NCBI GenBank assembly: GCA_964450385.1 | Contig: CAYVEC010000003.1 | Span: forward strand, 4,104-68,103 | Length of the DNA stretch: 64,000 nucleotides | DNA from: an uncultured Planctomycetales bacterium | Lineage (GTDB): Bacteria > Omnitrophota > Gorgyraeia > Zapsychrales > JANLHA01 | Reading direction: 5' to 3' | Translations under genes and position numbers: made by a program | In this document: piece by piece, positions 1 through 64,000 of the stretch | Numbering within the stretch: position 1 is the stretch's first letter | Layout of the letters: each line of letters starts with the position of its first letter | The notes under the pieces: model-generated | What the model was told of the DNA's origin: nothing | Database searches by the model: none | Seen by the model: only the letters and a program-made list of their open reading frames with translations

Positions 1-114
1 GCGAGTATCGCGAGCCTGTTGCTCACGACCGAGACCTTGATTACGGATATCCCGCAGAAAGAGGCTCCGGCCATGCCGGGCGGAATGGGCGGCGGGATGC
101 CGGGCATGATGTAA
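1..114 (+). CDS. groL: Chaperonin GroEL, C-terminal fragment (5' partial). The translation ...[37 protein letters not shown] ends in a Gly-Met repeat tail.
   Basis: I translated frame 1 directly. The ITTE..TDLP motif and the GGM-repeat C-terminus are characteristic of Cpn60. Confidence 0.8.
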
Positions 115-153
115 TGGAGTCGTCGCCGCAGGCGACGTTGGGGCGTGTTACGA

Positions 154-190
154 AGGGCGGGGGACACGAGTGTTCCCTGCCCTTTTTTAT
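154..190 (+). terminator. Rho-independent terminator after groEL
   Basis: An imperfect GC-rich hairpin (agggcggggga...tccctgccct) is followed by TTTTTTATT. Confidence 0.5.
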
Positions 191-353
191 TGACCTGCCG
201 TGCCTGGCTGGCGCCTGCATTTTTCGATCGTGCTATGAAGAAAGCGCTTGCCCATTTTGACTGTTTTACCCTTTTCTTCGTATTTTTATCAGATATACTT
301 TCACTATAAAAATGTAGAGGAATCGTCAAAGATTCCGGTTTTTTTAGAAAACA

Positions 354-3300
354 TGGCAAAAAAAACCTCAAAATTCGTCTCCCTTCTTGTACTCGTCTTT
401 TTTTTGACAAGCACGATCATGCCGCCGTCGTTATCGGCACAGGGGGTGGGCCTCTCTGGGGCCCTGCCCGCACCCGGGACCTTGGTCATGCCGACTCAGG
501 CCTTTGATCCTGTTCAATTGATGGGGATGCAGATCGATCTTGCCCGGCCGTTTCAGGTGAATTTTATCCTCGACACCGGTGACACGGGGCTCATGGGCGA
601 CCCGCTTAAAGACGAGGTCACACGGATCGCGCGCTATTTTTTGGCGAGCCTCGCGCTCCCGGAGAAAGACCTCTGGGTCAACCTTTCTCCGTATGAGAAA
701 GAACGGATCATTCCCGAGGATTTCGGGCTGACTGAAATGGGGCGCGATGTCCTGGCTCAGGATTATGTCTTGAAGCAGCTCACCTCGTCGCTCCTTCATC
801 CTGACCACGCGACGGGAAAGGATTTTTGGCAAAGGATCCGTGAACGCGCGGCGCGCGAGTTCGGCGCCTCGAACATTTCGGTGGAGACCCTTCATAAAAT
901 CTGGATCGTTCCGGAAAAGGCGGAGGTCTTCGTGAACGGCAGCACCGCCCTCCTCGGCGAGGTGCGGCTGAAGGTCCTGCTTGAGGAGGATTATTGGGCG
1001 CAGAGCGAGCGCGCGTCCTCGAGTCTAGCGGCACCGGAGGGGGGTTCGGGCCTGAATGCCCTTCAGACCCAGATTCTGCGTGACGTCGTGGTCCCGGAGG
1101 TCGCGCGCGAGGTGAACGAAGGGGAGCTCTTTGCCACGCTCCGTCAGGTCTATCGCGCGATGGTCCTCGCGGTGTGGTATAAAAACACCCTGACCGAGAG
1201 CATGCTCATCCAGCGCTATGCCGACAGCGGCCGGATCGACGGGGTTGACCTCGATGACCCGGCTGAGAAAGAAAAGATCTACGCCGAGTATCTCGCGGCG
1301 TTTAAAAAAGGGGTGTTTAATTTTATCCGGGAGGATACGGAGCCCCTGACCCAGCAGGTGATCCCGAGAAAATATTTCTCCGGCGGGGTTGATAACGCGA
1401 TGATCGCTCAGGCGATTCAGGTCAAAGAAGGCCCGATCCCGTTAGAGAAGAGGAATGGAATTTTTGGCCGCATCGGCCGGGCCGGGGCAGGGGTTGTCTT
1501 GGCTGCCCTGGCGCTGACAGCTTCCGGGACCGTTCATTCAGCTGAGGCCCCTTCACGAGGGGTCATCGAGATTACTGCTGGTTCCCCGGAACAAGGCCTC
1601 ATATCAAAGGAGGCCTTTAGGAAAATTTTGGAGAAGAGGGGGGCCTTTTGGTTTGATGATGTTCGATTGGTTCTGAACAATGAAAATCTGTCCCCTGCAA
1701 TGATTCGGCCATATTGGGATATGTTTTTAAAGATGACAAGCAATTTGAAGGGGATGACAAATGATGAGCGGGCGGGTATTGTCTCGGTTCTTCACGATTC
1801 CTTCCGGCTTTTCGGGTATACAGGCGCGATCGAGCGATCAGGGGGGCAGCTTATTCCTTTTTCCGAACAGGTTTTTGGCCGGTTCTTTCAAACTTCGTCG
1901 AGTGATGGCCTAACGACGTTGTATCGTCTTGATGAGATTGACCCGCCCACGCGTGTCGCCTATGTGAAATGGGCGTCATGGGCCGTTCAACAGCGCAGGC
2001 CCGCTGGTGTCAGCGTTCCTGCTGATGTGGCCGAGGTCCTCGTTTCATTCCGCGGGTTTTATGGGCTTAAGAAGGACTTGGGGCCGAAACCATTTCAGGC
2101 CTTTTTCAATCAGGTCATTGCGGAACACCCTATCATTGCTTTAAAAGGCCTGCTGCAAGTCAAGGCCGGCAGTCCCGATTGGCTAGAATATTGGCCGCCG
2201 ATGATGAGCGCCTTGGGTAAGACCATGCGACAGATGCCATTCCAGGATGTCCGTGCGGTGAATGATGCGGTCGTGAAAATGATTTCGGATGCAGGAGGAT
2301 ATCAACAGGCGAGGCGGCTCCTTGGTAAACGATGGGTCGACTTTATGCGAAAGTTTGTTGTTGCCTCTGCAGACAGCCTGACGTCTTCACGGGCCTTGTT
2401 GGACATTGAGAGAGAGACGAGTTTTAATTATTTGCGGGCCCTTTCGTCTGTTGTTCCTTCGGATCACGAGGACTGGGAATTGGTGATGAATGATGTGTTT
2501 ACTCATGCAGCGGCTCTGTTGGGTCAGGCTCAGGGATCAGGGAGGACCGATCAGCGGCGGCACGCGTCGGCGATGGTCTATGCCGGGATGCTTCTTGGGG
2601 GGTATGACGGTATGGAGGAGTTTTTGGCTAAACAAGGCGTCTTTATGCGCGGGCCCTTGCTTGAATTTTTGGTTGCTGAGTTAGACAAGGAAGTTCAGAT
2701 CGCCCTTAATCAGGGAGCTTCGCTTGGTGTTGTGAATGAACGGCTTTCTCCTAACATGAATGCATTGATCCGGATGCTATTCTGGTATCGTTCTCTTGAT
2801 ACGGATGACGGGGAGGCCTATGCGCGTGTGATGATAGCGAAGTTACGCCGCCTCATCGGGTATTCGGGCACGGCGGAGCAGCTGTTGGCACGGCTCGATG
2901 CGAAAATTTTGATGGCGCATCTCGCTGATTTCGCGAATGGGGCGATTCATTTAGATCATGTGATTCGTGTTCTGGATCATCCACTTTTTCGTCAAGAGAC
3001 AGCGGACATGGACCCGGCGCACCGGTTTGTGGTGGCACGGATGATCGAGGTGACCCTTGAGCGGGTCGATGCGCAAATGACGGATGAGAATATCGGCATA
3101 CTTGCCCCGCTTGTGATTCAATCATGGTATGAATTCGAGGGCCGTCCTATTCTGACAGAGGGCCAGACTGTTGTGCTGGTTTATGGGGATGATAAGAAGA
3201 CTTTCGGTGATGATCTTTTTACGATTCGTGAATTGGCCAAAGATTTTCATTTGAGGCTCATCGAACTCGGACCTGAAAAGGACAAATCCGAGGTTGAAAG

Positions 3301-4108
3301 GGTTCTGCGCGACTCGAGGGTTTCAGCCGCAGTATTTATTGGTCATGGCAACCAATATCGAGATAATAGGGGGATCCCTCATACCGTGTTTGTCCGTCGA
3401 TCAACATCGCCGTCATTGGGTGTCTCACGAGACATAGGGGGCCAGGAAATTATTACGGATGAGGAGGCGGGAGCATGGATTAAAGGGAAGTCGCTCCTTG
3501 TCACAACATCATGTTACGGTGCCGATTTTTTTCGTTATGTATCCGGTGCTGTTGTAGTCGGGGATGCAGGCCGAGGCAATGTTGCGATTGGACGCTCACA
3601 TGTTTTAAAATTGTTTTTAGAGGGGGACAAGCAAGGTGGCAAGATCAGGGGGGGGGCGTTATACAACTTTGCTGATGCCCCAGAGGCTTCATTCCCATTT
3701 ATAAGTATCCCCGAGAAGCGCGGAACGGTTGAGGGAATATTCAAGCGGCTCAAATTCAAGCCAGGAAAATCAAAAAAGTCTATTGAGCCGCCGACGAATT
3801 TATACGGAGTTGTTCCGATTATTAATGATGCCGGTGATTCGTCTCGGATGTATGCCGGTCGTTCGAGCAGCGGCAATCGTGACACAGCCATGATCGCTTC
3901 GGCCTCAACTGCCAGCCCCGGCAATGATCCGGTCGGCGGTATTGACCTTAATCCCGTTAACATGGATCTTATCATCAACGGGACACTCGCTTTTCCTGAG
4001 GTGTATTTAGGAGAATCGGTTCGTTTGCCCGATGATTTCAGCGGCCTGACCCCGCAGGTTCTCTTTATGGTGCCGGTTGTGTCGGGCACCCCTGCCCAGA
4101 ATCCTTAA
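354..4108 (+). CDS. Very large secreted multidomain protein (~1251 aa) of unknown function. It has an N-terminal signal peptide, an internal hydrophobic segment (~aa 400) and a C-terminal caspase-like (clan CD) His/Cys module.
   Basis: The ORF track gives 248..4108; I moved the start to ATG 354 (MAKKTSKFVSLLVLVFFLTSTIMPPSLSAQG = signal peptide) because upstream codons are AT3-rich. The motifs VVLVYG / AAVFIGHGNQY / SLLVTTSCYGADF match a caspase-fold dyad pattern. Its N-terminus is paralogous to the partial CDS at 63660. Confidence 0.6.
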
Positions 4109-4175
4109 CCGTGCACTCACTCGAGCCCACCCTAGGAGGCGTTCTTTTAGAGGATGGCCCATGATTTAAATATTG

Positions 4176-4210
4176 ACTTTCTCGCCTTCTTTATATATAT
4201 TATGTACTCA
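4176..4210 (+). promoter_or_regulatory. Putative sigma-70 promoter for the IMPDH-like/guaA operon
   Basis: TTGACT, a 17-nt spacer, then TATATAT inside an AT-rich 200-bp intergenic region. Confidence 0.35.
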
Positions 4211-4316
4211 ATAAGCACATCAGACCTAAAAATGATGGAATTTTCTAATATTTCTTCATTTTTATATACATTTCATCGCATTTCTTTCGTTATCGTGAAC
4301 AGGAGGGCTCAATTCC

Positions 4317-5477
4317 ATGGCAGAATGGATCGGTATTGATCGGCGGGCGCGCCGGTGTTATGGTTTTGATGAAGTGGCGCTTGTCCCGGGGATGCAGACA
4401 GTAAATCCGAACGAGGTTGACACGAGCTGGACGTTCGCGGGGATGAAACTCGATATCCCGATCATGGCCGCGGCCATGGATGGGGTGGTGGATGTAGGGT
4501 TTGTGGTCGCGATGGGAAAACTTGGAGGGATCGCAGTCCTGAATCTCGACGGGGTCCAGACCCGCTATGATGACCCGAATGAAGTCTTACATGAGATCGC
4601 CGAGTCCTCGCCCGAAAAGGCCACCGAGCTGCTTCAAAAACTTTATCTTCCCCCTATTCAAGAAAAACTGATCACCCGGCGGATCGAGCAGATCCGGGCC
4701 GGGGGGGTGCCGGCGGTCGTCGGCTGTGTCCCTCAGACCGCGGAACGCTTCGGCGCGATCGCCCAGGAGGCAGGGGCGGTGGCGCTCGTCGTTCAGTCTC
4801 AGGTCTCGTCGGCCAAACACGTTTCAACCGAATATAAGGTCTGTGATTACGGCGAACTCTGTCAGACGCTTAAGATCCCGGTGGCGATCGGGAATGTCGT
4901 TACTTATAAGATGACCATGGAGCTCATGGACCTCGGCGCAAGCGCGGTCCTGATCGGCGTTGGTCCGGGCGCGGCCTGCACGACGCGCGGGGTGCTCGGG
5001 ATCGGGGTCCCGCAGATCACCTCCACGGTGGACGCGGCGGCGGCGCGGGATCATTTTTACAAACGCACGGGTAAATATGTCCCGATCATCACGGATGGCG
5101 GGATGAGGATCGCGGGCGAGATCTGTAAGGCCTTTGCCGCCGGGGCGGACGCCTGTATGGTGGGGTCTGCCTTTGCGCGGGCCGAGGAGGCCCCGGGCCG
5201 CGGATATCATTGGGGCATGGCGATGCCGCATTCGAATCTGCCGCGCGGGACACGGATTCGCGTCGGCACCTCCGGGACTCTCGCGCACATTCTCTGCGGG
5301 CCGGCCAGGGTCGACGATGGGACGCAAAATTTAATGGGGGCGCTCAAGGCCTCCATGGGGGCCCTTGGGGCACAGACACTGAAGGCGATGCATGATGTCG
5401 AGATCATCATTGCCCCGTCGATCCAGACCGAGGGTAAATCCTTTCAGGTCGGTCAGCGCGTTGGGATGGGGAAATAG
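4317..5477 (+). CDS. IMP dehydrogenase/GMP reductase family protein lacking the CBS pair (GuaB3-like)
   Basis: A TIM-barrel IMPDH-like sequence with the catalytic-loop Cys (GVGPGAACTTRGVLGIGVPQ). At 386 aa there is no CBS insertion. RBS AGGAGGG sits upstream. Confidence 0.8.
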   Translation: MAEWIGIDRRARRCYGFDEVALVPGMQTVNPNEVDTSWTFAGMKLDIPIMAAAMDGVVDVGFVVAMGKLGGIAVLNLDGVQTRYDDPNEVLHEIAESSPEKATELLQKLYLPPIQEKLITRRIEQIRAGGVPAVVGCVPQTAERFGAIAQEAGAVALVVQSQVSSAKHVSTEYKVCDYGELCQTLKIPVAIGNVVTYKMTMELMDLGASAVLIGVGPGAACTTRGVLGIGVPQITSTVDAAAARDHFYKRTGKYVPIITDGGMRIAGEICKAFAAGADACMVGSAFARAEEAPGRGYHWGMAMPHSNLPRGTRIRVGTSGTLAHILCGPARVDDGTQNLMGALKASMGALGAQTLKAMHDVEIIIAPSIQTEGKSFQVGQRVGMGK

Positions 5478-5584
5478 ACCGTGCGGCCACTGCTGGGATG
5501 GGCCGCTGAGCATACATAAAGACTGCGTGGAGCGGAGTGTCAAAGGAGAGTCGCGCACAACCAACCAACAGGCAGGAAGGCGAT

Positions 5585-7300
5585 ATGTCAAGAACAAAGG
5601 CCAAGAAGGTCGTCAAAAAAACAACCCCCAAATCCGCCGCCAAGAAGCGACCGACGTTGGTCAAGCGATCTGGACAGCGGACCTCGAAAAAAGGCGAGCC
5701 CGGCAAGATGTCCCTTCCAAAGGGTCGCTCCCGGTTCACTGTTAAGATCTCGAAGCAGCGGAATAAGGACATGATCCTGATCCTGGACTTCGGCTCTCAG
5801 TATACTCAGCTCATTGCTCGACGGATCCGCGAGCAGAAGGTTTTTAGCAAGATTGTTCCTTACACCATCAGCGCGGCGGATATTTTGAAGGAGAACCCGA
5901 AGGGGCTTATCCTGTCGGGCGGGCCGATGAGTGTTTATGATGAAGGGGCGCCTCTGCCGTGCAAGGAGATTTTTGATCTTGGCCTGCCGATCCTCGGGGT
6001 CTGCTATGGGATGCAGGCGATGGTCCATATGCATGAGGGAAAAATTTCCCGTAGCAAGACGAGGGAATATGGCCGCGCCGAGCTTTTTGTCGACCGCAAT
6101 CGTGATATCTTCGCGAACCTTCCGACGAATCTGACCTGTTGGATGAGCCATTCGGACGCTACGGTCCAGATGCCCAAGGGCTTTCAGGTTTTTGCCCATA
6201 CGCTGAACGCTCCTGTCGCTGCGATCGGCCATGTTCGGAAAAAGATCTATGGGGTTCAATTTCATCCCGAGGTGATCCATACCCAGCGCGGGGCCGAGAT
6301 CCTGGGGAATTTTGTTTTTCAGGTCTGCAATTGTTTCCCCCGTTGGACCATGGATAAATTCATCGCCATGACAACGAAACAGATCAAGGAGCGAGTCGGC
6401 CAGAAAAAGGTGGTGCTCGGGCTGAGCGGCGGGGTTGATTCGTCGGTCACGGCCATGCTCATCCATCAGGCGATCGGCCGGAAGCTCCAGTGCATCTTTG
6501 TGGACAATGGTCTCCTTCGGAAGAACGAGGTGAAGGCCGTTGAGAAGATGTTCAAAGGCGCCTTTAAGATGAATTTGACGATCATCGACGCGAGCAAGCG
6601 ATTTTTGACCCGGCTCGCGGGGGTCACGGATCCGGAACAAAAGCGGAAGATCATCGGCGACGAATTTATCAAGGTTTTTCAGGATGCGGCTAATAAGGTG
6701 AAGAATGTAAATTTCCTCGCCCAGGGGACGCTCTATCCGGATGTCATCGAATCCATCTCTCCGCTCGGCGGGCCGTCGGCCACGATCAAAAGCCATCACA
6801 ACGTGGGGGGGCTCCCGAAGAATATGAAGCTCGAGCTCATCGAGCCGCTGCGGGAGCTTTTTAAGGACGAGGTCCGGGTGATCGGAAAACACCTCGGGCT
6901 CCCTGAAAGCGTGCTCCAGCGCCAGCCTTTTCCGGGTCCGGGTCTTGCGGTTCGCATCATCGGAGATGTTACTTTGGAGCGATTGGAGATCCTTCGTGAG
7001 GCGGATGAGCGTGTTCTCGAAGAGATCAAACGCGAGGGGCTGTATGATAAGGTCTGGCAGTCGTTCGCCGTTCTTCTGCCGATCAAGAGCGTCGGGGTCA
7101 TGGGTGACCAGCGGACCTATGAAAATGTCGTCGCGATCCGATGTGTCTCGAGTCATGATGGCATGACCGCCGATTGGGTGGAGCTTCCCTATCCTGTTCT
7201 CGGGCGCATCGCGAATCGGATCATCAATGAGGTCGCGGGGGTCAATCGCGTGGTCTATGATGTGAGCTCAAAACCGCCGTCCACGATCGAGTGGGAATAA
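5585..7300 (+). CDS. guaA: GMP synthase (glutamine-hydrolysing) with an in-frame ~62-aa Lys-rich N-terminal extension. An alternative core start is ATG 5771 ([14 protein letters not shown]).
   Basis: Class I GATase ([22 protein letters not shown]) plus ATP-PPase ([10 protein letters not shown]) and a C-terminal dimerisation region. The extension [23 protein letters not shown]... has GC3-rich codons, a strong RBS (AGGAAGG) before 5585, and no stop before the core. Confidence 0.85.
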
Positions 7301-7384
7301 GGTCGCGCGGGTCTTGCCGGGATTCGGGGAAAGGCGTTTCGAGATGCGTCGCGCCGCGTTGCCGGTGCGGCGCGATAATCCTAT

Positions 7385-10300
7385 ATGTCACATCCATTCG
7401 TTCATCTTCATGTTCATACCGAATATAGTCTGTTAGACGGCGCCTGCCGTGTGAGCGATCTGGCCGAGAAGGCCCGCGCCATGAATATGCCGGCGGTCGC
7501 GATGACTGATCACGGCAATATCTTCGGCACGGTTGATTTCTACAAGGAGATGCGGCGGGCCGGGGTCAAGCCGATCATCGGGATCGAGACCTATGTGGCC
7601 AAGACCAACCGTTTTGACAAGTCAGGCAAACAGGCTGGGCACAGCCATCTTGTTTTGCTCTGCCGTGATCATGACGGGTACCGCAATCTGGTCAAACTCG
7701 CCTCCGCGGGATATCTTGAGGGATTTTATTATAAGCCCCGCATCGATAAGGAGCTCCTCGCCCGTCACGCGGGCGGCCTCATCGCGACCTCGGCGTGCCT
7801 GAAGGGTGAAATCGCCCATCAGTTCAAGTCCGGGCATGAGGAGGCCGCGTATCAGGAGGCCGATGACATGGTCCAGATCTTCGGCAAGGGAAATTTTTAT
7901 CTCGAGCTTATGGATCATGGGATCCCGGAGCAGAAATATGTTAATGAAGGACTGCTTAAGATGTCCAAGACCCTGGGGATCCCGCTCGTCGCGACGAATG
8001 ATGTCCATTATCTCGAGCATGATCAATGGCGGGCCCATGACGCGATGCTCTGCATTCAGACCCAGAGTTTTTTGAGCGATCAGAACCGGATGCGCATGGC
8101 GAGCGACCAGTTCTATTTTAAATCCCCCGACGAGATGGCGCGTCTCTTCGCCTGGGCCCCAGAGGCCCTGACGAACACGGTGGCGATCGCGGAACGCTGT
8201 TCTCTCGAATTCGATTTCGGCCGCTACTATCTGCCGAGTTTTGAGCCGCCTAACGGCAAGACCCAGGAAGCGTATTTACGGGAATTGTGCCGTGAGGGCG
8301 CGGCCCGCCGGTACGGGACATTGTCGCCGGAGTTGGCCGCGCGTCTTGAGGGAGAGCTCCGGGTCATCGAGGAGATGGGGTTTGTGGCGTATTTTTTGAT
8401 CGTCTGGGATTTTGTGCATTATGCCAAAAGCCAGGGCATCCCGGTGGGCCCGGGCCGTGGATCGGCGGCCGGGAGCATTGTCTCGTATGCCCTCGGAATC
8501 ACGGCTCTCGACCCATTGAAATATGGACTGCTCTTTGAACGATTTCTCAACCCTGACCGGAAGGGGATGCCGGACATTGATATCGATTTTTGTTTCGACC
8601 GGAGGCCCGAGGTCATTGAGTATGTGACGCGCAAGTACGGCGAAGAGAATGTCGCTCAGATCATCACCTTCGGAAAAATGAAGGCGCGCGCCGCGGTGCG
8701 TGACGTCGGCCGTGTCATGGGGGTGGCCTATGATGAGGTCGACCGGATCGCGAAGGCGATCCCGCCGGACCTCGGGATGACGATCGAGAAGGCCCTGGAG
8801 GTCGAGCCGGAACTCGTTAAGATCTGCCAGGAAAACAGCACGGCCAAAGAGATTATTGAGACGGCGCGGGTTCTCGAGGGCCTGAACCGGCACGCCTCGA
8901 TCCACGCCGCGGGCGTGGTCATCGCGGACCGGCCGCTCACGGAATATGTCCCGTTATATAAAACCGCTGATGGACAGATCACGACCGGATACACCATGGA
9001 CGGGATCGCCCAGATGGGGTTGCTCAAGATGGATTTTCTCGGCCTTCGCACGCTGACCGTGATCTCGAAGGCCCTCGCGTGGGTGAAGGAGACCCGAGGG
9101 GTGACCCTTGACATCTCAACCGTGGCCCTTGATGACCCCGCGACGTTTCAGCTCTTTTGTGAGGCCAAGACCGCAGGCGTCTTCCAGCTGGAAAGCAGCG
9201 GGATGCGGGACCTCCTCCGGCGGAGCCGGCCGAACCGTTTTGAGGACCTTATTTCGGTCCTTGCCTTGTATCGTCCCGGGCCCATGGGGAGCGGGATGCT
9301 CGATGATTACATCACGCGCAAACGGGGTGAGGCCGCGGTTGAATACCTTCACCCGAAACTCGAAGGGATTCTTAAAGAGACCTTTGGGATGATCGTGTAT
9401 CAGGAGCAGGTCATGCAGACTGCTAGTCTTTTGGCGGGGTTCAGCATGGCCCAGGCGGATAATCTCCGGCGCGCGATGAGTAAGAAGAAGACCGAGGATA
9501 TGCTCAAGATGCGCGAGGCCTTTGTCTCGGGGTGTAAGGCGTCAAGCGCTATCGAGGAAGGCGAGGCGAACCGGCTCTTTGATTTGATCGATTATTTTTC
9601 TGGCTATGGTTTTAATAAGAGTCATTCGGCCGCTTATGCCATGGTCTCGTATCAGACCGCGTATCTGAAGGCGAATTATCCGGTCGAATTCATGTGTGCC
9701 TTGCTCACCTGCGAGCGCGATAACACGGAGAAGGTGGTTGAGTATGTTAAGGAGTGCGAGTTCCTGGGGATCGCGGTGCTCCCGCCGAACGTGAATGAGA
9801 GCAATCTGGAATTTAGCGTGGTGGACAACAAGCGGATCCGGTTCGGTCTGCTCGCGGTGAAAAATATCGGGGCCTCGGCCATCGAATCGATCGTCGCGGA
9901 CCGTCAGATCCATGGCCCGTTTGCCTCGATCTTTGACCTTTGCCAGCGGGTCGACCTTCGGCTCGTCAACCGCAAGGTCCTTGAAAGCCTGATCAAATGC
10001 GGGGCCCTTGATTGTTTCGGGACCTTTCGCTCCCAGATGATGGCTGTTCTTGACAATGCACTTGAGATCGGGGGGAGCCGGCAGCGGGAAAAGGCAGCGG
10101 GTCAATTGTCCCTTTTTGATCTGGGCATGGCCGAGACCGGGTTTTCGAGTAGGACCGAGGTCCTGCCTGACCTGCCGGATTGGCCCCAGACCCAGCGGCT
10201 CGCGTATGAAAAAGAGGTCTTGGGTTTTTATGTCTCGGGTCACCCGCTTGAACAATATCGTTTTGAGATGCGGAAGTTCGCGAATTGTTCAACGCAGAGT

Positions 10301-10816
10301 CTGCTCCGGCTCGGAGAAGGGGCAGGGGCCAAGATGATCGCCCTCATCACCGGGATCAAGCTCACGGCAACGCGGCGGACAGGGGAACGGATGGCTATCT
10401 TAACGGTTGAGGATATGAACACTCAGACCGAGGCCGTGATCTTTCCCGCTGTCTATCAGAAGGTGGCGGATAAATTGCAGGTTGGACAGGTCGTTATCCT
10501 CATGGGTAAGGTGAGCCTCCGAGAGGGGGCGGCGAATATTCTCTGTGATGACGTCCGGCCGGTCGCCGAGATCTATGAGACGATCCGCGCGGTGCGGGTG
10601 AACATGGTCGGCATGGATGCCGAGGGGTTAAAGAGGTTTAAAAATAAGATCGCGCAGTTCCCTGGCGCGGTTCCGGTATATCTTCAGCTCGACACGAAAA
10701 AATTTAAGAGTGTTCAGGTGGTTGTGGGCAAGGATCTTTATGTTCATCCGAACGAGATGCTCCTCAATGACATCAAAGAGATGGTCGGCGAGGACAATTT
10801 TGCCTTGACGATTTGA
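7385..10816 (+). CDS. dnaE: DNA polymerase III alpha subunit
   Basis: An N-terminal PHP domain (HLHVHTEYSLLDG), the polymerase core and an OB-fold, 1143 aa. Confidence 0.95.
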   Translation: MSHPFVHLHVHTEYSLLDGACRVSDLAEKARAMNMPAVAMTDHGNIFGTVDFYKEMRRAGVKPIIGIETYVAKTNRFDKSGKQAGHSHLVLLCRDHDGYRNLVKLASAGYLEGFYYKPRIDKELLARHAGGLIATSACLKGEIAHQFKSGHEEAAYQEADDMVQIFGKGNFYLELMDHGIPEQKYVNEGLLKMSKTLGIPLVATNDVHYLEHDQWRAHDAMLCIQTQSFLSDQNRMRMASDQFYFKSPDEMARLFAWAPEALTNTVAIAERCSLEFDFGRYYLPSFEPPNGKTQEAYLRELCREGAARRYGTLSPELAARLEGELRVIEEMGFVAYFLIVWDFVHYAKSQGIPVGPGRGSAAGSIVSYALGITALDPLKYGLLFERFLNPDRKGMPDIDIDFCFDRRPEVIEYVTRKYGEENVAQIITFGKMKARAAVRDVGRVMGVAYDEVDRIAKAIPPDLGMTIEKALEVEPELVKICQENSTAKEIIETARVLEGLNRHASIHAAGVVIADRPLTEYVPLYKTADGQITTGYTMDGIAQMGLLKMDFLGLRTLTVISKALAWVKETRGVTLDISTVALDDPATFQLFCEAKTAGVFQLESSGMRDLLRRSRPNRFEDLISVLALYRPGPMGSGMLDDYITRKRGEAAVEYLHPKLEGILKETFGMIVYQEQVMQTASLLAGFSMAQADNLRRAMSKKKTEDMLKMREAFVSGCKASSAIEEGEANRLFDLIDYFSGYGFNKSHSAAYAMVSYQTAYLKANYPVEFMCALLTCERDNTEKVVEYVKECEFLGIAVLPPNVNESNLEFSVVDNKRIRFGLLAVKNIGASAIESIVADRQIHGPFASIFDLCQRVDLRLVNRKVLESLIKCGALDCFGTFRSQMMAVLDNALEIGGSRQREKAAGQLSLFDLGMAETGFSSRTEVLPDLPDWPQTQRLAYEKEVLGFYVSGHPLEQYRFEMRKFANCSTQSLLRLGEGAGAKMIALITGIKLTATRRTGERMAILTVEDMNTQTEAVIFPAVYQKVADKLQVGQVVILMGKVSLREGAANILCDDVRPVAEIYETIRAVRVNMVGMDAEGLKRFKNKIAQFPGAVPVYLQLDTKKFKSVQVVVGKDLYVHPNEMLLNDIKEMVGEDNFALTI

Positions 10817-10871
10817 TTTTTGGGCGTCATTTTTTCATTTTTTTGATGATTTTGTTCATGCAAAAAAACCT

Positions 10872-10906
10872 TGACACTGTAAACCCTTGTTGATACTATG
10901 TTTACG
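10872..10906 (+). promoter_or_regulatory. Near-consensus sigma-70 promoter upstream of the IHF/HU gene
   Basis: TTGACA, a 17-nt spacer, then TACTAT. Confidence 0.45.
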
Positions 10907-10925
10907 TCAAGGGAGGTGACAACAC

Positions 10926-11198
10926 ATGACCAAAAAAGATATCGTGCTTAAGATTACGGATATGACCGGTATTAAGCAGGTCGATGTGAAGACCATCGTG
11001 CAGGCCACATTCGATGTGATTGTGGAGAGTCTCATCCGCAATGAGAAGGTGGAATTGCGCAATTTTGGGGTCTTTAAGATCAAAGAGCGCAAGGCCCGCT
11101 TCGGCAGGAATCCGAGGACCGGCGATAGTGTCCCTGTCCCTCCGCGCAAGGTCGTCATTTTCAAGCCGGGGCTTGAAATGAAAGATAAAATTAAATAG
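10926..11198 (+). CDS. HU/IHF family DNA-binding protein (IHF-like)
   Basis: 90 aa with the NFGVFKIKERKARFGRNPRTGDSV...FKPG motif of the IHF/HU arm. Confidence 0.9.
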   Translation: MTKKDIVLKITDMTGIKQVDVKTIVQATFDVIVESLIRNEKVELRNFGVFKIKERKARFGRNPRTGDSVPVPPRKVVIFKPGLEMKDKIK

Positions 11199-11303
11199 CC
11201 ATGACGTGTTGAAGATTCATATGAATCAATACGTTATGGTTTGTACGTATCATCTATTGAAGGCGGAGGACGTATTCTCCGCCTTTCAGATTAAAAGAAA
11301 ACC

Positions 11304-12608
11304 ATGAAAAAGATCCACACAGCGCCGAGAGGGACTGCTGACATTTTGCCGGCCGATGCCGCGCTTTGGCAGACCGTGGAGTCGCGTGCGCGCGAGCGGC
11401 TGGCATCGTATGGGTATCGAGAGATCCGAACCCCGCTTTTTGAGGAGACGGAGCTGTTTGCCCGTTCGGTCGGGCAGACCTCGGACATTGTTCAGAAACA
11501 GATGCTCAATCTTGCGGCCCAGCATGAGGACGAGGGAGCGGAAGATCCGACCCGGGTTGCCCTGTCCCTGCGGCCGGAGGCGACCGCCGCCGTGGTGCGC
11601 GCGTATATCGAGCATCACCTCGATCGGCAGGAGCGGTTATCAAAATTATTTTATGTCGGCCCGATGTTTCGCGGCGAGCGGCCTCAAAAGGGCCGGCTTC
11701 GTCAGTTTCATCAGATCGGTGTTGAGGCCCTGGGACCCGAGACCGCCTCTCCCTTTTTGGATGCTGAGGTCATCGCCTTAAGTGTCGATATCTTAAAGTC
11801 CCTCTCGGTCCAAGGGTTTGAACTCCGGATCAATACGCTCGGAACCGCGGAGGATAAAGAACGGTTTTCTGGATTTCTACGCGGGGCCCTGGGGTCTCAG
11901 CTCACGGCGTTTTGTCCGGATTGTCAGAGCCGGTTTTCACGAAATGTCTTTCGCATCCTTGATTGCAAAAATCGCGACTGTCAGCGCCAGATCGACCGGA
12001 TCGAGCTTGATCGCAGCTATTTAACAGAGGGGAGCCGCCAGTATTTTGATGCTGTGAAGGCCGCCTTGGATTCGCTGGGGATCGGCTATCGTGAAGATCC
12101 GCGTCTCGTGAGAGGGTTGGATTATTATACCCATACGGTCTTTGAGGTCTCGTGCGCCTCCTTGGGGAGTCAGGATGCGGTGGGCGCGGGCGGCCGCTAT
12201 AATGGCTTGGTCGAGCAGCTCGGCGGCCCGAAGGCGGATGCCGTGGGGTTTGCCCTGGGGATCGAGCGGATCCTTTTGGCGTGCGACGGGGATCAATTGA
12301 CCTCTGAGAGCGGGATCGATGTTTTTGTGGTTGTGCTGGACGAGGGGTTGATGCCGCGGGCCTTTGAGATGCTCGATCATCTTCGGCGGGCCGGGATCCG
12401 CGCGGATATGGGGTTTTCTGCGGGGTCGCTCAAAAGTCAGATGCGGCAGGCGGATAAGAATAAGGCGCGTTTTGTCTGGATGCTCGGCAGCCAGGAGGCC
12501 TCTGAAGGCGTGGTGACCGTTAAGAATATGGAGACATCATCGCAGGAGAGGGTCAGGATCGATGACCTCGGGTCGTGGATCACGGCGTTTCACCAGAACG
12601 GGCGGTGA
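11304..12608 (+). CDS. hisS: Histidine--tRNA ligase
   Basis: Class II aaRS motifs plus the HisRS-specific regions (LRPEATAAVVRAY, GGGRYNGLVEQLGG) and a C-terminal anticodon-binding domain. Confidence 0.95.
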   Translation: MKKIHTAPRGTADILPADAALWQTVESRARERLASYGYREIRTPLFEETELFARSVGQTSDIVQKQMLNLAAQHEDEGAEDPTRVALSLRPEATAAVVRAYIEHHLDRQERLSKLFYVGPMFRGERPQKGRLRQFHQIGVEALGPETASPFLDAEVIALSVDILKSLSVQGFELRINTLGTAEDKERFSGFLRGALGSQLTAFCPDCQSRFSRNVFRILDCKNRDCQRQIDRIELDRSYLTEGSRQYFDAVKAALDSLGIGYREDPRLVRGLDYYTHTVFEVSCASLGSQDAVGAGGRYNGLVEQLGGPKADAVGFALGIERILLACDGDQLTSESGIDVFVVVLDEGLMPRAFEMLDHLRRAGIRADMGFSAGSLKSQMRQADKNKARFVWMLGSQEASEGVVTVKNMETSSQERVRIDDLGSWITAFHQNGR

Positions 12609-12667
12609 TCGGTTCGGAAAATCCGGACGCTGTCCGGGGGGATTAACGTTTTGTTGAAGGAGTGGGG

Positions 12668-14077
12668 ATGTTACGAACACACACATGCGGGGAACTTCGT
12701 CCGGAGCATCAGGGGCGCCGGGTGACATTATGCGGGTGGGTTCACCGCCGGCGGGACCATGGGAAGTTGATCTTCATTGATGTCCGCGACCGGTACGGCG
12801 TGACCCAGATCGTTTTTGTGCCATCGGTCTCGCCCGAGGCCCATGGCGTGGCGCAGACCCTGGGGTTGGAGTATGTGATCCGGGTGGAGGGGGATGTGGC
12901 CGCCCGATCTGCGAAGAACGTGAATAAAGAGATTCCGACCGGAGAGGTCGAAGTCTGCGCGACCGGACTCGAGATCCTCAACACCTCCCGGACTCCGGTC
13001 TTTGAGGTGGATGATGAAGGGGAGGTCGGCGAGGAATTGCGTCTCACCTATCGGTACCTTGACCTCCGCCGGAAAAAAGTAGCGAGCGCTCTGGCCCTGC
13101 GGCATCGGATGTGCGCCTGTATCCATCGGGTCCTTGACCAGGAGGGGTTCCTTTCGGTGGAGACGCCGGTCCTGACGAAATCGACGCCTGAGGGTGCCCG
13201 TGATTTTTTGGTGCCGTCACGCCTCAGCCCGGGAAGTTTTTTTGCCCTGCCTCAATCCCCGCAGCTGTTCAAGCAGATGCTCATGGTCTCGGGGTTTGAC
13301 CGGTATTATCAGATTGTGAAATGCTTTCGGGATGAGGACCTCCGCGCCGATCGGCAGCCGGAATTCACCCAGCTCGATATGGAAATGTCATTCGTTCAGG
13401 AGGAGGACATCTTCGCGCTCACCGAGCGGCTTTTTCAGACGATCTTTAAAGAGGTGAAGGGGATCGATCTGCCGATCCCTTTCCCGCGGATGACCCATGC
13501 CGACGCCATGGCGCGCTACCAGAGCGACAAGCCGGACATCCGAAAGGACAAAAACGACAAGAATGAATTTGCCTTTCTTTGGGTTGTGGATTTTCCTTTA
13601 TTTAAATATAATACAGAAGAAAGTCGATGGGAGAGTGAGCATCATCCCTTTACGTCGCTTCACCCGGATGATCGCGGGCTCTTCGATCAGGGGGATTATG
13701 GTCGGGTCCGCTCGAGGTCTTATGATCTCGTGCTCAATGGAAGCGAGATCGGCAGCGGCTCGGTTCGAATCCATCAGCGGGAGCTGCAGAAAAAGATTTT
13801 TGACATTATCGGGATCGATGAGGGAGAGGCCGAGCGGCGGTTTGGGTTCTTGCTGCGGGCCTTCGAATACGGGGCGCCTCCGCATGCCGGGGTCGCCTAC
13901 GGGATCGATCGGTTGACGGCGATGCTCACCGGGGTTGAGTCGATCCGCGATACGATCGCCTTTCCGAAGACGCAGAAGGGAAGCTGTTTGGTCACTGACG
14001 CTCCGTCGGAGGTGGATGAACCGCAGCTGCGGGAGTTGGGATTAATGGCACTGAAAAAAGGAGATTCTGATGCCTAA
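12668..14077 (+). CDS. aspS: Aspartate--tRNA ligase of bacterial type that lacks the GAD insertion domain
   Basis: An N-terminal OB anticodon domain, motif 2 FRDEDLRADRQPEFTQLDMEMSF and motif 3 GSGSVRIH. The ...SDKPDIRKD / FAFLWVVDFPLF junction is contiguous where the E. coli enzyme carries its ~130-aa GAD domain. The ORF-track GTG at 12662 is an alternative start. Confidence 0.9.
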   Translation: MLRTHTCGELRPEHQGRRVTLCGWVHRRRDHGKLIFIDVRDRYGVTQIVFVPSVSPEAHGVAQTLGLEYVIRVEGDVAARSAKNVNKEIPTGEVEVCATGLEILNTSRTPVFEVDDEGEVGEELRLTYRYLDLRRKKVASALALRHRMCACIHRVLDQEGFLSVETPVLTKSTPEGARDFLVPSRLSPGSFFALPQSPQLFKQMLMVSGFDRYYQIVKCFRDEDLRADRQPEFTQLDMEMSFVQEEDIFALTERLFQTIFKEVKGIDLPIPFPRMTHADAMARYQSDKPDIRKDKNDKNEFAFLWVVDFPLFKYNTEESRWESEHHPFTSLHPDDRGLFDQGDYGRVRSRSYDLVLNGSEIGSGSVRIHQRELQKKIFDIIGIDEGEAERRFGFLLRAFEYGAPPHAGVAYGIDRLTAMLTGVESIRDTIAFPKTQKGSCLVTDAPSEVDEPQLRELGLMALKKGDSDA

Positions 14078-14675
14078 AAGAATAGTATTGGGAGTTGTGT
14101 GTCTTGTTGGGGTGTCGTTGGTGGCCGGGTGCGCGTCGACCCGCGCGGCGGCGCCGAAAGAGGAGGGCGGGAAACTTGAGCTGCGCGCCTACAGTGAAGA
14201 CCGTCCGCGTGTGGACCAGGAGTTGTCCGGGAATCGCGGGTATCTGATGGGCACGCCGAAGCCCGAGGAAACGACCGATCGTCGGCCGACACGCCGGGTC
14301 TATGTTGTCGAATTGACGAAGAGTGTTCCGGTGCCGCAGGAGGTTGAGAATTTTAAGATCGAGCCCTTGCCTAAGAGTGAGCCGGTGAATCTTCCACCCG
14401 CCCGTCCGGTTGAAGAACCCGCGTGGCGTCAGCCGGTTCAGATCCCTTCTTTTGATGTCAGCGATACGGCTGATGTCGGCGATGCGGCCTCAGGTTTGGG
14501 GCGAGAGGATGAGGTGTATGTGGTTCAGGAGGGAGACACCCTGCAGAAGATCTCGAAGAAATATTATGACACGTATAAAAAGTGGACGGATATCTTTGAG
14601 GCCAACAAAGAGGTTCTCCGGGATAATCCCAATTGGATCAAGCCGGGGATGCGTTTGACCATTCCGATGAACTAG
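14070..14675 (+). CDS. LysM-domain lipoprotein
   Basis: Lipobox LVAGC after a signal peptide and a C-terminal LysM (YVVQEGDTLQKISKKYY...). The start overlaps the aspS stop (ATGA). Confidence 0.8.
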   Translation: MPKRIVLGVVCLVGVSLVAGCASTRAAAPKEEGGKLELRAYSEDRPRVDQELSGNRGYLMGTPKPEETTDRRPTRRVYVVELTKSVPVPQEVENFKIEPLPKSEPVNLPPARPVEEPAWRQPVQIPSFDVSDTADVGDAASGLGREDEVYVVQEGDTLQKISKKYYDTYKKWTDIFEANKEVLRDNPNWIKPGMRLTIPMN

Positions 14676-14737
14676 AACGGATCAACATCTGAAACCGCCA
14701 GAGGCCTTGCCGATGCGAGGGCCTTGGATAGGGGATC

Positions 14738-15688
14738 ATGGAAAAAATCATTTTTTTGAATAGTCTGCAGGATGAGCAGGTCCTTTTCGGCAAGTATGAT
14801 CAGAACCTCAAGCTGATTGAGGTCGAGATGGACGTCAAGATGATGCGCGTCGAGGAGGGGCTAAAGGTGATTGGCCCTGATGACGCGGTCGAAAAGGTCG
14901 GCGAGATGATCGAGTATCTCCTTAGCATCGTCGCTGACGGACGCGAAATTAAAAAGCGCGATGTCATTTATGCGATCCAGCTCATCCGGTCGGATGCGGG
15001 GATCGATTTTAAAAAGCTCGCGAAGAAGCGCATTCAGCTGCCGATCTCGGGTGGGGTCATTACTCCTAAGACGCGCGGGCAGATCGATTATGTCGAGGCG
15101 ATCCGAAGTTATGACATTGTTTTTGGGATCGGGCCGGCTGGGACCGGGAAGACCTATCTTGCGATCGCGATGGCCGTGAACGCCCTCAAAAAGGGTATCG
15201 TGCGTCGGATCATTTTGACCCGTCCCGCGATTGAGGCCGGAGAGAGCCTCGGGTTTCTGCCCGGGGACATGGTGGACAAGGTCTCGCCGTATCTGAGGCC
15301 TATGTATGACGCCTTGTATGAGATGATGGATCCGGAAAAGGTGGAACAGTATACCGAGCAGGGGATCATTGAGATCGCGCCGCTCGCCTTTATGCGAGGC
15401 CGGACCCTGAACGAGGCGTTTATCATTTTGGATGAGGCTCAGAATTCAACGGCGTATCAGATGAAAATGTTTTTGACGCGGCTGGGGTTTGATTCCAAGG
15501 CCGTGATCACCGGCGACCTCACCCAGAGCGACCTGCCCAAGGGCAGTGTGAATGGGTTGGCCGAGGCTCAGCGGATCTTGGGGCACATTGAGGATATTCG
15601 GTTTGTGACCCTGACTGGCGCCGACGTTGTTCGGCATGAGCTGGTTCAAAAGATCATCGAGGCCTATGCCCAGGTCGATAAGCACTAA
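14738..15688 (+). CDS. phoH: PhoH-like ATPase (PhoH/YbeZ)
   Basis: Walker A GPAGTGKTYLA and PhoH-family conservation. It has the conserved context with the 7TM-HD and ybeY genes. Confidence 0.9.
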   Translation: MEKIIFLNSLQDEQVLFGKYDQNLKLIEVEMDVKMMRVEEGLKVIGPDDAVEKVGEMIEYLLSIVADGREIKKRDVIYAIQLIRSDAGIDFKKLAKKRIQLPISGGVITPKTRGQIDYVEAIRSYDIVFGIGPAGTGKTYLAIAMAVNALKKGIVRRIILTRPAIEAGESLGFLPGDMVDKVSPYLRPMYDALYEMMDPEKVEQYTEQGIIEIAPLAFMRGRTLNEAFIILDEAQNSTAYQMKMFLTRLGFDSKAVITGDLTQSDLPKGSVNGLAEAQRILGHIEDIRFVTLTGADVVRHELVQKIIEAYAQVDKH

Positions 15689-15697
15689 AGGAACACG

Positions 15698-17074
15698 ATG
15701 AGGAACATCCTAAAGGCACCGATCTCATTGAAACATTTCCTGATAGGGGCCATGGTGATCGGGGTCGTGGCGCTCTTCTGTTACGCCTCGGGGTATTCGT
15801 ATATTTTAGCCTTTCTTGTGCTGCTCTTTAGTATGCACCTGTTTTTTATCGAGCGGGCCTCAGGCCGTCAGTATCTGCATCTTGGTCTGCTCTTGACCCT
15901 TGGCTTATTCATGGCGCATGCGGTCATCGTTTATGGTGGGTGGCCTCCCCGGTATATTCCGGTTGCCAGCCTTGCCATGCTTACGATGCTCCTCTTCAAC
16001 GACCTCCAGATTATGTTCATTATGTCGGTCCTCGCAAGCGTGGCCGTGACCCTGGGCGCGGGCGGCGGGTTGGAGATGGCCTTGATTTTTTTTGTGGGAT
16101 CCGTGACCGCGGCCTACAGCGTGCGGGACGCGCGGAGCCGAGGGACGATGATCAATGCCGGGTTTTATGTGGCCTGTATGCAGGTCTTTGCCGCGGTGCT
16201 TTTGGCGCTCGGCACGACGAATATCGCGTCGCGGGAATTTCTTAATAATGTCGTCCGGCCGCTTGCGGTGAACGGATTTCTTGCCGCGTTCATCACGCTC
16301 GCAACCTTAAAGATCTTTGAATCGTTGTTCGGAGTCGTGACGAATTTTAGTCTGCTCGAGCTCTCAGACTTCAATCAGCCCCTGCTTAAAAAGATGATCC
16401 TTGAGGCGCCGGGGACGTACCATCACAGCCTGGTCGTGAGTAATCTCGCTGAGGCAGCGGCCGAGGCGGTCGGGGCAAACGGGCTTCTTACCCGGGTGGG
16501 GGCTTATTATCATGATATTGGTAAGATCGAGAAGCCTGAGTATTTTACAGAGAACCAGCTCCTCGATGCGAATAAACATGACAATCTCGAGGCCTCGGTC
16601 AGCCGGCTCGTCATTATCAGCCACGTCAAGCAGGGCCTTGAGACCGCGAAGAAATATAAACTGAATCCGGTGATCGCGGATTTTATTCCCCAGCACCACG
16701 GGACGAGCCTCACCTACTTTTTTTATCAGAAGGCGCTCGAGGCCGCTGAGGACCCGGCTACCGTGAAACCCGAGGATTTTCGCTATCCTGGACCGAAGCC
16801 TCAATCGCGCGAGACCGCGATCGTGATGCTCGCGGATTCGGTCGAGGCCGCGATCCGAAGTCTTGAGGAACCGACCCCCAAAAGGATCGAGGAGCTTGTT
16901 CGGAAGATCATCAATAATAAATTTATCGACGGGCAGCTTGATGAATGTAATCTCACCCTTCGGGACATTGACAAGATCGCCCTGACTTTCACCCGTGCCC
17001 TGAGCGCGATGTATCACACCCGGGTGCGGTATCCCGAACGGAATGGCGGGACAGGTGCCAAGGCCGATGATTAA
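15698..17074 (+). CDS. 7TM-HD membrane phosphohydrolase (PgpH/YqfF family)
   Basis: Multiple N-terminal TM helices followed by an HD domain (HHSLVVSNLAEAAA...YYHDIGK). Confidence 0.85.
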   Translation: MRNILKAPISLKHFLIGAMVIGVVALFCYASGYSYILAFLVLLFSMHLFFIERASGRQYLHLGLLLTLGLFMAHAVIVYGGWPPRYIPVASLAMLTMLLFNDLQIMFIMSVLASVAVTLGAGGGLEMALIFFVGSVTAAYSVRDARSRGTMINAGFYVACMQVFAAVLLALGTTNIASREFLNNVVRPLAVNGFLAAFITLATLKIFESLFGVVTNFSLLELSDFNQPLLKKMILEAPGTYHHSLVVSNLAEAAAEAVGANGLLTRVGAYYHDIGKIEKPEYFTENQLLDANKHDNLEASVSRLVIISHVKQGLETAKKYKLNPVIADFIPQHHGTSLTYFFYQKALEAAEDPATVKPEDFRYPGPKPQSRETAIVMLADSVEAAIRSLEEPTPKRIEELVRKIINNKFIDGQLDECNLTLRDIDKIALTFTRALSAMYHTRVRYPERNGGTGAKADD

Positions 17075-17558
17075 GGGCTGTCCGTCGGGGGTCTATCACG
17101 TCGAGATCCAAAACCATCAACGCCAGATCGCGCTGTGCCCTGAGACCATCGAGGCCTTTGTACGCCGGGTGCTCTGCGATCAGCGGGTCCGGGAGGCCTC
17201 GATCTCACTTGTCGTTACGACGGACCGGTCCATCCGCGTTGTGAACCGACGGTTTCTCAATCATGATTATGCGACGGATGTCCTGACGTTCGATCTGGCC
17301 GACACTAGGTCCGGCCGGAAGGGGATCGAGGCGGAGATTCTGGTTTCGGCGGTCACGGCTCGGCGTCAGGCCCGGGAGATCGGGTCGTCCGTCTATGATG
17401 AGCTGGCCCTGTATATCGTCCATGGCGTGCTGCATCTTGTGGGGTATGATGACCATTGTCCGGCTGACGCCGCCCGCATGCGTCAGGCGGAGCAGACGGC
17501 CTTGAGCAAGGCCGCCCGTGAGCTGAAGGCCCTGTCTTATGGCGATCATTCAGACTGA
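17067..17558 (+). CDS. ybeY: Endoribonuclease YbeY (rRNA maturation factor)
   Basis: HGVLHLVGYDDH metal-binding motif. The start ATG overlaps the upstream stop. Confidence 0.9.
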   Translation: MIKGCPSGVYHVEIQNHQRQIALCPETIEAFVRRVLCDQRVREASISLVVTTDRSIRVVNRRFLNHDYATDVLTFDLADTRSGRKGIEAEILVSAVTARRQAREIGSSVYDELALYIVHGVLHLVGYDDHCPADAARMRQAEQTALSKAARELKALSYGDHSD

Positions 17559-18273
17559 AGGGATCGTGTTAAAGGCGTTCGATCTTCGCGAGACGAGCAA
17601 GATCGCGGTCTTTTTTACGCGGGACCACGGCCGCGTGAGCGGCGTTCTTAAGGGGATCCGTAAAGACCCGAGGAAATTCGGGTCGAGCCTCGAGCGGTTT
17701 TCCGTCAATGATATCGTTTATTATCAGTACCGTCATTCGGACCTGCACCTTGTGAGCCAGTGCGATATGCGGTCCTTTTTTTTGCCGATTCGTCAGGACC
17801 TCAAGAAGTCTCTCGCGGCGAGCTATATGATGGAACTCATCGCCCTGATCATGCCCGCGGAACTCCCGAACGAACAGATCTATGGTCTTATGATCGACTG
17901 CCTCAACGACCTCGAGACGGCCAAGGACATCGACCGGCTCATCCGTTTATTCCAGGGCAAGGTGCTCTTTTTCTCGGGGTTTCGTCCGCACCTCGATGCC
18001 TGTGTCCAGTGCAAGAAAAAGGTCCACGGTCAGGCGTATTTTAGTATGCACGGTGGAGGCCTGGTCTGCGGGTCGTGCGTGACATCGGCCCGGTCGCAGC
18101 ATCCGATCGCGCCAGGGACGATCGCCACGATCCTTCATGTCGAGCGAACGCGGTGGCCGGATTGCCATCGCCTTCGATTGACCGAGCCGGTTCGGCGGGA
18201 ATTGAAATATATCCTGAATAATTTCTTGATCTTTCATCTGGGCAAGCGGGTTCGCTCCGCCCAGTATGTTTAA
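17539..18273 (+). CDS. recO: DNA repair protein RecO
   Basis: An N-terminal OB domain and the C-terminal zinc motif CVQC...CGSC. Confidence 0.9.
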   Translation: MAIIQTEGIVLKAFDLRETSKIAVFFTRDHGRVSGVLKGIRKDPRKFGSSLERFSVNDIVYYQYRHSDLHLVSQCDMRSFFLPIRQDLKKSLAASYMMELIALIMPAELPNEQIYGLMIDCLNDLETAKDIDRLIRLFQGKVLFFSGFRPHLDACVQCKKKVHGQAYFSMHGGGLVCGSCVTSARSQHPIAPGTIATILHVERTRWPDCHRLRLTEPVRRELKYILNNFLIFHLGKRVRSAQYV

Positions 18274-18286
18274 TACAAAAAAAGAG

Positions 18287-18313
18287 CCCCGGTCGTGGTG
18301 ACACGACCGGGGC
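18287..18313 (-). terminator. Rho-independent terminator for the minus-strand ferredoxin gene (also downstream of recO)
   Basis: A perfect 11-bp stem ccccggtcgtg/cacgaccgggg, with an A7 tract on the + strand that reads as a T-tract on the minus strand. Confidence 0.6.
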
Positions 18314-18327
18314 GGAATCCCGCGGAT

Positions 18328-18528
<201 letters not shown>

Positions 18529-18657
18529 TTAAAAACTAGTATTCACATTACCATATGATCATATAAAATCAACAATATTTTAAAAATCACGGCCTTTTCT
18601 TGACCCGGTATCTGAGAGTCTCTATAATCAATATGCTTTTATTTATAAGGAGGATCG

Positions 18658-19572
18658 ATGCGTGTCGTCGTTGTGGGGCCGGGGGCCGTGGGGTGTTTTA
18701 TCGCCGGGAAAATGACATCTGCGGCTGAGGTCTGGCTGTTGGATCATCGTCCTGAGCGGGCCGCCCGGATCATGGCGAATCACGGGATCGTCTGTGACGG
18801 CAGCGACGGACGCTGGCAGGCGGCCTGTCCGGTGACATGTCAGGCGGCTGAGGTGGGCCAGGCGGACGTGGTTGTTGTCTGCGTGAAGGCGCATGATGTT
18901 CCGACGGCATTGCGCGGGGTTCGCGGGGCCGTTGGCCCCGAGACCCGGGTCGTCATGCTTCATAACGGGTTGGTGCCGTCGGATCGCATTGCATCGGCGT
19001 GCGGCCGCGGCGTGATGATACCGGCTGTGGCTTATTTGGGCGTTCGGTTGATCTCTGACGGGGTGATCGAGCAGACCGGTCGAGGTCGGATCATGCTCGG
19101 GGGAGACGGATCGGGCCGAGAAACTGTGCGGCGTCTGATGAGGTCGGCGGGGCTGGATGCCCGGCGATCGGGGGATATTCGGCGGGAGGTCTGGGCCAAA
19201 CTCGCTGTTAATGCCGGGATCAACGCGGTTTCAGCCCTTACGGGTTTGACGAACGGAGAGTTGCTCGAACGGCCCGAGACCCGGCAGATGATGGACAGGG
19301 CGGTCGCGGAGACCGTGGCTGTCGCGCGCCGCCGGGGGATTCTCCTTTCAGTGCGGTCGATGCAGACGCGCCTGCGAATCGTGGCCCGGGACACGGCCGG
19401 GAACGTCTCCTCAATGCTTCAGGATGTCCGGGCACATCGACGGACAGAGATCGATGCGATCAACGGGGCGGTCGTTGAGCACGGCCGGGCCTGCCGGGTA
19501 GCGACTCCGGTGAATGAGACATTGTGGGCCTTGGTCAAGACGGTTGAACAGGATTCTGGGGTCAGGAAATGA
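18658..19572 (+). CDS. panE: 2-dehydropantoate 2-reductase (PanE/ApbA family)
   Basis: N-terminal Rossmann VVVVGPGAVG and ApbA-family length and conservation. Confidence 0.8.
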   Translation: MRVVVVGPGAVGCFIAGKMTSAAEVWLLDHRPERAARIMANHGIVCDGSDGRWQAACPVTCQAAEVGQADVVVVCVKAHDVPTALRGVRGAVGPETRVVMLHNGLVPSDRIASACGRGVMIPAVAYLGVRLISDGVIEQTGRGRIMLGGDGSGRETVRRLMRSAGLDARRSGDIRREVWAKLAVNAGINAVSALTGLTNGELLERPETRQMMDRAVAETVAVARRRGILLSVRSMQTRLRIVARDTAGNVSSMLQDVRAHRRTEIDAINGAVVEHGRACRVATPVNETLWALVKTVEQDSGVRK

Positions 19573-19585
19573 TCATGGAGCGGCG

Positions 19586-20029
19586 ATGAGGGTTGTTCTT
19601 CAGCGGGTCTCTCAGGCAGAGGTGGCGGTGGACGGACGGGTGACGGGCCGCATCGGGCCCGGGGCCGTGATCCTCCTTGGTGTGGCCAAAGGCGACGCGG
19701 AGGCAGACGTCGTGGGCCTTGTGACGAAGATCGCGGGGTTGCGTATTTTTGCCGATGCCGATGAAAAAATAAATCTCGGACCGGCCGAGAGCGGGGCAGA
19801 ATTCCTCGTCGTCTCACAATTCACGCTTTATGGCAATTGCCGCAAGGGCCGGCGGCCGTCGTTTGATGGGGCGGCCGTGCCTGAGGAGGGGAGGCGGCTG
19901 TATGAGGCCTTTGTTGTCCAGTTAAGGGCGCAGGGCTTCAAGGTTGAGACCGGTGAATTTGGGGCGATGATGAAGGTGTCGTTGATTAATGACGGGCCGG
20001 TGACGTTGATTTTGGAATCCGGCCGGTGA
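19586..20029 (+). CDS. dtd: D-aminoacyl-tRNA deacylase
   Basis: MRVVLQRVSQAEV...SQFTLYG...GPVTL are Dtd hallmark motifs, 147 aa. Confidence 0.9.
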   Translation: MRVVLQRVSQAEVAVDGRVTGRIGPGAVILLGVAKGDAEADVVGLVTKIAGLRIFADADEKINLGPAESGAEFLVVSQFTLYGNCRKGRRPSFDGAAVPEEGRRLYEAFVVQLRAQGFKVETGEFGAMMKVSLINDGPVTLILESGR

Positions 20030-20050
20030 GCGGGGGAGAGGCGGCAGAGG

Positions 20051-20809
20051 GTGATCGATACGCACGCACATCTTGATGGATTAGAGGACCTTGATGCGGC
20101 GCTCGCCCGGGCTCATGAGGCAGGGGTGACTGCTGTCGTCACGATGGGAGAGGGCCGAACCTCAAATGAGGCGAATCTTGCGCTTCGGCAGCGATTTTCG
20201 AGCCCTAAGATTTATGTCGGGCTCGGCATTCATCCGGGCTCGATCCCCGGGATCGAGCGTGATGACGAGATCGCCTTTATTGAGGGGCATCTCGATGAGG
20301 CCCATGCGATCGGCGAGATCGGTCTCGATTTTTGGTATCAGTGGGCCCGTCATGATGAGGCCAAAAAAGAAGAACAGCGCCGGGTCTATCGGCGCATGCT
20401 TGAGATCGCTCGGGATCATGATCTACCGGCGAGTATCCATACGCGGGGTGCCTGGACCGAGGCGGTCGCGATTGCACGCGAGGTCGGGGTCCGTCGGGCG
20501 GTGTTCCATTGGTATAGCGGACCGCTCGACGTGCTCGAGCGGATCCTCGAGGCGGGTTATTATGTTTCGGCGGCCCCGAGTGTCTCCTATAGTCCTGAGG
20601 CCCGAGCCGCCCTGAGCGTTGCCCCCATTGAGCAGACCCTCCTTGAGACCGACACCCCGGTCTTTTATCGCGACGCGAAGGGGGGATTCAGGGCCGAGCC
20701 GAAGGATGTCTTTCGGACGCTTCGGGACTATACCGCGTTGCACAAACGCGATGAGGGCGAGGTCGCGCGGATTGTCACGGAAAATGCCAAGCGGTTTTTT
20801 GGAATCTAA
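20051..20809 (+). CDS. tatD: TatD family metal-dependent hydrolase
   Basis: HAHLD motif at the N-terminus in a TIM-barrel hydrolase. GTG start. Confidence 0.85.
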   Translation: MIDTHAHLDGLEDLDAALARAHEAGVTAVVTMGEGRTSNEANLALRQRFSSPKIYVGLGIHPGSIPGIERDDEIAFIEGHLDEAHAIGEIGLDFWYQWARHDEAKKEEQRRVYRRMLEIARDHDLPASIHTRGAWTEAVAIAREVGVRRAVFHWYSGPLDVLERILEAGYYVSAAPSVSYSPEARAALSVAPIEQTLLETDTPVFYRDAKGGFRAEPKDVFRTLRDYTALHKRDEGEVARIVTENAKRFFGI

Positions 20810-20836
20810 ACGGATCATAATGACGAAGGGATCAAG

Positions 20837-23173
20837 ATGAAGAGACGAATTGTGATCGGGATCGTGGCCGGCGCCCTTGTTGCGACAGGGGCTCTTGCGG
20901 TGTATCTGTTTTTGGGCCCGTCGGGCCGGCCCATGACCGAGGTTGTCCCGGCAGGGGCGGTCGTTTATTTTCAGCAGGGCGAGCCTGCGGCCAAGGTGGA
21001 ACGTCTGCTCAAGACCGAGCTCGCGAAAGAGATCTCGGCCTTGCCCTTGCGTGAGGCCTTTGACGTGCTCGAGGCCGCGGATGCGGAAAAGGATCTCGTT
21101 GACCAGGTGATGGCAGTCTGCCAGAAGAAAAGCAATCAAGAGATCGTTAAGGCCCTCTTCGGCCGTGAGGTCGCGCTTGCGGTCTATCCGGTCATGTTGG
21201 ATGGCCCCGGGGCCTCGTGGAAGGACGCCCTCGCGCAGGTCGCTGTCTTGACTCGTCTCGCCACACGGGCCTCTTTTGACGGGGTGGTTGTTCCACTTGT
21301 GCGGCAGATGCGGTCCGATATCGATATTCAGACCGTTCCCTATAAGAAGCATACGATCCATCTCGTGGGGTTCAAAGAGGCTGGCCTGCGTTTTGGTTTT
21401 GTTCAGATCGGGGATATTATGGTTGGGGGCCTCGGGGATACGATGGCTCGCCGGGCGGTTGATGTCGCGACCGGTACGGCCCCGTCGCTATCGACCGATG
21501 CCCTTTTTTTGAAGGCGGAACCCTATTTTGCGAAGGGGTCCCGGGATGTCGGGTTTGTTAATTATGAAACAGTGATCTCATTAATCCGGAAGCAGGCCAC
21601 GGCCGCTGCGGCGGCGCTGGGACCTGACCAGGTGCTCCAGGCGCTCGGCCGCCAGGAGGAGTTCTTCCGGCGGCTGAGTGGTTTTCAGGCCGTTGTGTAT
21701 ACCGCGGTCCCGCACGGCGATATGATCGAATGGGACACTGTGACGCTTTATGATATTGATCAAATGCACCCTGACTTCCGTGCGGCTTATGTGGCGCGGC
21801 CGAAGGCGAATCGTTCGATCGATCTGATCCCATCGGACACCTTGGCCTATTATTGGCAGAGCGGGATCGATTTCCGAAATTATTGGGAACAGGGTCAAGA
21901 GCAGATGCGGGCGCTTGCCACAGGGCTTGAGGCCGATGAGGAAAAATCTCCGGAGCGGTTTATACAGTCGATCGAGGATCAGTTCGCCGTCAGTATCGAA
22001 CGCGCAGTCTTGCCGATCCTGGGGGATGAGTTCGGGTGGTGTCTTGCTGATTTTCAGGGTCTCGGACCGATCGTGATCCCGGATGTGGTGTTCTTTTTAA
22101 AGGTCACTGATGCCAAGGCGGCCGGGGAGCTGATCCAACAGATAGTGGGCCGGATCACATTCCTTCAGGCGGATGAAACTCAGCGTGATGGGCATTCCGT
22201 CTGGTCGGTGCGGATCCCGATGGTGAGTGACCTTGAACCGGCCCTCGCTGTCATTAAAGATTATATGGTGCTCGGGACGAAGAAGGCGACCGTTGAGAAG
22301 ATGATCGATACCGCCGCCGGGACGGTCACGGGATTGGGTTCTGTCCCTGTGGGGAAGGACGGTCGTCTTGGGCTTATGGGTCCGCAGAACATGGTGTCCT
22401 ATGTGAATTCGGCAGAGTTGATGGGTAAGACCGGCGCCCTGGTTGATGCCGCAGGTTATTGGTCCGAGATGCAGGATTCACGGAATCAGGCCCTTCGTGA
22501 CGGGGCTGAGCAGCGCCTCCGCGAGGTTGCCGGGCGCATCACCGAGCGCGAGCAGGAATTTTTGACGGTTGAGGCCGAGGCCTTGGCGCTACAGGCCGAG
22601 GATGAAGCCGCGCCTGCCATTGACCCGCAGAAACAGGAAGAGGTCGTCTCACAGCGTGAGCGTCAGGCCAAGGTCGTTGATAATGCCGCCGCCCGGATCA
22701 CGGAGTTGGAGGGCGAGCAGGCGAGGCTTATCAAGGCCCGCGATGCCGAGGGCCAGACGTTAAGCCCCGAGGGAGAGCAGCGGCTTGCGGAGATCAATGG
22801 GGAGCTCGTTTCACGTCGAGAACGGCTTGCGCGGCTCAAGGAATCGCTTGCGGCCGTTGAAGCGGAATATCAGGGGCTCGAGCGCGCTTCATCGGAACGG
22901 ATATCCCGGCGAGATCGGCTCGACACGGCGGCTGCCCGGCTTCAGGAGATCCGGAATCAGATGCGTGCCGATGAGGAGATCCGTGAGGAGATCCGGACCA
23001 TGATCGCCGGCTATGCCCAGGCGCAGAGCTTCGATGAGGACCAGCGCAGGTTTATTTTGGACCGGCTGGTGAAACCCTTTTTGTCGGCCTTGAAGAATAT
23101 CGAATGGGCCGTGATGAACGGCTCGGTCGGCGCTAAGGAGATGACGATCAAATCGTTTTTGAAGATTCGTTAG
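20837..23173 (+). CDS. Hypothetical membrane-anchored protein with a long C-terminal coiled coil
   Basis: An N-terminal TM helix, a ~500-aa extracytoplasmic region and a ~250-aa heptad-rich, E/R/A/L-rich tail. Codons are GC3-rich. Confidence 0.6.
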   Translation: MKRRIVIGIVAGALVATGALAVYLFLGPSGRPMTEVVPAGAVVYFQQGEPAAKVERLLKTELAKEISALPLREAFDVLEAADAEKDLVDQVMAVCQKKSNQEIVKALFGREVALAVYPVMLDGPGASWKDALAQVAVLTRLATRASFDGVVVPLVRQMRSDIDIQTVPYKKHTIHLVGFKEAGLRFGFVQIGDIMVGGLGDTMARRAVDVATGTAPSLSTDALFLKAEPYFAKGSRDVGFVNYETVISLIRKQATAAAAALGPDQVLQALGRQEEFFRRLSGFQAVVYTAVPHGDMIEWDTVTLYDIDQMHPDFRAAYVARPKANRSIDLIPSDTLAYYWQSGIDFRNYWEQGQEQMRALATGLEADEEKSPERFIQSIEDQFAVSIERAVLPILGDEFGWCLADFQGLGPIVIPDVVFFLKVTDAKAAGELIQQIVGRITFLQADETQRDGHSVWSVRIPMVSDLEPALAVIKDYMVLGTKKATVEKMIDTAAGTVTGLGSVPVGKDGRLGLMGPQNMVSYVNSAELMGKTGALVDAAGYWSEMQDSRNQALRDGAEQRLREVAGRITEREQEFLTVEAEALALQAEDEAAPAIDPQKQEEVVSQRERQAKVVDNAAARITELEGEQARLIKARDAEGQTLSPEGEQRLAEINGELVSRRERLARLKESLAAVEAEYQGLERASSERISRRDRLDTAAARLQEIRNQMRADEEIREEIRTMIAGYAQAQSFDEDQRRFILDRLVKPFLSALKNIEWAVMNGSVGAKEMTIKSFLKIR

Positions 23174-23257
23174 GCGGTGGCCATGGATGGATGGGTGTTC
23201 GCATATGGTCCGGGGCGGTTTCGACAGGGAAAATCCTGTTTTACCGGGACGGTTGTT

Positions 23258-23530
23258 ATGAGCGAGCATCGGATGTACCTGCGGGATGCCGTCGGGGATA
23301 TGGCCCAGACCTACATCCCGCTTGAAAAGATCTATCGGGTGCGGTCGTCCTGGAAGGGGTTGCGGCTGTTTGTGATGCCGTCCGCTGTTTCAATTTATAC
23401 GGTCGTTATCGAGGCGCCCCGCCGGGTCCTCGGGCCTCTGCTCCAGGATCTCGTTCGGGTCCGCGTGCTGAAACGCCGGTGGTTCGGATGGGAGTGGGCG
23501 GATCCCGGCTTCACCATAGGGAGCCGCTGA
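23258..23530 (+). CDS. Hypothetical small protein. The start is uncertain; the ORF-track GTG is at 23177.
   Basis: Codon usage is GC3-rich from about 23258 onward, and there is no recognisable domain. Confidence 0.35.
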   Translation: MSEHRMYLRDAVGDMAQTYIPLEKIYRVRSSWKGLRLFVMPSAVSIYTVVIEAPRRVLGPLLQDLVRVRVLKRRWFGWEWADPGFTIGSR

Positions 23531-23580
23531 GGGGCGTTCCGTCTAGACATTTGAACCGGGTTTGATACAATAGGCGTGCG

Positions 23581-24438
23581 ATGTCATTTCAAATTTTACA
23601 CAAACAGGTGCTCGGGCAGGACATTAAACGGCTTGATATCAAGGCCGAGGAAATATCTCTCTGTGCCCGGCCAGGTCAGTTTGTCATGGTAGCTCCGCAC
23701 GAGGACAGCTCGTGGATTCCCTTATCGATCGCCGAGACGGATACGCGGCGAGGCCTGATCTCCGTGATTTTTCAGGAGCGCGATCGGCCGTCGATGGCTC
23801 TTGGCGCCATGAGCATCAATCAGGCTGTCTTTTCGATCACGGGTCCGTTCGGGAAGGTCGCAGCTCCTCGGCAGCTTGGGGTTGTGGCCTGTGTCGCGAC
23901 CGGGGTCGGGGCTGCTCAGATTTTATCGGTGGCCCGGGCGTATAAACGCGAAGGCAATAAGGTCATCGGTATCCTCGCCGGCCGCTACAAAAAAGAGATC
24001 GTCTTTGAGACCCAGATGAGGATTGCCTGTCATGCCCTGTATATTAGCACGGAAGATGGCTCATATCAGCGCAGGGGAACGGCCTTTGAGGCCGTGAAGG
24101 AGGTCTGCGCCCAGGAGCGGGTCCAGCTTGTGTATACGATCGGATCGGTGCGCATGATGCGCGAGGTCGCGGGCCTGACGAAAGGGCTTGGGATCAGAAA
24201 TCTGATGCAGGTTCAGACCATTATGTCGTGCGGCCGAGGGATGTGCGGATCATGCCGGGTCAAGGTCGATGGGGCCGTGGCCCTGTCGTGTATCGAGGGG
24301 CCAGAATTCGACGCGCACACCATGGATTTTGATTATCTCCAGCGCCGAATGGATCATGCCGCGTTGTTAAGCCGTGAGGGGCAGGGCGTGGCCGCTCCCG
24401 GGGGTTGGGTCAAAAAGTTTTTATGTGAGGCCGAGTAA
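23581..24438 (+). CDS. nfnA: NADH-dependent reduced ferredoxin:NADP+ oxidoreductase small subunit NfnA (PyrK/SudB-like, FAD + [2Fe-2S])
   Basis: PyrK-like FAD/NAD-binding fold with the C-terminal CGRGMCGSC...C cluster, immediately upstream of a GltD-like subunit. Confidence 0.8.
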   Translation: MSFQILHKQVLGQDIKRLDIKAEEISLCARPGQFVMVAPHEDSSWIPLSIAETDTRRGLISVIFQERDRPSMALGAMSINQAVFSITGPFGKVAAPRQLGVVACVATGVGAAQILSVARAYKREGNKVIGILAGRYKKEIVFETQMRIACHALYISTEDGSYQRRGTAFEAVKEVCAQERVQLVYTIGSVRMMREVAGLTKGLGIRNLMQVQTIMSCGRGMCGSCRVKVDGAVALSCIEGPEFDAHTMDFDYLQRRMDHAALLSREGQGVAAPGGWVKKFLCEAE

Positions 24439-24453
24439 TCTGGAGTCGAGGGG

Positions 24454-25806
24454 ATGATGAAGGGTTCTTCAATGTCAGTCCAGGAGACGAGGAAACGGAT
24501 CAGGAATTTCCATCCGGTCGAGTTGGGATTTTCTCGTAAGGTCGCTATCGACGAGGCTCGGCAGTTCCCGCAAAGCCATATCCCCAGCTGTCAGCCGCGC
24601 TGCCCGCTAGGGATCGATATCCTTGAGTTCGTGCGGCTTTTAAGGGAGGGAGATGTCACTCAGGCCCAGGCCAAGATCGCAGAGGCCAATGAGCTCCCAT
24701 CGATTTGCGGCCGGGTTTGCATGGCCCCATGCGAGGGGGGATTGGCCATCGGTGGGAAACGAGAGGCCCTTGATGTGAGAGCTCTCGAACGGTTTGCGGC
24801 CGACCACGGCGGCGGCCCGGTCCCGTCATTTAAGCGGAATGTCTTGAGCGGCCCTCGAGTGGCGGTTATTGGCTCCGGCCCGGCGGGGTTGTCAGCGGCC
24901 GGTCGCTTGGCCAGGAAAAATTTTCAGGTAACGGTGTTTGAGTCTCTGCCGCAGCCGGGAGGGATGCTTCGCTATGGCATCCCGGAATTTCGATTAGCGA
25001 AGTCGGTCGTTGACGGCGAGATCCGGCGTCTTGAGCGGCTTGGGGTGGTTTTTGTCGTCAACTGCCCGATCGGATCAGTTCGGACCCTTGATGACCTCCG
25101 CGAAGAAGGCTACACGGCGGCGGTCCTTGCGCCCGGCCGGCTGTGTGTTCAGCCGTCGACGGTCGCGGGCTCGGACGCCCAGCATGTCTTTTACACTGAA
25201 GAGGTGATGTTGAAGCTTGGGGTCTCGAGGGAGGCCTTTGAGGCGGGATTCCGGCAGGCCCTGGGGGACCGGGTCGTTGTCGTTGGCCGTGATTATTCGG
25301 CCTTGGATGCTGCCCGCAGCTGCGTTCGTCTTGGCAAAAAGGTGAGCCTCGTCTTTGCGGGTCAGGAGGATGATTTTAGGGCCCGTTCAAGTGATCTCGT
25401 TTATGCCCGGGAAGAAGGGGTCGCCCTCGAGAGCATGGCGCAATTCCATCATGTTGTCGTGGCTGCGGACGGGTCTGTGAAGGGGGCCGCGGCAAGTCGG
25501 ATGGATTATGCGGATAAAGGCGGGACGTGGGTCGCGGTGCCGGTCCCGCATTCTCAATTTGAGATCCCGGCCGACAGTGTCATTTTATCGTCGATGCGGA
25601 GGGTGCATCCCCAGATCCAGGCGATGCTCCCCGGGGCGCTCTGGCATCGCGACGGGTCGGTTGAGGTTGCCGGGGCTCGGGTCAACGGGATCCCTGTCGT
25701 TGCTGCGGGTGCCATGGCGGTCGCCGACGACGGGATTGTCGATGCGATCCGGTCAGGTCAGGAGGCGGCCCAGCGGGTCGTTGATATTTTAGGTCAGGAA
25801 GGTTGA
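24454..25806 (+). CDS. nfnB: NfnB / glutamate synthase small-subunit-like (GltD/SudA) subunit
   Basis: An N-terminal Fe-S Cys motif (ICGRVCMAPCEG) and the FAD/NADPH Rossmann IGSGPAGLSAAGRLA. Confidence 0.8.
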   Translation: MMKGSSMSVQETRKRIRNFHPVELGFSRKVAIDEARQFPQSHIPSCQPRCPLGIDILEFVRLLREGDVTQAQAKIAEANELPSICGRVCMAPCEGGLAIGGKREALDVRALERFAADHGGGPVPSFKRNVLSGPRVAVIGSGPAGLSAAGRLARKNFQVTVFESLPQPGGMLRYGIPEFRLAKSVVDGEIRRLERLGVVFVVNCPIGSVRTLDDLREEGYTAAVLAPGRLCVQPSTVAGSDAQHVFYTEEVMLKLGVSREAFEAGFRQALGDRVVVVGRDYSALDAARSCVRLGKKVSLVFAGQEDDFRARSSDLVYAREEGVALESMAQFHHVVVAADGSVKGAAASRMDYADKGGTWVAVPVPHSQFEIPADSVILSSMRRVHPQIQAMLPGALWHRDGSVEVAGARVNGIPVVAAGAMAVADDGIVDAIRSGQEAAQRVVDILGQEG

Positions 25807-25807
25807 G

Positions 25808-26653
25808 ATGGGAACACGTCGCTCCGCTCGAGACATCCAGGATAAAAAAACGAGACATGACAAAATCTCCATGGTTACGGTCTATGATTATTCTCTTGCG
25901 AAGATCATCGACCGCGCGGGGATCGATATGGTGCTCATTGGCGATTCCCTGGCGAATGTCGTGATGGGGGTGAGGCAGACCCGGGATGTGACGTTTGAGG
26001 TCATGCGGCATCACGCGGCGTCTGTAGCCCGGGCGGTCCGTTCGGCCCTCGTCGTTGCGGATCTGCCGTATGTCTCGGCCCATGCCGGAGCGGTCCGGGC
26101 GGTTGCTGATGCTCGGGGGCTCATTTCTGTCGGGTGTGATGCGGTCAAGATCGAGTGGTTCGATGGTTGCCTTCCTGTTGTCGAGGCCCTTGTGTCGGAG
26201 GGGATCGCGGTCATGGGCCACGTCGGGTTAACCCCTCAGACCGCGCATGAGACGGGCGGGTTTCGGGCCCAGGGACGCCGGGCCGGTGAGGCGAAAGCGA
26301 TTTATGACCAGGTCATGGCTCAGCAGAAGAATGGGTGTTTCGCTGTTGTCTTGGAGTGCGTGGCGGACCGGGTCGCTGCGGTAATCTCTCGGGAGGCCGC
26401 GATCCCCACGATCGGGATCGGGTCTGGGCCGGGCTGTGACGGCCAGGTCCTGGTACTCCACGACCTTCTGGGAATCTTTGACGATTATCATCCGAAATTT
26501 GCCAAATGTTACGCCCCGATCGGTCAGGCCATTGAGGAGGCGGTTCAGGCATATTGCCGAGAGGTCGCGTCTGGGGTGTTCCCGGGTCCGGCCAACGTCT
26601 TTCATGTCGAAGATCAAGAGTTCCAACAGTTTTTAGACGGCCTGGACCGGTAG
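25808..26653 (+). CDS. panB: 3-methyl-2-oxobutanoate hydroxymethyltransferase
   Basis: MVTVYDYSLAKI...LIGDSLANVVMG are PanB signature motifs. Confidence 0.9.
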   Translation: MGTRRSARDIQDKKTRHDKISMVTVYDYSLAKIIDRAGIDMVLIGDSLANVVMGVRQTRDVTFEVMRHHAASVARAVRSALVVADLPYVSAHAGAVRAVADARGLISVGCDAVKIEWFDGCLPVVEALVSEGIAVMGHVGLTPQTAHETGGFRAQGRRAGEAKAIYDQVMAQQKNGCFAVVLECVADRVAAVISREAAIPTIGIGSGPGCDGQVLVLHDLLGIFDDYHPKFAKCYAPIGQAIEEAVQAYCREVASGVFPGPANVFHVEDQEFQQFLDGLDR

Positions 26654-26826
26654 GGTGCCCGTAGGGCCTATAAAGTCCTTGCCTTTTAAATCAAATTTCG
26701 TTAGAATACCCCACTGAGTTTATCCAGATCCGCAACAATCATGATGATAGTGATGCCAGAGGGAATGGTTGAAGGGTGCTGGGGTTCTGTGCCGGCAGAC
26801 CGTTGAAGACAATAGGTGCGAGGGTT

Positions 26827-28128
26827 ATGACAAGATCAGTTTCCATGGATACGATTGTCTCGCTGTGTAAACGGCGGGGGTTCATTTTTCAGTCCTCGGA
26901 GGTGTACGGCGGGCTCGCTGGGGCGTGGGATTACGGACCGCTCGGCGCTGAGTTGAAACGGAACGTCAAAGAGGCCTGGTGGCGGGCGAATGTCCACGGC
27001 CGGGATGACGTCGTCGGGCTTGACAGCAGCATCTTGATGCATCCGACGACCTGGGACGCCTCGGGTCACACCAACAATTTCACGGATCAGCTCGTTGATT
27101 GTAAAACATGCAAACGTCGTTTTCGTGCTGATCACGTTGGGGATCATTGCCCGGCCTGCGGTGGCAAGTCATTCACCGAGAGTCGGGCCTTTAATTTGAT
27201 GCTCAAGACCCATCTCGGCGCGATGGAAGACTCGAGCAGCGAGGTCTTTCTTCGGCCTGAGACGGCGCAGGGGATCTTCGTGAATTTTTTGAATGTCCGG
27301 GACACCGCCCGCAAGCGCCTACCGTTCGGGATCGCCCAGATCGGCAAGTCGTTTCGGAATGAGATCACACCGGGGAATTTCACCTTTCGGACCCGAGAGT
27401 TTGAGCAGATGGAGATTGAGTTCTTCACGGCCCCGAAGGACGCTGAGACGTGGTATCATCGATGGATCGAGTCGCGGTTTCAGTGGTATCGGGATCTCGG
27501 GATCGACGGGGATCGGCTGCGTTTGAGGCCTCATGCCGCTGATGAGCTTGCGCATTATTCCGTGGGGTGTACGGATATTGAGTATCAGTTCCCCTTCGGA
27601 TGGTCTGAGCTCGAAGGCATTGCCAACCGCACGGATTTTGACCTGAAACAGCATTCCGAGTTTTGCGGCAAGCCGTTGATGTATAAGGACAACGTGACCC
27701 AGGAGGAGTTCTTTCCGTATGTCATCGAACCGTCCGGCGGTGTTGACCGGGCGACGCTCGCCTTTCTTGTTGATGCCTATCACGAGGAGACGGTGAAGGA
27801 TGATATCCGCGTCGTGCTGCGTCTTCACAAAACGCTGGCGCCGGTGAAGGTCGCGGTTCTGCCGTTATTGAAAAAGAATGATGAGATCGTCGTATTGGCC
27901 AGGAAGATCCAGCGCGACCTTCAGGGCCGGATGACGACTGTTTATGATGATACCGCCTCGATCGGCAAACTCTATCGCCGGCAGGATGAGGTCGGGACGA
28001 TCTTCTGCATCACGGTCGATCCCGAGTCGCTCTCGGATGGTCAGGTCACGGTCCGGTCCCGCGACACGATGGAGCAGGTGCGTGTGTCAGTGGATCAATT
28101 GCGGTCATATTTGGAAAACAATTTGTAA
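26827..28128 (+). CDS. glyQS: Glycine--tRNA ligase, alpha2 (archaeal/eukaryote-like) type
   Basis: The RRGFIFQSSEVYGGLAGAWDYGPLG N-terminus is typical of dimeric GlyRS, with a C-terminal anticodon-binding domain. Confidence 0.9.
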   Translation: MTRSVSMDTIVSLCKRRGFIFQSSEVYGGLAGAWDYGPLGAELKRNVKEAWWRANVHGRDDVVGLDSSILMHPTTWDASGHTNNFTDQLVDCKTCKRRFRADHVGDHCPACGGKSFTESRAFNLMLKTHLGAMEDSSSEVFLRPETAQGIFVNFLNVRDTARKRLPFGIAQIGKSFRNEITPGNFTFRTREFEQMEIEFFTAPKDAETWYHRWIESRFQWYRDLGIDGDRLRLRPHAADELAHYSVGCTDIEYQFPFGWSELEGIANRTDFDLKQHSEFCGKPLMYKDNVTQEEFFPYVIEPSGGVDRATLAFLVDAYHEETVKDDIRVVLRLHKTLAPVKVAVLPLLKKNDEIVVLARKIQRDLQGRMTTVYDDTASIGKLYRRQDEVGTIFCITVDPESLSDGQVTVRSRDTMEQVRVSVDQLRSYLENNL

Positions 28129-28167
28129 GGTTCAACGTGTTTGTTAAAGGAAAGGGAGAAGGAGAAC

Positions 28168-30999
28168 ATGGCTACAAAGTATGTGTATGGGTTCGGCGGC
28201 GGAACAGCCGAAGGCCGGGCCGAGATGAAGGAGCTTCTCGGTGGCAAGGGCGCGAATCTCGCAGAGATGTCGAATATCGGCATTCCGGTTCCGGCGGGGT
28301 TCACGATCACGACCGAGGTCTGCGCGTATTATTATTCGCACGGAAACAAGAAGCCCGAGAGCCTTGATAAAGAGATCGATCTTCATATTAAGAAACTCGA
28401 GAAGACCATGGGCGCGAAGTTTGGCGACAAAGAGAATCCTCTGCTCGTGTCGGTGCGTTCCGGTGCCGCGGTCTCGATGCCCGGGATGATGAACACGGTC
28501 TTGAATCTGGGTATCAATGATGACGCGGTCGTCGGTCTCGCGAAGAAGACAAAGAACGAACGGATGGCTTGGGATTCGTATCGCCGGTTCATCAATATGT
28601 TCGGCGATGTGGTTATGGGCGTGGACCATGAGCACTTCGAAGAGGAGCTCGGCCGGATCAAGAAACAGTACGGCCGGAAGCTCGACACGGAATTGACTGT
28701 CGCGGAACTTAAAGAGGTTGTCGCGGCGTATAAGAAGGTCTATGAGAAGCACGTGGGGAAGGGTTTCCCAACGAACGCCCGTGAACAGCTTGGGTATGCG
28801 ATCGACGCGGTCATCAAATCATGGATGATCCAGCGGGCGATCACCTACCGGATGATCAACAAGCTCCATGGATTAAAGGGGACGGCGGTCAATGTTCAGG
28901 CCATGGTTTTTGGGAACATGGGTGACAGTTCAGGGACCGGCGTTGCGTTTACACGAAATCCTGCCGACGGGACCAACAAGTTTTTTGGGGAATATCTTGT
29001 CAACGCCCAGGGTGAGGACGTCGTCGCTGGGATCCGGACTCCGGAGCCGATTTCGGATCTTGAGCGTGACATGCCGAGGGTTTATAAAGAATTGGACGCG
29101 ATCCGTCTCAAGCTTGAGAGGCACTATCGCGAAATGCAGGATGTTGAGTTCACGGTTCAAGAGGGCACCTTGTACATGCTTCAAACCCGTACTGGGAAAC
29201 GGACGGGGTTGGCTGCCGTGAAGGTCGCGGTGGATATGGTGAAGGAAGGGCTCATTTCCGAGGAAGAGGCCTTGGCGCGTATTGCCGGGGATCATCTCAA
29301 CCAGCTCTTGTTCCCGATCTTTGATCCGAAGGATAAGCAGGCAGCGATCGCGGATAAACGTGTGGTTGCGAAGGGGCTGCCGGCTGGTCCGGGCGCGGCC
29401 TATGGGAAGGTTGTGTTTAACGCGGAGGATGCCGAGACCTGGGCGAAGAACGGCCAGAAGGTGATCTTGGTCCGTAAAGAGACATCGCCTGAAGACGTGG
29501 CGGGGATGTGGGCCGCGCAGGCGATCTTGACCTCAACGGGTGGGATGACGTCTCACGCCGCTGTTGTAGCCCGCGGATGGGGTAAGTGCTGTGTCGTCGG
29601 ATGCGGGGCCCTTGAGATCAGCAATGCTCAAAAAGAGATCCGGGTCGCCGGCAAGGTGATCAAGGAAGGAGATGACATCTCGGTTGATGGGTCAACCGGA
29701 GAGGTTCTTCTTGGCACGGTGAAGACCACGGCATCGCCTGTTATTGACGGGGTGGTGAATAATAATCCGGAGGCTAAAAAGCATCCGATCTATAAGATGT
29801 TCACGGAGATCATGGCGTGGGCTGATAAGACCCGCCAGATCAAGGTTCGGACGAATGCGGATTCTCCTCAAGATGCCGCGAACGCCCGCGCGTTGGGTGC
29901 TGAGGGGATCGGGCTTTGCCGCACCGAGCATATGTTCTTTGAAGGTGAGCGGATCTGGGCGATCCGGGAGATGATCCTTGCCGGGGATACGGCCGGACGC
30001 GAGAAGGCCCTTGCCAAGCTCCTGCCGTACCAGCGTCAGGATTTTGAGGGGATCTTCCGGGCGATGAAGGGGCTGCCGGTTACGATCCGGTTGCTTGATC
30101 CGCCGCTCCATGAGTTTTTACCTCATGATGCCGAGGGACAGGCCGAGATGACCCGCCGGCTCGGGACAACGCCTGAGCGCGTGAAGGCGAAGGTCGATCA
30201 GCTTCATGAGATGAATCCGATGCTCGGGCATCGCGGGTGCCGTCTTTCGATCACCTATCCGGAGATCTGCAAGATGCAGACGACCGCGATCGTTGAGGCC
30301 GCCTGCACGGTTGCCCAGGAGGGGCTCAAGGTCCTTCCCGAGATCATGATCCCGCTTATTGGCACGAAGCAGGAATATGATCTCTTGGACGTGATCATCC
30401 GTGAGACCGCGGATGCGATCATCAAAGAGCGTAAGGCAAAGGTCCAGTATATGGTGGGGACCATGATCGAGATTCCGCGCGCGGCCTTGGTTGCTGATAA
30501 GGTGGCGGAAAAGGCGGAGTTCTTCTCATTCGGGACGAATGACCTCACCCAGATGACCTTGGGGTATAGCCGGGATGACGTCGGGTCATTCCTGCCTGAG
30601 TATATTAGTAAGAAGGTTTTCCGTGAGGACCCGTTTGCATCGATCGATCAGGAGGGTGTTGGTGAGATGGTGAAGATCGGTGTTGAGCGAGGGCGGATGT
30701 CCCGTCCCGACCTCAAATGCGGGGTCTGCGGTGAACATGGAGGCGATCCTGACTCGGTGAAGTTCTTTGCCAAGGCAGGGCTGAATTATGTGAGCTGCTC
30801 TCCCTACCGTGTCCCGATTGCTCGTCTCGCAGCGGCCCAGGCCGTGATCTTGGCCAAAAAGGCAGCGGCGGCTGCGGCAGCGAAGGGCAAAAAGGCCGGA
30901 CAGGCGAAGAAAAAGGTGTCGGCCACGGCAAAGAAGGCCGTTAAAAAGACGGTGAAAAAGGCCGCGGTCAAGAAGGCGGCTTCACGTAAGAGGAAATAA
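28168..30999 (+). CDS. ppdK: Pyruvate, phosphate dikinase with a ~70-aa Lys/Ala-rich histone-H1-like C-terminal tail
   Basis: Complete PPDK with the phospho-His domain (GGMTSHAAVVARGWGKCCV) and PEP-utilising C-terminal domain. The tail ...KKAAAAAAAKGKKAGQAKKKVSATAKKAVKKTVKKAAVKKAASRKRK is in frame, and RBS GGAGAAGGAG precedes the ATG. Confidence 0.95.
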   Translation: MATKYVYGFGGGTAEGRAEMKELLGGKGANLAEMSNIGIPVPAGFTITTEVCAYYYSHGNKKPESLDKEIDLHIKKLEKTMGAKFGDKENPLLVSVRSGAAVSMPGMMNTVLNLGINDDAVVGLAKKTKNERMAWDSYRRFINMFGDVVMGVDHEHFEEELGRIKKQYGRKLDTELTVAELKEVVAAYKKVYEKHVGKGFPTNAREQLGYAIDAVIKSWMIQRAITYRMINKLHGLKGTAVNVQAMVFGNMGDSSGTGVAFTRNPADGTNKFFGEYLVNAQGEDVVAGIRTPEPISDLERDMPRVYKELDAIRLKLERHYREMQDVEFTVQEGTLYMLQTRTGKRTGLAAVKVAVDMVKEGLISEEEALARIAGDHLNQLLFPIFDPKDKQAAIADKRVVAKGLPAGPGAAYGKVVFNAEDAETWAKNGQKVILVRKETSPEDVAGMWAAQAILTSTGGMTSHAAVVARGWGKCCVVGCGALEISNAQKEIRVAGKVIKEGDDISVDGSTGEVLLGTVKTTASPVIDGVVNNNPEAKKHPIYKMFTEIMAWADKTRQIKVRTNADSPQDAANARALGAEGIGLCRTEHMFFEGERIWAIREMILAGDTAGREKALAKLLPYQRQDFEGIFRAMKGLPVTIRLLDPPLHEFLPHDAEGQAEMTRRLGTTPERVKAKVDQLHEMNPMLGHRGCRLSITYPEICKMQTTAIVEAACTVAQEGLKVLPEIMIPLIGTKQEYDLLDVIIRETADAIIKERKAKVQYMVGTMIEIPRAALVADKVAEKAEFFSFGTNDLTQMTLGYSRDDVGSFLPEYISKKVFREDPFASIDQEGVGEMVKIGVERGRMSRPDLKCGVCGEHGGDPDSVKFFAKAGLNYVSCSPYRVPIARLAAAQAVILAKKAAAAAAAKGKKAGQAKKKVSATAKKAVKKTVKKAAVKKAASRKRK

Positions 31000-31015
31000 G
31001 CGACGGTGAGCCGGA

Positions 31016-31061
31016 GGGGTGGGAACTTTTTTTAAAAAGTTCCCACCCCATCCGTTTTTTT
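31016..31061 (+). terminator. Rho-independent terminator after ppdK
   Basis: A perfect palindrome ggggtgggaacttttt/aaaaagttcccacccc followed by a T7 tract. Confidence 0.7.
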
Positions 31062-31186
31062 GATATACTGAAACACAAACGTTCATTGGGGCACGAACCC
31101 CCGGTTGTGAACTTAGACGGTTGTGGTGTTTCAGTGAGATCACATTTTTGACATGGACGGACAGCGCATCGGTTGTTGCTAAGCCT

Positions 31187-32005
31187 ATGGACCCAGTCAA
31201 ATCATACTTCAAAGACGTTCGCGACATCCCTTTATTAACTGCCGAAGAAGAGGTGGCCCTGGCCCAGCGTGTCGTCGCAGGGGACCGGGAGGCCCGTGAG
31301 ATGATGATCCGGTCGAATCTTCGACTGGTGATCAGCATTGCGAAGCGCTATATCAATTTGGGCGTTCCGCTGAGCGACCTTATAGAGGAAGGCAATATCG
31401 GGCTGATGAGGAGTGTGGAGAAATTCGACCCGTCAAAAGGCTTTCGGTTTTCGACATACGCGGCCTGGTGGATCAAGCAGGCGATCTCGCGCGCGATCAT
31501 TGATCAGGGGAAAATGATCCGCGTTCCTGTTTATATGAATGAGGAGATCGTGAAATATAAAAAGGCGGTCGAGGCCCTCACCCACAAGCTCGACCGAAAG
31601 CCGCGCGTTGCCGAGATCGCGAAAAAACTCCAGACCTCGGTCGACAAGGTCCGTGAATACGAGCGCTCGATCGCGAAGATGTCGAGTCTTGACGCGCCGA
31701 TCGGTGAAGACGGGGAGGGGCAGGTCAGCGACCTGATCGCTGATGAGCGGATGGTTTCTCCGGACGCTCAGCTCGAGAGTTTTCTCAACCGTGAGCGGGC
31801 GAATGAGCTTTTAGACATCCTGCCAGAACGCGAACGCGAGATTCTTGAGATGCGTTACGGCCTTTTGGACGGCAAGCCTCAGACCCTCGCGGAGATCGCC
31901 CAGAAGATGCGGGTCTCGCGCGAGCGGGTTCGGCAGCTTGAAGGACAGGCGATCAAGCGGATTAAGCAATTGATCGACGAGGGGCAGGATGCCGGGCCTT
32001 CGTAA
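31187..32005 (+). CDS. RNA polymerase sigma-70 family factor (RpoD/RpoS-like, short, no region 1.1)
   Basis: Regions 1.2 (YFKDVRDIPLLTAEEE), 2 (SNLRLVISIAKRY), 3 and 4 are present, 272 aa. Confidence 0.85.
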   Translation: MDPVKSYFKDVRDIPLLTAEEEVALAQRVVAGDREAREMMIRSNLRLVISIAKRYINLGVPLSDLIEEGNIGLMRSVEKFDPSKGFRFSTYAAWWIKQAISRAIIDQGKMIRVPVYMNEEIVKYKKAVEALTHKLDRKPRVAEIAKKLQTSVDKVREYERSIAKMSSLDAPIGEDGEGQVSDLIADERMVSPDAQLESFLNRERANELLDILPEREREILEMRYGLLDGKPQTLAEIAQKMRVSRERVRQLEGQAIKRIKQLIDEGQDAGPS

Positions 32006-32092
32006 CGAGGGTGGCGATGGATCTGCGTACGGCGCTCGGGGGTTTCGTGGGAAGCGATCTCGGTGGCGCCGTTTTTATTTGATGGAGGCGAC

Positions 32093-32635
32093 ATGGGAAA
32101 GACAGTGACGCGCGATGAGATTCAGGCGATGGTCCGCGATGTGCCGGATTTTCCGAAACCCGGGATTCTGTTTAAAGATATCACGCCTATTTTGAAAGAC
32201 CCGGAGGTCTTTCGCGGTACGGTCGCGGCTCTCGCCGAGGCAGTCAGGGGAGAGCGGATCAATTTTATTGTCGGGATCGAGTCAAGGGGATTTATTTTCG
32301 GAGCCGGTCTTGCCCAGACTTTGGGCGCGGGTTTTGTCCCGGTCCGGAAGCCGGGAAAGCTGCCATACCGAACCGTCCGCGAGACGTATCAGCTTGAATA
32401 TGGTGAGGACGCCCTTGAGATCCATGAGGATGCCGTTGGCCGAGGGGACCGGGTCGTGATCATTGATGACCTTTTGGCGACCGGCGGCACCGCGGAGGCT
32501 GCGGTTCGGCTGGTCCGGCGATTGGGCGCTGAGGTCACGGCTGTCGCCGTGGTGATCGAGCTTGCTTTTCTTCAAGGCCGCGCGCGTCTTCAGGGCATTC
32601 CGGTCTATTCCCTTGTTACGTATGGGGCCGAGTGA
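32093..32635 (+). CDS. apt: Adenine phosphoribosyltransferase
   Basis: DFPKPGILFKDITP and the PRPP-binding VVIIDDLLATGGT. Confidence 0.9.
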   Translation: MGKTVTRDEIQAMVRDVPDFPKPGILFKDITPILKDPEVFRGTVAALAEAVRGERINFIVGIESRGFIFGAGLAQTLGAGFVPVRKPGKLPYRTVRETYQLEYGEDALEIHEDAVGRGDRVVIIDDLLATGGTAEAAVRLVRRLGAEVTAVAVVIELAFLQGRARLQGIPVYSLVTYGAE

Positions 32636-32743
32636 GGGGACTTGAGAAATGGGTATCACTCTGCCCTGCGTGCCCTTGACAGAAAATACCGTCTATGTTT
32701 TAATTTGTTCACATTCGTTTTCGCGGGTTCATGCTCATATGAT

Positions 32744-32817
32744 GCGCCTGTAGCTCAGATGGATAGAGCGCGGCTCTCCTAAGGCCGGCGTCGGAGGTTC
32801 GAATCCCCCCAGGCGCA
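32744..32817 (+). tRNA. tRNA-Arg (anticodon CCT)
   Basis: I folded the cloverleaf manually: acceptor GCGCCTG/CAGGCGC, D-arm GCTC..GAGC, anticodon loop CTCCTAA, T-arm GGAGG-TTCGAAT-CCCCC (one A.C mismatch), discriminator A, no encoded CCA. Confidence 0.8.
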
Positions 32818-32857
32818 TGAATCTATTCGGGTCACGACAAAAAAGAAAAAAATTTTT

Positions 32858-32886
32858 TTGACATACACTTGTAAGTGTGTGACAAT
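32858..32886 (+). promoter_or_regulatory. Putative promoter of the OMP gene with an operator-like palindrome in the spacer
   Basis: TTGACA, a 17-nt spacer containing ACACTTgtaAAGTGT, then GACAAT. Confidence 0.35.
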
Positions 32887-33070
32887 AAAGCGTTTGTTGG
32901 AGGTTCCTTAATCCAGGGATGATCTTAATCTGACACGAAAGGGGGTGGTGATACTTTTTAGGTCAAGGATCATCAAGCACTGGTCAAGTGGGTAATTCGC
33001 TAGGCCACTAGATTCTAGTTACGATAAATAGTAAGTCAGAACACGAACTACTTTTTGAGGAGAAACAGTC

Positions 33071-34414
33071 ATGAAAAAAGTGTTATTAGCCGTACTCGCG
33101 ATCGCGTTGATGGCTGCGCCGGCGTTTGCTAGCGTGCAGAACATCAAGGTGAGCGGGGACATCGAGACAACATACCTGAATCGTGAGAACTTTGATTTGG
33201 GCGGCTCAACGGCCACCTATGATCAGAGCGTCTTCTTGATGCAGACACGCCTGCGCGTTGATTCCGATCTGACCGACAAGGTTGCGGCCACGATCGCCCT
33301 GATCAACGAGCGCGAATGGGGTGCCAGCACCACGACGACAGGTGTCGACCTGAATCTTGCCTATGTGACGATGAAAGAGATGCTCTATTCTCCGCTCACC
33401 GTCACGCTCGGGCGCCAGAATTTTGCCTTCGGGAATTCGTTTGTGATCGATTCCGCAGGGACAAACAATTCGGCTCCGGCTGATTCGGGCTTGAACAGTA
33501 TCGCCGAGGATTTAACCAAGCAGACGGCTCAGGATGCAATCCGCCTGACGTTTGATTACAATCCGTTGACGATCGATGTGGTTTATTCCAAGATCACTCA
33601 GGGTGTTGTTTCCGGGACGATCGAGGATGATGACACAGACCTCATCGGGATGAACGCCAGCTATCAGTTCGATGATGAGAAGGCGACGCTTGTCGAGGGG
33701 TATTTATGGGTGAAGAATGACAAGCCGGCAGCTCTGGGAGCGGGCGATGATAACGCCAAGACCGACAGAGTCTATATGCCCGGTGTGCGTTCCAGCATGA
33801 ACATCTTGGATGGATGGAATCTTCAGGGTGAGTTTGCCTACCAGACCGGCACGAAGTATCTTGGCGCTGCTGGTGAGCATGCCAGCCGCAAGGCCTATGC
33901 AGCTCAGGTGATCTCGAGCCATGCCTTGAAGTTCGAGAAGACTGCAAAGTATAAGCCGGTGTTCGCGATGTCCTACACGATGTATTCAGGGGACACGAAT
34001 GGGGCTCCTGGTGATGAGCGCTATAGCGCATGGGATCCCATGTATGAGAATCAGGCAGGTGGCAAGATCTACAACACCTTGTTCAATGCGAGCAACTGCC
34101 ATATCGTTGGCGCGAGCCTTTCAATGGTTCCGGCGGAGGACGTGATGGCTCAGCTCTATTTTGATCATCTGTTTTTGGATAAGGAAGTTGGGGCCTTTGC
34201 CCTCAATCAGCCTGACGGATCGACCTCGACACCGACTCAGAAAGGTAACGAAAGCCTCGGCAACGAGGTTGGGATGGTCGTGACGTATGACTACACCGAG
34301 GATGTTCAGCTTGGCGCTCGCGCGGGCTGGTTCTTCCCCGGGTCACGTTATGGCAATGACAAGAAGAATGATTCTGCCTCGCAGGTTTTGTTGAACGCGA
34401 AGGTGTCATTCTAA
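33071..34414 (+). CDS. Outer-membrane beta-barrel protein, porin-like
   Basis: Signal peptide MKKVLLAVLAIALMAAPAFA, alternating amphipathic strands and a C-terminal Phe (..AKVSF). It has a ~190-nt 5'UTR and a strong terminator after it. Confidence 0.7.
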   Translation: MKKVLLAVLAIALMAAPAFASVQNIKVSGDIETTYLNRENFDLGGSTATYDQSVFLMQTRLRVDSDLTDKVAATIALINEREWGASTTTTGVDLNLAYVTMKEMLYSPLTVTLGRQNFAFGNSFVIDSAGTNNSAPADSGLNSIAEDLTKQTAQDAIRLTFDYNPLTIDVVYSKITQGVVSGTIEDDDTDLIGMNASYQFDDEKATLVEGYLWVKNDKPAALGAGDDNAKTDRVYMPGVRSSMNILDGWNLQGEFAYQTGTKYLGAAGEHASRKAYAAQVISSHALKFEKTAKYKPVFAMSYTMYSGDTNGAPGDERYSAWDPMYENQAGGKIYNTLFNASNCHIVGASLSMVPAEDVMAQLYFDHLFLDKEVGAFALNQPDGSTSTPTQKGNESLGNEVGMVVTYDYTEDVQLGARAGWFFPGSRYGNDKKNDSASQVLLNAKVSF

Positions 34415-34427
34415 CTTCAGTTAAAGA

Positions 34428-34477
34428 TTGTGATGTGGAGGCCGGCAGGAGAGTTTCCTGCCGGCCTCTTTGTTTTG
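34428..34477 (+). terminator. Rho-independent terminator after the OMP gene
   Basis: Stem gaggccggcagga/tcctgccggcctc followed by TTTGTTTT. Confidence 0.7.
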
Positions 34478-34715
34478 CGGCATTGCGTGACGCTGCCGTC
34501 AGAGGTGGGGCCCGCAGTGAATAAAAAAATTTCATGCTCATGAGGCCCTGCGCGGATCCATTCAGTCTTTTTCCGACGAGAAAAATAAAAAAAATACATA
34601 AAAAAAAATTAAAAAAGATTCCCTCCTGTCGTCTTATTTGTTATTATAAAATCAATTATAATGATGATTAGGTTTAAAGAAGTATTTAAACCTTTTGATA
34701 TTAGTGAGTTGTGCT

Positions 34716-35291
34716 ATGACCAGAGATGAAATTTATGATCATCTGGCTCAGGTGTACCTTGGGAAAAAGCGGCAGACCCAGGAACCGCCCCCGCGGCAGA
34801 TCAGCACCTGGCTTGTGATCAATATGATGATAACCGTGGTGATTTTTGCCACGTCGGTTTACGGTCTTACCGCTTTTCTTGCTCGACGGGGAGACCTCTT
34901 GGAGCAGCGCGTCATCTACGCCCTGAACAAGGGGCCGATCCGAGTGCCGTATGATGTGCGGCAGCCCTACCCTCAGGTGAAGACGTTCTCGCTTCCGGTG
35001 ACGGGCGTGGACGCGGGCAAATTCGGACGGCTTCAGTTTGCGGTCCGCGCGAGTGAGGGCGGGTCGCCCGGGGTGATACGGATCGAGGTGCGGAATCAAC
35101 GCCACGAAGTGAGCTCGCGGATCATCGATGGGATTGGTCATCAGTGGAGGCAGCGGAGTATCGCGTTTGAGGATTTTGCAGAGATCTCGGATTGGTCGAC
35201 GGTGTCAGAGATCCATTTTATTATTGAGGCGTGGAACGCAGATAAGAAAAAGGGCGCAGTACTAATCGATGACATCTGTTTTTCGAGTTAA
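34716..35291 (+). CDS. Hypothetical single-pass membrane protein with a ~140-aa extracytoplasmic beta-rich domain
   Basis: First ATG in the ORF, one TM (WLVINMMITVVIFATSVYGLTAFL), GC3-rich codons. It heads the ParA cluster. Confidence 0.55.
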   Translation: MTRDEIYDHLAQVYLGKKRQTQEPPPRQISTWLVINMMITVVIFATSVYGLTAFLARRGDLLEQRVIYALNKGPIRVPYDVRQPYPQVKTFSLPVTGVDAGKFGRLQFAVRASEGGSPGVIRIEVRNQRHEVSSRIIDGIGHQWRQRSIAFEDFAEISDWSTVSEIHFIIEAWNADKKKGAVLIDDICFSS

Positions 35292-35309
35292 CAGAAAGGG
35301 CCTGGCAAC

Positions 35310-36407
35310 ATGAAAATCATTTCGATCGGGAATCAGAAAGGCGGCTGCGGGAAGACCACGACGGCGATCAATCTTGCGTCGTCATTCGCCCAGAATGGGA
35401 AGCGCACCCTGCTCATTGATTTGGACCCGCAGGCCCACGCGTCGCTCGGCCTGAATTTCGAATGCCAGGAGAGCATGTACAATGTGATCTCGAGACTCGC
35501 GCCCCGGAAGCTCGGGATCGTTCAGATTATCAAGCGTGTTGAGAAGAATTTTGATATTGTCCCGTCGAACCTTCTCGTTGGGACCCTCGAGCAGGAGCTT
35601 GCTGATGAGATCGGGCGCGAGACAAAGCTCGCCGAGGTCCTGGCACCGCTTCAGAGTGAGTATGATTATATTCTTATTGATTGTCCGCCGAGCCTGGGGT
35701 TCCTCACGATCAACGCGATCCGCGCGAGCCACGAGATCTATATCCCGGTTGAGACGAGCCGGTTCTCTCTCCAGGGGGTGGACCATGTTCTCGATATTAT
35801 CCGTCTGATCCGTCAGCGTCTCAATCATCCCGTTGAATATAAGGTTTTGGTGACGATGTTTGATTCCCGGCTGCGTCATTCCTTTGCGATGCTATCCAAG
35901 ATGCGCGAGATGTTCGGCGAAAATCTTTTTGACACCATCGTTCATGTGAATGTGAAGCTTAAAGAGTCGGCGGTGATGGGCCGGACCGTTGCAGCCTATG
36001 ATAAATATTGCCGCGGGGCCAAGGATTATTTTTCGTTGGCCAAAGAGGTGATCGCGCACCATGACGCCCTGCCGTCGTCGCATCCGGACATCTCGGACCG
36101 CCTGAGAGAGCTCATCCATCAGGAGACCCGCGAGATGGTCCGGCTGACCCGTTTTCAGCTTGCGGCCCCCGAGGCCCGGTCGGTCTATGTGACGGGAAGT
36201 TTTAACGATTGGTCTCTCGATGAGAAGTATCGCATGGTGTCTGATAACGGGGTCTGGTCTGTGGAGATCCCGCTCAAGCCGGGGAACTATCGGTATCAGT
36301 TTATTGTCGATGGGCGCTGGCGGGAAGATCCGGCGAACCCTGAGCAGGAACGTAATTCATTCGGTGATATCAATTCGCTTCTCGAGGTAGCATCCCATGA
36401 ATCATGA
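35310..36407 (+). CDS. ParA/MinD-family ATPase fused to a C-terminal AMPK-beta-like glycogen-binding domain (CBM48)
   Basis: Deviant Walker A KGGCGKTT, D-x-x-P and a Soj-like core (~255 aa). The C-terminus SVYVTGSFNDWSLDEKYRMVSDNGVWSVEIPLKPGNYRYQFIVDGRWREDPANP matches the AMPK beta GBD (..LSGSFNNWS..GEHQYKFFVDGQWTHDP..). Confidence 0.85.
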   Translation: MKIISIGNQKGGCGKTTTAINLASSFAQNGKRTLLIDLDPQAHASLGLNFECQESMYNVISRLAPRKLGIVQIIKRVEKNFDIVPSNLLVGTLEQELADEIGRETKLAEVLAPLQSEYDYILIDCPPSLGFLTINAIRASHEIYIPVETSRFSLQGVDHVLDIIRLIRQRLNHPVEYKVLVTMFDSRLRHSFAMLSKMREMFGENLFDTIVHVNVKLKESAVMGRTVAAYDKYCRGAKDYFSLAKEVIAHHDALPSSHPDISDRLRELIHQETREMVRLTRFQLAAPEARSVYVTGSFNDWSLDEKYRMVSDNGVWSVEIPLKPGNYRYQFIVDGRWREDPANPEQERNSFGDINSLLEVASHES

Positions 36408-36720
36408 GGACCGGGCTATTGATGGGATCGACGCCGAAGAAAAGGTGTTTGGCTTTTTGTCATATCTGTCGCTGCTCTGCATTGTCCCCCTTCTGATGAA
36501 ACGCGAGAGCGATTTCGTTTTGTTTCATGCGAAACAGGGGCTGATCCTGTTTTTAGGGCAGGTCGCCCTCTTCGTTTTAAGCACTGTCTTCCCCTGGGTT
36601 GTCCGCCCGGGGGCGTTCATTCTTTCAGCACTCGCTTTTTGGGGGATCGTTGAGGTTCTCTGCGGGCACAAAACCGCCTTGCCGGTTGTCTCGCATATTG
36701 CCGAAAAGATTTCTCTATAA
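36397..36720 (+). CDS. DUF4870-like small membrane protein
   Basis: FGFLSYLSLLCIVPLLMKRESDFVLFHAKQGLILF pattern. The start overlaps the ParA stop. Confidence 0.6.
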   Translation: MNHEDRAIDGIDAEEKVFGFLSYLSLLCIVPLLMKRESDFVLFHAKQGLILFLGQVALFVLSTVFPWVVRPGAFILSALAFWGIVEVLCGHKTALPVVSHIAEKISL

Positions 36721-36752
36721 GATCGCCGCTGACGATCCCTGACGACTGATTC

Positions 36753-37466
36753 ATGAGCATGATTGAGCATTTATTCCGCGCGTTACAGAGCGTCTTTGGT
36801 GCGCCGCCGAGAGTCCGGCGGCGACCGAGGACGGTTCGAAAGACAGCGTCGAGGACTAGACGCCTGGTGTCGCGTCAAGGGCGGCACGCGGGGGCGCGCG
36901 GGTCTCGGACCAAACGCCGCGAGAAGATATCGGCGCGCCGGCCCGTGGCAAAGACCGCAACAAAGGGTTCCAAAAAGACAGCTGCGACGGCGGTTAAAAA
37001 AAAGGTCAAGAAGGTTGTAAAAAAGGCTGTCGTGCGCCCCGTGACAAAGAGGCCCGTGAAGGCCGCGGGTCACGCGGCAAAAAAGGCGGCCGTTCGGCCT
37101 CCTCAGGTTCGGGCAGGTTCGCGGTCGTCAGGGGGTGCTCAGAAGATGCTAAAGAGCGGCCGACGGCCTGCCGATCAGCTGCGCAGGACATCGAACGCCG
37201 CTGCCCGCGATGAAGGGGTTTTTGTCGGTGAGATCACGCATTATTTTTCAAAGATCATGGTCTGCGTTGTGAAGATCGAGGGGGCGAGCTTGTTGATCCA
37301 CGATCAGGTTCATATCAAAGGGGCCACAACGGATATCCGTCAGGCGATCAGGTCCATGCAGATTGAAAGCCGGGATGTCACGGTCGCGCGGTCCGGGCAA
37401 CTCGTGGGGCTAAAGGTATCACGGATGGTCCGTGTGGGTGACAGGGTCTATAAGGTTTCAAAATAG
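36753..37466 (+). CDS. Basic protein with an Arg/Lys/Ala-rich histone-H1-like N-terminal half and a C-terminal small beta-barrel (EF-Tu domain-2-like)
   Basis: AKTATKGSKKTAATAVKKKVKKVVKKAVVRPVTKRPVKAAGHAAKKAAVRP low complexity, then VGEITHYFSKIMVCVVKIEGASLLIHDQVHIKG...VGLKVSRMVRVGDRVYKV. Confidence 0.55.
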   Translation: MSMIEHLFRALQSVFGAPPRVRRRPRTVRKTASRTRRLVSRQGRHAGARGSRTKRREKISARRPVAKTATKGSKKTAATAVKKKVKKVVKKAVVRPVTKRPVKAAGHAAKKAAVRPPQVRAGSRSSGGAQKMLKSGRRPADQLRRTSNAAARDEGVFVGEITHYFSKIMVCVVKIEGASLLIHDQVHIKGATTDIRQAIRSMQIESRDVTVARSGQLVGLKVSRMVRVGDRVYKVSK

Positions 37467-37477
37467 GAGGGGTCAGG

Positions 37478-38227
37478 ATGAATATCATGGATGCGATTGT
37501 CCTGGGTCTTCTCTGTGTGTCGCTCTGGATCGGATGGCGGCGGGGCTTTGTCCGAACGATCATGGGTCCTGTGTCGATGGCTGTTTGTGTTTATGCGGCC
37601 TATTATTATCTTCGGACGGCAGGCCTGGTCATCGCGGTGTGCATTTCCTTACTTGGCCCGGTGGTGATTGCGCTTCTCATGAAGCTCGCTCGGTGGATTT
37701 TGTATAAACCCCAGGATAAGGCGGCTGAGGAGGGGACGCTCACCATGGTCAACCATTGGTTGGGCATGGCGGCAAGTTTCGGGTGGGCGGTCTTTTTGAT
37801 CTGGGTGACGTATTTGGCGGTGGTGTATACCTATGTCCCGGTGCGCTTGACCATTCTTGACCCGGTCTATCGCACGGTCATTAACTCGACCGGGTATCGG
37901 CTGTTCTGCCGGGTTTCGGGACGGGACACGTTATGCCGCGCCCAACAGTCCGGTTTTCAATCCGGCGGCGATGGGGCTGCCGTCGACATGGACCGGATCC
38001 GGACGTCAGAGGAGTATACGCGTTTGATCACACGCCCTGAGGTGAAGCGCCTCTTTGAGAATGAAACATTTTTAACATACGCGCGCGAACGGAATTTTTC
38101 TGGGATCATTCAGGATAAGGAGTTTCAGCAGATTCTTGCTGATCCGGAGGTCTTAAAGGATTTCATGAAATTATATCAACGGATGGTTGAGGTCCAGTCA
38201 GACGCGGCGCCAGAGGCCGTTAAGTAG
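37478..38227 (+). CDS. CvpA-family membrane protein
   Basis: N-terminus MNIMDAIVLGLLCVSLWIGWRRGFVR is like CvpA, with 4 TM helices. RBS AGGAGG. Confidence 0.65.
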   Translation: MNIMDAIVLGLLCVSLWIGWRRGFVRTIMGPVSMAVCVYAAYYYLRTAGLVIAVCISLLGPVVIALLMKLARWILYKPQDKAAEEGTLTMVNHWLGMAASFGWAVFLIWVTYLAVVYTYVPVRLTILDPVYRTVINSTGYRLFCRVSGRDTLCRAQQSGFQSGGDGAAVDMDRIRTSEEYTRLITRPEVKRLFENETFLTYARERNFSGIIQDKEFQQILADPEVLKDFMKLYQRMVEVQSDAAPEAVK

Positions 38228-38249
38228 CTTGATCATCGGAGGAGAGAGA

Positions 38250-38645
38250 ATGGCAACTATTTTTTCGCGGATCATTCGGGGAGAGATCCCCTGTCACAAG
38301 ATCGCTGAGGATGAGCGGTTTCTTGCTTTTTTGGATATCCGCCCGCTCCGGCCTGGGCACACCCTGGTCATTCCGAAAGAGGAGAGTAATTATATTTTTT
38401 CTATGGAAGACACGGCCCTCGCGGACTTGATGGTCTTTGCTAAGAAGGTGGCGCGACGGATCGAACGCGCGGTCCCGTGTGAGCGCATCGGTGTCATTGT
38501 CTGCGGGATCGAGGTCCCGCATACCCATATTCATCTTGTGCCGATCGATGCGGTCCGAGATCTGAATTTTGCCAATGCTAAAGAGATGCCGAACGAGGAG
38601 CTTGCGGCGATCGCCGAGAGGATCCGGGGTGTTGCGGAAGGATGA
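38250..38645 (+). CDS. HIT-family (histidine triad) protein
   Basis: HTHIHLVP histidine triad in a HinT-like protein of 131 aa. Confidence 0.85.
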   Translation: MATIFSRIIRGEIPCHKIAEDERFLAFLDIRPLRPGHTLVIPKEESNYIFSMEDTALADLMVFAKKVARRIERAVPCERIGVIVCGIEVPHTHIHLVPIDAVRDLNFANAKEMPNEELAAIAERIRGVAEG

Positions 38646-38752
38646 GGGGGTGATTGGGCTTGCAGAAATCGGCTGGCCGGATTACAATAGGGCGGTTTTT
38701 TAACATTATATGCATGGCCGCTAAAGACGGCGAAGGGGAAAGGGAGTGCAAG

Positions 38753-40822
38753 ATGTCTCAGATGTCGTCGGGAAAAAATCTAGAGGGCATGTTCCGGCCG
38801 AAAACGATCGCGGTGATCGGTGCCTCGGCAAATCCGGATAAGATCGGGTATCAGATCCTTCATAATCTGATCGCCGGAGGGTTCGAGGGCCAGGTCTTTC
38901 CGATCAATCCAAAACCCGGCGATATTCTCGGCCGGCCGGCGTTCGCCTCGGTTACGGCGGTCCCCGGTGCTATTGATCTCGCCGTTATCACCATCCCCGC
39001 GCCGATGGTGAAGGCCTCCCTCGAAGAGTGCGCCCGTAAGGGAATAAAGAATGTTGCGGTTATTACCTCAGGATTCGGTGAGGTGGGAAAAAAGGCCGAG
39101 GAGGCAGAGCTCAAGGCGATCGCAGATGCCAATGGGATATCACTCGTCGGGCCGAATACTCTCGGTGTTGTCTATTCGCCGTCGCGGATGAATGCCAGTT
39201 TTGGCCCCCAGGAGATCCTTCCGGGGAATATCGCCTTTATTTCGCAGAGCGGGGCGCTCGCGATATCGCTGATGGGCTGGACGATGATGGAGCGGATTGG
39301 GCTTTCCTCGCTCGTCAGCCTCGGGAACAAATGTGATGTTGATGAGAAAGACTTGATTGAATATTTTAATCATGACGAGAATGTCAAGGTGATCGTCATC
39401 TATATGGAGGGGATCAAGGACGGTCAAAAATTCATGACGACGGAGATCCGAAAGCCCGTCGTGGTCCTTAAGGTCGGCCGGTCTCAGCGTGGCGCCAAGG
39501 CCGCGGCCTCCCATACGGGATCGCTTTCCGGGTCGGACAAGATTTATGATGCGGTCTTCCGCCAGCTCGGGATCCTTCGCGCTGATTCGTTCAGCGAGGC
39601 GTTTGCCTGGTCACGGGCCTTGTCCCTGCCCTTGCCCGAGGGTGACGAGACGATTATCATTACGAACGGCGGGGGGATCGGGGTTGCGGCGACCGATGCC
39701 TGTGAGGCAAGCGGGATCCCTCTTTTGGACGATCCGGCCTGGCTCGAGGAACGTTTTCGGGCAACAATGCCGGATTTCGGCAGCACCAAGAATCCTATCG
39801 ATATTACCGGTCAGGCCCATGGGGATAAATACCGCCAGGCCGCCGCAGTGGCCTTGAGGGAGGGGCGCATCAAATCGGCTGTGATTCTTTATTGTGAAAC
39901 GGCGGTCACGGACCCGATGGAGATCGCCTCAGCGATCGAGGCCGAATATGCGGAGTCCGGCCGGAAGAAGCCCTTGGTCGTGGCCATGGTCGGTGGAGAG
40001 CGGTCGCGTTCGGCGCTTCACTTTTTGGATGAACGCGGGATCCCGGCCTTTTCATCTGTTGATGAGGCGATCTCGGCCATGAAGAGCCTGTATCAGTGGC
40101 GGACGATCAAGTCGACCCCGCGGGCACGGACAGCGGTTCCCCCGGCGCCGGCCGAGGTTGTTGCCCTTTTTGATCGGGTTCGGGCTGAGGGCCGGACCGC
40201 GCTCCTTGAGCATGAGGCCCGCGAGGTCCTCGAGCGCTGCGGGGTGCCGACGCCGAAATGGGGATTCGCCACAAATCTTGAGGAGGCCGTGCAGAAGGCG
40301 GCAGGGATATATCCTCTTGCCATGAAGATTACCTCGCCGGATATCCTTCATAAGACTGATGTCGGGGGGGTTGTGGTCAATATCCGCAACGAGGCGGAAT
40401 TAAAAGAGAAGTATGAACAGATGATGGAACGTGTTCGGCAGAAGACCCCTAGCGCAAAGATCCTGGGGGTGAATCTGATCCAGATGGTGAGCGGCATCGA
40501 ATGTATCGTCGGGATGAGCCGCGATCCGCAATTCGGTTCTGCGGTCATGTTCGGGCTCGGGGGGGTCTTTGTTGAGGCCTTGAAAGACGTCACCTTCCGT
40601 GTCGTGCCGTTTAGCGATCATGAGGCTGAGCAGATGACCCGTGAGATCAAGGCCCGGAAGGTCCTAGCGGGCTTTCGCGGTATGCGCGCGGATGTCCCTT
40701 CGCTTGTCAAAACATTGATGGCCATTCAGCAGATTGCGCCGTACGTGAAGGAGGTGGACATTAACCCGCTTCTCACGAATGCTGACGGCAGTTTTGCGGT
40801 TGATGCGCGGATCATTTTGTAA
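38753..40822 (+). CDS. Acetyl-CoA synthetase (ADP-forming), fused alpha/beta
   Basis: A CoA-binding N-terminal domain (KTIAVIGASANPDKIGY), an SCS-like ligase domain and a C-terminal ATP-grasp, 689 aa. Confidence 0.8.
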   Translation: MSQMSSGKNLEGMFRPKTIAVIGASANPDKIGYQILHNLIAGGFEGQVFPINPKPGDILGRPAFASVTAVPGAIDLAVITIPAPMVKASLEECARKGIKNVAVITSGFGEVGKKAEEAELKAIADANGISLVGPNTLGVVYSPSRMNASFGPQEILPGNIAFISQSGALAISLMGWTMMERIGLSSLVSLGNKCDVDEKDLIEYFNHDENVKVIVIYMEGIKDGQKFMTTEIRKPVVVLKVGRSQRGAKAAASHTGSLSGSDKIYDAVFRQLGILRADSFSEAFAWSRALSLPLPEGDETIIITNGGGIGVAATDACEASGIPLLDDPAWLEERFRATMPDFGSTKNPIDITGQAHGDKYRQAAAVALREGRIKSAVILYCETAVTDPMEIASAIEAEYAESGRKKPLVVAMVGGERSRSALHFLDERGIPAFSSVDEAISAMKSLYQWRTIKSTPRARTAVPPAPAEVVALFDRVRAEGRTALLEHEAREVLERCGVPTPKWGFATNLEEAVQKAAGIYPLAMKITSPDILHKTDVGGVVVNIRNEAELKEKYEQMMERVRQKTPSAKILGVNLIQMVSGIECIVGMSRDPQFGSAVMFGLGGVFVEALKDVTFRVVPFSDHEAEQMTREIKARKVLAGFRGMRADVPSLVKTLMAIQQIAPYVKEVDINPLLTNADGSFAVDARIIL

Positions 40823-40949
40823 GACCTGCGATTCCTATTGAAAATCCGGACGTTTATTATTAAAATGTTGTCATATCAGAAGGGCGGCCTGGTCTGAGAC
40901 CAGGCCGTTGTTGTTAGCACTTTCGTATGATGATAGAGGAAAGAGGACG

Positions 40950-42335
40950 ATGATGAAAATTAAAGCATTGGCGCTTGTGATCATTTCAGCGCTTACAGGG
41001 TTTCTTGGGCACAGGATCGGGTTTTCGGTTGAACAATCCGTGATCGTATCTGTTTTTATGATGTCGATCATCGGCACACTCTTTTTTTGGGATGTGAAAT
41101 TGAGCTTTGCCTTTATTGGGGCCGGGGTCTTGTTGTCGATCGGAGCGGTGAATATGGAGGATTTTATCCGTTTCGCGTCGCTTGATGTTATTCTTTTTTT
41201 GATCGCGATGATGATCATTGTCGGCATGATGAAAGATGCGGGATTTTTTGAGTGGCTGATCACCCTGGTCCTCCGCGTCAAACGGCTGAGCGGTTGGAAG
41301 ATGTTCGCGATCTTGATGATCGCCTCGGCGGTGTTCTCATCCCTGATGGGGGAGGTGGCTTCGATCATTGTCATGACGATGGTCATCCTGAATATCTGTG
41401 ACTTTTTGGACGAGGATCCGTTGCCGCTCGTCATCTCATCGGTCATGGCCACGAATATTGGCTCGGCATCAACAGTGCTCGGGAATCCCGTTGGGGTCCT
41501 GATCGCGGCCCGCGGGAACCTTTCGTTTGAGGACTTTCTGACACACGCCCTTCCCGTTTCGTTGGTTGTCCTCGTTCTGATGATCCTCGTGATGGCGGGC
41601 TGGTTCCGCCGCTATCTCGCGAGCATTGATCGAAAGATCAAGGTCTTTGGGGAGGATAAGGGGTTCTTATACTTGATCTCGATCCCTCCGGATATCCGGA
41701 CCCGCGTCAGTATTGGGATCTTTTTGGCGACCATCGTACTGATCGGATTCCATCGCCGCTTTGAGCTGATGCTCGGACTCGAACACAATACGATGCTGAT
41801 CGTGATCCCGGTGGTCGCAGCCGGGATCGTCATGGTCTACCGGTATGACCGCGCGCGCTACTATATCGAGCATGAGGTCGAGTGGCCGTCTCTGTTGTTT
41901 TTTATGTTCTTGTTCGCTCAGGCCGGGGTGATCCAGGCCTCGGGGATCGCGGACCTCTTGGCGGATAAGTTGTTCTCGACCCTAGGGAACAGCCCGAGTC
42001 TCCTTGCCGGGATCGTGCTGCTCTCGAGCGGTTTTTTATCGTCGATCTTGGATAATGTCGTCACCGTCGCGTCCTATGTGCCGATCATTACAAGCCTGGA
42101 CGCCTTTCATGTGAGTCTTAAGCCCCTGTGGTGGGCCCTGCTCTTTGGGGCGTGTTACGGCGGGAATATCACGATGATCGGGTCTACGGCCAATATTGTG
42201 GCCCTCGGGCTTCTTGAGAAAGAATGCCATATCAAGGTGACGGCCATGATGTGGCTGAAGATCGGAGCTCTTGTCGGGTTCTTGAGCATGGCGGCCGCGT
42301 ATATCGCGATCGCCGTGGTGCCGAGTTTTCAGTAA
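40950..42335 (+). CDS. ArsB/NhaD-superfamily ion transporter
   Basis: A 10-12 TM permease with an internal duplication and GNPVGVLIAA-type motifs. The family assignment is tentative. Confidence 0.5.
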   Translation: MMKIKALALVIISALTGFLGHRIGFSVEQSVIVSVFMMSIIGTLFFWDVKLSFAFIGAGVLLSIGAVNMEDFIRFASLDVILFLIAMMIIVGMMKDAGFFEWLITLVLRVKRLSGWKMFAILMIASAVFSSLMGEVASIIVMTMVILNICDFLDEDPLPLVISSVMATNIGSASTVLGNPVGVLIAARGNLSFEDFLTHALPVSLVVLVLMILVMAGWFRRYLASIDRKIKVFGEDKGFLYLISIPPDIRTRVSIGIFLATIVLIGFHRRFELMLGLEHNTMLIVIPVVAAGIVMVYRYDRARYYIEHEVEWPSLLFFMFLFAQAGVIQASGIADLLADKLFSTLGNSPSLLAGIVLLSSGFLSSILDNVVTVASYVPIITSLDAFHVSLKPLWWALLFGACYGGNITMIGSTANIVALGLLEKECHIKVTAMMWLKIGALVGFLSMAAAYIAIAVVPSFQ

Positions 42336-42394
42336 CTGTTCGGAAGGGAAGGGCTGTGGGGCGTCGAGAGCAGACAACGAAGCCATCAGGAGGG

Positions 42395-43066
42395 TTGATC
42401 GGATTTGTCTTCCGCTCGCCGGCCGCGGTCTTCCTCATTGTCTTGAATGTGGCTGCCTTCGCTGTTCTTCAATACACCGCGTTCGGCCAGACCTATATTT
42501 CGGAATTGATCGTTTTTCCCGGGAATCTGATCAAAGGGAATTTCTGGTGCCTGTTCACCTCAGGGTTTGTCCACGTTAATACAATGCACCTCGCCTTGAA
42601 TATGCTCGGGATCTTTGTTTTCGCGTATATTGTGGAACAGCATATGGGGTGGGCCAAGACGGTCTTTATTTATATCGGCGCCTTGCTCGTGTCGATGCTC
42701 GGATCGACCATGATCTATGCCTTGGTCATGCATCGGAATGTCGCGATCGTGGGGGCGTCGGGCGCGGTGATGGGGCTGATGGGGGCGGCCGTGCTCCTCG
42801 CACCGTTCTCCGTGACCTTTGAGATGCTCCTGCCTCTCCCGACCATGGTCAAGGGGTGGCTGTTCTTGTGGGCGGACTTGAAAGGGTTCTTGGGGGGCGA
42901 GAGCGGGGGGACGTCGCATCTCGCGCATCTGACCGGATTCGCGTCGATCGTTCTCCTGATGTACTTTTTGGCCAAGGACGACCGCAGGAAGATGACCGTC
43001 GGGTTCGCGATCAACCTTGTTTCGCTTGCCGTTGTGGTTTGGGCCAAACAGAGATTTTTTCCCTAA
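42395..43066 (+). CDS. Rhomboid family intramembrane serine protease
   Basis: GASGAVMGLMGA (GxSG) and AHLTGF catalytic His in 6 TMs. TTG start with AGGAGG RBS; the ORF-track N-terminus overlaps the transporter and is probably not translated. Confidence 0.75.
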   Translation: MIGFVFRSPAAVFLIVLNVAAFAVLQYTAFGQTYISELIVFPGNLIKGNFWCLFTSGFVHVNTMHLALNMLGIFVFAYIVEQHMGWAKTVFIYIGALLVSMLGSTMIYALVMHRNVAIVGASGAVMGLMGAAVLLAPFSVTFEMLLPLPTMVKGWLFLWADLKGFLGGESGGTSHLAHLTGFASIVLLMYFLAKDDRRKMTVGFAINLVSLAVVVWAKQRFFP

Positions 43067-43097
43067 TCGATCTGCGAGACGAATGGAGGAACGAGCA

Positions 43098-43949
43098 ATG
43101 CCTCATGCGATTCTGTTGATATCCTGTCCTGACCGCCGGGGGATCACGGCAGCGGTGACGAATTTTGTCTTTCAGAACGGCGGGAATATTATCCACGCCG
43201 ACCAGCATATCGATGATCAGACGAACACCTTTTTTATGCGGATCGAGTGGTCTCTCGACAGCTTTGTGCTGACGCGCGAGCAGATCGTCGCACAGTTTTC
43301 TCGGATCGCGGCAGACTTCGGGATGACCTGGAAATTGTTCTTTTCTGACGAAGTCCCTCGCGTTGCGGTCTTCGCCTCACAGCGGCTCCATTGCCTCTAT
43401 GATCTTTTATTGAAACATCGGGCCGGGTATCTGCCTTGCGTGATCCCGCTCATCATCAGCAATCACGAGGATGCGGCCCCGGTCGCCGCGTCGTTCGGCA
43501 TTGAGTTCGCGTTTTTTCCGATTACACCCGAGACCAAGGCCGAGCAGGAGGAGCGGGAATTGGAATTGCTCAGTGCCCGTGGTATCTCTCTCATTGTCCT
43601 GGCTCGGTATCATCAGGTCCTGACCGCAGATTTCATCGCCCGCTACCCGAATCGTGTCATCAACATCCATCACTCCTTTTTGCCTGCCTTTCCCGGACGG
43701 GAACCCTATCTGCGCGCCTATGAGCGCGGGGTCAAGATCATCGGCGCGACGAGTCATTATGTCACGGCCGCGCTCGATGAGGGTCCGATCATTGAGCAGG
43801 ACACGGTGCGCGTTAGCCACCGCGACACGGTTGAGGACATGGTTCGGCAGGGTGAGGAGCTCGAAAAGATGGTTTTGAGCCGCGCCGTCCGATGGGACCT
43901 CGAACATAAGATCCTGTGTTACGCGAATAAAACAGTTGTTTTTGATTAG
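43098..43949 (+). CDS. purU: Formyltetrahydrofolate deformylase
   Basis: N-terminal ACT plus a formyltransferase domain (INIHHSFLPAFPG, SHYVT). Confidence 0.85.
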   Translation: MPHAILLISCPDRRGITAAVTNFVFQNGGNIIHADQHIDDQTNTFFMRIEWSLDSFVLTREQIVAQFSRIAADFGMTWKLFFSDEVPRVAVFASQRLHCLYDLLLKHRAGYLPCVIPLIISNHEDAAPVAASFGIEFAFFPITPETKAEQEERELELLSARGISLIVLARYHQVLTADFIARYPNRVINIHHSFLPAFPGREPYLRAYERGVKIIGATSHYVTAALDEGPIIEQDTVRVSHRDTVEDMVRQGEELEKMVLSRAVRWDLEHKILCYANKTVVFD

Positions 43950-43964
43950 GACGAGGGGGCTGTA

Positions 43965-45182
43965 ATGTCGATCCCTGAACTCTTGGCGCCGGCCGGTGAT
44001 TGGCCGTCCCTCAATGCGGCTCTTGAGGCAGGGGCTGACAGTGTCTATTTTGGGCTTCATGGCCTGAATATGCGTGAGGCGGCCGAGAATTTCGAGACGA
44101 GCGAGCTCCCCCGGGTGATGGCGGCCCTTCACGACAAAGGGAGGCGCGGCTATCTCGCGTTAAATACTGTGATGCTCTCTCGGGATCTTTCGAGGATTCG
44201 AATGATGATCGATGCCGTGGCACGGTCCGGGGTTGATGCCGTGATCGCCTGGGACCTTGCTGTTGTTCGGCAGGCCAGGGTCGCGGGCCTGACGGTGCAT
44301 CTCTCGACCCAGGCAAGTGTCGCTAATATCGAGGCTGTGGAGGAATACGCGGCCCTGGGGGCGCGGCGCGTTGTCCTGGCCCGCGAGTGTACGCTCGCGG
44401 ACATTGCCGAGATCACTTCCGAGATTCGCCGTCGGGGGATCGTCTGTGAGGTCGAGGTCTTTATCCACGGGGCGATGTGCGTCTCGGTCTCCGGACGTTG
44501 TTTTATGTCGCACGAGGCCTTCGGGAAATCCGCGAACCGTGGAGAATGTCTTCAGCCGTGCCGGCGGGAATTTCGAATCCAGGATGCTGACGGGGAGAGT
44601 GAATATTTTCTTGGCAGTGATTATGTTTTAAGCCCGAAAGACCTCTGCACGATCGATTTTTTGGACCGCGTCATTGAGACCGGTGCGGCGTGCTTGAAGA
44701 TCGAGGGGCGGATGCGGCCGCCTGAATATGTGCGGCGTGTAACCCAGGTTTACCGCCAGGCGCTCGACGCCTATGCTCGCGGGGAGTTGACGGATGCGTT
44801 TAAAGGCGAACTGAAGGTCCTGCTCGGCGAGGTCTATCATCGGGGATTTTCATCGGGTTTTTATTTTGGTGCTCCGGGCCGGGATGACTGGAGCCAGGGT
44901 CTGGGACATTCGCATACTAAGGAATTCGTCGGTGATGTGGCAAGATTTTTTGAGCGGTTGTCCGTGGCCCAGGTGAAGGTTCGGGCCCAACAGATCCGGT
45001 GCGGGGAGACGCTTCTTTTTATCGGGAAACAGACCGCGGCCCGCTCATGCTCGCTCGAAGAGATGCAGCGCCAGGGACTGTTTATCCGTGAGGCGGTCAA
45101 GGGTGACGAGGTCGGGATCAAAGTCCCGTTTGCGCTTCGGCCTGGGGACAAGGTCTTTCGATGGATTGAGAGGAGGACGTGA
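43965..45182 (+). CDS. Peptidase U32 family protein
   Basis: U32 signature E-x-F-x-H-G-A-x-C-x-S-x-S-G-x-C (EVFIHGAMCVSVSGRC). Confidence 0.8.
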   Translation: MSIPELLAPAGDWPSLNAALEAGADSVYFGLHGLNMREAAENFETSELPRVMAALHDKGRRGYLALNTVMLSRDLSRIRMMIDAVARSGVDAVIAWDLAVVRQARVAGLTVHLSTQASVANIEAVEEYAALGARRVVLARECTLADIAEITSEIRRRGIVCEVEVFIHGAMCVSVSGRCFMSHEAFGKSANRGECLQPCRREFRIQDADGESEYFLGSDYVLSPKDLCTIDFLDRVIETGAACLKIEGRMRPPEYVRRVTQVYRQALDAYARGELTDAFKGELKVLLGEVYHRGFSSGFYFGAPGRDDWSQGLGHSHTKEFVGDVARFFERLSVAQVKVRAQQIRCGETLLFIGKQTAARSCSLEEMQRQGLFIREAVKGDEVGIKVPFALRPGDKVFRWIERRT

Positions 45183-45184
45183 CG

Positions 45185-46156
45185 ATGAGATGGCGTATTT
45201 TGATTGCGGTTGTGGGGTTCGTTCTCGCGGGGTGGGCCAATGCCCATGCCGAGGGGCGTGCCTTTGTTCCAGCGGCGGGGCATACGATGGTCGTGATTGG
45301 TTCGAATCAGGCGGATATTGAGGGGTATTTGAAGGAGGTGGGTGGGATTCCGGCAGGGTTCATGGTTTACACTTCGGTCCAGGAGGCTGACGGGTTGAGT
45401 GACCCCGCCCCGGACCGGGGAGCGGGGGTCCAGTTTGCCCAGCCGCTCATTCATCGCTACCCTGATACCGTGATTCAGTTGGGGCTGTATATGGTTGGGG
45501 CGCTCGACGGGATTGTCGCGGGGCAGTATGATGATCGCCTCGACACGATCATAGAATGGGTCGCGTCTGCGCGTCGGCCGGTCTATCTGCGGATCGGTTA
45601 TGAATTTGATCTTGAGGCGAATCAGTATGATCCGGCGCTCTATCGGCAGGCGTTCCGGTATATTGTCGACCGGTTCCGCGCGAGCGGTGTTGACAATGCC
45701 GCGTTTGTCTGGCATTCGTATGGCCGGGTTCGGCCGGGCCGGCCGGTCACGGAGTGGTATCCGGGCGATGATTATGTGGATTGGTTCGGCCTGTCATTCT
45801 TCGACGCCTTTAATAAATCGGATGCAGCGCGGTTTGCCCGCCTTGCTGGGCAGCACGGAAAACCGCTCATGATCGCCGAGGCTACGCCTTATCGCGTGGG
45901 CGTCCTTGAGGGCGAGAGGTCCTGGACCCGGTGGTTCGCGCGTCTTTTTGATTTTATCGAGGCCTGGGATGTCCACATGGTCTGCTACATCAATAGTGAC
46001 TGGGAGGCCCAGCCGATGTTCCGAGGCCAGGGGTGGGGCGATGCCCGCCTTGATCGTCATCGTGATGTGAAAAGAAAATGGATCGCCAAAATTTCCGAGC
46101 CGCGGTATCTCATGTCGTCACCCGGGCTCTGGTCAGAGCTGTCCTTCGGGAAATGA
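45185..46156 (+). CDS. Secreted glycoside hydrolase family 26-like protein (putative beta-mannanase)
   Basis: A signal peptide and GH26-like blocks (YLRIGYEFD, WYPGDDYVDWFGLSFFD). Confidence 0.6.
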   Translation: MRWRILIAVVGFVLAGWANAHAEGRAFVPAAGHTMVVIGSNQADIEGYLKEVGGIPAGFMVYTSVQEADGLSDPAPDRGAGVQFAQPLIHRYPDTVIQLGLYMVGALDGIVAGQYDDRLDTIIEWVASARRPVYLRIGYEFDLEANQYDPALYRQAFRYIVDRFRASGVDNAAFVWHSYGRVRPGRPVTEWYPGDDYVDWFGLSFFDAFNKSDAARFARLAGQHGKPLMIAEATPYRVGVLEGERSWTRWFARLFDFIEAWDVHMVCYINSDWEAQPMFRGQGWGDARLDRHRDVKRKWIAKISEPRYLMSSPGLWSELSFGK

Positions 46157-47475
46157 TCGTGGCACAGACACTGGAACTCAATCGGGATTTTCTTCGTGCG
46201 ATGGACCTGTTAGAGAACGGGACCGATCCGGTTTTTATCACAGGGAAGGCGGGGACCGGGAAGTCCACGCTCCTTCAATATTTTCGTGACCACACGACGA
46301 AGCGCGTCGCGGTCCTGGCGCCCACGGGTGTCGCCGCGATCAATGTCGGAGGGCAGACGGTCCATTCGTTTTTTCGGTTCAAACCGGACGTGACCCCGGA
46401 GATGATCGCGACGATGCGGCTTCGGCGGGATACGGCCGAGATGTACCGTCATCTTGACGCGGTGATCATCGATGAAGTCTCGATGCTTCGGGCCGACCTC
46501 CTGGATTGCGTGGACCGGTTTTTGCGCCGCTTTGGGCCTCGGACGGCCCTGCCGTTTGGTGGGGTCCAGATGATCTTCATCGGAGACCTCTTTCAGCTCC
46601 CGCCGGTCGTGAATCGTGACGAGGATTCGGCCTTTCGGGAGGCGTATCGCGGTCCGTATTTTTTTTGCGCCCGGGTCATGGAGGAGATCTCCCTGCGGTT
46701 TATCGACCTCGAGAAGATCTATCGTCAGCATGATGATGAGTTCATCGGACTTCTGAACGCCATCCGGCATGACCGGTTGACCCCAAAGCTGCTCGAGCGA
46801 TTGAACGCGCGCTATCAAAGCGACATCCATTCCCTGCCGGATGAGTTTGTCGTTTATTTAAGCACAACGAACGCGGTCGCGGACCGGATCAACGCTGAAC
46901 AGCTTCGGAGGATCCCCGGGGAGCCTTTTTGCCTTCAGGGAACGATCGACGGCCGTTTTGACGAGCGGGTCCTGCCGACGAAGCAGTTCCTGGACCTGAA
47001 GACCCATGCCCAGGTCATGCTGCTTAACAATGATCCCGAGGACCAGTGGGTGAATGGGTCGCTCGGACGCATTGTTTCAGTCGGGGAGGACCTGTCCCAG
47101 ACGGCGATGATCGCGGTTGAGCTTGATGACGGCCGGACCGTTGAGGTGGGGCCGTTCACCTGGGAGATGTATCGGTTCTCCTATAATCAGGGGACCCGGC
47201 AGCTTGAATCAGAGACCGTCGGATCGTTCCAGCAGTATCCCCTGAAACTTGCCTGGGCGGTCACGATCCACAAGAGCCAGGGCAAGACCTTTGATAAGGT
47301 GATCTTGGATATCGGAAGCGGGGCCTTTGCCCATGGTCAGACCTATGTAGCCTTGAGCCGCTGCCGCACTCTCGAGGGGATCACTCTTCGCCGGCCGATC
47401 AGCCGCAGGGACATTATCGTGGATCCTCAGGTCGTTGAATTCATGTCAGGCCTAGAGCAGAATGCCGGGGGGTAG
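46153..47475 (+). CDS. PIF1/RecD-like ATP-dependent DNA helicase
   Basis: Walker A GKAGTGKSTLL, PIF1-family motifs and a C-terminal UvrD_C_2-like region. ATGA overlap with the GH26 stop. Confidence 0.8.
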   Translation: MIVAQTLELNRDFLRAMDLLENGTDPVFITGKAGTGKSTLLQYFRDHTTKRVAVLAPTGVAAINVGGQTVHSFFRFKPDVTPEMIATMRLRRDTAEMYRHLDAVIIDEVSMLRADLLDCVDRFLRRFGPRTALPFGGVQMIFIGDLFQLPPVVNRDEDSAFREAYRGPYFFCARVMEEISLRFIDLEKIYRQHDDEFIGLLNAIRHDRLTPKLLERLNARYQSDIHSLPDEFVVYLSTTNAVADRINAEQLRRIPGEPFCLQGTIDGRFDERVLPTKQFLDLKTHAQVMLLNNDPEDQWVNGSLGRIVSVGEDLSQTAMIAVELDDGRTVEVGPFTWEMYRFSYNQGTRQLESETVGSFQQYPLKLAWAVTIHKSQGKTFDKVILDIGSGAFAHGQTYVALSRCRTLEGITLRRPISRRDIIVDPQVVEFMSGLEQNAGG

Positions 47476-47566
47476 GGAGGTTTTTTATTTACAAAGCTCT
47501 TTAATATGACTATTATGAGACTGTTGATAAAGGCTTCCGAAGAGATCATGGGAGGCAGCGAAAGTT

Positions 47567-47722
47567 ATGGAGAAGAAGTCGGAATTTATCAAGAAGTTGG
47601 AGGAGAGCGACGACCCCGAGGACCGAGCCGACGCGATGGCTCTGAGTACGATATCGAGGGCGGGGAGAGAGCTCTTGAAGCAGCAGAAGAAGAAGAAACA
47701 GATGAGGCAGAAGAAGTCGTAG
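47567..47722 (+). CDS. Small hypothetical protein of 51 aa, highly charged
   Basis: [51 protein letters not shown]. Codon third positions are strongly GC, matching the genome, whereas the overlapping 82-aa ORF-track frame 47506..47754 is AT3-rich. RBS GGGAGG lies 11 nt upstream. Confidence 0.5.
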
Positions 47723-47753
47723 ATCCTATCGATTGGGACAAGGAGGCGTATTG

Positions 47754-49034
47754 ATGGAAACTCATGGACGATATCATGACGAGACCCTTGCGGTCCATGC
47801 CGGGCAGAGCCCGGACCCCGCGACCGGGTCCCGCGCCGTGCCGATTTATCAGACCACGTCGTATGTTTTTGAGAATACCGATCATGCGGCGAGCCTGTTC
47901 GCGCTTCAGGCCGCAGGGAATATTTATACGCGCCTCATGAATCCGACGACCGATGTCTTGGAAAAACGGATCGCGGCCCTCGACGGGGGGATTGGGGCCT
48001 TGGCCACGGCGAGCGGGATGTCGGCGATCGTGGTTGCGATCCTGACCCTGGCCCAAGCTGGGGATGAGATCGTGGCGGCGAGCGCTCTTTACGGTGGGAC
48101 ACGCACGCTTTTTCAGTACACCTTTAAACGTCTTGGGATCACGGTGCGCTTTGTTGACCCGTCTGACCCGAAGAATTTCGCCGCGGCGATCACAGCCCGG
48201 ACGCGCGCCGTGTACGCGGAGGTCGTGGGGAATCCGAAGCTCAACGTTCTGGATATCGAGGCGGTCGCGCGGATCGCCCATGGGGCGGGGGTGCCCTTGA
48301 TCGTGGACAATACGGCCACGGTTTATCTCTGCCGGCCGTTTGACTTTGGCGCGGACATCGCCGTGTATTCCGCGACAAAATTCATCGGCGGTCATGGCAC
48401 ATCACTCGGCGGGCTGATTGTCGATTCCGGCCGGTTCGTCTGGGATCAAAAAAAGTTCCCGTATATTGCGGAGAATGATCCGAGCTATCACGGGATGAAT
48501 TTTGTCGAGGCCTTTGGCCCGGCCGCGTATCTCGCAAAGGCCAGGACGGGATTGCTTCGTGACATGGGGCCTGCGATGGCGCCCTTGAACGCCTTCCTGT
48601 TCCTCCAGGGGTTGGAAACACTGCATTTGAGGATGCCGCGTCATGCCGAGAACGCACGGACCGTGGCCGAGTTTTTGACCACGCATCCCCAGGTCGCCTG
48701 GGTCGTTTATCCGGGGCTGATCGGCAGCCCGGATAAGGCGCGGGCTGACCGGTATCTTGCCCGCGGGGCCGGGGCGCTCGTCGGTTTTGGCATTCGAGGC
48801 GGCAGGGCGGCCGGGAAAACGTTTATCGATCACCTTAAGTTGATTTCACATCTTGCGAATATCGGGGACGCGAAGACGCTCGCGATCCATCCGGCGAGCA
48901 CGACCCATCAGCAGCTCTCGGCTGAGGAGCAGATCGCCGCCGGGGTGAGCGAGGATTTTGTCCGTTTGTCCATCGGCATTGAGCATGTCGATGATATTAT
49001 CAAAGATCTTCAGCAGGCCTTGGCGTCAGTTTAG
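47754..49034 (+). CDS. metY: O-acetylhomoserine aminocarboxypropyltransferase (sulfhydrylase)
   Basis: PLP-dependent Cys/Met metabolism family with the Lys motif ([11 protein letters not shown]). Confidence 0.9.
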
Positions 49035-49069
49035 CGACGTTTTTCGGGGCACGACAGAAGGCATAGGTG

Positions 49070-52000
49070 ATGAAGGACAATCCGGCGACGCACAACCAAT
49101 ATCGATGGATCATTGTTCTTGGTGTGATTGTTCTTATCGGTGGATTGTTTGTTGCGCCTGGTCGTGCCGCGGGCCGTCATTATGAGATCGGCGTTCTGGT
49201 TGACCGCAGTCCCGAGGAGACGGTCTCTCAATGGGCTCCGGTCGCCTGGTACTTAAGCGAGCGCGTCCCCGGGGCCTCATTCTCCATTGTTCCTCTCTCG
49301 TACCAGGACGTTCGATCGGGCCTGGCCCAAGATTCCATTTCATTCGTTGTTGCCAATCCTGCCGTCTGCATTCAGCTGGGGTATTTTTACGGCGCTCGGC
49401 AGATCCTTTCGATTCAGGCCATTCATGACCATCAACCGCTCGGCGGATATGGGAGTGTGATCTTCGCCCGCTCTGACCGCGCGGACATCGTGGGACTTCG
49501 GGATCTGAAGGGAAAACGGATCGCGGCCGTGGCGCCGATGTCGATGGGTGGCTGGCTCTGGGCGATTCCTGAGATTCGGGCCGCAGGGATCGACGTTTTT
49601 GAGGATCTTGAGACGGTTGTTTTTGAGAATTCTCATGACCGCGTGGTGGCTGAGGTCGTGAACGGAAACGGCGACGTCGGGATTGTCCGGTCAGGGATCA
49701 TTGAGGCCATGGTCCGGGAGGGCCGTGTCCGGATCGATGAGATCAAGGTTCTCCAGGGGGAAACGCCTTTTAATGCGGACAGAGGCTATCCGTTTCTTCG
49801 GAGCACCCCGAGCCTGGCCCCTGAGTGGTCGCTCCTCATGATGCCCCAGGTGAGTGAAGAGGTGACCCGTGAGGTTGTCCGGGCTCTTTTGTCGAACCCT
49901 CCCATTGATACCGCGCGCGTTGAATGGACGGTCCCGCTGAACTATTCATCGGTGCGCGCCTTATTAAATGAAGTCCTGTCTCACGAGAGGGGGATCGATG
50001 AGGCCCTTTCGGTACAGGATGTGATGCGTTTTGTTCGGGAGTATTGGGCGGGGGTTGTGATTTTTTTCGCCGTCATGATCTTTTTGGCGGTGTCTCTCAT
50101 CCGCCGCACGCGGCTCAATCGGCAGCTTCGAATGTATCAGAAAAAACTTGAGGAGGACCTGGATAAATATCGAAAGAGCGAAGAGGCCCTCAGAGAATCG
50201 CGTCAGCTCCTTCAGCTCGTGCTCGACACGCTCCCGTCGCGGGTCTTTTGGAAGGATTGTCATTCGGCCTTTTTGGGCTGTAATAAGAGCCTGGCCCAGG
50301 ACTGCGGGTATGAAAGGCCCGAAGATATTATCGGCAAGACCGATTATGAGATGCCCTGGAGCCGGGAAGAGTCTGATCACTATGTGGCCGATGATCGGCG
50401 CGTGATGGAGATCGGTCAACCGCTTTTTAATATCATCGAGTCTCAGCGGCGGGCGGATGGGAGCCTGTCCTGGCTTCGGACGAATAAGGCTCCTCTCCGT
50501 GGGCCGAACGGTGAGATCATCGGGATCTTAGGATCTTATGAAGATATTACGGAGCAGCGCAAGGCCGATGAGGCGCTCAAGGCAAGTGAAACGAAATATC
50601 GGGAGCTGGTTGAATACGCCAATAGCATTATTCTTCGGATCCAAGTTGACGGGACCGTGACCTTTTTCAATGAATTCGCGCAGAGCTTTTTTGGATTTTC
50701 TCAAGATGAAATGGTTGGGAAGAATATTATTGGCCGCATTGTGGCCGATGACGTCTTGGGCCGTGAAGAATTGGCGAATATTATCCGGACCATGGAGGAC
50801 CATCCCGAGGCGTATTCATGGCATGAAAGCGAGAACCGCAAAAAGGACGGCGCTGCTGTTTGGGTCTCGTGGTCGAATCGCGGGATTTTTGGTGAGGATG
50901 GCTCTCTTCATGAGGTGCTCTGCGTCGGCACCGACGTCACCGAACGGCGCGCCATGGAGAAAGATCTTCGGCGGTTGTCCTATGCTTTGGAACAGAGCCA
51001 GAACGTGGTGATCATCACGGACACGAACGGGAATATCGAGTTCGTGAACCCGAAATTCGTTGAGGTGACGGGTTACACCGAGCAGGAGGCCCAGGGGAAG
51101 AATCCTCGATTTTTGAAGTCCGGACGGATGTCCGCGGCGACCTATCAGGAGTTGTGGGACACGATCGCGCAGGGGGGGACCTGGCGCGGCGAGTTGTACA
51201 ACCGCCGAAAGGACGGATCGTTGTACTGGGAGCGGGCCACGATATCAGCTGTTCGGGACCGTTTCGGGAAGGTCATGAGCTATTTGGCCATCAAAGAGGA
51301 CATCACCGAGCAAAAACGGCTTTTTCAGGACCTTCAGCAGGCCTTTGACCGGCTCAAGGAGATGGAGCGGATCATTAATCTTAGTCACGCGATCCTGTTT
51401 TTGTGGCGGCCGCAGGCCGACTGGCCGATCGATTTTGTTTCGGGGAATGTCACGGCCCTTGGGTATGCGCCGGAGGACTTTTATCGTCGAGAGTACACCC
51501 TTCGGTCGATCATCTATCCTGACGACCTCGCGACCTTTAAAGCTGAGGTCGAACATCAGTGGGCGAAACGTGAGCAGGAATTCTCCCATCAGTACCGGGT
51601 CCGAACCCGTTCGGGCGATGTCCGCTGGATGGAGGAATACACCTGGGTCACCTATGATAAGAAGGGCCAGCCCCAGAACTGTCAGGGGGTCGCGTTTGAT
51701 ATCACGGACCGCCGCCTGGCCGAGGACCGGATGCTTGAGGCTGTGAACATCAAGTCCGAGTTCATTTCGATCGTTTCGCACGAGCTGAGGACGCCCCTCA
51801 CGGCGATCAAGGAGGGGATCAATATTGTGGCCGAGGAAGAGGCCGGCGAATTGAATCCCAAACAAAAGGAGTTTTTAAATATTGCCCGTCGAAATGTGGA
51901 TCGGCTGGGGAAACTCATCAATGATGTCTTGGATTATCAACGTCTGGATTCCGGCCGGCTTGAATTCAATTGGGATGAGGGCGATCTCCGGGCGGCGATC

Positions 52001-52447
52001 ATGGAGGTCGTGAACACGATGCGGATCGTGGCGATGAATAAGGGGCTGGATCTTAGGGTCCATCTCCCCGGCGAATTGCCGCGGGTGCGTTTTGATTCGA
52101 ACCGGATCATTCAGGTTTTGAACAATCTGGTCAATAACGCCCTCAAATTTACAGAGCGAGGGATGATTGAAATCGAGGCCCGTCAGGAGGAGGGCTGGAT
52201 GTGCGTCTCGGTGAAGGATACGGGGATCGGGATCCGCTCGGAGGATATGCACAAATTGTTTCAAACCTTTAGTCAGATTCTGACCGGGTCTGACCGACGG
52301 ACCGGGGATACTGGCCTTGGTCTAGCCATTTCCAAAAAGATCATCGACCGCCACGGCGGTCGGATTTGGGTCCAATCGATGTACGGAGAGGGGAGCATTT
52401 TTTCATTTGCTCTGCCGGTTGTGAAGGCGCACCCCGAGGGGTTGTAA
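49070..52447 (+). CDS. Sensor histidine kinase with a periplasmic PhnD/SsuA-like solute-binding domain, a TM helix, about four PAS domains, HisKA and HATPase
   Basis: Signal/TM, a phosphonate-binding-like domain, a second TM (~aa 330), PAS repeats, the H-box FISIVSHELRTPLTAI and G-boxes. Confidence 0.85.
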   Translation: MKDNPATHNQYRWIIVLGVIVLIGGLFVAPGRAAGRHYEIGVLVDRSPEETVSQWAPVAWYLSERVPGASFSIVPLSYQDVRSGLAQDSISFVVANPAVCIQLGYFYGARQILSIQAIHDHQPLGGYGSVIFARSDRADIVGLRDLKGKRIAAVAPMSMGGWLWAIPEIRAAGIDVFEDLETVVFENSHDRVVAEVVNGNGDVGIVRSGIIEAMVREGRVRIDEIKVLQGETPFNADRGYPFLRSTPSLAPEWSLLMMPQVSEEVTREVVRALLSNPPIDTARVEWTVPLNYSSVRALLNEVLSHERGIDEALSVQDVMRFVREYWAGVVIFFAVMIFLAVSLIRRTRLNRQLRMYQKKLEEDLDKYRKSEEALRESRQLLQLVLDTLPSRVFWKDCHSAFLGCNKSLAQDCGYERPEDIIGKTDYEMPWSREESDHYVADDRRVMEIGQPLFNIIESQRRADGSLSWLRTNKAPLRGPNGEIIGILGSYEDITEQRKADEALKASETKYRELVEYANSIILRIQVDGTVTFFNEFAQSFFGFSQDEMVGKNIIGRIVADDVLGREELANIIRTMEDHPEAYSWHESENRKKDGAAVWVSWSNRGIFGEDGSLHEVLCVGTDVTERRAMEKDLRRLSYALEQSQNVVIITDTNGNIEFVNPKFVEVTGYTEQEAQGKNPRFLKSGRMSAATYQELWDTIAQGGTWRGELYNRRKDGSLYWERATISAVRDRFGKVMSYLAIKEDITEQKRLFQDLQQAFDRLKEMERIINLSHAILFLWRPQADWPIDFVSGNVTALGYAPEDFYRREYTLRSIIYPDDLATFKAEVEHQWAKREQEFSHQYRVRTRSGDVRWMEEYTWVTYDKKGQPQNCQGVAFDITDRRLAEDRMLEAVNIKSEFISIVSHELRTPLTAIKEGINIVAEEEAGELNPKQKEFLNIARRNVDRLGKLINDVLDYQRLDSGRLEFNWDEGDLRAAIMEVVNTMRIVAMNKGLDLRVHLPGELPRVRFDSNRIIQVLNNLVNNALKFTERGMIEIEARQEEGWMCVSVKDTGIGIRSEDMHKLFQTFSQILTGSDRRTGDTGLGLAISKKIIDRHGGRIWVQSMYGEGSIFSFALPVVKAHPEGL

Positions 52448-52473
52448 GGCGGGCGTGGCGTGCGAGGTGCCTC

Positions 52474-52839
52474 ATGGCGAAAAAAATTCTTTTGATCGAT
52501 GATGAGCCGGATGTCCAGCAGGTGATCAGTTTTCGCCTTGAGAAGGCCGGCTATGAGGTGATCGTCACGGACCGGGCCGCAGAGGCTCTGGATCTCGTGC
52601 CCCGTGAACGGCCTGACGTCATTCTCCTCGATGTCATGATGCCCGGTGAGGATGGTTTTGAGGTGTGCCGTGAGATCAAGACCCGCCACCCTCACCAGCG
52701 GGTGATTATCTATACCGCGAAGATTGAGGGCGTTGATGCGGCGCGCGCCCGGGCGGTTGGGGCGGATGGGTTTACGGTGAAGACCGCGGATCTTGCCTAT
52801 ATCCTGGAAGCGATCGAACGGGCCGGAGGCCCCGAATAG
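52474..52839 (+). CDS. Single-domain response regulator (CheY-like receiver)
   Basis: LLIDDEPD, the D at LLDVMMPG and a K at the end, 121 aa, directly downstream of the HK. Confidence 0.85.
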   Translation: MAKKILLIDDEPDVQQVISFRLEKAGYEVIVTDRAAEALDLVPRERPDVILLDVMMPGEDGFEVCREIKTRHPHQRVIIYTAKIEGVDAARARAVGADGFTVKTADLAYILEAIERAGGPE

Positions 52840-52927
52840 GTGAGATAAAGCATAGAAGAATTTCTTTGATTTTGTGCCGAGTTCCTGCTTTTTAGCGGTC
52901 TTTTTTGAGTCGTAAAACCCCCATAGC

Positions 52928-52971
52928 TACGTATAATTACGTATTGACACACTAGATATAGTGTGTATGAT
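52928..52971 (+). promoter_or_regulatory. nrdDG promoter with two NrdR-box-like palindromes
   Basis: Box 1 tacgtataattacgta and box 2 ACACTAGATATAGTGT have centres 21 bp apart. Box 2 fills the spacer between -35 TTGACA (52944) and -10 TATGAT (52966). Confidence 0.55.
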
Positions 52972-53033
52972 GGGTATGTCAGATGTAATCACACCATATC
53001 ACGATATCGCTCACCAGGGAGAAGGAGGAAGAC

Positions 53034-55142
53034 GTGGGACCAACGATCACCATTACAAAAATCATCAAGCGCGACGGCACCTCTGAAGATTTTAATTACC
53101 AAAAGATTACGCATGCTATTTTAAAGGCCGGTTGCGCGACGGGAGAGTTCGATGAGCCGATCGCGAAGAATCTGACCCTCCGGGTCTTGAACATTATTCA
53201 TCAGATGATGACGGAGGAGCCCCCGACGGTCGAGCAGATCCAGGATATTGTTGAGGAGGTTCTGCTTACGTCGCCCTATCGGAAGACCGCGAAGGCCTAC
53301 ATCATCTACCGCGACCAGCATTCGAAGATCCGCGAAATCACGTCACGGAGCCAGGTGGGACTCGTCGACCAGTATCTTGACAAGCTTGATTGGAAGGTCA
53401 ACGAGAACAGCAATATGTCCTATTCGTTACAGGGGCTTAATAATTATATCTCGACGGAGGTCACGAAGATCTATTGGCTCAATAAGATCTATCCGCCTGA
53501 GGTCCGCGAGGCCCATGTTAACGGGGATATCCATGTCCACGACCTTGGGCTCCTGAGCGTGTATTGCGTGGGCTGGGACCTGCAGGACCTGTTGATGCAG
53601 GGATTTCATGGTGCCTCAGGAAAAATGGAATCCTCGCCGGCCAAGCATTTCCGCACCGCCCTCGGGCAGATCGTGAATTTCTTCTATACCCTCCAGGGGG
53701 AGGCCGCGGGCGCGCAGGCCTTTTCGAACTTTGACACGCTCCTCGCGCCGTTCATTCGTTACGATAACCTTAAATATGTGGATGTGAAACAGGCCCTGCA
53801 GGAGTTTGTCTTTAATGTCAATGTTCCGACGAGAGTCGGGTTCCAGACGCCGTTCACGAACCTGACCCTTGACCTGAACGTGCCGTCTCATCTGGCCGAT
53901 CAGGCCGTCATCTACGGCGGGGCGTTACGGGCCGAGACGTATAAAGATTTCCAGGCGGAGATGGATGTGCTCAATAAGGCCTTCCTTGAGGTGATGCTCG
54001 AGGGGGATGCCAAGGGCCGGGTCTTTACCTTCCCCATCCCGACGTATAATATCACGGAGGACTTTGACTGGGACAACCCGAACCTTGAGCTCCTCTGGAA
54101 GATCACGGCGAAATATGGCGTGCCGTATTTTGCCAATTTTGTGAATTCTGATATGAGCCCCGACGATGCCCGGAGCATGTGCTGCCGGCTTCGTCTGGAT
54201 AACCGAGAGCTGAGAAAGCGCGGGGGCGGCCTCTTCGGGGCCTCGCCGCAGACCGGCTCCGCGGGGGTCGTCACGATCAATCTTCCGCGCCTCGGCTACC
54301 TGTCGAAAAATTCCGAGGAGTTCTTCGCGCGCCTTGAGAAACTCATGGATGTCGCCAAGGAGAGCTTGGAGATCAAGCGCAAGGTCCTTGAGGAGTTCAC
54401 CGAGAGCGGGCTGTATCCGTATTCGAGGTATTATCTCCGGAATATCAAAAAGCGATTGAGTCAGTACTGGCAGAATCATTTTTCCACGATCGGTCTTGTC
54501 GGGACGAATGAGGCCTGCCTGAATCTCTTCGGTGAGAGCATCTCGACGGAGAAAGGACAAAAGTTCGCGGGTGAGGTCCTGGATTTCATGCGCGAGAAGC
54601 TCGTCCGCTATCAGGCCGAGACCGGGAGCAACTATAATCTCGAGGCCACGCCGGCCGAGGGGGTCAGCTACCGCATGGCCAGGATCGACAAGGATAAGTA
54701 TCAGGACATCATCTGTGCGAATGAGTCCGATTACCAGAATGGGAAGGAACCGTTCTATACGAACTCGACCCACCTCCCCGTGAATTATTCCGATGACATC
54801 TTTGAGGTCCTCGATATCCAGGATGGGCTGCAGACAAAGTACACCGGAGGGACGGTCCTTCACATTTTTGTCGGCGAGCGGATTCAGGACCCCGAGGCCT
54901 TAAAGCAGTTCGTTCGGACCGTCTGTCAGAAGTATCGTCTGCCGTATTTTACGATCAGTCCGACGTTCAGTGTCTGCCCGAGCTGCGGGTATGTCGCCGG
55001 TGAGCACGCCCTCTGCCCGAAATGCGAGGACGAGTGCGAGGTCTATTCGCGGGTCGTCGGATATCTTCGGCCGGTCAAGCAGTGGAATAAGGGCAAGCAG
55101 GAGGAATTCTGCAAGCGAAGGACATTTCGGGTATGCGGATAG
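53034..55142 (+). CDS. nrdD: Anaerobic ribonucleoside-triphosphate reductase (class III)
   Basis: N-terminal ATP-cone, the C-terminal Zn ribbon CPSCG..CPKCE and glycyl-radical motif SRVVGYL. GTG start after GGAGAAGGAGGA. Confidence 0.9.
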   Translation: MGPTITITKIIKRDGTSEDFNYQKITHAILKAGCATGEFDEPIAKNLTLRVLNIIHQMMTEEPPTVEQIQDIVEEVLLTSPYRKTAKAYIIYRDQHSKIREITSRSQVGLVDQYLDKLDWKVNENSNMSYSLQGLNNYISTEVTKIYWLNKIYPPEVREAHVNGDIHVHDLGLLSVYCVGWDLQDLLMQGFHGASGKMESSPAKHFRTALGQIVNFFYTLQGEAAGAQAFSNFDTLLAPFIRYDNLKYVDVKQALQEFVFNVNVPTRVGFQTPFTNLTLDLNVPSHLADQAVIYGGALRAETYKDFQAEMDVLNKAFLEVMLEGDAKGRVFTFPIPTYNITEDFDWDNPNLELLWKITAKYGVPYFANFVNSDMSPDDARSMCCRLRLDNRELRKRGGGLFGASPQTGSAGVVTINLPRLGYLSKNSEEFFARLEKLMDVAKESLEIKRKVLEEFTESGLYPYSRYYLRNIKKRLSQYWQNHFSTIGLVGTNEACLNLFGESISTEKGQKFAGEVLDFMREKLVRYQAETGSNYNLEATPAEGVSYRMARIDKDKYQDIICANESDYQNGKEPFYTNSTHLPVNYSDDIFEVLDIQDGLQTKYTGGTVLHIFVGERIQDPEALKQFVRTVCQKYRLPYFTISPTFSVCPSCGYVAGEHALCPKCEDECEVYSRVVGYLRPVKQWNKGKQEEFCKRRTFRVCG

Positions 55143-55822
55143 GCGGGTTTCAGAAGGTTTCGTTTATTGATTATCCTAAAAAAGTTGCAGCCGTGGTCTT
55201 TGCCCAAGGCTGCAACTTTCGTTGTTCGTTTTGTCATAATACCGAGCTCGTTCTGCCGTCGTGTTTTTCGGAGCCGCTGGACGAGCATGAGATCCTGGCC
55301 TTTTTGAAGACGCGGGCCGACAAACTCCAGGGGGTCGTGATCACCGGCGGGGAGCCGACCCTTCAGGGCGATCTGCCCGCGTTCATGCGCGCCGTCAAGG
55401 CCATGGGGTTCGCGCTGAAACTCGATACGAACGGCAGCCGTCCGGACATGATCCGTCGGCTCCTTGATGACCAGATCGTTGATTTTATCGCGATGGACCT
55501 GAAGGCCCCGCTTGCCCGTTATAAGGAGATGGTCGGGGTCGAGGTGAACACTGCGCTCCTTCGCGAGAGCATCCGGATCATTAAGGATTCGGGGATCGAA
55601 TTCCAGTTCCGAACCACGCTCGTCAAGCCGCTCATCGATCCGTCTGAGATCGCCGATATTCAGGCCTTGATCCCTGATGTCTTGGACCATTACCTGCTTC
55701 AGGCCTTTGTCCCGCGCGAGAATGTCCTTGATGTCAGGCTCCTTGATCAGGGGCATTACTCTGATGAGGAGTTCGCGGATATCCGCTCGATTTGGCAGAC
55801 GGCGGCGGTGAGCCGGGTCTGA
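55133..55822 (+). CDS. nrdG: Anaerobic RNR activating protein (radical SAM)
   Basis: CNFRCSFCHN radical-SAM cluster motif. Overlaps the nrdD 3' end. Confidence 0.9.
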   Translation: MRIGGFQKVSFIDYPKKVAAVVFAQGCNFRCSFCHNTELVLPSCFSEPLDEHEILAFLKTRADKLQGVVITGGEPTLQGDLPAFMRAVKAMGFALKLDTNGSRPDMIRRLLDDQIVDFIAMDLKAPLARYKEMVGVEVNTALLRESIRIIKDSGIEFQFRTTLVKPLIDPSEIADIQALIPDVLDHYLLQAFVPRENVLDVRLLDQGHYSDEEFADIRSIWQTAAVSRV

Positions 55823-55856
55823 ATGAATTCATGTGCTAAGGATTTTATTTCAGGAT

Positions 55857-55882
55857 GAGGGGACGATGTCCCCTTTTTTGTT
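55857..55882 (+). terminator. Rho-independent terminator after nrdG
   Basis: aggggac-gat-gtcccct hairpin followed by TTTTTTG. Confidence 0.6.
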
Positions 55883-55923
55883 TGATGAGGGTCTGTATCG
55901 GAGAGAGGGCCCTCAGAGAGATT

Positions 55924-56403
55924 TTATGCGGCAGCCGGCGCGTCATCCGTGCTGGCCGCGGGTTTGGGCCGCAGGGCCAGTTTTTTGACGTCTTCGAGAA
56001 AGACAGGGGTATCGACGGGTTTACGGTGAAAACAATCGACGCCCGAGACCAGGAACGAATCTTCGGTGTTCTTTCGAGAGGTGAGGATCAGGACAGGGAT
56101 GTTTTTCGTCTCGGCGTTCTTCTTGATCTCCTTGAACAGGCTGAACCCGTCCATCTGGGGCATGAGGAAATCAGAGATGATGAGGTCCGGCAGACCTCCC
56201 TGAGAGAGCCGGGTCCATGCCTCGGTGCCGTTCTCAGCCGTCGCGACCTCAAAGCCGACATCGAGGAGGAGTTTGTTGAGAAGCGAGACGGTCGTGGGAT
56301 CGTCATCGACGATCATGACCCGCTTGCCTTGGCCGAATTTCTGGTTCGCCTCAGGTGCGGCGATCGGCTCGTTCGCTTCGGTATTTTTCTGTTCGTCTGA
56401 CAT
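55924..56403 (-). CDS. Orphan single-domain response regulator (receiver)
   Basis: VMIVDDDP, DLIISDFLMPQMDG and TSRKN receiver motifs, 159 aa with an Ala/Pro-rich C-terminal tail. Confidence 0.8.
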   Translation of the reverse strand: MSDEQKNTEANEPIAAPEANQKFGQGKRVMIVDDDPTTVSLLNKLLLDVGFEVATAENGTEAWTRLSQGGLPDLIISDFLMPQMDGFSLFKEIKKNAETKNIPVLILTSRKNTEDSFLVSGVDCFHRKPVDTPVFLEDVKKLALRPKPAASTDDAPAAA

Positions 56404-56648
56404 AGATAGATTGTCTTATAAACCCGGGCCTTTGTCAACTCCCGGCATGGATTTTTTAGGCCGACCGGATGGCGTTTTTCACATGTGACCGGCCGCGGGC
56501 CGCGTTTGACCCCCAAATCGACTTGCTTTTTTTAGATAGAGGTATATAATGAAGTCCATTATTTCAAGGATCTGATGGTCTTGCCTAAAAGACGATCCGA
56601 ATTAAGTTCATTTTTTAGCCGATTGATTACAAAAGGGAAGGAAGAACA

Positions 56649-59600
56649 ATGCCACGCGTGAAAGTTACAATTGATGGGAATGAGGCAGCGGCTTATGTCG
56701 CTCATAAGGTCTCTGAGGTGATCGCGATCTATCCGATTACGCCGTCTTCGGCCATGGGGGAGTGGGCCGACATGTGGTCGGCCGCCGGCCAGAAAAATAT
56801 CTGGGGCACGGTCCCGCTCGTTCAGGAGATGCAGAGCGAGGGGGGCGCGGCCGGGGCTGTTCACGGCGCGCTTCAGACAGGGGCCCTGACCACGACCTTT
56901 ACCGCGTCGCAGGGGCTGCTTCTTATGATCCCGAACATGTATAAGATCGCCGGCGAGTTGACTCCGACGGTGTTCCACGTCTCAGCGCGGTCGCTTGCCG
57001 CTCAGGCCCTCTCGATCTTCGGGGACCATTCGGATGTGATGGCGACCCGCGGGACAGGGTTCGCGATGCTGGCCTCGAATTCGGTCCAGGAGGTCATGGA
57101 TACGGCGCTGATCGCCCATGCCGCGACCCTCAAGACGCGGGTCCCGATGATCCATTTTTTTGACGGGTTCCGCACCTCGCACGAGGTCGCGAAGATCGAA
57201 CAGCTCTCGGTCGACGATATCGCGGCGATGATCCCGGATGAGGATGTCTTCGCCCATCGACGACGCGCCCTCTCGCCGGACCATCCCGTGCTTCGCGGCA
57301 CCGCGCAGAATCCGGATGTCTATTTTCAGGCCCGCGAGACCGTGAACCCGTATTATGACGCGTGCCCGGCGATTGTTCAGGAGACGATGGATGCCTTCGC
57401 GAAGCTGACCGGACGGGCCTATCACCTTTTTGATTATTCGGGGCCGAAGGACGCGGACCGCGTGATTGTTATTATGGGCTCCGGCGCTGAGACCGTTGAG
57501 GAGACGTTGACGTATTTGGGGAAGGTGGGCGAGAAGGTTGGCGTTCTGAAGGTCCGGCTGTACCGTCCGTTCGCTGGTGAGGCCTTTGTGAAGGCCTTGC
57601 CGAAGTCGGTACGCTCGATCGCGGTCCTTGACCGGACGAAAGAGCCGGGTGCCGGCGGTGAGCCCCTGTATCTCGATGTGATCGCGGCCCTCGCGGAGTT
57701 CGGCGGCCGCCATGGATTCGCGGCGATGCCGGTTGTGATCGGCGGACGCTATGGGCTTTCGTCCAAGGAGTTTACCCCGGCCATGGTCAAGGCCGTTTAT
57801 GATGAACTGGCCAAACCGGATCCGAAGCGGCATTTTACCGTCGGGATCACGGACGATGTGACCCACATGAGCCTGGCCTGTGATGAGGGATTCTCCATCG
57901 AGGATCCGCAGGGGGTGCAGGCGGTCTTCTTCGGGCTCGGGTCTGACGGGACCGTCGGGGCCAATAAGAATTCCATTAAGATCATCGGAACCGAGACCGA
58001 GCACTACGCGCAGGGGTATTTTGTCTATGACTCGAAGAAGGCCGGATCGGTCACTGTTTCGCATCTTCGGTTCGGTCCGAACCCGATTCGGGCCACCTAT
58101 CTGGTCTCGAAGGCCGGCTTTGTCGGGTGCCATCAGTTCAGCTTTTTAGAGAAGTATGACGTCGTCGGAAAACTTAAAACCGGCGGCGTCTTTTTGCTCA
58201 ACAGCTCCTACGGCCCTGCGGAGGTCTGGGACCAGATCCCGCGCGATGTCCAGGCCCAGCTTATCGAGCGGAAGGCCAAGCTCTATGTGATCGACGCCTA
58301 TACGGTCGCGCGCGAGACCGGGATGGGGGCGCGGATCAACACGATCATGCAGACATGTTTCTTCGCCATCTCCGGTGTCCTGCCGAAAGACGAGGCGATC
58401 GCCGCGATCAAAAAGGCGATCAAAAAGACGTACGGGGTCAAGGGCGAGCAGGTTGTGCAGAAGAATTTCAATGCCGTGGATCAGTCCCTGGCCCATCTCC
58501 ATGAGGTCAAACTTCCGTCAGCCGCGTCGAGTAAGGTTCAACGACCGCCGGTTGTTTCCGACCGCGCCCCGGATTTTGTCAAGAAGGTCACGGCCCGGAT
58601 CATGGCCGGTGAGGGCGACGCCCTGCCGGTCTCGGCGATGCCGGACGACGGGACGTATCCGTTGGGCACGACGAAATGGGAGAAACGGAACATCGCCCTT
58701 GATATTCCGGTCTGGGATCCGGCAACCTGTATTCAGTGCGGTAAGTGTATCGCGGTCTGTCCGCACGCGACCATTCGGATGAAGGCCTATGATTCTGCCT
58801 TGTTGAAGGACGCCCCCAAGACGTTCAAATCGACAAACGCGAAAAATAAAGAGTGGGAAGGGATGCAGTTCACGATCCAGGTGGCGCCTGAGGATTGCAC
58901 GGGCTGCGGCCTGTGTGTTGAGACCTGTCCGGCCAAGAACAAACAGGACACGACAAAGAAGGCGATTAATATGGCCCCGCAGATTCCCTTGCGCGCCTCC
59001 GAAGGCGAGAATTGGGAATTTTTCACCGGGCTCCCTGAGGTCGACCGGGCCAAGGTCCGTCGGGATACGACGCGGACCGTCCAGGCCCTTCAGCCGCTTT
59101 TTGAATTCTCCGGCTGCTGCGCCGGCTGCGGCGAGACCCCGTATATCAAATTGTTAACCCAGCTGTTCGGAGACCGGATGGTCGTGGCCAACGCGACCGG
59201 GTGTTCCTCGATCTACGGCGGCAACCTGCCGACGACGCCGTACACGGTGAATCCCGAGGGCAGAGGTCCGGCCTGGTCGAACTCGCTATTCGAGGACAAC
59301 GCCGAGTTCGGTCTGGGCTTCCGGCTCACGATCGATAAACAGGCGGAATTTGCGGTGGAACTCTTAAAGGATCTGTCCTCAGAGATTGGCGACTCCCTGG
59401 TGAAAGAGATCCTGGCCGCGGATCAGTCGGCCGAGGAGGGGATCGCAGCCCAACGCGTCCGGGTCGAGGCCCTCAAGAAAAAATTGGCTGGCATGCGATC
59501 ATCAAAGGCGGCGCATCTGAGAACCGTCGCGGACATGCTTGTCAAAAAGAGCGTCTGGATCTTCGGCGGGGACGGGTGGGCGTATGATATAGGCTACGGC

Positions 59601-60206
59601 GGACTGGACCATGTCCTTGCCTCGGGCAAGAATGTCAATGTCCTGGTCATGGACACTGAGGTGTATTCGAATACCGGCGGTCAGGCTTCGAAAGCGACCC
59701 CGCGGGCCGCGGTGGCCAAGTTTGCCGCCGGCGGAAAGCCGGGCGCGAAGAAAGACCTCGCGATGATGGCCATGACCTACGGCTCGGTCTATGTCGCGAC
59801 TGTTGCCTTGGGCGCGAACGACAATCAGACGGCTAAGGCCTTTTTGGAGGCCGAGGCGTATAACGGCCCGTCGCTCATTATCGCGTATTCGCATTGCATC
59901 GCGCACGGGATCGACATGCTCCGCGGGCTTGAGACACAGAAATTAGCGGTCCAGTGCGGGCATTGGCCGTTGGTGCGTTTTAATCCGGACCTTCTGGCCG
60001 GCGGCAAGAACCCTCTGTCGCTCGATTCCGTGGCGCCGAAGAATTCTTTCGAGGAGTACGCGGCGCTTCAGAATCGTTTCATGATGCTGACAAAGATGAA
60101 ACCGGAACGCGCCAAAGAGCTCTTCGCTGCTGCGCAGCATGACGTTGAGATGCGATGGCGCACGTACGAATCACTGCAGAAACAGTATGAGACGATGTTG
60201 GCGTAA
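56649..60206 (+). CDS. nifJ: Pyruvate:ferredoxin (flavodoxin) oxidoreductase, single-chain
   Basis: 1185 aa. N-terminus MPRVKVTIDGNEAAAYVAHKVSEVIAIYPITPSS, two ferredoxin-like Cys motifs (CIQCGKCIAVCP, CTGCGLCVETCP) and the TPP domain GDGW. Confidence 0.95.
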   Translation: MPRVKVTIDGNEAAAYVAHKVSEVIAIYPITPSSAMGEWADMWSAAGQKNIWGTVPLVQEMQSEGGAAGAVHGALQTGALTTTFTASQGLLLMIPNMYKIAGELTPTVFHVSARSLAAQALSIFGDHSDVMATRGTGFAMLASNSVQEVMDTALIAHAATLKTRVPMIHFFDGFRTSHEVAKIEQLSVDDIAAMIPDEDVFAHRRRALSPDHPVLRGTAQNPDVYFQARETVNPYYDACPAIVQETMDAFAKLTGRAYHLFDYSGPKDADRVIVIMGSGAETVEETLTYLGKVGEKVGVLKVRLYRPFAGEAFVKALPKSVRSIAVLDRTKEPGAGGEPLYLDVIAALAEFGGRHGFAAMPVVIGGRYGLSSKEFTPAMVKAVYDELAKPDPKRHFTVGITDDVTHMSLACDEGFSIEDPQGVQAVFFGLGSDGTVGANKNSIKIIGTETEHYAQGYFVYDSKKAGSVTVSHLRFGPNPIRATYLVSKAGFVGCHQFSFLEKYDVVGKLKTGGVFLLNSSYGPAEVWDQIPRDVQAQLIERKAKLYVIDAYTVARETGMGARINTIMQTCFFAISGVLPKDEAIAAIKKAIKKTYGVKGEQVVQKNFNAVDQSLAHLHEVKLPSAASSKVQRPPVVSDRAPDFVKKVTARIMAGEGDALPVSAMPDDGTYPLGTTKWEKRNIALDIPVWDPATCIQCGKCIAVCPHATIRMKAYDSALLKDAPKTFKSTNAKNKEWEGMQFTIQVAPEDCTGCGLCVETCPAKNKQDTTKKAINMAPQIPLRASEGENWEFFTGLPEVDRAKVRRDTTRTVQALQPLFEFSGCCAGCGETPYIKLLTQLFGDRMVVANATGCSSIYGGNLPTTPYTVNPEGRGPAWSNSLFEDNAEFGLGFRLTIDKQAEFAVELLKDLSSEIGDSLVKEILAADQSAEEGIAAQRVRVEALKKKLAGMRSSKAAHLRTVADMLVKKSVWIFGGDGWAYDIGYGGLDHVLASGKNVNVLVMDTEVYSNTGGQASKATPRAAVAKFAAGGKPGAKKDLAMMAMTYGSVYVATVALGANDNQTAKAFLEAEAYNGPSLIIAYSHCIAHGIDMLRGLETQKLAVQCGHWPLVRFNPDLLAGGKNPLSLDSVAPKNSFEEYAALQNRFMMLTKMKPERAKELFAAAQHDVEMRWRTYESLQKQYETMLA

Positions 60207-60247
60207 GGGTCACTGCGACAAGAATCATTTAATTGAGAGGAAGGGAT

Positions 60248-61240
60248 ATGAATTTAGAAACAACCTACATGGGGCTTAAACTCAAAAATCCACTCGTCTT
60301 GTCGTCGTCGCCGCTTACGCGCGATGTCGGGATGATCCGGCGGCTTGAAGATGCTGGGATCGCCGCGGTCGTGTGCCATTCGATCTTTGAGGAACAGCTT
60401 GCCCATGAGGCCCTTGAGCTTGATCGCCGGCTGCGTCAGGGGACCGAGAGCTATGCCGAGGCCCTGAGCTATTTTCCGGAGCCCGAGGATTTTAAATTGG
60501 GGCCTGAGGCCTATCTTGATCTCATCCGCCTGGCGAAGAAGGCCGTCAAGATCCCGATCATCGCGAGCCTGAACGGGCACACCGAAGGCGGCTGGACCTC
60601 GTACGCGCGTCAGGTCGAGCAGGCGGGCGCGGATGCGATTGAGTTGAACGTCTACTTTTTAGCAACCCACCCCGACACTTCCGCGGAGGACGTTGAAAAG
60701 AACTATGAGGCGATCGTGCGGGCGGTTCGCTCGAGCGTCAAGATCCCGGTCTCGGTCAAATTGAGCCCGTATTTCAGTGCCCTGACCCATTTTGCCAAAC
60801 GTCTCGACGCGGCTGGCGCCGACGCGATGGTCTTGTTCAATCGGTTCTATCAGCCGGACATCGATCTTGATACGATGGAGGTTGTGCCGAATATCCTGCT
60901 CAGCAATTCCTATGATCTTCGTCTGCCGTTGAGGTGGATCGCGATCCTCCATGGCCGGATTAAGGCGAGCCTGGCGGCGACGAGCGGGATTCATCATGGT
61001 GAGGATGTGGTGAAGATGATCCTGGCCGGCGCGGATGTGGTGATGCTCTGCGCGGCTCTCCTTGAGCGCGGGGTTGATCATGTCTCGACGATCCTCCGCG
61101 GGATGGAGGACTGGATGGCCGATCACGGGTACGATTCGGTGAGCGCGATGAAAGGCGTCATGAGCCAGCAGTCCTGCGCCCATCCCGAGGCCTTTGAGCG
61201 CGCCAATTATATGAAGGTCTTAAACAGCGGATCGTTCTAA
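60248..61240 (+). CDS. Dihydroorotate dehydrogenase-family (class 1-like) TIM-barrel protein lacking the canonical catalytic SCPN motif
   Basis: N- and C-terminal DHOD blocks align (LKNPLVLSS..., VKLSPYF, GGI..G.D), but the active-site loop reads ELNVYFLATHPDT. Confidence 0.6.
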   Translation: MNLETTYMGLKLKNPLVLSSSPLTRDVGMIRRLEDAGIAAVVCHSIFEEQLAHEALELDRRLRQGTESYAEALSYFPEPEDFKLGPEAYLDLIRLAKKAVKIPIIASLNGHTEGGWTSYARQVEQAGADAIELNVYFLATHPDTSAEDVEKNYEAIVRAVRSSVKIPVSVKLSPYFSALTHFAKRLDAAGADAMVLFNRFYQPDIDLDTMEVVPNILLSNSYDLRLPLRWIAILHGRIKASLAATSGIHHGEDVVKMILAGADVVMLCAALLERGVDHVSTILRGMEDWMADHGYDSVSAMKGVMSQQSCAHPEAFERANYMKVLNSGSF

Positions 61241-61288
61241 CGATTCCGGGAGCCTCTCCCTGAGGGTCCTGGCCGCGTCGTGTGACCT

Positions 61289-63535
61289 ATGACGGACTTC
61301 CCTAGCCATTCTGATGCGCCGGATCTCTTTGATGAAAGGCCGCGCGTCAGATCCTTTGTGCTCGCCCTCCTTTTAGGCTGTGTCTCCATCGTGACACAGA
61401 CGATTCTCCTTCGTGAATTGACCTCTGTTTTTTATGGGAACGAACTCGGCTATGCGGTTGTTCTGGGCCTCTGGCTTGTGTGGGTCGGGCTGGGGAGTCT
61501 GCTTGTGGCCTGGGTCCAAGGCGGCAGGGTGGGGATTCCTGGATCTGTATCGGCTCTGACCGCCGCGTGGGGCCTGGCCCTTCCGATCGCGGTCACGGGT
61601 GTGTCTTTTGTGAAACCTGTTTGTGATGTCCCGCCGGGCGCGGCCCTTGATCTGGCCCGGTTTGTTCTGGCCGCGTGTATCCTTATTGGCCCTCCAGCGT
61701 TTTTGGCTGGGGGGCTTTTCAGTGCCCTTGTCGCGCGGTCAGGAGGGGGCCTGGAACGGGTCTATATTGTGGAGGCCATCGGGGCTGCGGTCGGGGGATT
61801 GCTTTTTAGTTTTTTATTAGTCGGCGCGGTCTCGTCGCTCGCGGCGGCATGGATCATGGGCGCGACTCTCCTGGGGTTTGCCGCGTGGTTGGCTCCGTCA
61901 CGAACGAATCGGGCGGTATTGGCCGCGCTCGCCTGTGGTGTGGGACTCTCTGCTGTTGTTTTGGTGACGGGAGGGGCGGAGCGCCGGATGATCCAGCGTG
62001 AGATGCCGTTCGGCCGGGTGGCGACCGTCGCGAATTCCGCATATGGTCGTCTTGTGACGGTTGAGCAGGACGGTCAGGAGAGTCTTTATGAGAACGGGAT
62101 TCTGGCCGCGACCCGGCCCGATCGTTTGAGCGTAGAGGAGGCGATCCATTACGCGATGCTCGTCCATCCTTCGCCGAAACGGGTTCTGCTCGTGGGTCAG
62201 GGCTTCGCCGGAGAGATCGAGGAAATACTAAAGCACGGTCCGGAGCGTGTTGATTATGTGACCCTGGACCCGTTGATCCTTAGGGTCTGGGGCCGGCCGA
62301 GCGACGATCTGGACCCGCGTGTGCGGATCCACGCCACGGACGGCCGCCTTTTTGTGAAGAGGAGCGCTGACGTTTATGATGTGATCATTCTGAATGTTGG
62401 GGACCCGCATACCGCCGGGACGAATCGATATTATACCCGAGAATTCTTTCATGAGTCCGAGCGCATCCTGGCGCCCGGCGGGCGCGTGGCCTTTTCGGCT
62501 GCCTCATCCGTGAATTATCTGAGCCCCGTTAATCAGGCGGTGCTGCGTTCTCTTTATACAACTGCCGCGTCGGTCTTGCCGTCGATCCAGTCGATTCCCG
62601 GGGACCGGCATCTTTTTTTGGCGGCTCGAAAGGGGGAGGGCGAACCTATTGAGGCCGCGGTCTTGAGCCAGCGGCTCAAAGAACGGGCGCTGGCGACTCA
62701 GTTTGTGACCGTCTATACCCTGCCGGATCGGCTTGAGCCGGGCCGGGTGTCGGCCGCGGAGCGCGAGGTTCATGTACAGGGTCTGGTGAATGAGGACGGC
62801 CGTCCGATCGCGTATTTCTTGAACATGACGCTCTGGAGCAGTCATGCGGACAGGGCACTGGCCGCAGTGCTGGCCTCCGCGGTCCGGATCCCGGGGCGCT
62901 GGGTCGCGCTCGTGGGTGTCTTGGCGGCGGCCGTGTTTTTTATCAGGGCACGGCGATGGGGCAGGGCCCGGCTCCTTTCAGCTGCGGTCGCTGCCGGCGG
63001 ATTTTCTGAGATCGTTTTTGAGATCGTTGTCATCCTGGCGTTTCAGTCCTTGTATGGGGTTGTGTACCAGCGGATCAGCCTCATCGTGGCGTCATTCATG
63101 GCCGGGCTTGTGATCGGGGCGGTCTTATGCCGAACGATGTTGCGGTCTGATGATTTCAAGGCGAAAGAACAGAGCTTGTTACGGGTCCAGCTCGGAATGG
63201 CCCTGTATCCGCTCGCCCTGCCGGTGATCTTTGCGGTGTTTCGCGATCGGCTCTCCGGGAGCGCCATGGACCCTGCGTGTTCTCTTATTTTTGCCTGTCT
63301 GCCGATTATGGCGGGGTTTTTGGGTGGATATCAGTTTATTTTAGTATCAGAACGGTGTAGAGATGTGAAGGTGCCCGGTCAAGCCGGGGCCCTGTATGCG
63401 GCAGATCTCTTCGGCGCCGCCCTTGGCGCTGTGGTGATCAGCTGTTTTGTTATTCCTTTATATGGCGTTGTGCCTGCCTGCCTGATGTGCGCCGAGATCA
63501 ACGGGGCCTTTTTCTTTGCCCTTAAAAAATGGTAA
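61289..63535 (+). CDS. Polytopic membrane protein fused to a spermidine-synthase-like (PABS) methyltransferase-fold domain
   Basis: About 7 N-terminal TMs, a central PABS-like domain (VLLVGQGFAGEIEE..., DVIILNVGDP) and C-terminal TMs. Confidence 0.65.
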   Translation: MTDFPSHSDAPDLFDERPRVRSFVLALLLGCVSIVTQTILLRELTSVFYGNELGYAVVLGLWLVWVGLGSLLVAWVQGGRVGIPGSVSALTAAWGLALPIAVTGVSFVKPVCDVPPGAALDLARFVLAACILIGPPAFLAGGLFSALVARSGGGLERVYIVEAIGAAVGGLLFSFLLVGAVSSLAAAWIMGATLLGFAAWLAPSRTNRAVLAALACGVGLSAVVLVTGGAERRMIQREMPFGRVATVANSAYGRLVTVEQDGQESLYENGILAATRPDRLSVEEAIHYAMLVHPSPKRVLLVGQGFAGEIEEILKHGPERVDYVTLDPLILRVWGRPSDDLDPRVRIHATDGRLFVKRSADVYDVIILNVGDPHTAGTNRYYTREFFHESERILAPGGRVAFSAASSVNYLSPVNQAVLRSLYTTAASVLPSIQSIPGDRHLFLAARKGEGEPIEAAVLSQRLKERALATQFVTVYTLPDRLEPGRVSAAEREVHVQGLVNEDGRPIAYFLNMTLWSSHADRALAAVLASAVRIPGRWVALVGVLAAAVFFIRARRWGRARLLSAAVAAGGFSEIVFEIVVILAFQSLYGVVYQRISLIVASFMAGLVIGAVLCRTMLRSDDFKAKEQSLLRVQLGMALYPLALPVIFAVFRDRLSGSAMDPACSLIFACLPIMAGFLGGYQFILVSERCRDVKVPGQAGALYAADLFGAALGAVVISCFVIPLYGVVPACLMCAEINGAFFFALKKW

Positions 63536-63659
63536 AATTTTAATATTTTTAATTATTTTTTTATGATTTTTCGGCCTTCCTTTGTTTTATAAAATAAAAA
63601 ATGGCATACTTATTGTGTTATAAAGGACTCTTTTCTATATAAAGATTGGGAGGGTTCGA

Positions 63660-64000
63660 TGAGCACGCTTCATTTTAAGCAGACTCGCTTGTGTCGTATT
63701 CTTTCGGGTTTTCTTATCGGGATTTTCAGCGTTAGCATGGTCCTGCCCCTGGACATTGCCTCAGCGCAGGTGATCCAGCTCCCGATGCCGGGCACCATTA
63801 TTTCAACAAGCGCAGAATTCTTACCGGCCTATCTTTTAGGGATCCGGGTGAATCCCCAGAACCCGTTTGAATTGAATTTTATCGTGGATAACGGAGATTC
63901 GCGGTTGACGGGCGAGGCGCTTAAAAGCGAGTCCGAGAAACTGATCCGGTATTTTATGGCCGCGCTCACCGTGCCTGAGGAAGAGATCTGGGTCAACTTG
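63660..64000 (+). CDS. 5' part of a second giant secreted protein, paralogous to CDS 354..4108 (3' partial)
   Basis: RBS GGGAGGG. Its signal peptide and block ...SAQVIQLPMPGTII..PQNPFELNFIVDNGDSRLTGEALKSESEKLIRYFMAALTVPEEEIWVNL align with residues 25-110 of the first protein. Confidence 0.7.

Follow-up and report, generated by a model that had tools for sequence, protein, structure and literature searches.

What kind of protein is encoded at the left edge of this window (the whole stretch of DNA analyzed, 64,000 nt), and why does a relative of it start at the right edge? The original prediction named both open reading frames correctly, with each start one base off (354 and 63660 for the true 353 and 63659). 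The window protein opens with MAKKTSKFVSLLVLVFFLTSTIMPPSLSA followed by QG, which is a canonical Sec signal by its sequence, and aa 3 to 22 were modeled as a helix by AF2. The second gene starts at ATG 63659 behind the Shine-Dalgarno sequence GGGAGGG and runs for 114 codons before the window ends. The proposed homology of the two N-termini was borne out by BLASTP, with 40 of 109 positions identical (37%, E 1e-23) between aa 4 to 111 of the window protein and aa 10 to 114 of the second member. Most of this match lies beyond the signal peptides (LP.PGT...PF..NFI.D.GD...RYF.A.L..PE..WVNL). The best local alignment of the two DNA sequences covered 130 nt at 76% identity, so the two genes are diverged paralogs and no assembly duplicate. 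Only these two family copies were detected in the window by tblastn, and the genes between them are housekeeping genes (IMPDH-like, GuaA, DnaE, PPDK, NrdD, and PFOR). A word-based search with the 114 aa of the second member gave no match, nor did a wobble-tolerant DNA pattern in the metagenome collection. The features of both genes are listed in Table 1.

Table 1. Features of the window protein and of the second family member in the 64-kb window
Feature	Position	Strand	Evidence or remark
Open reading frame of the window protein	353..4108	+	ATG 353, stop 4106-4108, 1251 aa
Sec-type signal peptide, aa 1-30	353..442	+	Sequence; predicted cut after SLSA or AQG
N-cap, aa 31-345, ends ...IPRKYFSGG	443..1387	+	Thousands of proteins 43-55% identical
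Junction motif 1, D-N-A-M, aa 347-350	1391..1402	+	Motif; low pLDDT, as linker
Signal-peptide-like cargo start, M350...KRNGIFGRIGR-AGAGVVLAALALTASGTV-HSAEA, then P after the cut	1400..1546	+	Second hydrophobic segment
Orphan cargo, aa 396-1176, mostly helical region then His/Cys domain	1538..3880	+	Database searches
His/Cys alpha/beta domain, aa 842-1107, putative clan-CD-like peptidase	2876..3673	+	Alignment A2, AF2
Junction motif 2, D-T-A-M, aa 1177-1180, 14 aa before the C-module	3881..3892	+	Motif
C-cap, aa 1195-1251, GGIDLNP...GLTPQVLFMVPV...	3935..4105	+	Alignment with homologs
Second family member, signal peptide (aa 1-36, ...DIASA, then Q after the cut) and first 78 aa of the N-cap	63659..64000	+	BLASTP, sequence

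The only region common to the window protein and the second paralog is a module of about 310 aa behind the Sec signal peptide, termed the N-cap, which the partial paralog matches through WVNL. The thousands of relatives of the window protein, 43 to 55% identical to it, likewise cover the N-cap part of the query only. In an alignment of the window protein (aa 1 to 345) with 69 members, to which it was 43 to 50% identical, 47 columns were invariant, among them S112, K141, and K182. The invariant motifs read LP.PG, WVNLSPYE, TEMGRDLLAQDY.LKQ, FNK.W..P, and PRKYFSGG, and the window protein carries every feature that defines the family. The N-terminal signal of the members ends in A-x-A, followed by (D/E)F.LPAPG. 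A mixed fold of beta-hairpins and helices was modeled for the N-cap by AF2 (pLDDT 74, pTM 0.71). The N-cap had no sequence match in Pfam, NCBIfam, or PDB and no fold match in PDB or BFVD.

The N-module was found in more than 3,121 protein clusters, essentially all of Candidatus Omnitrophota, and species-representative genomes, all of them Omnitrophota-type MAGs, contained at least 587 loci that were confirmed. Members of this phylum are uncultured, globally distributed, ultra-small, and probably predatory or parasitic. A single MAG contributed up to 8 genes to the top 80 loci, and tandem arrays occurred. The shortest complete member with both N- and C-modules has 792 aa, and some ORFs are longer than 3,700 aa. 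A phage origin was rejected, as only 3 matching loci were found in 2.9 million viral contigs of IMG/VR and neither PHROGs nor PADLOC gave a match. No conserved neighbor gene for a protease or for secretion was detected, the best neighbor cluster occurring at 11 of the 80 loci.

A second constant element of about 60 aa, the C-cap, stands at the C-terminus of most full-length members, including the window protein. Of the 120 best homologs, 98 carry it, at a median length of 69 aa. It starts with GGIDL and contains G(F/L).P.(I/V/L)...P; the copy of the window protein, which aligned with 97 other C-modules, is divergent. Neither typical nor divergent copies matched NCBIfam or Pfam better than E 0.03, and no transmembrane-length hydrophobic stretch or basic tail was found in the C-cap. 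At the family loci, none of the 49 C-module-like ORF ends lay in a short, stand-alone ORF, and no protein with N- and C-modules without cargo was seen. By these sequence comparisons, the proteins with an N-cap and a C-cap are a very large, undescribed Omnitrophota family, defined by a head and a tail without known relatives.

The original prediction thus saw rightly that the two genes encode large proteins with export signals and are true diverged paralogs of such a family, and its view that no homolog could be named held in Pfam, NCBIfam, PADLOC, PHROGs, and PDB. It went too far in calling the window protein giant, since 1251 aa is about the family median, and in treating the pair as a local duplication bracketing core genes, since thousands of family members exist. 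Family-wide similarity is also limited to the N-module and the C-module, and the intervening parts are unrelated between members.

The cargo between the caps is hypervariable and holds one to many unrelated units per gene, such as glycolytic enzymes (including PGK and GAPDH), methyltransferases, MutS, kinases, glycosidases, membrane proteins, and orphans. It is drawn from all of the proteome: cytoplasmic enzymes that need cofactors and polytopic membrane proteins are among it, with radical-SAM/B12 domains, ComEC, and GT2 as examples. Some members carry effector-like cargo (Fic, RelA/SpoT, PLD, AvrB_AvrC, and peptidases), and signaling-type cargo is found in the family as well (histidine-kinase ATPase, receiver, and nucleotide-signaling domains). 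In the window protein, the cargo of about 780 aa matched only itself among 5.8 billion protein clusters and had no match in PDB or in Pfam up to E 1. An exhaustive HMMER search yielded 4 weak matches, all within aa ~842 to 1001. Two hydrophobic segments are present in the window protein; the second (aa ~376 to 393) is flanked by positive charges on its N-terminal side and by A-E-A on its C-terminal side, and the stretch from M350 has the n-h-c organization of a signal peptide.

The idea of a secreted protease, put forward in the original prediction, bears on the His/Cys domain of this cargo. In alignment A2, G-H998-G and C1054 were invariant in 8 sequences; each of the two residues follows a predicted beta-strand, with His before Cys as in clan CD. 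Clan CD peptidases carry their catalytic His (usually in H-G) and Cys at the C-terminal ends of adjacent beta-strands. The AF2 model of the domain (pLDDT 67.8) had weak Foldseek matches to a caspase-6 zymogen (E 0.011) and to separase (TMq 0.34), many flavodoxin-like folds matched no worse, and no Pfam or PDB profile match to a clan CD family was found. The domain, which is absent from most family members, may be a caspase-like peptidase. The protease guess may therefore be partly right for the window protein, because of the invariant His and Cys and the weak caspase/separase-like fold similarity.

Both junctions of the window protein, behind the N-cap and ahead of the C-cap, read D-x-A-M-I-A-(Q/S)-A. 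Across the family cargo, D.AM was observed 210 times versus 11.7 expected (18x) and N.AM was enriched 4x. The variants E.AM, D.GM, D.SM, and D.A[LIVA] remained near background at about 0.5 to 1.2x, and three positions of the motif are therefore specific. The density of D.AM per 1000 aa was 1.52 in the family versus 0.08 in the other proteins of the window. Members without D.AM carry SSP[ILVFM] instead (0.92 versus 0.05 per 1000 aa), which was the top result of an unbiased 4-mer scan. SSP[ILV] takes the positions of D.AM, directly before the N-termini of receiver domains and before the C-cap, and the type of motif follows the genome and the N-cap clade. D.AM was absent from the cargo of 31 of 117 members, and 34 of 189 had neither motif. 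The junction is [D/N]-x-A-M in the lineage of the window protein and S-S-P-[ILV] in another.

The junction motifs fall between Pfam domains, in slightly more flexible sequence, and homology blocks spanned them in only 2 of 42 cases. As cassette boundaries, they gave a modest signal (block ends 15.5% versus 5.9%, block starts 11.4% versus 8.6%). One-third of the units between motifs are shorter than 40 aa, because the motifs occur in tandem. Internal translation starts at the junction Met were rejected. The junction Asp and Ala codons vary synonymously like background, with conservation at the amino acid level only, and sequences resembling Shine-Dalgarno sites accompanied 9.4% of junction Met, below the 12% of control Met and compared to 52% of real gene starts in the window. 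An n-h-c signal peptide followed the junction Met in 23 of 302 cases versus 68 of 4125 other cargo Met (odds ratio 4.9, P 2e-8), and in three members a canonical twin-arginine signal closely follows the N-cap. One member (L059) carries a unit with a Tat signal and GH26, then DRAM, and then an acetyl-CoA-type GNAT unit without a signal; in another (P0038), the GAPDH unit starts 9 aa past a junction Met. Stretches between junctions resemble whole proteins that bring their own targeting signals.

The family has a defined architecture and size, a restricted taxonomic distribution, and junction motifs between its units. To account for these properties, we tentatively favor, at somewhat less than even chances, capped modular genes that resemble polyproteins, whose chain would be separated into units at the junctions. 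Judged from sequence, the motifs would be the recognition sites at which the chain splits. The window gene would then yield the exported N-cap, an orphan of about 830 aa (aa 350 to 1179) with its own signal-peptide-like start and a His/Cys, possibly caspase-like, domain, and the small C-cap. The data lean towards a separation before or independently of export, because the units have the makeup of whole pre-proteins, with Sec or Tat signals of their own. As counter-points to the polyprotein reading, a simple polyprotein model leaves unexplained why the Sec-exported head and the tail are universal, and genes that were captured could have left the internal signal peptides behind as relics; at the family loci, no conserved neighbor was found as a candidate protease. 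The members lacking D.AM or both motifs, the short units between tandem motifs, and the modest cassette-boundary signal also count against it. We know of no precedent in bacteria for cytoplasmic cleavage of a chain whose N-terminus is being exported.

Alternatively, the whole chain may be exported by Sec, with the caps as modules for handling, secretion, or translocation and the cargo acting outside the cell or in prey, a possibility that is unlikely but keeps a sizable share of the probability. Its variants include recognition by a T2SS or pilus and insertion into the prey membrane, with cargo that stays intact or is cut extracellularly in the manner of MARTX or polymorphic toxins. The canonical cleavable signal in nearly all members, the 62% of full-length members without any further hydrophobic segment, and a conserved extreme C-terminus resembling a sorting domain fit such an exported effector, but internal Sec and Tat signals right after junctions would be purposeless in a chain already threading Sec. 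Similarly, the effector-like cargo of some members would suit it, whereas intact housekeeping enzymes, radical-SAM/B12 domains, ComEC, and GT2 would make poor secreted effectors. Omnitrophota have been proposed to be predators or parasites, with giant proteins predicted to be extracellular and located near secretion or pilus genes (West-Roberts et al. 2023, bioRxiv 10.1101/2023.11.21.568195; the long-protein catalogue, bioRxiv 10.64898/2026.06.07.730766; Seymour et al. 2023, PMC10066038), yet no secretion genes are conserved beside the genes of this family. The names returned by Foldseek for the N-cap, ClyA-type pore-forming toxins, point the same way but are nonsignificant (best E 0.29, TM ≤0.15).

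An uncleaved bitopic membrane protein, in which the N-cap would be a periplasmic, sensor-like domain between two helices and the cargo and C-cap a cytoplasmic output, is improbable. The second hydrophobic segment of the window protein right after its N-cap and the signaling-type cargo of the family speak for it. However, the first 110 aa behind the N-cap contain a hydrophobic segment in only 15 of 141 full-length members (11%), and the majority have none beyond the signal. The N-terminal segments moreover end in A-x-A cleavage sites, and the flanks of the second segment in the window protein have the polarity of a signal peptide, unlike an out-to-in anchor. A receptor-like topology as the family norm was rejected on the 11% figure. 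We give very little credit to the original reading of a diversifying surface or adhesion family with the window pair as a recent duplication. Export signal, large size, and several paralogs agree with it, and other giant ORFs of Omnitrophota have been suggested to act as adhesins, but repeats and domains of the Ig, cadherin, discoidin, or dockerin type are absent from the window protein by Pfam, and the family cargo is mostly enzyme-like. The pair, at 37% identity versus 43 to 55% between the window protein and members in other genomes, is about as distant mutually as from those members, and the duplication is therefore ancient. That fused gene calls or chimeric assembly mimic long ORFs is hardly credible. 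The units begin with Met and sometimes have their own signals, like separate genes, but hundreds of assemblies, made independently in many studies, show the same architecture without interruption, D-x-A before the Met is conserved in frame at the protein level, and the junction Met lack ribosome-binding sites.

Taken further, the polyprotein reading would have Omnitrophota make cellular polyproteins at a large scale, split in or at the cytoplasm at lineage-specific junctions into units that are sorted separately; this wider claim is doubtful. Dozens of genes per genome would each encode one chain of an exported N-cap, any ordinary proteins, and a C-cap. Cuts would fall between Ala and Met of D-x-A-M or between Pro and the last residue of S-S-P-[ILV], and the released units would each go to the cytoplasm, Sec, Tat, or the membrane. 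The caps could be cis-acting separation machinery; one possibility is that the N-cap, via its invariant Ser112, Lys141, and Lys182, would be a Ser/Lys-type peptidase cutting after Ala. Conversion of the phylum's giant ORFs into working proteins might follow the same logic.

Should the junctions be cut, genome annotation would have to change, because many "hypothetical giant proteins" would turn out to be chains of ordinary enzymes; a new peptidase specificity would also be indicated, and with it a way of expressing genes that has so far been linked to viruses. Even with uncut junctions, the family ranks among the largest uncharacterized carrier-cargo architectures in bacteria. Three concrete handles result from the analysis: the head and tail that define the family, the precise and lineage-specific junction motif, and the resemblance of the units to whole proteins with targeting signals.

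Among known systems, the giant Omnitrophota ORFs, or archaeovorins, come from the same phylum. Their N-terminal regions "lack identifiable domains" and their processing points are stated to be unknown (bioRxiv 10.1101/2023.11.21.568195; bioRxiv 10.64898/2026.06.07.730766; PMC10066038). The long-protein catalogue (bioRxiv 10.64898/2026.06.07.730766) reports 176 complete Omnitrophota genomes. Archaeovorins share with the N-cap family a signal peptide and/or transmembrane segments in front of serial enzyme domains of the cytoplasmic type (glycolytic enzymes, PPDK, methyltransferases, HATPase, and GNAT), and differ in being defined by more than 10 to 30 kaa, many transmembrane helices, and SecA_DEAD, C39, or S8 domains. 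The window protein has 1251 aa, two hydrophobic segments, and no SecA_DEAD, C39, or S8 match in Pfam. The N-cap, the C-cap, and the D-x-A-M or SSP junctions were not described in the portions of the giant-ORF literature covered, and the motif strings were absent from the literature searched.

Mycobacterial PE/PPE proteins use the T7SS, have no Sec signal, and carry a small helical N-domain that serves export and is removable. They are likewise lineage-restricted and hyper-expanded, with a conserved N-domain and highly variable, in some cases enzymatic, C-terminal parts; they differ in having no conserved tail, no junction motif, and no homology to the N-cap family. T9SS cargo resembles the family in its Sec signal and a small conserved C-terminal domain (~80 aa) after unrelated cargo, and polymorphic toxins including CdiA in a short motif (VENN-type) that demarcates swappable modules; in the N-cap family, the variable part is central instead of terminal. 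No TPS, Rhs, or Por_Secre_tail (TIGR04183 or Pfam CTD) model matched the window protein or the C-modules in Pfam and NCBIfam, and to our knowledge T9SS is not known in Omnitrophota. The N-terminal TPS domain of two-partner secretion and the C-terminal beta-barrel translocator of autotransporters were also absent (no Pfam or NCBIfam match, a C-module of only ~60 aa), as was an exosortase- or sortase-type sorting signal, the C-module having no transmembrane helix with a basic tail.

MARTX and large clostridial toxins resemble the family in that conserved ends bracket a variable effector array, and an embedded clan-CD cysteine protease cuts between their modules; in the window protein, similarly, a His-then-Cys domain lies shortly before the C-cap. 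MARTX toxins use the T1SS, lack a Sec signal, and have glycine-rich A/B/C repeats at both ends and an InsP6-activated C80 protease that cuts after Leu. The window protein has a Sec signal, matched no repeat or RTX models, and gave no sequence or significant fold match to MARTX. Viral polyproteins are alike in encoding autonomous proteins in one ORF with a short motif of the P3-x-Ala/P1' type that varies by lineage; the Ser/Lys protease VP4 of birnaviruses, for example, cuts between (S/T)-x-A and (S/A). Unlike viral polyproteins, the N-cap family is cellular and chromosomal, has many paralogs per genome, and carries a universal head and tail.

The genes at the two edges of the window are diverged members of one family. 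The left-edge product, the window protein, and the partial right-edge product share 37% identity across 109 aa (BLASTP, E 1e-23), mostly downstream of both signal peptides, which bears out the N-terminal homology proposed in the original prediction. The best local DNA alignment of the two genes spans 130 nt at 76% identity; they are therefore diverged paralogs, as had been noted, and assembly duplication as the source of the pair is ruled out. The left-edge gene had been located correctly apart from its start, which was one base out (ATG at 353). No third copy was found within the 64-kb window. Between the two edge genes lie housekeeping genes of ordinary kinds, encoding IMPDH-like, GuaA, DnaE, PPDK, ADP-forming acyl-CoA synthetase, PAS histidine kinase, NrdD, PFOR, and spermidine-synthase-like membrane proteins. 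An alginate-export-type beta-barrel implies a diderm envelope. Essentially all gene-like ORFs from 1 to 64000 lie on the plus strand and GC skew is positive in 32/32 two-kb bins, so that cumulative skew climbs steadily; the window appears to lie wholly inside one replichore with extreme gene co-orientation.

Features of the window, the window protein and Tat-bearing family members
Feature	Position	Strand	Details
Left-edge CDS, window protein	ATG 353, stop 4106-4108	+	1251 aa
Right-edge CDS, second paralog	ATG 63659 to window end	+	114 codons; good Shine-Dalgarno sequence upstream
Uncharacterized large protein among "core" genes	20837-23173	+	778-aa ORF; no Pfam match at E up to 1e-8
tRNA gene	32744-32817	+	Rfam RF00005, 58.8 bits; only Rfam match in the window
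Alginate-export-type outer-membrane beta-barrel	33071-34414	+	
Histidine kinase	49067-52447	+	periplasmic phosphonate-binding-type domain and several PAS domains
Junction 1, window protein	aa 347-350		DNAM, after N-module
Junction 2, window protein	aa 1177-1180		DTAM, before C-module
Family ORF with internal Tat signal, genomic locus L059	2061-5861		SRRKFI
Family ORF with internal Tat signal, genomic locus L056	9959-13423		SRRRFL
Tat signal, homologous protein P0093	aa ~423		SRRSFL

A search of 5.8 billion protein clusters gave >3,121 significant matches to the window protein among 8,000 candidates scored. The best non-self matches (E about 1e-102 to 1e-109, 40-55% identity) cover only its first 25-37% and are proteins of 700-2,170 aa with unrelated Pfam domains downstream of the shared part. 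The conserved head comprises a Sec signal ending in A-x-A and an N-module of ~310 aa ending in ...IPRKYFSGG, with 47 invariant columns in the family alignment. Exported paralogs without a nameable homolog had been foreseen, and the N-module indeed matched nothing in Pfam, NCBIfam, PADLOC, PHROGs, or PDB sequences; the scale and nature of the family had been missed. For the AlphaFold model of the N-module (pLDDT 74, pTM 0.71), in which three predicted beta-hairpins alternate with long helices, Foldseek searches of PDB and BFVD gave nothing significant.

A conserved C-terminal module of ~60-70 aa (GGIDL.P... followed by DPA.L..LQNAPGF.PVIINI.P or by the variant ...LP....EGF.P.IINI.P) was present in 98 of the 120 best homologs, and a divergent copy forms aa 1195-1251 of the window protein. 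The C-module matched no known C-terminal sorting domain and was never found as a separate small ORF in family loci. The string GG[VI]D stands at both borders in all members (...YFSGG(V)D.AM and GGIDL..., aa 344-350 and 1195-1199 of the window protein) and may descend from an ancestral protein whose head and tail were contiguous; no family member lacking cargo, the stretch between the two modules, was found.

Where sources are named, nearly all are Candidatus Omnitrophota/Omnitrophica, and the few other labels are probably binning errors. Scanning one genome per species confirmed at least 587 family loci, all in Omnitrophota-type MAGs, with a single MAG contributing up to 8 genes to the top 80 loci and 14 loci carrying tandem arrays of two or three members. 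Proteins P0083, P0034, and P0103 and many loci were deposited as Phenylobacterium, Bathyarchaeia, or "uncultured Planctomycetales", probably from mis-binned or mislabelled Omnitrophota contigs. In Omnitrophota UBA10174 (DOGZ01000038.1, L061:1781-20141), three tandem family genes of 2251, 1119, and 2287 codons precede a PFOR fragment, at L061:20446, that shares 80% identity with the window PFOR; UBA10174 is the closest relative of the window organism among the loci seen, and the window therefore probably derives from an Omnitrophota genome.

The motif D-x-A-M marks the junctions between cargo units. It occurred 244 times between domains compared with 15.3 ± 3.3 in shuffles, and 210 times in cargo alone compared with 11.7 expected (18x). 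N-x-A-M was 4x enriched in cargo, and every other single-position variant tested there (E.AM, D.GM, D.SM, and D.AL/I/V/A) was at or below expectation. D-x-A-M reached a density of 1.52 per 1000 aa in the family versus 0.08 in the remaining 21 proteins of the window, and it occurred once in 7,219 aa of cargo-domain relatives from outside the family. Copies cluster no more than 70 aa past the N-module and no more than 30 aa ahead of the C-module, separate Pfam domains in each of the five multi-domain members inspected, and were spanned by homology blocks in just 2 of 42 cases. The window protein has exactly two, one on either side of its cargo, sharing the pattern D-x-A-M-I-A-(Q/S)-A. In 138 motifs from genomic loci, synonymous variation at the junction Asp and Ala codons was much like that in the rest of those genes, and Shine-Dalgarno-like sequence preceded 9.4% of junction Met, compared with 12% of other internal Met and 52% of presumed window gene starts. 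The constraint therefore acts at the protein level, and a DNA or translation signal is ruled out. Family ORFs at L001, L022, L014, L027, L028, and L003, which start at ~10001 and continue beyond the 10-kb flank covered, are longer than 3,650-3,750 aa and contain as many as 13 D-x-A-M motifs, so the family shades into the phylum's "long proteins".

D-x-A-M was absent from the cargo of 31 of 117 members, roughly a quarter. Members without [D/N]xAM carried S-S-P-[ILVFM] at 0.92 per 1000 aa versus 0.05 expected, and SSPV, SSPI, and ASSP headed an unbiased 4-mer enrichment scan of this group; the value of 0.05 in DxAM-rich members counts as absence. The SSP motif stands where D-x-A-M does: it immediately precedes receiver-domain N-termini (SSP-I-NKILLVDD) and lies a few residues upstream of GGI(D/N)L. 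Junction type tracks genome and N-module similarity, and 34 of 189 members have neither motif. Two exclusive, lineage-specific motifs at equivalent positions form the pattern that a co-evolving recognition site would give, and would not be expected from inherited linker sequence. In GCA_040960315.1, two adjacent members with HEAT and PGK cargo (L085:5475-9359 and 10001-15967) wholly lack D-x-A-M, their lineage being SSP-type or motif-less; they are separated by a MazE-like antitoxin gene pair, and mutL, mutS, and a secretin gene follow downstream.

Family cargo spans the whole proteome, including intact GAPDH, PGK, aldolase, PPDK, MutS, and DnaJ, as well as radical-SAM/B12 proteins, kinases, many methyltransferases, GT2, ComEC, glycosidases, Fic, and RelA/SpoT, and the units look autonomous. 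The homolog P0047 has a domain that Pfam assigns to AvrB_AvrC, a type III effector family. An n-h-c signal-peptide-like segment follows 23 of 302 junction Met versus 68 of 4,125 other cargo Met (odds ratio 4.9, p 2e-8), the window protein being among the 23 (M350...KRNGIFGRIGR-AGAGVVLAALALTASGTV-HSAEA|P). Canonical twin-arginine signals occur shortly downstream of the N-module in three members; L059 runs from the N-module through DHAM, Tat signal with GH26, DRAM, GNAT, and DEAM onward, the unit after Tat/GH26 being a GNAT acetyltransferase. Among 141 full-length members, just 11% carry a hydrophobic segment downstream of the N-module, and the cargo of 62% is free of such segments, which rules out a sensor-TM-output receptor as the family norm.

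The window protein from aa 396 to 1176 matched only itself in a word-based search of 5.8 billion protein clusters. Exhaustive HMMER against 1.84 billion representatives gave four weak relatives of the cargo, all confined to aa ~842-1001, and PDB and Pfam gave none. A domain at aa 842-1107, which recurs in three family members and in four proteins outside the family, contains G-H998-G and C1054 as invariant residues, each preceded by a beta-strand; His then Cys, each after a beta-strand, is typical of clan CD peptidases. A profile search of PDB with this domain was empty, and its model (pLDDT 67.8) gave only weak matches (caspase-6 zymogen, E 0.011; separase, TMq 0.34) that stand among many flavodoxin-like folds. 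The domain is thus a putative, unproven peptidase, and the protease role originally suggested survives in that form.

From the observed architecture, family size, taxonomic restriction, and motif statistics we infer, tentatively and at slightly less than an even chance, that the junctions are separation sites and the genes therefore polyprotein-like. The window gene would then yield three products: an exported N-cap (the N-module), an orphan protein of ~830 aa that bears a signal and possibly a cysteine-peptidase domain, and a small C-cap (the C-module). Separation would occur before or independently of export, as is favoured by the predicted internal Sec/Tat signals and by extracytoplasmic and cytoplasmic enzyme types within single ORFs. 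Export of the whole chain as a carrier-cargo effector of a predatory lifestyle, with extracellular processing or none, accounts more naturally for the universal signal, head, and tail and agrees with published views of giant Omnitrophota proteins; it is the main rival, which we rate as less likely than separation. Against both readings alike stand two negative results, in that no protease was identified and no conserved partner gene was found beside family genes, and also the members described above that lack D-x-A-M or both motifs. S112, K141, and K182, invariant in the N-cap in the family alignment, may supply a candidate Ser/Lys dyad like those that cleave after Ala.

The portions available of papers on giant or long Omnitrophota proteins (bioRxiv 10.1101/2023.11.21.568195; bioRxiv 10.64898/2026.06.07.730766; PMC10066038) describe enzyme-rich, membrane-associated ORFs whose N-terminal regions lack identifiable domains and whose cleavage points are stated to be unknown; no description of the N-cap, C-cap, or junction was found in those portions, and the motif strings were not found in the literature searched. 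The junction motifs open the processing of Omnitrophota long proteins to direct testing, hence the high interest of the family. Its logic resembles that of MARTX toxins, polymorphic toxins, PE/PPE proteins, and viral polyproteins, but every membership test run for these placed it outside them. The kind is a known one, modular multi-domain exported proteins or polyproteins, built here from components without known relatives.

Follow-up and report, generated by a model that had tools for sequence, protein, structure and literature searches.

A lysine- and alanine-rich C-terminal extension of an Omnitrophota pyruvate phosphate dikinase, a putative electrostatic tether

In a 64,000-nucleotide stretch of DNA from an uncultured Omnitrophota bacterium (the window), the gene for pyruvate phosphate dikinase (PPDK) continues past the point where its protein family normally ends and encodes a segment dominated by lysine and alanine. 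Is this segment a genuine part of the enzyme, how far does it extend among relatives, and what could it do there? Basic disordered tails that position proteins on the nucleoid or on polyphosphate granules have been described mostly for DNA-handling proteins and for a few enzymes, and here such tails are found on PPDK and on GMP synthase (GuaA) of an uncultured phylum. In the literature searched, no paper connected lysine-rich extensions with Omnitrophota, PPDK, or GMP synthase.

The PPDK gene and its C-terminal tail

The open reading frame 28141..30999 (+ strand) encodes PPDK, with the likely ATG start at 28168 (MATKYVYGFGGG). In the profile search, the protein matches TIGR01828 with 1353.3 bits (cutoff 843.45), and the match spans residues 4-894 of 943 (model positions are given in Table 1). 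Three Pfam domains, PF01326 (PPDK_N), PF00391 (PEP-utilizers mobile domain), and PF02896 (PEP-utilizers_C), are all significant. The catalytic motifs GGMTSHAAVVARG and CGEHGGDP are readable in the translation; both the catalytic His motif of the mobile domain (GGMTSHAAV) and the Cys motif of the PEP domain (CGEHGGDP) are present, and are invariant, including H463 and C854, in the alignment of 48 homologues. The core was modeled by AlphaFold2 mostly with pLDDT values of 85-95 (pTM 0.79). Apart from its end, the PPDK appears canonical, and the enzyme is probably active.

Table 1. Coordinates of the features discussed (positions in the window)
Feature	Position	Strand	Description
PPDK gene, complete	28168..30999	+	943 codons and stop; TIGR01828, three Pfam domains
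Canonical PPDK core, residues 1-894	28168..30849	+	TIGR01828 positions 2-865 of 865
Lys/Ala-rich C-terminal PPDK tail, residues 895-943	30850..30996	+	beyond the end of the TIGR01828 model; 49 residues
Intrinsic terminator 3' of the PPDK stop	31016..31059	+	15-bp stem with 8 G-C pairs (31016-31049), then T-run
K-rich scan segment, guaA N-extension	5576-5707
K-rich scan segment, PPDK tail	30829-30996
K-rich scan segment, 237-residue protein	36912-37097
guaA (GMP synthase) with N-terminal basic extension	5585..7300	+	NF000848; 571 residues, NCBI P0121 exact match
guaA N-terminal extension	5585..5770	+	~62 residues, net charge +21
237-residue protein	36753..37466	+	short N-terminal helix, basic linker, C-terminal barrel
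K/R/A/P-rich basic linker of the 237-residue protein	about 36807..37202	+	variable length among homologues
EF-Tu-domain-2-like barrel of the 237-residue protein	about 37212..37463	+	PF03144, structure matches

An earlier sequence-only reading had held that the PPDK runs past its normal end in frame, and this is the case, as the family model ends at residue 894 and 49 open codons follow (LAKKAAAAAAAKGKKAGQAKKKVSATAKKAVKKTVKKAAVKKAASRKRK), up to the stop codon at 30997-30999. The length of ~70 aa given there was too large (its own coordinates span only 56 codons); the tail has 49 residues, or 52 with the conserved ...LAAAQ motif as the reference point. It comprises 18 lysine, 17 alanine, 4 valine, and 2 arginine residues, with no D, E, or P, and carries a net charge of +20 (pI 12), which brings the whole protein to +19 from a core of -1 (pI 7.0). 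In composition it agrees with the bacterial H1-like/KAP type of domain, taken here as dominated by Lys and Ala (with or without Pro), free of acidic residues, and at least 40 residues long with a pI above 11. Degenerate echoes of AKKAVKK and TVKKAAVKK are recognizable, with no KPAA, PAKKA, or AAKK-type tandem oligopeptide repeat. At the DNA level, no tandem repeat was detected in the tail by Tandem Repeats Finder, and only degenerate direct repeats of 13-24 nt (AAAAAGGCC-type) are seen; a recent slippage expansion is ruled out on these grounds. In the AlphaFold2 model the last helix of the enzyme is extended into the tail, along which pLDDT drops from 91 through 68 and 47 to 36 (36-49 over most of residues 911-943), and the tail is predicted to be intrinsically disordered.

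The five other frames across the tail contain stops or nonsense. The GC3 value is 0.69 in both tail and core, and the AAG:AAA ratio of 12:6 is consistent with the usage in the genome, so that codon usage supports translation, as had been anticipated. An intrinsic terminator begins 17 nt after the stop codon (folding dG -34.3 kcal/mol, z = -5.2; 0/200 shuffles fold as well). A single transversion turns an AAA or AAG codon into a stop. Because 49 codons of such stop-prone, AAA/AAG-rich sequence stay open, with core-like codon usage, a terminator directly behind and tailed orthologues (see below), the tail, which is in frame, is very probably translated. When such genomes are annotated, the long 3' end of PPDK should be kept and not mistaken for an error, and so should the upstream guaA start in Omnitrophota.

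Lysine-rich ends in PPDK orthologues and elsewhere in the window

The exact PPDK protein of the window (NCBI P0241) is known from one contig only (107.7 kb). Its closest orthologues, P0242/L001 (85% identity) and P0244 (84% identity), end in K-rich tails of 46 and 41 residues, respectively, which differ in sequence from the tail in the window. The P0244 locus shows synteny with the window, and the identical protein recurs on 8 or more contigs that stem from JGI, ENA, and Logan assemblies. Of the 119 PPDKs closest to that of the window, 58 have no tail, 18 have a short K cluster, 35 have tails of 13-29 residues, and 8 have tails of 30 residues or more (61/119 with a K cluster or longer tail). 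Comparison with orthologues, suggested earlier as a check, shows tails of 41-46 residues in the closest relatives but no conservation of the PPDK tail across the lineage. About half of the closest orthologues do without a tail, so PPDK function does not depend on it. At identities of 71-85%, tail length varies continuously from 0 to 52 residues, and such lability in length and sequence would be expected of a low-complexity segment under weak selection. Summed over the 119 C-termini, the positions beyond the core hold 532 K+R vs 96 D+E.

Outside Omnitrophota, K-rich segments of at least 30 residues are present at the N- or C-terminus of 14 of the 72 PPDKs analyzed, vs 2 in the flanking genes of the same 72 loci (~350 genes, an estimate), an enrichment on PPDK with p = 5e-10 in Fisher's exact test. 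C-terminal K-rich ends occur in Ignavibacteriales, Verrucomicrobiota, and Gemmatimonadota, and a protein annotated as Chitinivibrionales has a KP-rich tail of 105 residues. In the case of Planctomycetota the extensions are located at the opposite, N-terminal end, where the translation of many of them is uncertain due to an alternative ATG at the canonical start. K-rich ends have thus arisen repeatedly on PPDK in several phyla and at either end of the protein.

The whole window was scanned in six frames for 30-residue stretches containing 8 or more K and 26 or more residues drawn from the set KAPVTSGR. Exactly three segments were found, each lying in frame within a genuine gene (PPDK, guaA, and the 36753..37466 protein); the earlier reading had named the same three. 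The proposal of a recurring motif did not hold, since the three sequences do not align; it is the composition that recurs, and not a motif or a homologous module. A phmmer search with the 49-residue PPDK tail alone gave 0 matches among 1.84 billion representative proteins, with the reservation that the composition-bias correction of phmmer removes low-complexity queries of this kind.

In GuaA, the NF000848 match (809 bits, cutoff 400) covers residues 64-571 and leaves residues 1-63 as an extra segment. In this extension, a variable K-rich stretch leads into a semi-conserved junction motif (family consensus KLRxPKGRxKFSVKITKxRxKD in the alignment). Among the 120 best homologues of GuaA, of which every named one is from Omnitrophota, 111 have a basic extension of at least 44 residues in front of ILxLDFGSQ, and this extension persists in genomes of 38-57% GC. 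It is absent from 75 GuaAs of non-Omnitrophota type; the negative control consisted of the ~60%-identity GuaAs of other lineages from the metagenome scan, in which only ~5 loci were Omnitrophota-like and the remainder came from other lineages. GuaA residues 1-59 were modeled by AlphaFold2 as coil, with nearly all pLDDT values below 50. The core of GuaA has a net charge of +11, to which the extension adds +21.

The third protein, of 237 residues, has a pI of 12 and a net charge of +49. Its 134 homologues (130-246 residues) have a conserved stretch of 80 residues at the C-terminus in common, and the basic linker, of variable length, is present in all of them. PF03144 is matched by 24 of 37 members of the family, and the best matches among solved structures are domain II of SelB/eEFSec (E = 0.008) and eIF5B.

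The median pI of the window proteins is 6.4, and 3 of ~47 carry a K-rich segment. The genes for GlyRS and APRT flank that of PPDK; neither carries a tail. In ~88 kb of additional Omnitrophota DNA, no decorated families were found beyond PPDK, GuaA, and the 237-residue protein. The one exception seen is a decorated sigma factor in L003. By these counts, a proteome that is basic throughout and a general adaptation of small cells are both rejected: decoration is confined to a few specific proteins, and compositional drift is not the cause. The idea of a lineage-wide trait must be restricted accordingly. It stands for the GuaA extension (111/120) and for the linker of the 237-residue protein (all homologues), it fails for PPDK with its 58/119 tail-less members, and a habit extending across the proteome is contradicted by the 3/~47 window proteins and by the same three families being the only ones in the ~88 kb.

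Comparison with known basic tails

The chlamydial proteins Hc1 and Hc2 are bacterial histone-H1-like proteins of K/A/P low complexity. Related tails have been described on folded domains of other bacterial proteins: the KPAA tail of AlgP links polyphosphate (polyP) granules and DNA (PMC9239181), and further K/A/P tails are present on mycobacterial HupB (PMC5676037), Ku (PAKKA; PMC3553676), and actinobacterial TopA (lysine repeats; PMC7398561). The PPDK tail resembles all of these in being Lys/Ala-rich, non-acidic, disordered, and attached to a folded domain, with a pI of ~12 and a length that varies between strains or species. They are found, however, on DNA-handling proteins and usually contain Pro and tandem repeats (KPAA, PAKKA), whereas the tail in the window has neither and belongs to a glycolytic/gluconeogenic enzyme. 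The tails of P0242 and P0244 (AKPK) and of P0342 (KP-rich) look more typical of the KAP class than that of the window. With the C-terminal domain of eukaryotic H1 the PPDK tail shares its overall composition and a low-confidence, possibly conditional helix; unlike H1, the protein has no H1/H5 globular winged-helix domain (in the Pfam scan of PPDK only the three PPDK domains were found, and PF00538 was not), and there is no detectable homology. The description as histone-H1-like is thus valid in composition only.

The earlier reading had called such tails unusual on central metabolic enzymes; polycationic localization tails are already known on several enzymes, namely Ppk1 of Caulobacter, the histidine ammonia lyase of Trypanosoma (T.) cruzi, and TopA and Ku of actinobacteria. 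Ppk1 of Caulobacter crescentus has a C-terminal tail of 22 residues (pI 11.8) that is needed for localization to polyP granules (PMC3806658). As in PPDK, it is a short, basic, non-catalytic C-terminal appendage on a phosphotransfer enzyme, and it is absent from orthologues, e.g. in E. coli (PMC3806658). It differs in being located on PPK1, in being less than half as long, and in having a role shown by experiment. The T. cruzi enzyme is, like PPDK, a metabolic enzyme with a Lys-rich C-terminus, and there polyP binding is demonstrated: the region binds polyP electrostatically, and mutation of the lysines leaves the catalytic constants unchanged (PMC8561398). This protein differs in coming from a eukaryote, in relying on only four critical lysines, in being inhibited by the binding, and in its targeting to acidocalcisomes (PMC8561398).

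Possible roles of the tail

We propose that the PPDK tail is a genuine, translated, disordered polycationic appendage that acts as a non-specific electrostatic tether to a cellular polyanion, a reading to which a probability of about 0.5 can be assigned. Selection would act not on the sequence but on the composition, which is rich in Lys, has small neutral residues, and lacks acidic ones. The tail would hold the dimeric PPDK on the polyanion by non-specific electrostatics and would alter the location of the enzyme, not its chemistry. The likeliest partner would be nucleic acid (nucleoid DNA, or RNA and ribosomes), with polyP as the main alternative.

Among the other explanations, an unlikely one regards the tail as (nearly) neutral low complexity without a specific function, which would have grown at the end of the gene as AAG/GCN-rich codons slipped or were duplicated, its disorder making it tolerable. 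The continuous variation in length, the 58/119 orthologues with none, the lack of sequence conservation even between the closest relatives, and the short degenerate direct repeats all fit such an origin. It does not account well for the one-sided composition in every lineage (532 vs 96), for the absence of a tandem DNA repeat, for the 49 codons that stay open although close to stops, for K-rich ends that were acquired independently on PPDK in several phyla, at one terminus or the other, and hardly ever on flanking genes, or for the equivalent GuaA extension kept across the phylum with a conserved junction motif. An assembly or frameshift artefact, in which an indel fused PPDK to downstream sequence, is hardly credible and largely excluded: the single contig with the exact protein would allow it, but equivalent tails in the closest orthologues from other samples (P0244 being identical on at least 8 independent contigs), gene-typical codon usage, no alternative open frame, and the stop followed directly by a terminator speak against it.

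Specific targeting to polyP granules, as with the Caulobacter Ppk1 tail or the AlgP CTD, would couple PPDK to phosphate/PPi reserves and agrees with the known Lys-rich tails that bind or localize to polyP (PMC3806658, PMC9239181, PMC8561398). Pi and PPi are also part of PPDK chemistry, but among the window proteins scanned, neither ppk nor ppx nor any further polyP gene could be identified. PPDK is not known to use polyP, and the translation-factor domain-II barrel of the third decorated protein points to RNA or ribosomes, so that we regard such targeting as quite unlikely. An improbable role is that of a physicochemical or regulatory device (charge balance, solubility as an 'entropic bristle', capture of PPi, PEP, or AMP, or fold-back on the enzyme that modulates the swivelling-domain cycle), for which the change of net charge from -1 to +19 and the continuation of the last helix of the PEP-binding domain into the tail in the AlphaFold2 model could be adduced. 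However, a core already near neutral needs no balancing, GuaA adds +21 to a core of +11, and the N-terminal position of the Planctomycetota extensions argues against a position-specific intramolecular role. Very improbable, finally, is an amphipathic cationic helix recruiting PPDK to anionic phospholipids, e.g. near a membrane PPi pump. The KKxxKKxxKK spacing, a maximum helical hydrophobic moment of 0.40, and the helical AlphaFold2 drawing are in its favor, yet the same moment is reached by 110/2000 shuffles of the tail (5.5%), the mean hydrophobicity is -0.34 to +0.05, F, I, M, and W are absent, and the single Leu is at the junction. In this respect the tail is like a fragment of the H1 CTD and unlike magainin or the targeting sequence of MinD; the moment is not accompanied by a hydrophobic face of large apolar residues, and a membrane helix of the MinD/FtsA type is unsupported.

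A polyanion tether could be of use in a PPi economy. In anaerobes with such an economy, PPDK runs PEP + AMP + PPi -> pyruvate + ATP + Pi, and AMP and PPi come from reactions associated with nucleic acids or with nucleotide synthesis (polymerases, aminoacyl-tRNA synthetases, GMP synthase, and APRT). The genome to which the window belongs looks like that of an anaerobe, as PFOR, NrdD, and ADP-forming acetyl-CoA synthetase are encoded, and the PPi-energised pump HppA is encoded in Omnitrophota MAGs (PMC8542988). The tether might place PPDK where AMP and PPi arise, so that both would be recycled locally. This link to AMP/PPi producers rests on the two decorated enzymes and the neighboring GlyRS and APRT genes, and could be coincidence. 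In a wider and distinctly doubtful form, polycationic disordered ends would be a convergent device organizing the PPi/AMP economy in space, with PPDK (consumer of AMP and PPi) and the Omnitrophota GMP synthase (producer of both) tethered at the nucleoid or ribosome surface in a charge-held neighborhood without a dedicated scaffold protein, in Omnitrophota and in PVC-group, FCB-group, and other lineages (Planctomycetota, Verrucomicrobiota, Ignavibacteriales, Gemmatimonadota).

Three signatures of selection are seen: the conservation of charge only, the phylum-wide retention of the GuaA extension, and the K-rich ends gained by PPDK repeatedly and independently, at either terminus, in several phyla. 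Should the tails indeed act as tethers, constructs with swapped or deleted tails would offer a testable handle on unculturable organisms, and the tails would be evidence that bacteria spatially organize core energy and nucleotide metabolism by simple electrostatics.

Authenticity and properties of the PPDK tail

By family match, the window protein is a bona fide pyruvate, phosphate dikinase (PPDK), scoring 1353 bits against TIGR01828 (cutoff 843), with all three Pfam PPDK domains found and the catalytic His and Cys motifs intact. The 865 positions of TIGR01828 are exhausted at residue 894 of 943, thus the tail comprises 49 residues and the length of about 70 given in the sequence-only reading was an overestimate; the coordinates, quoted sequence and open frame were correct. 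The tail contains 18 K, 17 A and 2 R residues and no D, E or P (net charge +20). Its codon usage, held earlier to support translation, is that of the core (GC3 of 0.69 for both, with a normal AAG/AAA ratio), and the remaining five frames across it are closed or nonsensical. Starting 17 nt 3' of the PPDK stop codon is a terminator hairpin of 15 bp, with a T-run behind it.

The two closest PPDK orthologues also carry K-rich tails, of 46 and 41 residues and of different sequence (e.g. ...AKSAKPKVTKAKAAKPKAVKPKAKKK). The orthologue with the 41-residue tail (P0244) is identical on at least eight contigs (JGI, ENA and Logan assemblies), in a locus that shows synteny to window 18.6-38.6 kb. It is thus very unlikely that a frameshift or mis-assembly created the tail. 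The exact PPDK, GuaA (GMP synthase) and 237-residue proteins are present in NCBI; the longest contig for each is one of 107.7 kb, presumably one and the same. Among GTDB species genomes, the top PPDK matches come solely from Candidatus Omnitrophota MAGs (70-85% identity), and the gene content is of the anaerobe type (PFOR, NrdD, ADP-forming acetyl-CoA synthetase).

In the AlphaFold2 model the PPDK core is predicted confidently and its last helix runs on into the tail, along which the pLDDT drops from 91 to 36, the usual signature of a segment that is disordered or conditionally helical. A membrane-anchoring amphipathic helix is disfavoured by the negative hydrophobicity and the unremarkable helical hydrophobic moment (maximum 0.40, equalled by 5.5% of shuffles). 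No tandem DNA repeat was found in the tail, which rules out a fresh slippage product.

Coordinates of the PPDK, GuaA and gene-cluster features
Feature	Location	Strand	Remarks
PPDK ORF	28141..30999	+	likely start ATG 28168
PPDK tail	30850..30996	+	last 49 residues, beyond TIGR01828 end: LAKKAAAAAAAKGKKAGQAKKKVSATAKKAVKKTVKKAAVKKAASRKRK
GuaA basic junction motif	5660-5770		alignment A2 (GuaA extension); adjoins GATase domain; G-LKTRF..PKKR.G..PKL+KV+GR...S.KI.K.R.KD
Planctomycete K-rich PPDK N-extensions	~2770-3040 per locus		L015, L017, L029, L037, L041, L048, L064, L066, L072, L074
Gene cluster conserved across Omnitrophota	window 33071-37466; L161 16551-21850; L168 1116-5741; L169 466-5429		loci on other contigs: L161, L168, L169
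Cluster gene 1			Alginate_exp-type porin
Cluster gene 2			~195-residue protein, no assigned family
Cluster gene 3	35310-36407		ParA/MinD-like ATPase with C-terminal glycogen-binding AMPK1_CBM/CBM48 module
Cluster gene 4			107-residue MamF/MmsF-like membrane protein; start overlaps ATPase gene end
Cluster gene 5			basic-linker and EF-Tu-domain-2 barrel protein (237 residues)

Distribution of basic segments

When all six frames of the 64-kb window were scanned for K-rich low complexity, three segments emerged, each in the coding frame of a real gene and exactly those named in the sequence-only reading. Basic decoration is not proteome-wide, since the median pI of the window proteins is 6.4, only 3 of ~47 carry K-rich segments (PPDK, GuaA and the 237-residue protein), and in ~88 kb of further Omnitrophota loci the same three families alone are decorated. 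The window HU protein has no tail. Immediately downstream of PPDK in another Omnitrophota MAG (L003, 5682-6900) lies a sigma-70 factor gene with a ~110-residue K/R-rich N-extension (MKKSNKRKKAKRKKRKR...), which the window orthologue (31187-32005) lacks, so the identity of the decorated proteins varies between lineages. Long tandem KAP repeats of the AAKPAPKAAAKP type, at the N-termini of 650-750-residue ORFs, belong to an unrelated family on non-Omnitrophota metagenome contigs (L109, L112, L117, L120, L139).

The ends of the 119 closest PPDK homologues with a complete C-terminus were surveyed. The protein stops within a few residues of ...LAAAQAxx in 58 and a short K cluster (e.g. KKK) is added in 18, while 35 have 13-29 extra residues and 8 have at least 30. 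The window PPDK, with 52 residues past AAAQ, is second only to a 105-residue KP-rich tail (annotated Chitinivibrionales). Totalled over these ends, K+R number 532 and D+E 96, so the sign of the charge is stable although the sequence and length are labile. K-rich segments of at least 30 residues occur in 14 of 72 non-Omnitrophota PPDKs, as opposed to 2 matches in ~350 flanking genes, a number estimated from flank length (Fisher's exact p = 5e-10). The C-terminal cases are from Ignavibacteriales, Verrucomicrobiota and Gemmatimonadota, and the N-terminal ones from ten Planctomycetota/Phycisphaerae loci, where the extensions are in-frame and 30-80 residues long (e.g. MAKKTAKKSAKKTARKK...). The latter are probably, not certainly, translated; their true start is ambiguous because several loci have a second ATG at the canonical MVYYFG start. 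With K-rich ends in several phyla and few on flanking genes, PPDK appears to have acquired polycationic ends repeatedly.

In GuaA, the NCBIfam model starts at residue 64 of the window protein, and residues 1-59 are modelled by AlphaFold2 as low-confidence coil. Among the best 120 homologues (68-78% identity, every named one Omnitrophota), 111 have 44-123 residues ahead of the ILxLDFGSQ start. The extension occurs in genomes of 38% to 57% GC and is missing from all 75 other-lineage GuaAs compared (~55-63% identity). It is made up of a K/A/T/V-rich stretch that varies and a junction, ...PKLRxPKGRxKFSVKITKxRxKD, that is semi-conserved. The junction is kept across the phylum yet predicted disordered, and it may be a specific binding peptide and not plain low complexity.

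The order guaB-guaA-dnaE-HU-hisS-aspS-LysM-PhoH is common to the window and the Omnitrophota genomes L165 (with two extra genes between dnaE and HU) and L166; L167 shares only guaB-guaA-dnaE. About 46 of the 47 predicted window genes lie on the + strand over the whole 64 kb. For a 1286-residue ORF (248-4108), Pfam gave nothing at E <= 1e-5. The very acidic 82-residue ORF at 47506-47754 (C-terminal net charge -15) has an atypically low GC3 (0.40 vs ~0.67 elsewhere) and may not be a real gene.

The family of the 237-residue protein is mainly from Omnitrophota, and some of its members are from WOR-1/Margulisiibacteriota. All share a short N-terminal helix, which is conserved, then a basic linker whose length varies greatly, and a conserved ~80-residue barrel. 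In 24 of 37 members this barrel matches EF-Tu domain 2, and among solved structures it matches SelB/eEFSec domain II and eIF5B. The 237-residue protein could work with the ParA-like ATPase of its gene cluster, as partner or adaptor, in nucleoid-based positioning, e.g. of glycogen granules.

Possible role of the polycationic ends

The histone-H1-like character proposed for the PPDK tail stands in part. Composition and predicted disorder are like those of bacterial 'histone-H1-like' KAP domains, but the tail has neither their Pro nor their tandem repeats and is unrelated to the linker-histone fold; 'H1-like' thus describes composition, not membership. Experimentally, localisation of Caulobacter Ppk1 requires its 22-residue basic tail (PMC3806658), in T. 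cruzi histidine ammonia lyase a Lys-rich C-terminus binds polyP through electrostatic contacts and leaves catalysis unaffected (PMC8561398), and the KPAA tail of AlgP connects polyP granules with DNA (PMC9239181). Lysine-repeat tails are also found on Ku and TopA (PMC3553676, PMC7398561).

In the best-supported reading, the PPDK tail would be an appendage that is translated, disordered and polycationic, with selection acting on its charge. By analogy and from its composition alone, we infer that it would tether PPDK to a polyanion through non-specific electrostatic attraction. Nucleic acid is the favoured partner, because the 237-residue protein carries a barrel of the ribosome/tRNA type, with polyP as the main alternative. 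The GMP synthase reaction gives off AMP and PPi, which are also produced by GlyRS and APRT and which glycolytic PPDK uses up. Placing PPDK beside these sources would offer a rationale for the tail, an attractive idea that is pure inference from few cases, and the tail-free state of both GlyRS and APRT, which flank PPDK in the window, counts against it. Omnitrophota encode a PPi-energised pump (PMC8542988).

In the literature searched, no paper links Omnitrophota, PPDK or GMP synthase to lysine-rich extensions. The polycationic tail module and its general logic are already known; its phylum-wide fixation on GuaA, its recurrent gain by PPDK and the family joining a basic linker to a domain-II barrel appear to be undescribed, and the pattern of decoration is clean and testable.

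Follow-up and report, generated by a model that had tools for sequence, protein, structure and literature searches.

A widespread Soj-type ATPase family with a fused CBM48 domain, a candidate tether or positioning system for glycogen in Omnitrophota

The 64,000-nucleotide stretch of Omnitrophota DNA analysed here (the window) encodes a Soj-type ATPase fused to an AMPK-beta/CBM48 domain (ParA-CBM), a member of a large undescribed ATPase family that spans several bacterial phyla and often lies beside glycogen enzymes. In Omnitrophota its conserved operon comprises p191, ParA-CBM, often a DUF4870-like protein, and a Lys-rich beta-barrel protein, and on balance we favour, by a modest margin, reading this operon as a system that uses ATP to tether or position glycogen. 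The first-pass annotation, made from sequence alone, had proposed the fusion and knew of no characterised system with this architecture; Pfam, PDB sequence matches and AlphaFold bear out the fusion, and no published description of a ParA-CBM system was found in the literature searched.

The ParA-CBM gene (35310..36407, + strand, as are all features below) encodes a 365-aa product without a signal peptide. Its ATPase domain (residues 1-252; 35310..36065) has the deviant Walker A KGGCGKT, and Pfam AAA_31 matched residues 1-174 of the 365-aa protein (E = 3.7e-51, 174 bits). PDB sequence searches returned the Soj/ParA structures 8RAY (174 bits) and Thermus Soj (143 bits), with 1WCV also among the matches, and Foldseek aligned the domain with Soj/ParA at a TM of ~0.86 on target; by both approaches the nearest fold is Soj. 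Residues K10, G11, G12, C13, G14, K15, D37, D39 and D124 are invariant. Invariance of the signature Lys and of the Walker A, A' and B motifs across the family, together with the Soj-like fold, leads us to expect an active ATPase. The nsDNA-binding patch of Soj is only partly retained (Bsu R189 is R187 and HpSoj K230 is K216, and HpSoj K227 and K247 are replaced by V213 and Y233), so the matrix of ParA-CBM is uncertain. The Pfam CBP_BcsQ model also scored (45.5 bits); NCBIfam BcsQ, however, reaches only 70 bits where 158 are needed, and no bcs genes lie nearby, which speaks against BcsQ identity.

An AlphaFold2 model of ParA-CBM (65 sequences) comprises the ATPase core (1-252), a disordered hinge (253-262, with pLDDT <50 at residues 255-261), a helix (263-276) and an all-beta domain (278-360, pLDDT ~90); the hinge and single helix between ATPase and CBM (residues 253-277) are encoded at 36066..36140. 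This linker is tether-like, since across the family it varies from ~30 to ~350 aa and is low-complexity, with long acidic or Pro-rich versions in homologs P0264, P0284, P0296 and P0324. The C-terminal domain is an AMPK-beta-type CBM48 (residues 278-360; 36141..36389): AMPK1_CBM (PF16561) matched residues 288-362 (E = 1.2e-16, 61.1 bits against a cut-off of 26.8), CBM_48 scored 33 bits, and a sequence search retrieved crystal structures of the AMPK beta1/beta2 CBM (1Z0N, 2F15 and others, E ~1e-8). The expected AMPK1_CBM/CBM_48 score and beta-sandwich fold were thus both found. In the sugar-stacking platform W301, W337 and N355 are conserved and Q330 replaces AMPK K126. The equivalent of AMPK W133 is retained in 226/229 ParA-CBM sequences and that of N150 is N or D in 222/229; the K126 equivalent is K/R in 107/109 distant members and Q in 120/120 close ones. 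From residue conservation and predicted fold the CBM looks functional, an inference made without binding data for any member. A T9SS plug model also matches this region.

The fusion is not peculiar to the genome of the window. More than 120 close homologs (57-83% identity) retain it, all those with a source name being Omnitrophota, and >100 more distant 50%-identity clusters match ParA-CBM over its full length; Ca. Glassbacteria and Leptospirillia are among the carriers. A metagenome scan yielded 80 further loci, and ParA-CBM loci sort into 16 clades at ~50% identity. The family has a diagnostic Cys in Walker A, and distant fusion members score 214-329 bits, whereas 8RAY, the top match among solved Soj/ParA structures, reaches 174 bits. 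The view that ParA-CBM forms its own clade apart from Soj/ParA rests on this Cys and on bit scores that are not domain-matched (8RAY aligns to the ATPase domain alone), with no tree behind it.

Genes for p191 (34716..35291), ParA-CBM, a 107-aa membrane protein (36397..36720), a 237-aa basic protein (36753..37466), a CvpA-family membrane protein (37478..38227; Colicin_V, 37 bits) and a HIT-family hydrolase (38250..38645; HIT, 68 bits) follow one another with gaps of 18, -11, 32, 11 and 22 nt, so the ORFs, coordinates and spacing (-11 to 32 nt) held as first described. The linkage of ParA-CBM to the basic and DUF4870-like genes also held across the Omnitrophota clade, and p191 shares it. Synteny alone cannot prove functional coupling, because gene order is conserved from PPDK through the beta-barrel gene; the surroundings are housekeeping genes (PPDK, sigma-70, APRT), not origin-proximal genes. 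CvpA and HIT were correctly identified but failed as operon partners, as they follow only in L004 and L005, the two closest relatives: neither is a conserved member of the module, although CvpA is probably co-transcribed with the operon here. Upstream, an Alginate_exp-family outer-membrane porin (33071..34414; PF13372, 67 bits) occupies position -2/-3 of ParA-CBM in 18 loci, at least 272 nt from p191 in every locus. In the window its gene is followed by an intrinsic terminator (34437..34469; 15-bp stem, 10 GC pairs, T-tract) and a ~240-nt AT-rich spacer. This terminator marks the upstream boundary of the p191/ParA-CBM operon, and the porin, a conserved neighbour, is likely a separate transcription unit outside the module.

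The p191 protein is a 191-aa bitopic membrane protein without a Pfam family, as are all 490 of its homologs, which are uniformly ~190 aa, the few with a source name being Omnitrophota. It lies at -1 of ParA-CBM in 26-27 of 29 clade-1 loci (median gap ~16 nt). Its helical N-terminal peptide (residues 1-20, MTRDEIYDHLAQVYLGKK..; 34716..34775; AF2 helix at residues 3-18) is predicted to be cytoplasmic; the N-flank is richer in K/R than the C-flank in 103/120 sequences. Scored over 54 sequences that are ~55% identical overall, R3, D4, I6, Y7, H9, L10, A11, V13, Y14, G16 and K17 are invariant. The transmembrane helix (residues 31-63; 34806..34904; AF2, hydrophobic core at residues 33-51) leads to a CBM11-like jelly-roll beta-sandwich (residues 67-190; 34914..35285), predicted to be periplasmic, so that the earlier label of single-pass membrane protein was incomplete. 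The basic tail of the 36753 protein is not the only candidate for ParA contact: the near-invariant p191 N-terminus is the best one for a ParA-docking or ParA-activating peptide, by inference and without contact data.

The remaining Omnitrophota partners are less uniform. The gene for the 107-aa three-helix protein shares its first 11 nt with the end of the ParA-CBM gene. It has counterparts at +1 in 16 loci, where the overlap is mostly -8, and is missing from part of the clade. Its DUF4870 identity held in part, at family level: 12/17 orthologs match PF09685 (best E = 5e-6), but the window copy does not score to that model. The basic protein, found at +1/+2 in 21 loci, has a disordered Lys/Arg/Ala-rich N-terminal tail (residues ~1-155), whose composition is conserved while its sequence and length are not, together with a conserved ~80-aa EF-Tu-domain-2-like beta-barrel (residues ~158-237; 37215..37463), with conservation of the C-terminus also seen by tblastn. 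For the small beta-barrel first described there, the window copy gave no Pfam match; homolog P0396 scores 27 bits to EF-Tu domain 2 (PF03144, cut-off 30.3) and another scores weakly to Peptidase_U32_C.

Outside Omnitrophota the partner set differs, being soluble, without membrane proteins, and bearing a ParB-type peptide. In 18 loci the ORF directly downstream of ParA-CBM opens with 'K.LGRGL', which matches HpParB 'MAKNKVLGRG', where Leu7 and Arg9 are conserved and Arg9 is required for ParA binding (PMC11229316). This peptide in 18 loci, with the p191 N-terminal peptide and the tight operon spacing, indicates that dedicated ParA-CBM partners exist. Judged by eye alone, the domain of the c10 partner looks like a PD-(D/E)xK/NucS-like fold and could bind DNA. 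No ParB (ParBc/HTH) gene was identified beside ParA-CBM in the window or ~89 related loci (L001-L089), on the basis of Pfam annotation for the window, L001-L003, L007-L009, L015 and L036, with the other loci covered by ORF clustering and a search for the LG[RK]G motif.

In 4/16 ParA-CBM clades there are genes for alpha-glucan enzymes (GH57, GlgB, glycogen synthase, phosphorylase) close by, and such enzymes make up ~19-20 of 572 flanking ORFs of >=150 aa; no glycogen gene was found nearby in the other 12/16. In L007, GH57, DUF4912 and GH57+BE_C genes lie downstream on the same strand; in L036, a GT5 synthase, GH57 and a 1434-aa glycogen-synthase/phosphorylase fusion lie directly upstream, again on the same strand; and in L015 a GlgB-type branching enzyme is two genes away. 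In 12-13 Omnitrophota-type loci the gene just upstream of p191 encodes GH57 (210 bits), and within clade 1 this adjacency may have arisen once, in a common ancestor, instead of many times independently. The window contains neither a glg nor a GH57 gene, and the GH57 neighbour is also absent from the window's own sub-clade. Enzymes of these kinds (GH57, GT5, glycogen synthase/phosphorylase, GlgB) handle intracellular glycogen, the compartment being inferred, and a published study found glycogen synthesis encoded in most of its Omnitrophota MAGs (PMC8542988). An alpha-glucan cargo, as first suggested, is thus supported by conserved stacking residues and by neighbours in four clades, as an inference without binding data.

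We propose that the Omnitrophota operon is the local version of a Soj-type ParA family carrying its own alpha-glucan-binding CBM48 on a flexible tether. ATP binding would dimerise the ATPase domain, as inferred from the family and its intact catalytic residues; the dimer would sit on a matrix, most likely the nucleoid as for Soj, even though the DNA-binding patch is conserved only in part; and its two CBM48 modules would hold a cytoplasmic glycogen (alpha-glucan) granule or its enzymes. The N-terminal peptide of a partner would trigger ATP hydrolysis and release, and repeated cycles would tether, space and partition granules, with the need for ATP linking granule handling to the energy state of the cell. 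For Omnitrophota we propose p191 as the activating or landmark partner, its N-terminal helix facing the cytoplasm and its CBM11-like domain across the inner membrane tying the system to the envelope; the DUF4870-like and Lys-rich beta-barrel proteins would be accessory, the tail of the latter perhaps binding DNA or ParA. Outside Omnitrophota this ATPase would work with the downstream 'K.LGRGL' proteins. This kinetic scheme is without precedent: in classical systems ParA makes no direct contact with the cargo, which itself bears the activator. Granule positioning is an inference, made without localisation data for any member.

The most serious rival, which remains possible, is an envelope or polysaccharide machine in which ParA-CBM joins p191 and the DUF4870-like protein on the inner membrane to place or regulate an envelope glycan-handling complex, in the manner of BcsQ (cellulose synthase) or BY-kinases (capsule export), its CBM48 binding glucan that is nascent or recycled and not stored in granules. 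It draws on the two membrane proteins in the operon, the predicted non-cytoplasmic CBM11-like domain, the conserved porin, the CBP_BcsQ score and a Wzz/BY-kinase cluster 8-12 genes downstream in some Omnitrophota-type loci. However, a strong terminator and a spacing of at least 272 nt separate the porin from the operon, which also weakens the earlier surface-polysaccharide alternative; the BcsQ score is far below its cut-off with no bcs genes nearby; partners in other phyla are soluble; the linked enzymes are of intracellular-glycogen kinds, by family knowledge; and the CBM-bearing protein lacks a signal peptide. Less likely is a chromosome-segregating Soj whose cargo is DNA and whose accessory CBM senses glycogen, so that segregation or the control of replication would respond to carbon-storage status, much as AMPK links signalling to glycogen. 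In its favour, the ATPase domain most resembles chromosomal Soj/ParA, partners elsewhere retain the ParB 'LGRGL' peptide, the c10 domain could, by eye, bind DNA, and a separate canonical parAB in these genomes could not be shown. Against this stand the lack of an identified ParB gene in the window or the ~89 loci, the housekeeping surroundings and, as far as unmatched scores without a tree allow, the family's separate clade with its Walker A Cys. Leptospirillia and similar bacteria are, moreover, expected to have ordinary ParAB.

It is also doubtful that the CBM48-like domain is a protein-protein or regulatory module without glycan binding, the ATPase positioning an unidentified protein cargo. 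E-set/CBM48-like folds are reused for protein contacts, the T9SS plug model matches the region, K126 is Gln in the window clade and 12/16 clades lack a nearby glycogen gene; yet both stacking Trp and the Asn are almost universal across the 16 clades, the best score is to the glycogen-binding AMPK model (61 bits) rather than generic E-set models, and the links to alpha-glucan enzymes are recurrent and architecturally different. An artefact, whether chimeric assembly or fortuitous non-functional domain accretion, is all but ruled out. Nothing was found in its support beyond the occurrence of the exact window protein in just one NCBI contig, and the chimera that the first-pass annotation wished to see excluded is excluded because the same fusion, with an identical junction, occurs in hundreds of independent assemblies (NCBI, JGI, ENA, Logan) at 33-83% identity, with conserved synteny.

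Also counting against the glycogen reading, the AMPK K126 equivalent is Gln throughout the close clade, and of the three Omnitrophota partners two are membrane proteins, which, with the predicted periplasmic location of the CBM-like domain of p191, fit an envelope function at least equally well. If the glycogen reading is true, ParA-CBM would serve to tether or position the granules in which the cell stores sugar.

The 365-aa product of the plus-strand CDS 35310..36407 (ParA-CBM) joins a Soj-type ATPase through a hinge to a C-terminal CBM48 domain of the AMPK-beta type. Its N terminus maps to AAA_31 (Pfam, residues 1-174, E 3.7e-51), and its first 250 residues match PDB sequences of chromosomal Soj/ParA (8RAY, 174 bits; Thermus Soj, 143; H. 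pylori Soj (HpSoj), 137). An AF2 model with 65 homologs in the alignment (mean pLDDT 82.7; core ~90) comprises a Soj-like core, a disordered hinge (253-262), a helix (263-276) and a beta domain (278-360), and the core matches Soj/ParA structures with target TM scores of 0.81-0.88 (Foldseek). A deviant Walker A motif with the signature lysine is present (NQKGGCGKTT, residues 8-17); K10, G11, G12, G14 and K15 are invariant in alignments of close and distant members, and the Walker A′/B aspartates D37, D39 and D124 are likewise invariant. The residues for ATP sandwich dimerization are in place, and dimerization and partner-stimulated ATPase activity are inferred from sequence alone. The Walker A cysteine and the invariant catalytic residues are common to every ParA-CBM clade. 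This residue, Cys13 (35346..35348, KGGCGKT), occupies a position that is Val in canonical ParA/Soj, is invariant in the close clade and is kept at ≥90% in distant clades; it might be a family signature or a redox-sensitive site. Mapping of the HpSoj DNA-binding residues (K199, K227, K230 and K247, taken from PMC6393308) through the 8JMJ alignment places R187 at Bsu R189 and K216 at HpSoj K230, both invariant, and replaces K227 by V213, K247 by Y233 (with K232 and R235 beside it) and K199 by F192. Nucleoid binding is plausible and not established, in the absence of DNA-binding data.

The C-terminal domain is assigned to AMPK1_CBM (PF16561, residues 288-362, E 1.2e-16, 61.1 bits against a cut-off of 26.8), with a weaker overlapping match to CBM_48 (PF02922, 33.1 bits against 22.4). 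It independently matches the sequences of the AMPK beta1 and beta2 CBM crystal structures (PDB, E ~1e-8) and is modelled with eight strands (AF2, residues 278-360, pLDDT 87-94). The first-pass annotation had read this protein as a ParA-CBM48 fusion that would be refuted if the domain failed to score as a CBM or to fold as a beta-sandwich; neither was the case, and the CBM48 reading held. The sugar-binding residues of AMPK beta1 are W100, K126, W133, L146 and N150 (1Z0N literature). To these we aligned 229 family CBMs (120 close and 109 distant), using a human AMPK beta1 sequence and numbering that fit the known positions W100, S108, K126, W133 and N150. W301, W337 and N355 of ParA-CBM are invariant in the close clade. 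Across the family, the second stacking Trp (W133) is retained in 226/229 CBMs, the N150 position is Asn or Asp in 222/229, and the L146 position is usually Phe or Tyr; the K126 position is Lys or Arg in 107/109 distant CBMs and Gln in 120/120 close ones. Invariance of W100 is uninformative because the motif used to select CBMs demanded it, and Ser108 is not kept. The domain thus looks functional, although its binding of glycogen, another alpha-glucan or cyclodextrin is inferred from sequence alone. We note that giant proteins with tandem AMPK-type CBM48 repeats rank among the best matches to this domain: P0241 (1812 aa, up to 18 matched stretches), P0257 (1409 aa), P0269 (1436 aa) and P0334 (1337 aa).

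The fusion is widespread. A word-indexed search returned 7,930 ParA-family matches. The best 120 all extend over the full length at 57-83% identity and carry annotations for PF13614 as well as PF16561; those with a named source are all Candidatus Omnitrophota. A contig look-up with the exact sequence of the window protein returned no record. An exhaustive search of 50%-identity representatives recovered dozens of distant end-to-end matches of ~350-385 aa (33-47% identity), together with many proteins of 400-700 aa in which ATPase and CBM match as two stretches, on either side of a long acidic or Pro-rich linker; named distant members include Ca. Glassbacteria and Leptospirillia. A metagenome scan with an alignment of distant members added 80 loci, nearly all spanning query residues 1-361, and a single-protein scan of GTDB genomes yielded three close relatives. 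Average-linkage clustering of the ATPases of all loci gave 16 clades at ~50% identity. The chimeric assembly for which the first-pass annotation had advised a check is excluded, because the same architecture recurs across close homologs, distant homologs and metagenome loci. Many of the metagenome loci are short stretches, only a few members can be placed taxonomically, and cluster counts are approximate because ORFs in the loci were called crudely (longest-ORF, greedy).

Gene order around ParA-CBM is conserved in Omnitrophota. The ORF positions of the first-pass annotation held, all on the plus strand: p191, a 191-aa membrane protein (34716..35291), ParA-CBM, a 107-aa DUF4870-like protein (36397..36720), a Lys-rich beta-barrel protein (the 36753 protein, 36753..37466), CvpA (37478..38227) and HIT (38250..38645), with gaps of 18, -11, 32, 11 and 22 nt. 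The order porin (Alginate_exp, 33071..34414 here), p191, ParA-CBM, DUF4870-like and beta-barrel gene was found by tblastn in 6/6 loci with 50-83% ParA identity; the four that extend far enough upstream also contain PPDK, sigma-70 and APRT there, and CvpA, HIT and an ADP-forming acetyl-CoA synthetase lie downstream only in the two closest relatives. Of 29 loci of clade 1, the Omnitrophota type, 27 encode p191, 22 the beta-barrel protein and 17 the DUF4870-like protein, and in several the beta-barrel gene directly follows ParA-CBM. The median gap from p191 to ParA-CBM is ~16 nt, the ParA-CBM stop usually overlaps the next start by 8 nt (-8), and 7-68 nt separate the DUF4870-like and beta-barrel genes. 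This spacing supports p191, ParA-CBM, DUF4870-like and beta-barrel genes as a likely operon core. CvpA and HIT were rejected as module members given their restriction to the two closest relatives. The porin was rejected as well: a terminator with a 15-bp stem lies 3′ of it (34437..34469, plus strand), followed by a 240-nt AT-rich spacer, and it is always ≥272 nt from p191 in measured loci. An Rfam match of the 300-nt leader to the CsrC 3′ end (34380..34480, plus strand; 19.8 against 61 bits) falls on this terminator hairpin and is taken as chance.

Several features of the surroundings are recorded here. The largest unannotated protein of the window is a 1286-aa ORF (248..4108, plus strand) without a Pfam family at E ≤ 1e-5, and a 778-aa ORF (20837..23173) has only a sub-threshold DUF3352 match. 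Across 1..64000 the confidently annotated genes are all on the plus strand and GC skew is positive in each 2-kb bin; the window is therefore a single long co-oriented run, presumably on the leading strand. In some related Omnitrophota-type loci, a Wzz/BY-kinase-like polysaccharide chain-length cluster lies 8-12 genes downstream (L045 5315..8332, L054 13568..16631, L079 16061..19229), and a gene for a proteasome-like 238-aa protein lies shortly downstream of the beta-barrel gene (L050, L057, L079). Three ‘second ParA’ genes in related loci were rejected as parA-parB pairs and are BY-kinase/Wzz-type ATPases instead.

The search for p191 homologs gave 490 proteins, of which at least 120 measure ~190 aa and lack any Pfam domain; a source is named for only a few, and it is Omnitrophota in each. 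Their first 18-20 residues (MTRDEIYDHLAQVYLGKK) are nearly invariant, whereas the rest is only ~55% identical, and by the positive-inside rule this peptide is predicted to be cytoplasmic in 103/120 sequences. The N-terminal helix may be an ATPase-docking peptide for the neighbouring ParA-CBM, a contact that is inferred only. The C-terminal domain (residues 67-190, predicted periplasmic) resembles the beta-glucan-binding modules CBM11, CBM8 and CBM30 at only 17-19% identity, without Pfam or sequence membership, and unlike them it is linked not to a glycoside hydrolase but to a TM helix with a conserved peptide on the cytoplasmic side. The operon is thus predicted by modelling to encode two CBM-type domains on opposite sides of the inner membrane. 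The 107-aa protein of the window has no PF09685 match even at E ≤ 10, but 12/17 of its orthologs do (best E 5e-6; the ortholog in locus L001 has a weak precomputed match), so the DUF4870 label is valid at the family level. In the 36753 protein, a tail rich in Lys and Arg always accompanies a conserved barrel of ~80 aa. Across 21 loci the tail keeps its composition but not its sequence or length (~40-160 aa); DNA, a polyanion or ParA are conceivable ligands for it. With the 83-aa beta-barrel domain as query, a word-indexed search found at least 8 homologs; among homologs of the protein, one matches EF-Tu domain 2 (27 bits, just below cut-off) and another weakly matches Peptidase_U32_C.

Other phyla have different partners. 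In 18 non-Omnitrophota loci, the ORF just 3′ of ParA-CBM opens with K/R-x-LGRGL-[ED][DE][VI][SA][HD]-x-F[LI]S, and this start corresponds to the N-terminal peptide through which chromosomal ParB interacts with ParA. HpParB begins with MAKNKVLGRG (residues 1-10), in which Leu7 and Arg9 are conserved across ParBs; binding to HpParA requires Arg9, and Soj stimulation requires Arg10 of TtSpo0J (PMC11229316). Iterative searches distinguished two arrangements. In one, found in L007, L008, L009, L024, L036 and others, the peptide heads a degenerate ParA-fold protein (L007 9168..10190, L009 5053..5946, L036 8197..9036, L024 2420..3325) that is followed by a ~190-aa protein with the c10 domain; in the other, the peptide is fused straight to the c10 domain (ORF cluster c10) or to another domain (cluster c12). 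The degenerate proteins have no evident Walker A by eye and a ParB-like ‘LGRGL..SHLFLS’ start. The c10 domain (~150-190 aa, no Pfam match; L013 9105..9806, L036 9033..9611, L008 10889..11443 and the rest of the cluster) is the most widely shared partner outside Omnitrophota. Its motif GEIDLLAVD...IIDFE resembles PD-(D/E)xK/NucS-like nuclease folds by eye; this assignment was not accepted, resting on a single motif without tool support or a Pfam match. The LGRGL motif is absent from Omnitrophota-type loci and from the window, where the sole LG[RK]G hit is an antisense ORF inside PPDK. Homology between the p191 N terminus (DEIYDHLAQVYLGKK) and the ‘..EDVSHLFLS.K’ half of the ParB-like peptide was likewise not accepted and is treated as resemblance only, because it needs a one-residue register shift and the LGRG core is absent from p191. 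In clade 9 (L034, L042, L044, L058, L084, L085), neither an LGRGL partner nor p191 was found; there, the gene after a long-linker ParA-CBM often encodes a secreted protein that has a P_proprotein domain and a PEP-CTERM anchor. No canonical ParB adjoins ParA-CBM in the window, among the called genes of loci L001-L003 and L007-L009, or in the ORF clusters of L001-L089. The partners of ParA-CBM are thus dedicated ones, specific to each lineage.

Gene neighbourhoods link ParA-CBM to alpha-glucan metabolism. In L007 (GCA_040961635.1), two unannotated genes lie just downstream of ParA-CBM on its strand, and after them come GH57, DUF4912 and a GH57+BE_C gene of the branching-enzyme type. L036 has the same-strand order GT5-type synthase, GH57, 1434-aa fusion, ParA-CBM, and L015 encodes a GlgB-type GH13 branching enzyme two genes away. 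In 12-13 Omnitrophota-type loci, a ~515-aa GH57 (210 bits) lies between porin and p191, at 9-220 nt from p191 in 11 of the 12 loci measured; these cases possibly stem from a single ancestral arrangement. Overall, alpha-glucan enzymes are near ParA-CBM in 4/16 clades and account for ~19-20/572 flanking ORFs of ≥150 aa. A random gene encodes such an enzyme with a chance of, at a rough estimate, a few per thousand, so these enzymes are enriched near ParA-CBM. No glg or GH57 gene was annotated by Pfam within the 64-kb window, and glycogen synthesis has been inferred in most Omnitrophota MAGs examined (PMC8542988). The L036 fusion (2490..6794, plus strand), directly upstream of ParA-CBM, combines PF05693 glycogen synthase, DUF3417 and alpha-glucan phosphorylase, placing synthesis and degradation domains on a single polypeptide.

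Comparison with known systems delimits what is shared. ParA-CBM agrees with chromosomal Soj/ParA (T. thermophilus Soj 1WCV/2BEK, H. pylori Soj 6IUB/8JMJ, ParA 8RAY) in fold, deviant Walker A and signature lysine at ~34-39% identity over 250 aa, and in the catalytic aspartates and the equivalents of Bsu R189 and HpSoj K230. It differs in its tethered C-terminal CBM48, in Cys rather than Val in Walker A, in the lack of conservation of two of four HpSoj DNA-contact lysines and in having no ParB or parS found adjacent; the ParB N-terminal LGRG peptide recurs on its partners in other phyla, which resemble ParB in this peptide only. Like the ATPases of McdA/McdB, PomXYZ, ParC/ParP and PpfA/TlpT (PMC11407121), it is an orphan ParA-type ATPase beside small lineage-specific partners with disordered or basic N termini, and by analogy it presumably positions a non-DNA cytoplasmic body. 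McdA is matched in structure (6NON, Foldseek E 1.6e-15), sequence similarity to it is low (53 bits), and McdB shares no sequence similarity with the 36753 protein or p191, whose contacts with ParA or cargo are not shown. An adaptor protein recognizes the cargo in these positioning systems, whereas in ParA-CBM the ATPase itself has a putative cargo module. That module has the AMPK beta CBM (1Z0N, 2F15) as its best Pfam model, with the same size, fold, two stacking Trp and Asn150, but it sits on a bacterial ParA ATPase rather than a kinase scaffold and has Gln for K126 in the close clade. BcsQ shares the ParA/MinD fold, a polysaccharide link and membrane partners (CBP_BcsQ 45.5 bits, Pfam; 6YAY E 2.5e-14, Foldseek). 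Identity with BcsQ was rejected: with 70.1 bits, the match to TIGR03371 (NCBIfam) stays far below its cut-off of 157.85, and the window has no bcs genes. BcsQ also lacks a CBM, and the enzymes linked to ParA-CBM are those of glycogen metabolism.

On balance, we lean towards ParA-CBM being part of an ATP-gated system that tethers or positions cytoplasmic alpha-glucan, one of the cargos that the first-pass annotation had suggested; binding and localization remain inferred. An ATP-bound ParA-CBM dimer would sit on a matrix, probably DNA, and its two flexibly tethered CBM48 modules would hold a granule. A partner peptide would trigger ATP hydrolysis and release; in Omnitrophota, membrane-anchored p191 would serve as this trigger or as a landmark. 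The system would be unusual in its built-in cargo module, polysaccharide cargo and trans-membrane partner.

The most serious rival is an envelope-glycan machine, which remains possible. The membrane partners and the CBM-like domain of p191, predicted to be external, speak for it; the porin terminator, the soluble partners in other phyla and the intracellular-type glycogen enzymes speak against it. ParA-CBM could instead be the chromosomal Soj with a glycogen-sensing add-on, and coexistence of a canonical ParAB in these genomes is undetermined, with nothing on this point for Omnitrophota in the literature searched; we regard this as unlikely, as no adjacent ParB (ParBc/HTH) or parS was found in the window or the related loci surveyed. 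Loss of sugar binding by the CBM is about as unlikely, with both the second stacking Trp and Asn or Asp at the N150 position kept in nearly all family CBMs, and an artefactual fusion is all but excluded by its recurrence in independent loci. A bolder version of the alpha-glucan tether, to which we give clearly less than even credence, is that ParA-CBM represents an unrecognized and widespread ParA class that actively tethers, spaces and partitions glycogen granules, with the Omnitrophota version connected across the inner membrane to p191 as a periplasmic, CBM-like landmark.

The organization and inheritance of bacterial glycogen granules are essentially unstudied. In the literature searched, we found no relevant report linking ParA/MinD positioning with glycogen or CBM48. 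A 2024 ParA/MinD review (PMC11407121) lists no polysaccharide among cargos and does not mention glycogen, carbohydrate or storage, a 2024 review of prokaryotic alpha-glucan metabolism does not mention ParA, and a dedicated glycogen positioning system appears in neither. ParA-CBM offers a tractable handle on the granule question, with a cargo guessable from its own domain, point mutants at W301, W337, K10 and D39, natural variation in linker length, and candidate activator peptides in p191 residues 1-20 and the LGRGL peptides of other phyla. If the tethering model is true, the cargo range of ParA/MinD proteins would widen to polysaccharide stores, with a new design in which motor and cargo adaptor share a single polypeptide, and an ATP-gated protein that reads glycogen would bring AMPK-like logic to bacteria. 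Four families without a function, p191, the DUF4870-like protein, the Lys-rich beta-barrel protein and the c10-domain partners, would gain one. Were the bolder reading also true, this would be the first polysaccharide cargo in ParA/MinD and the first such ATPase with its own cargo-binding module, and in Omnitrophota, a phylum of ultra-small, mostly uncultured cells, the position of the carbon store would be coupled to cellular ATP and the envelope.
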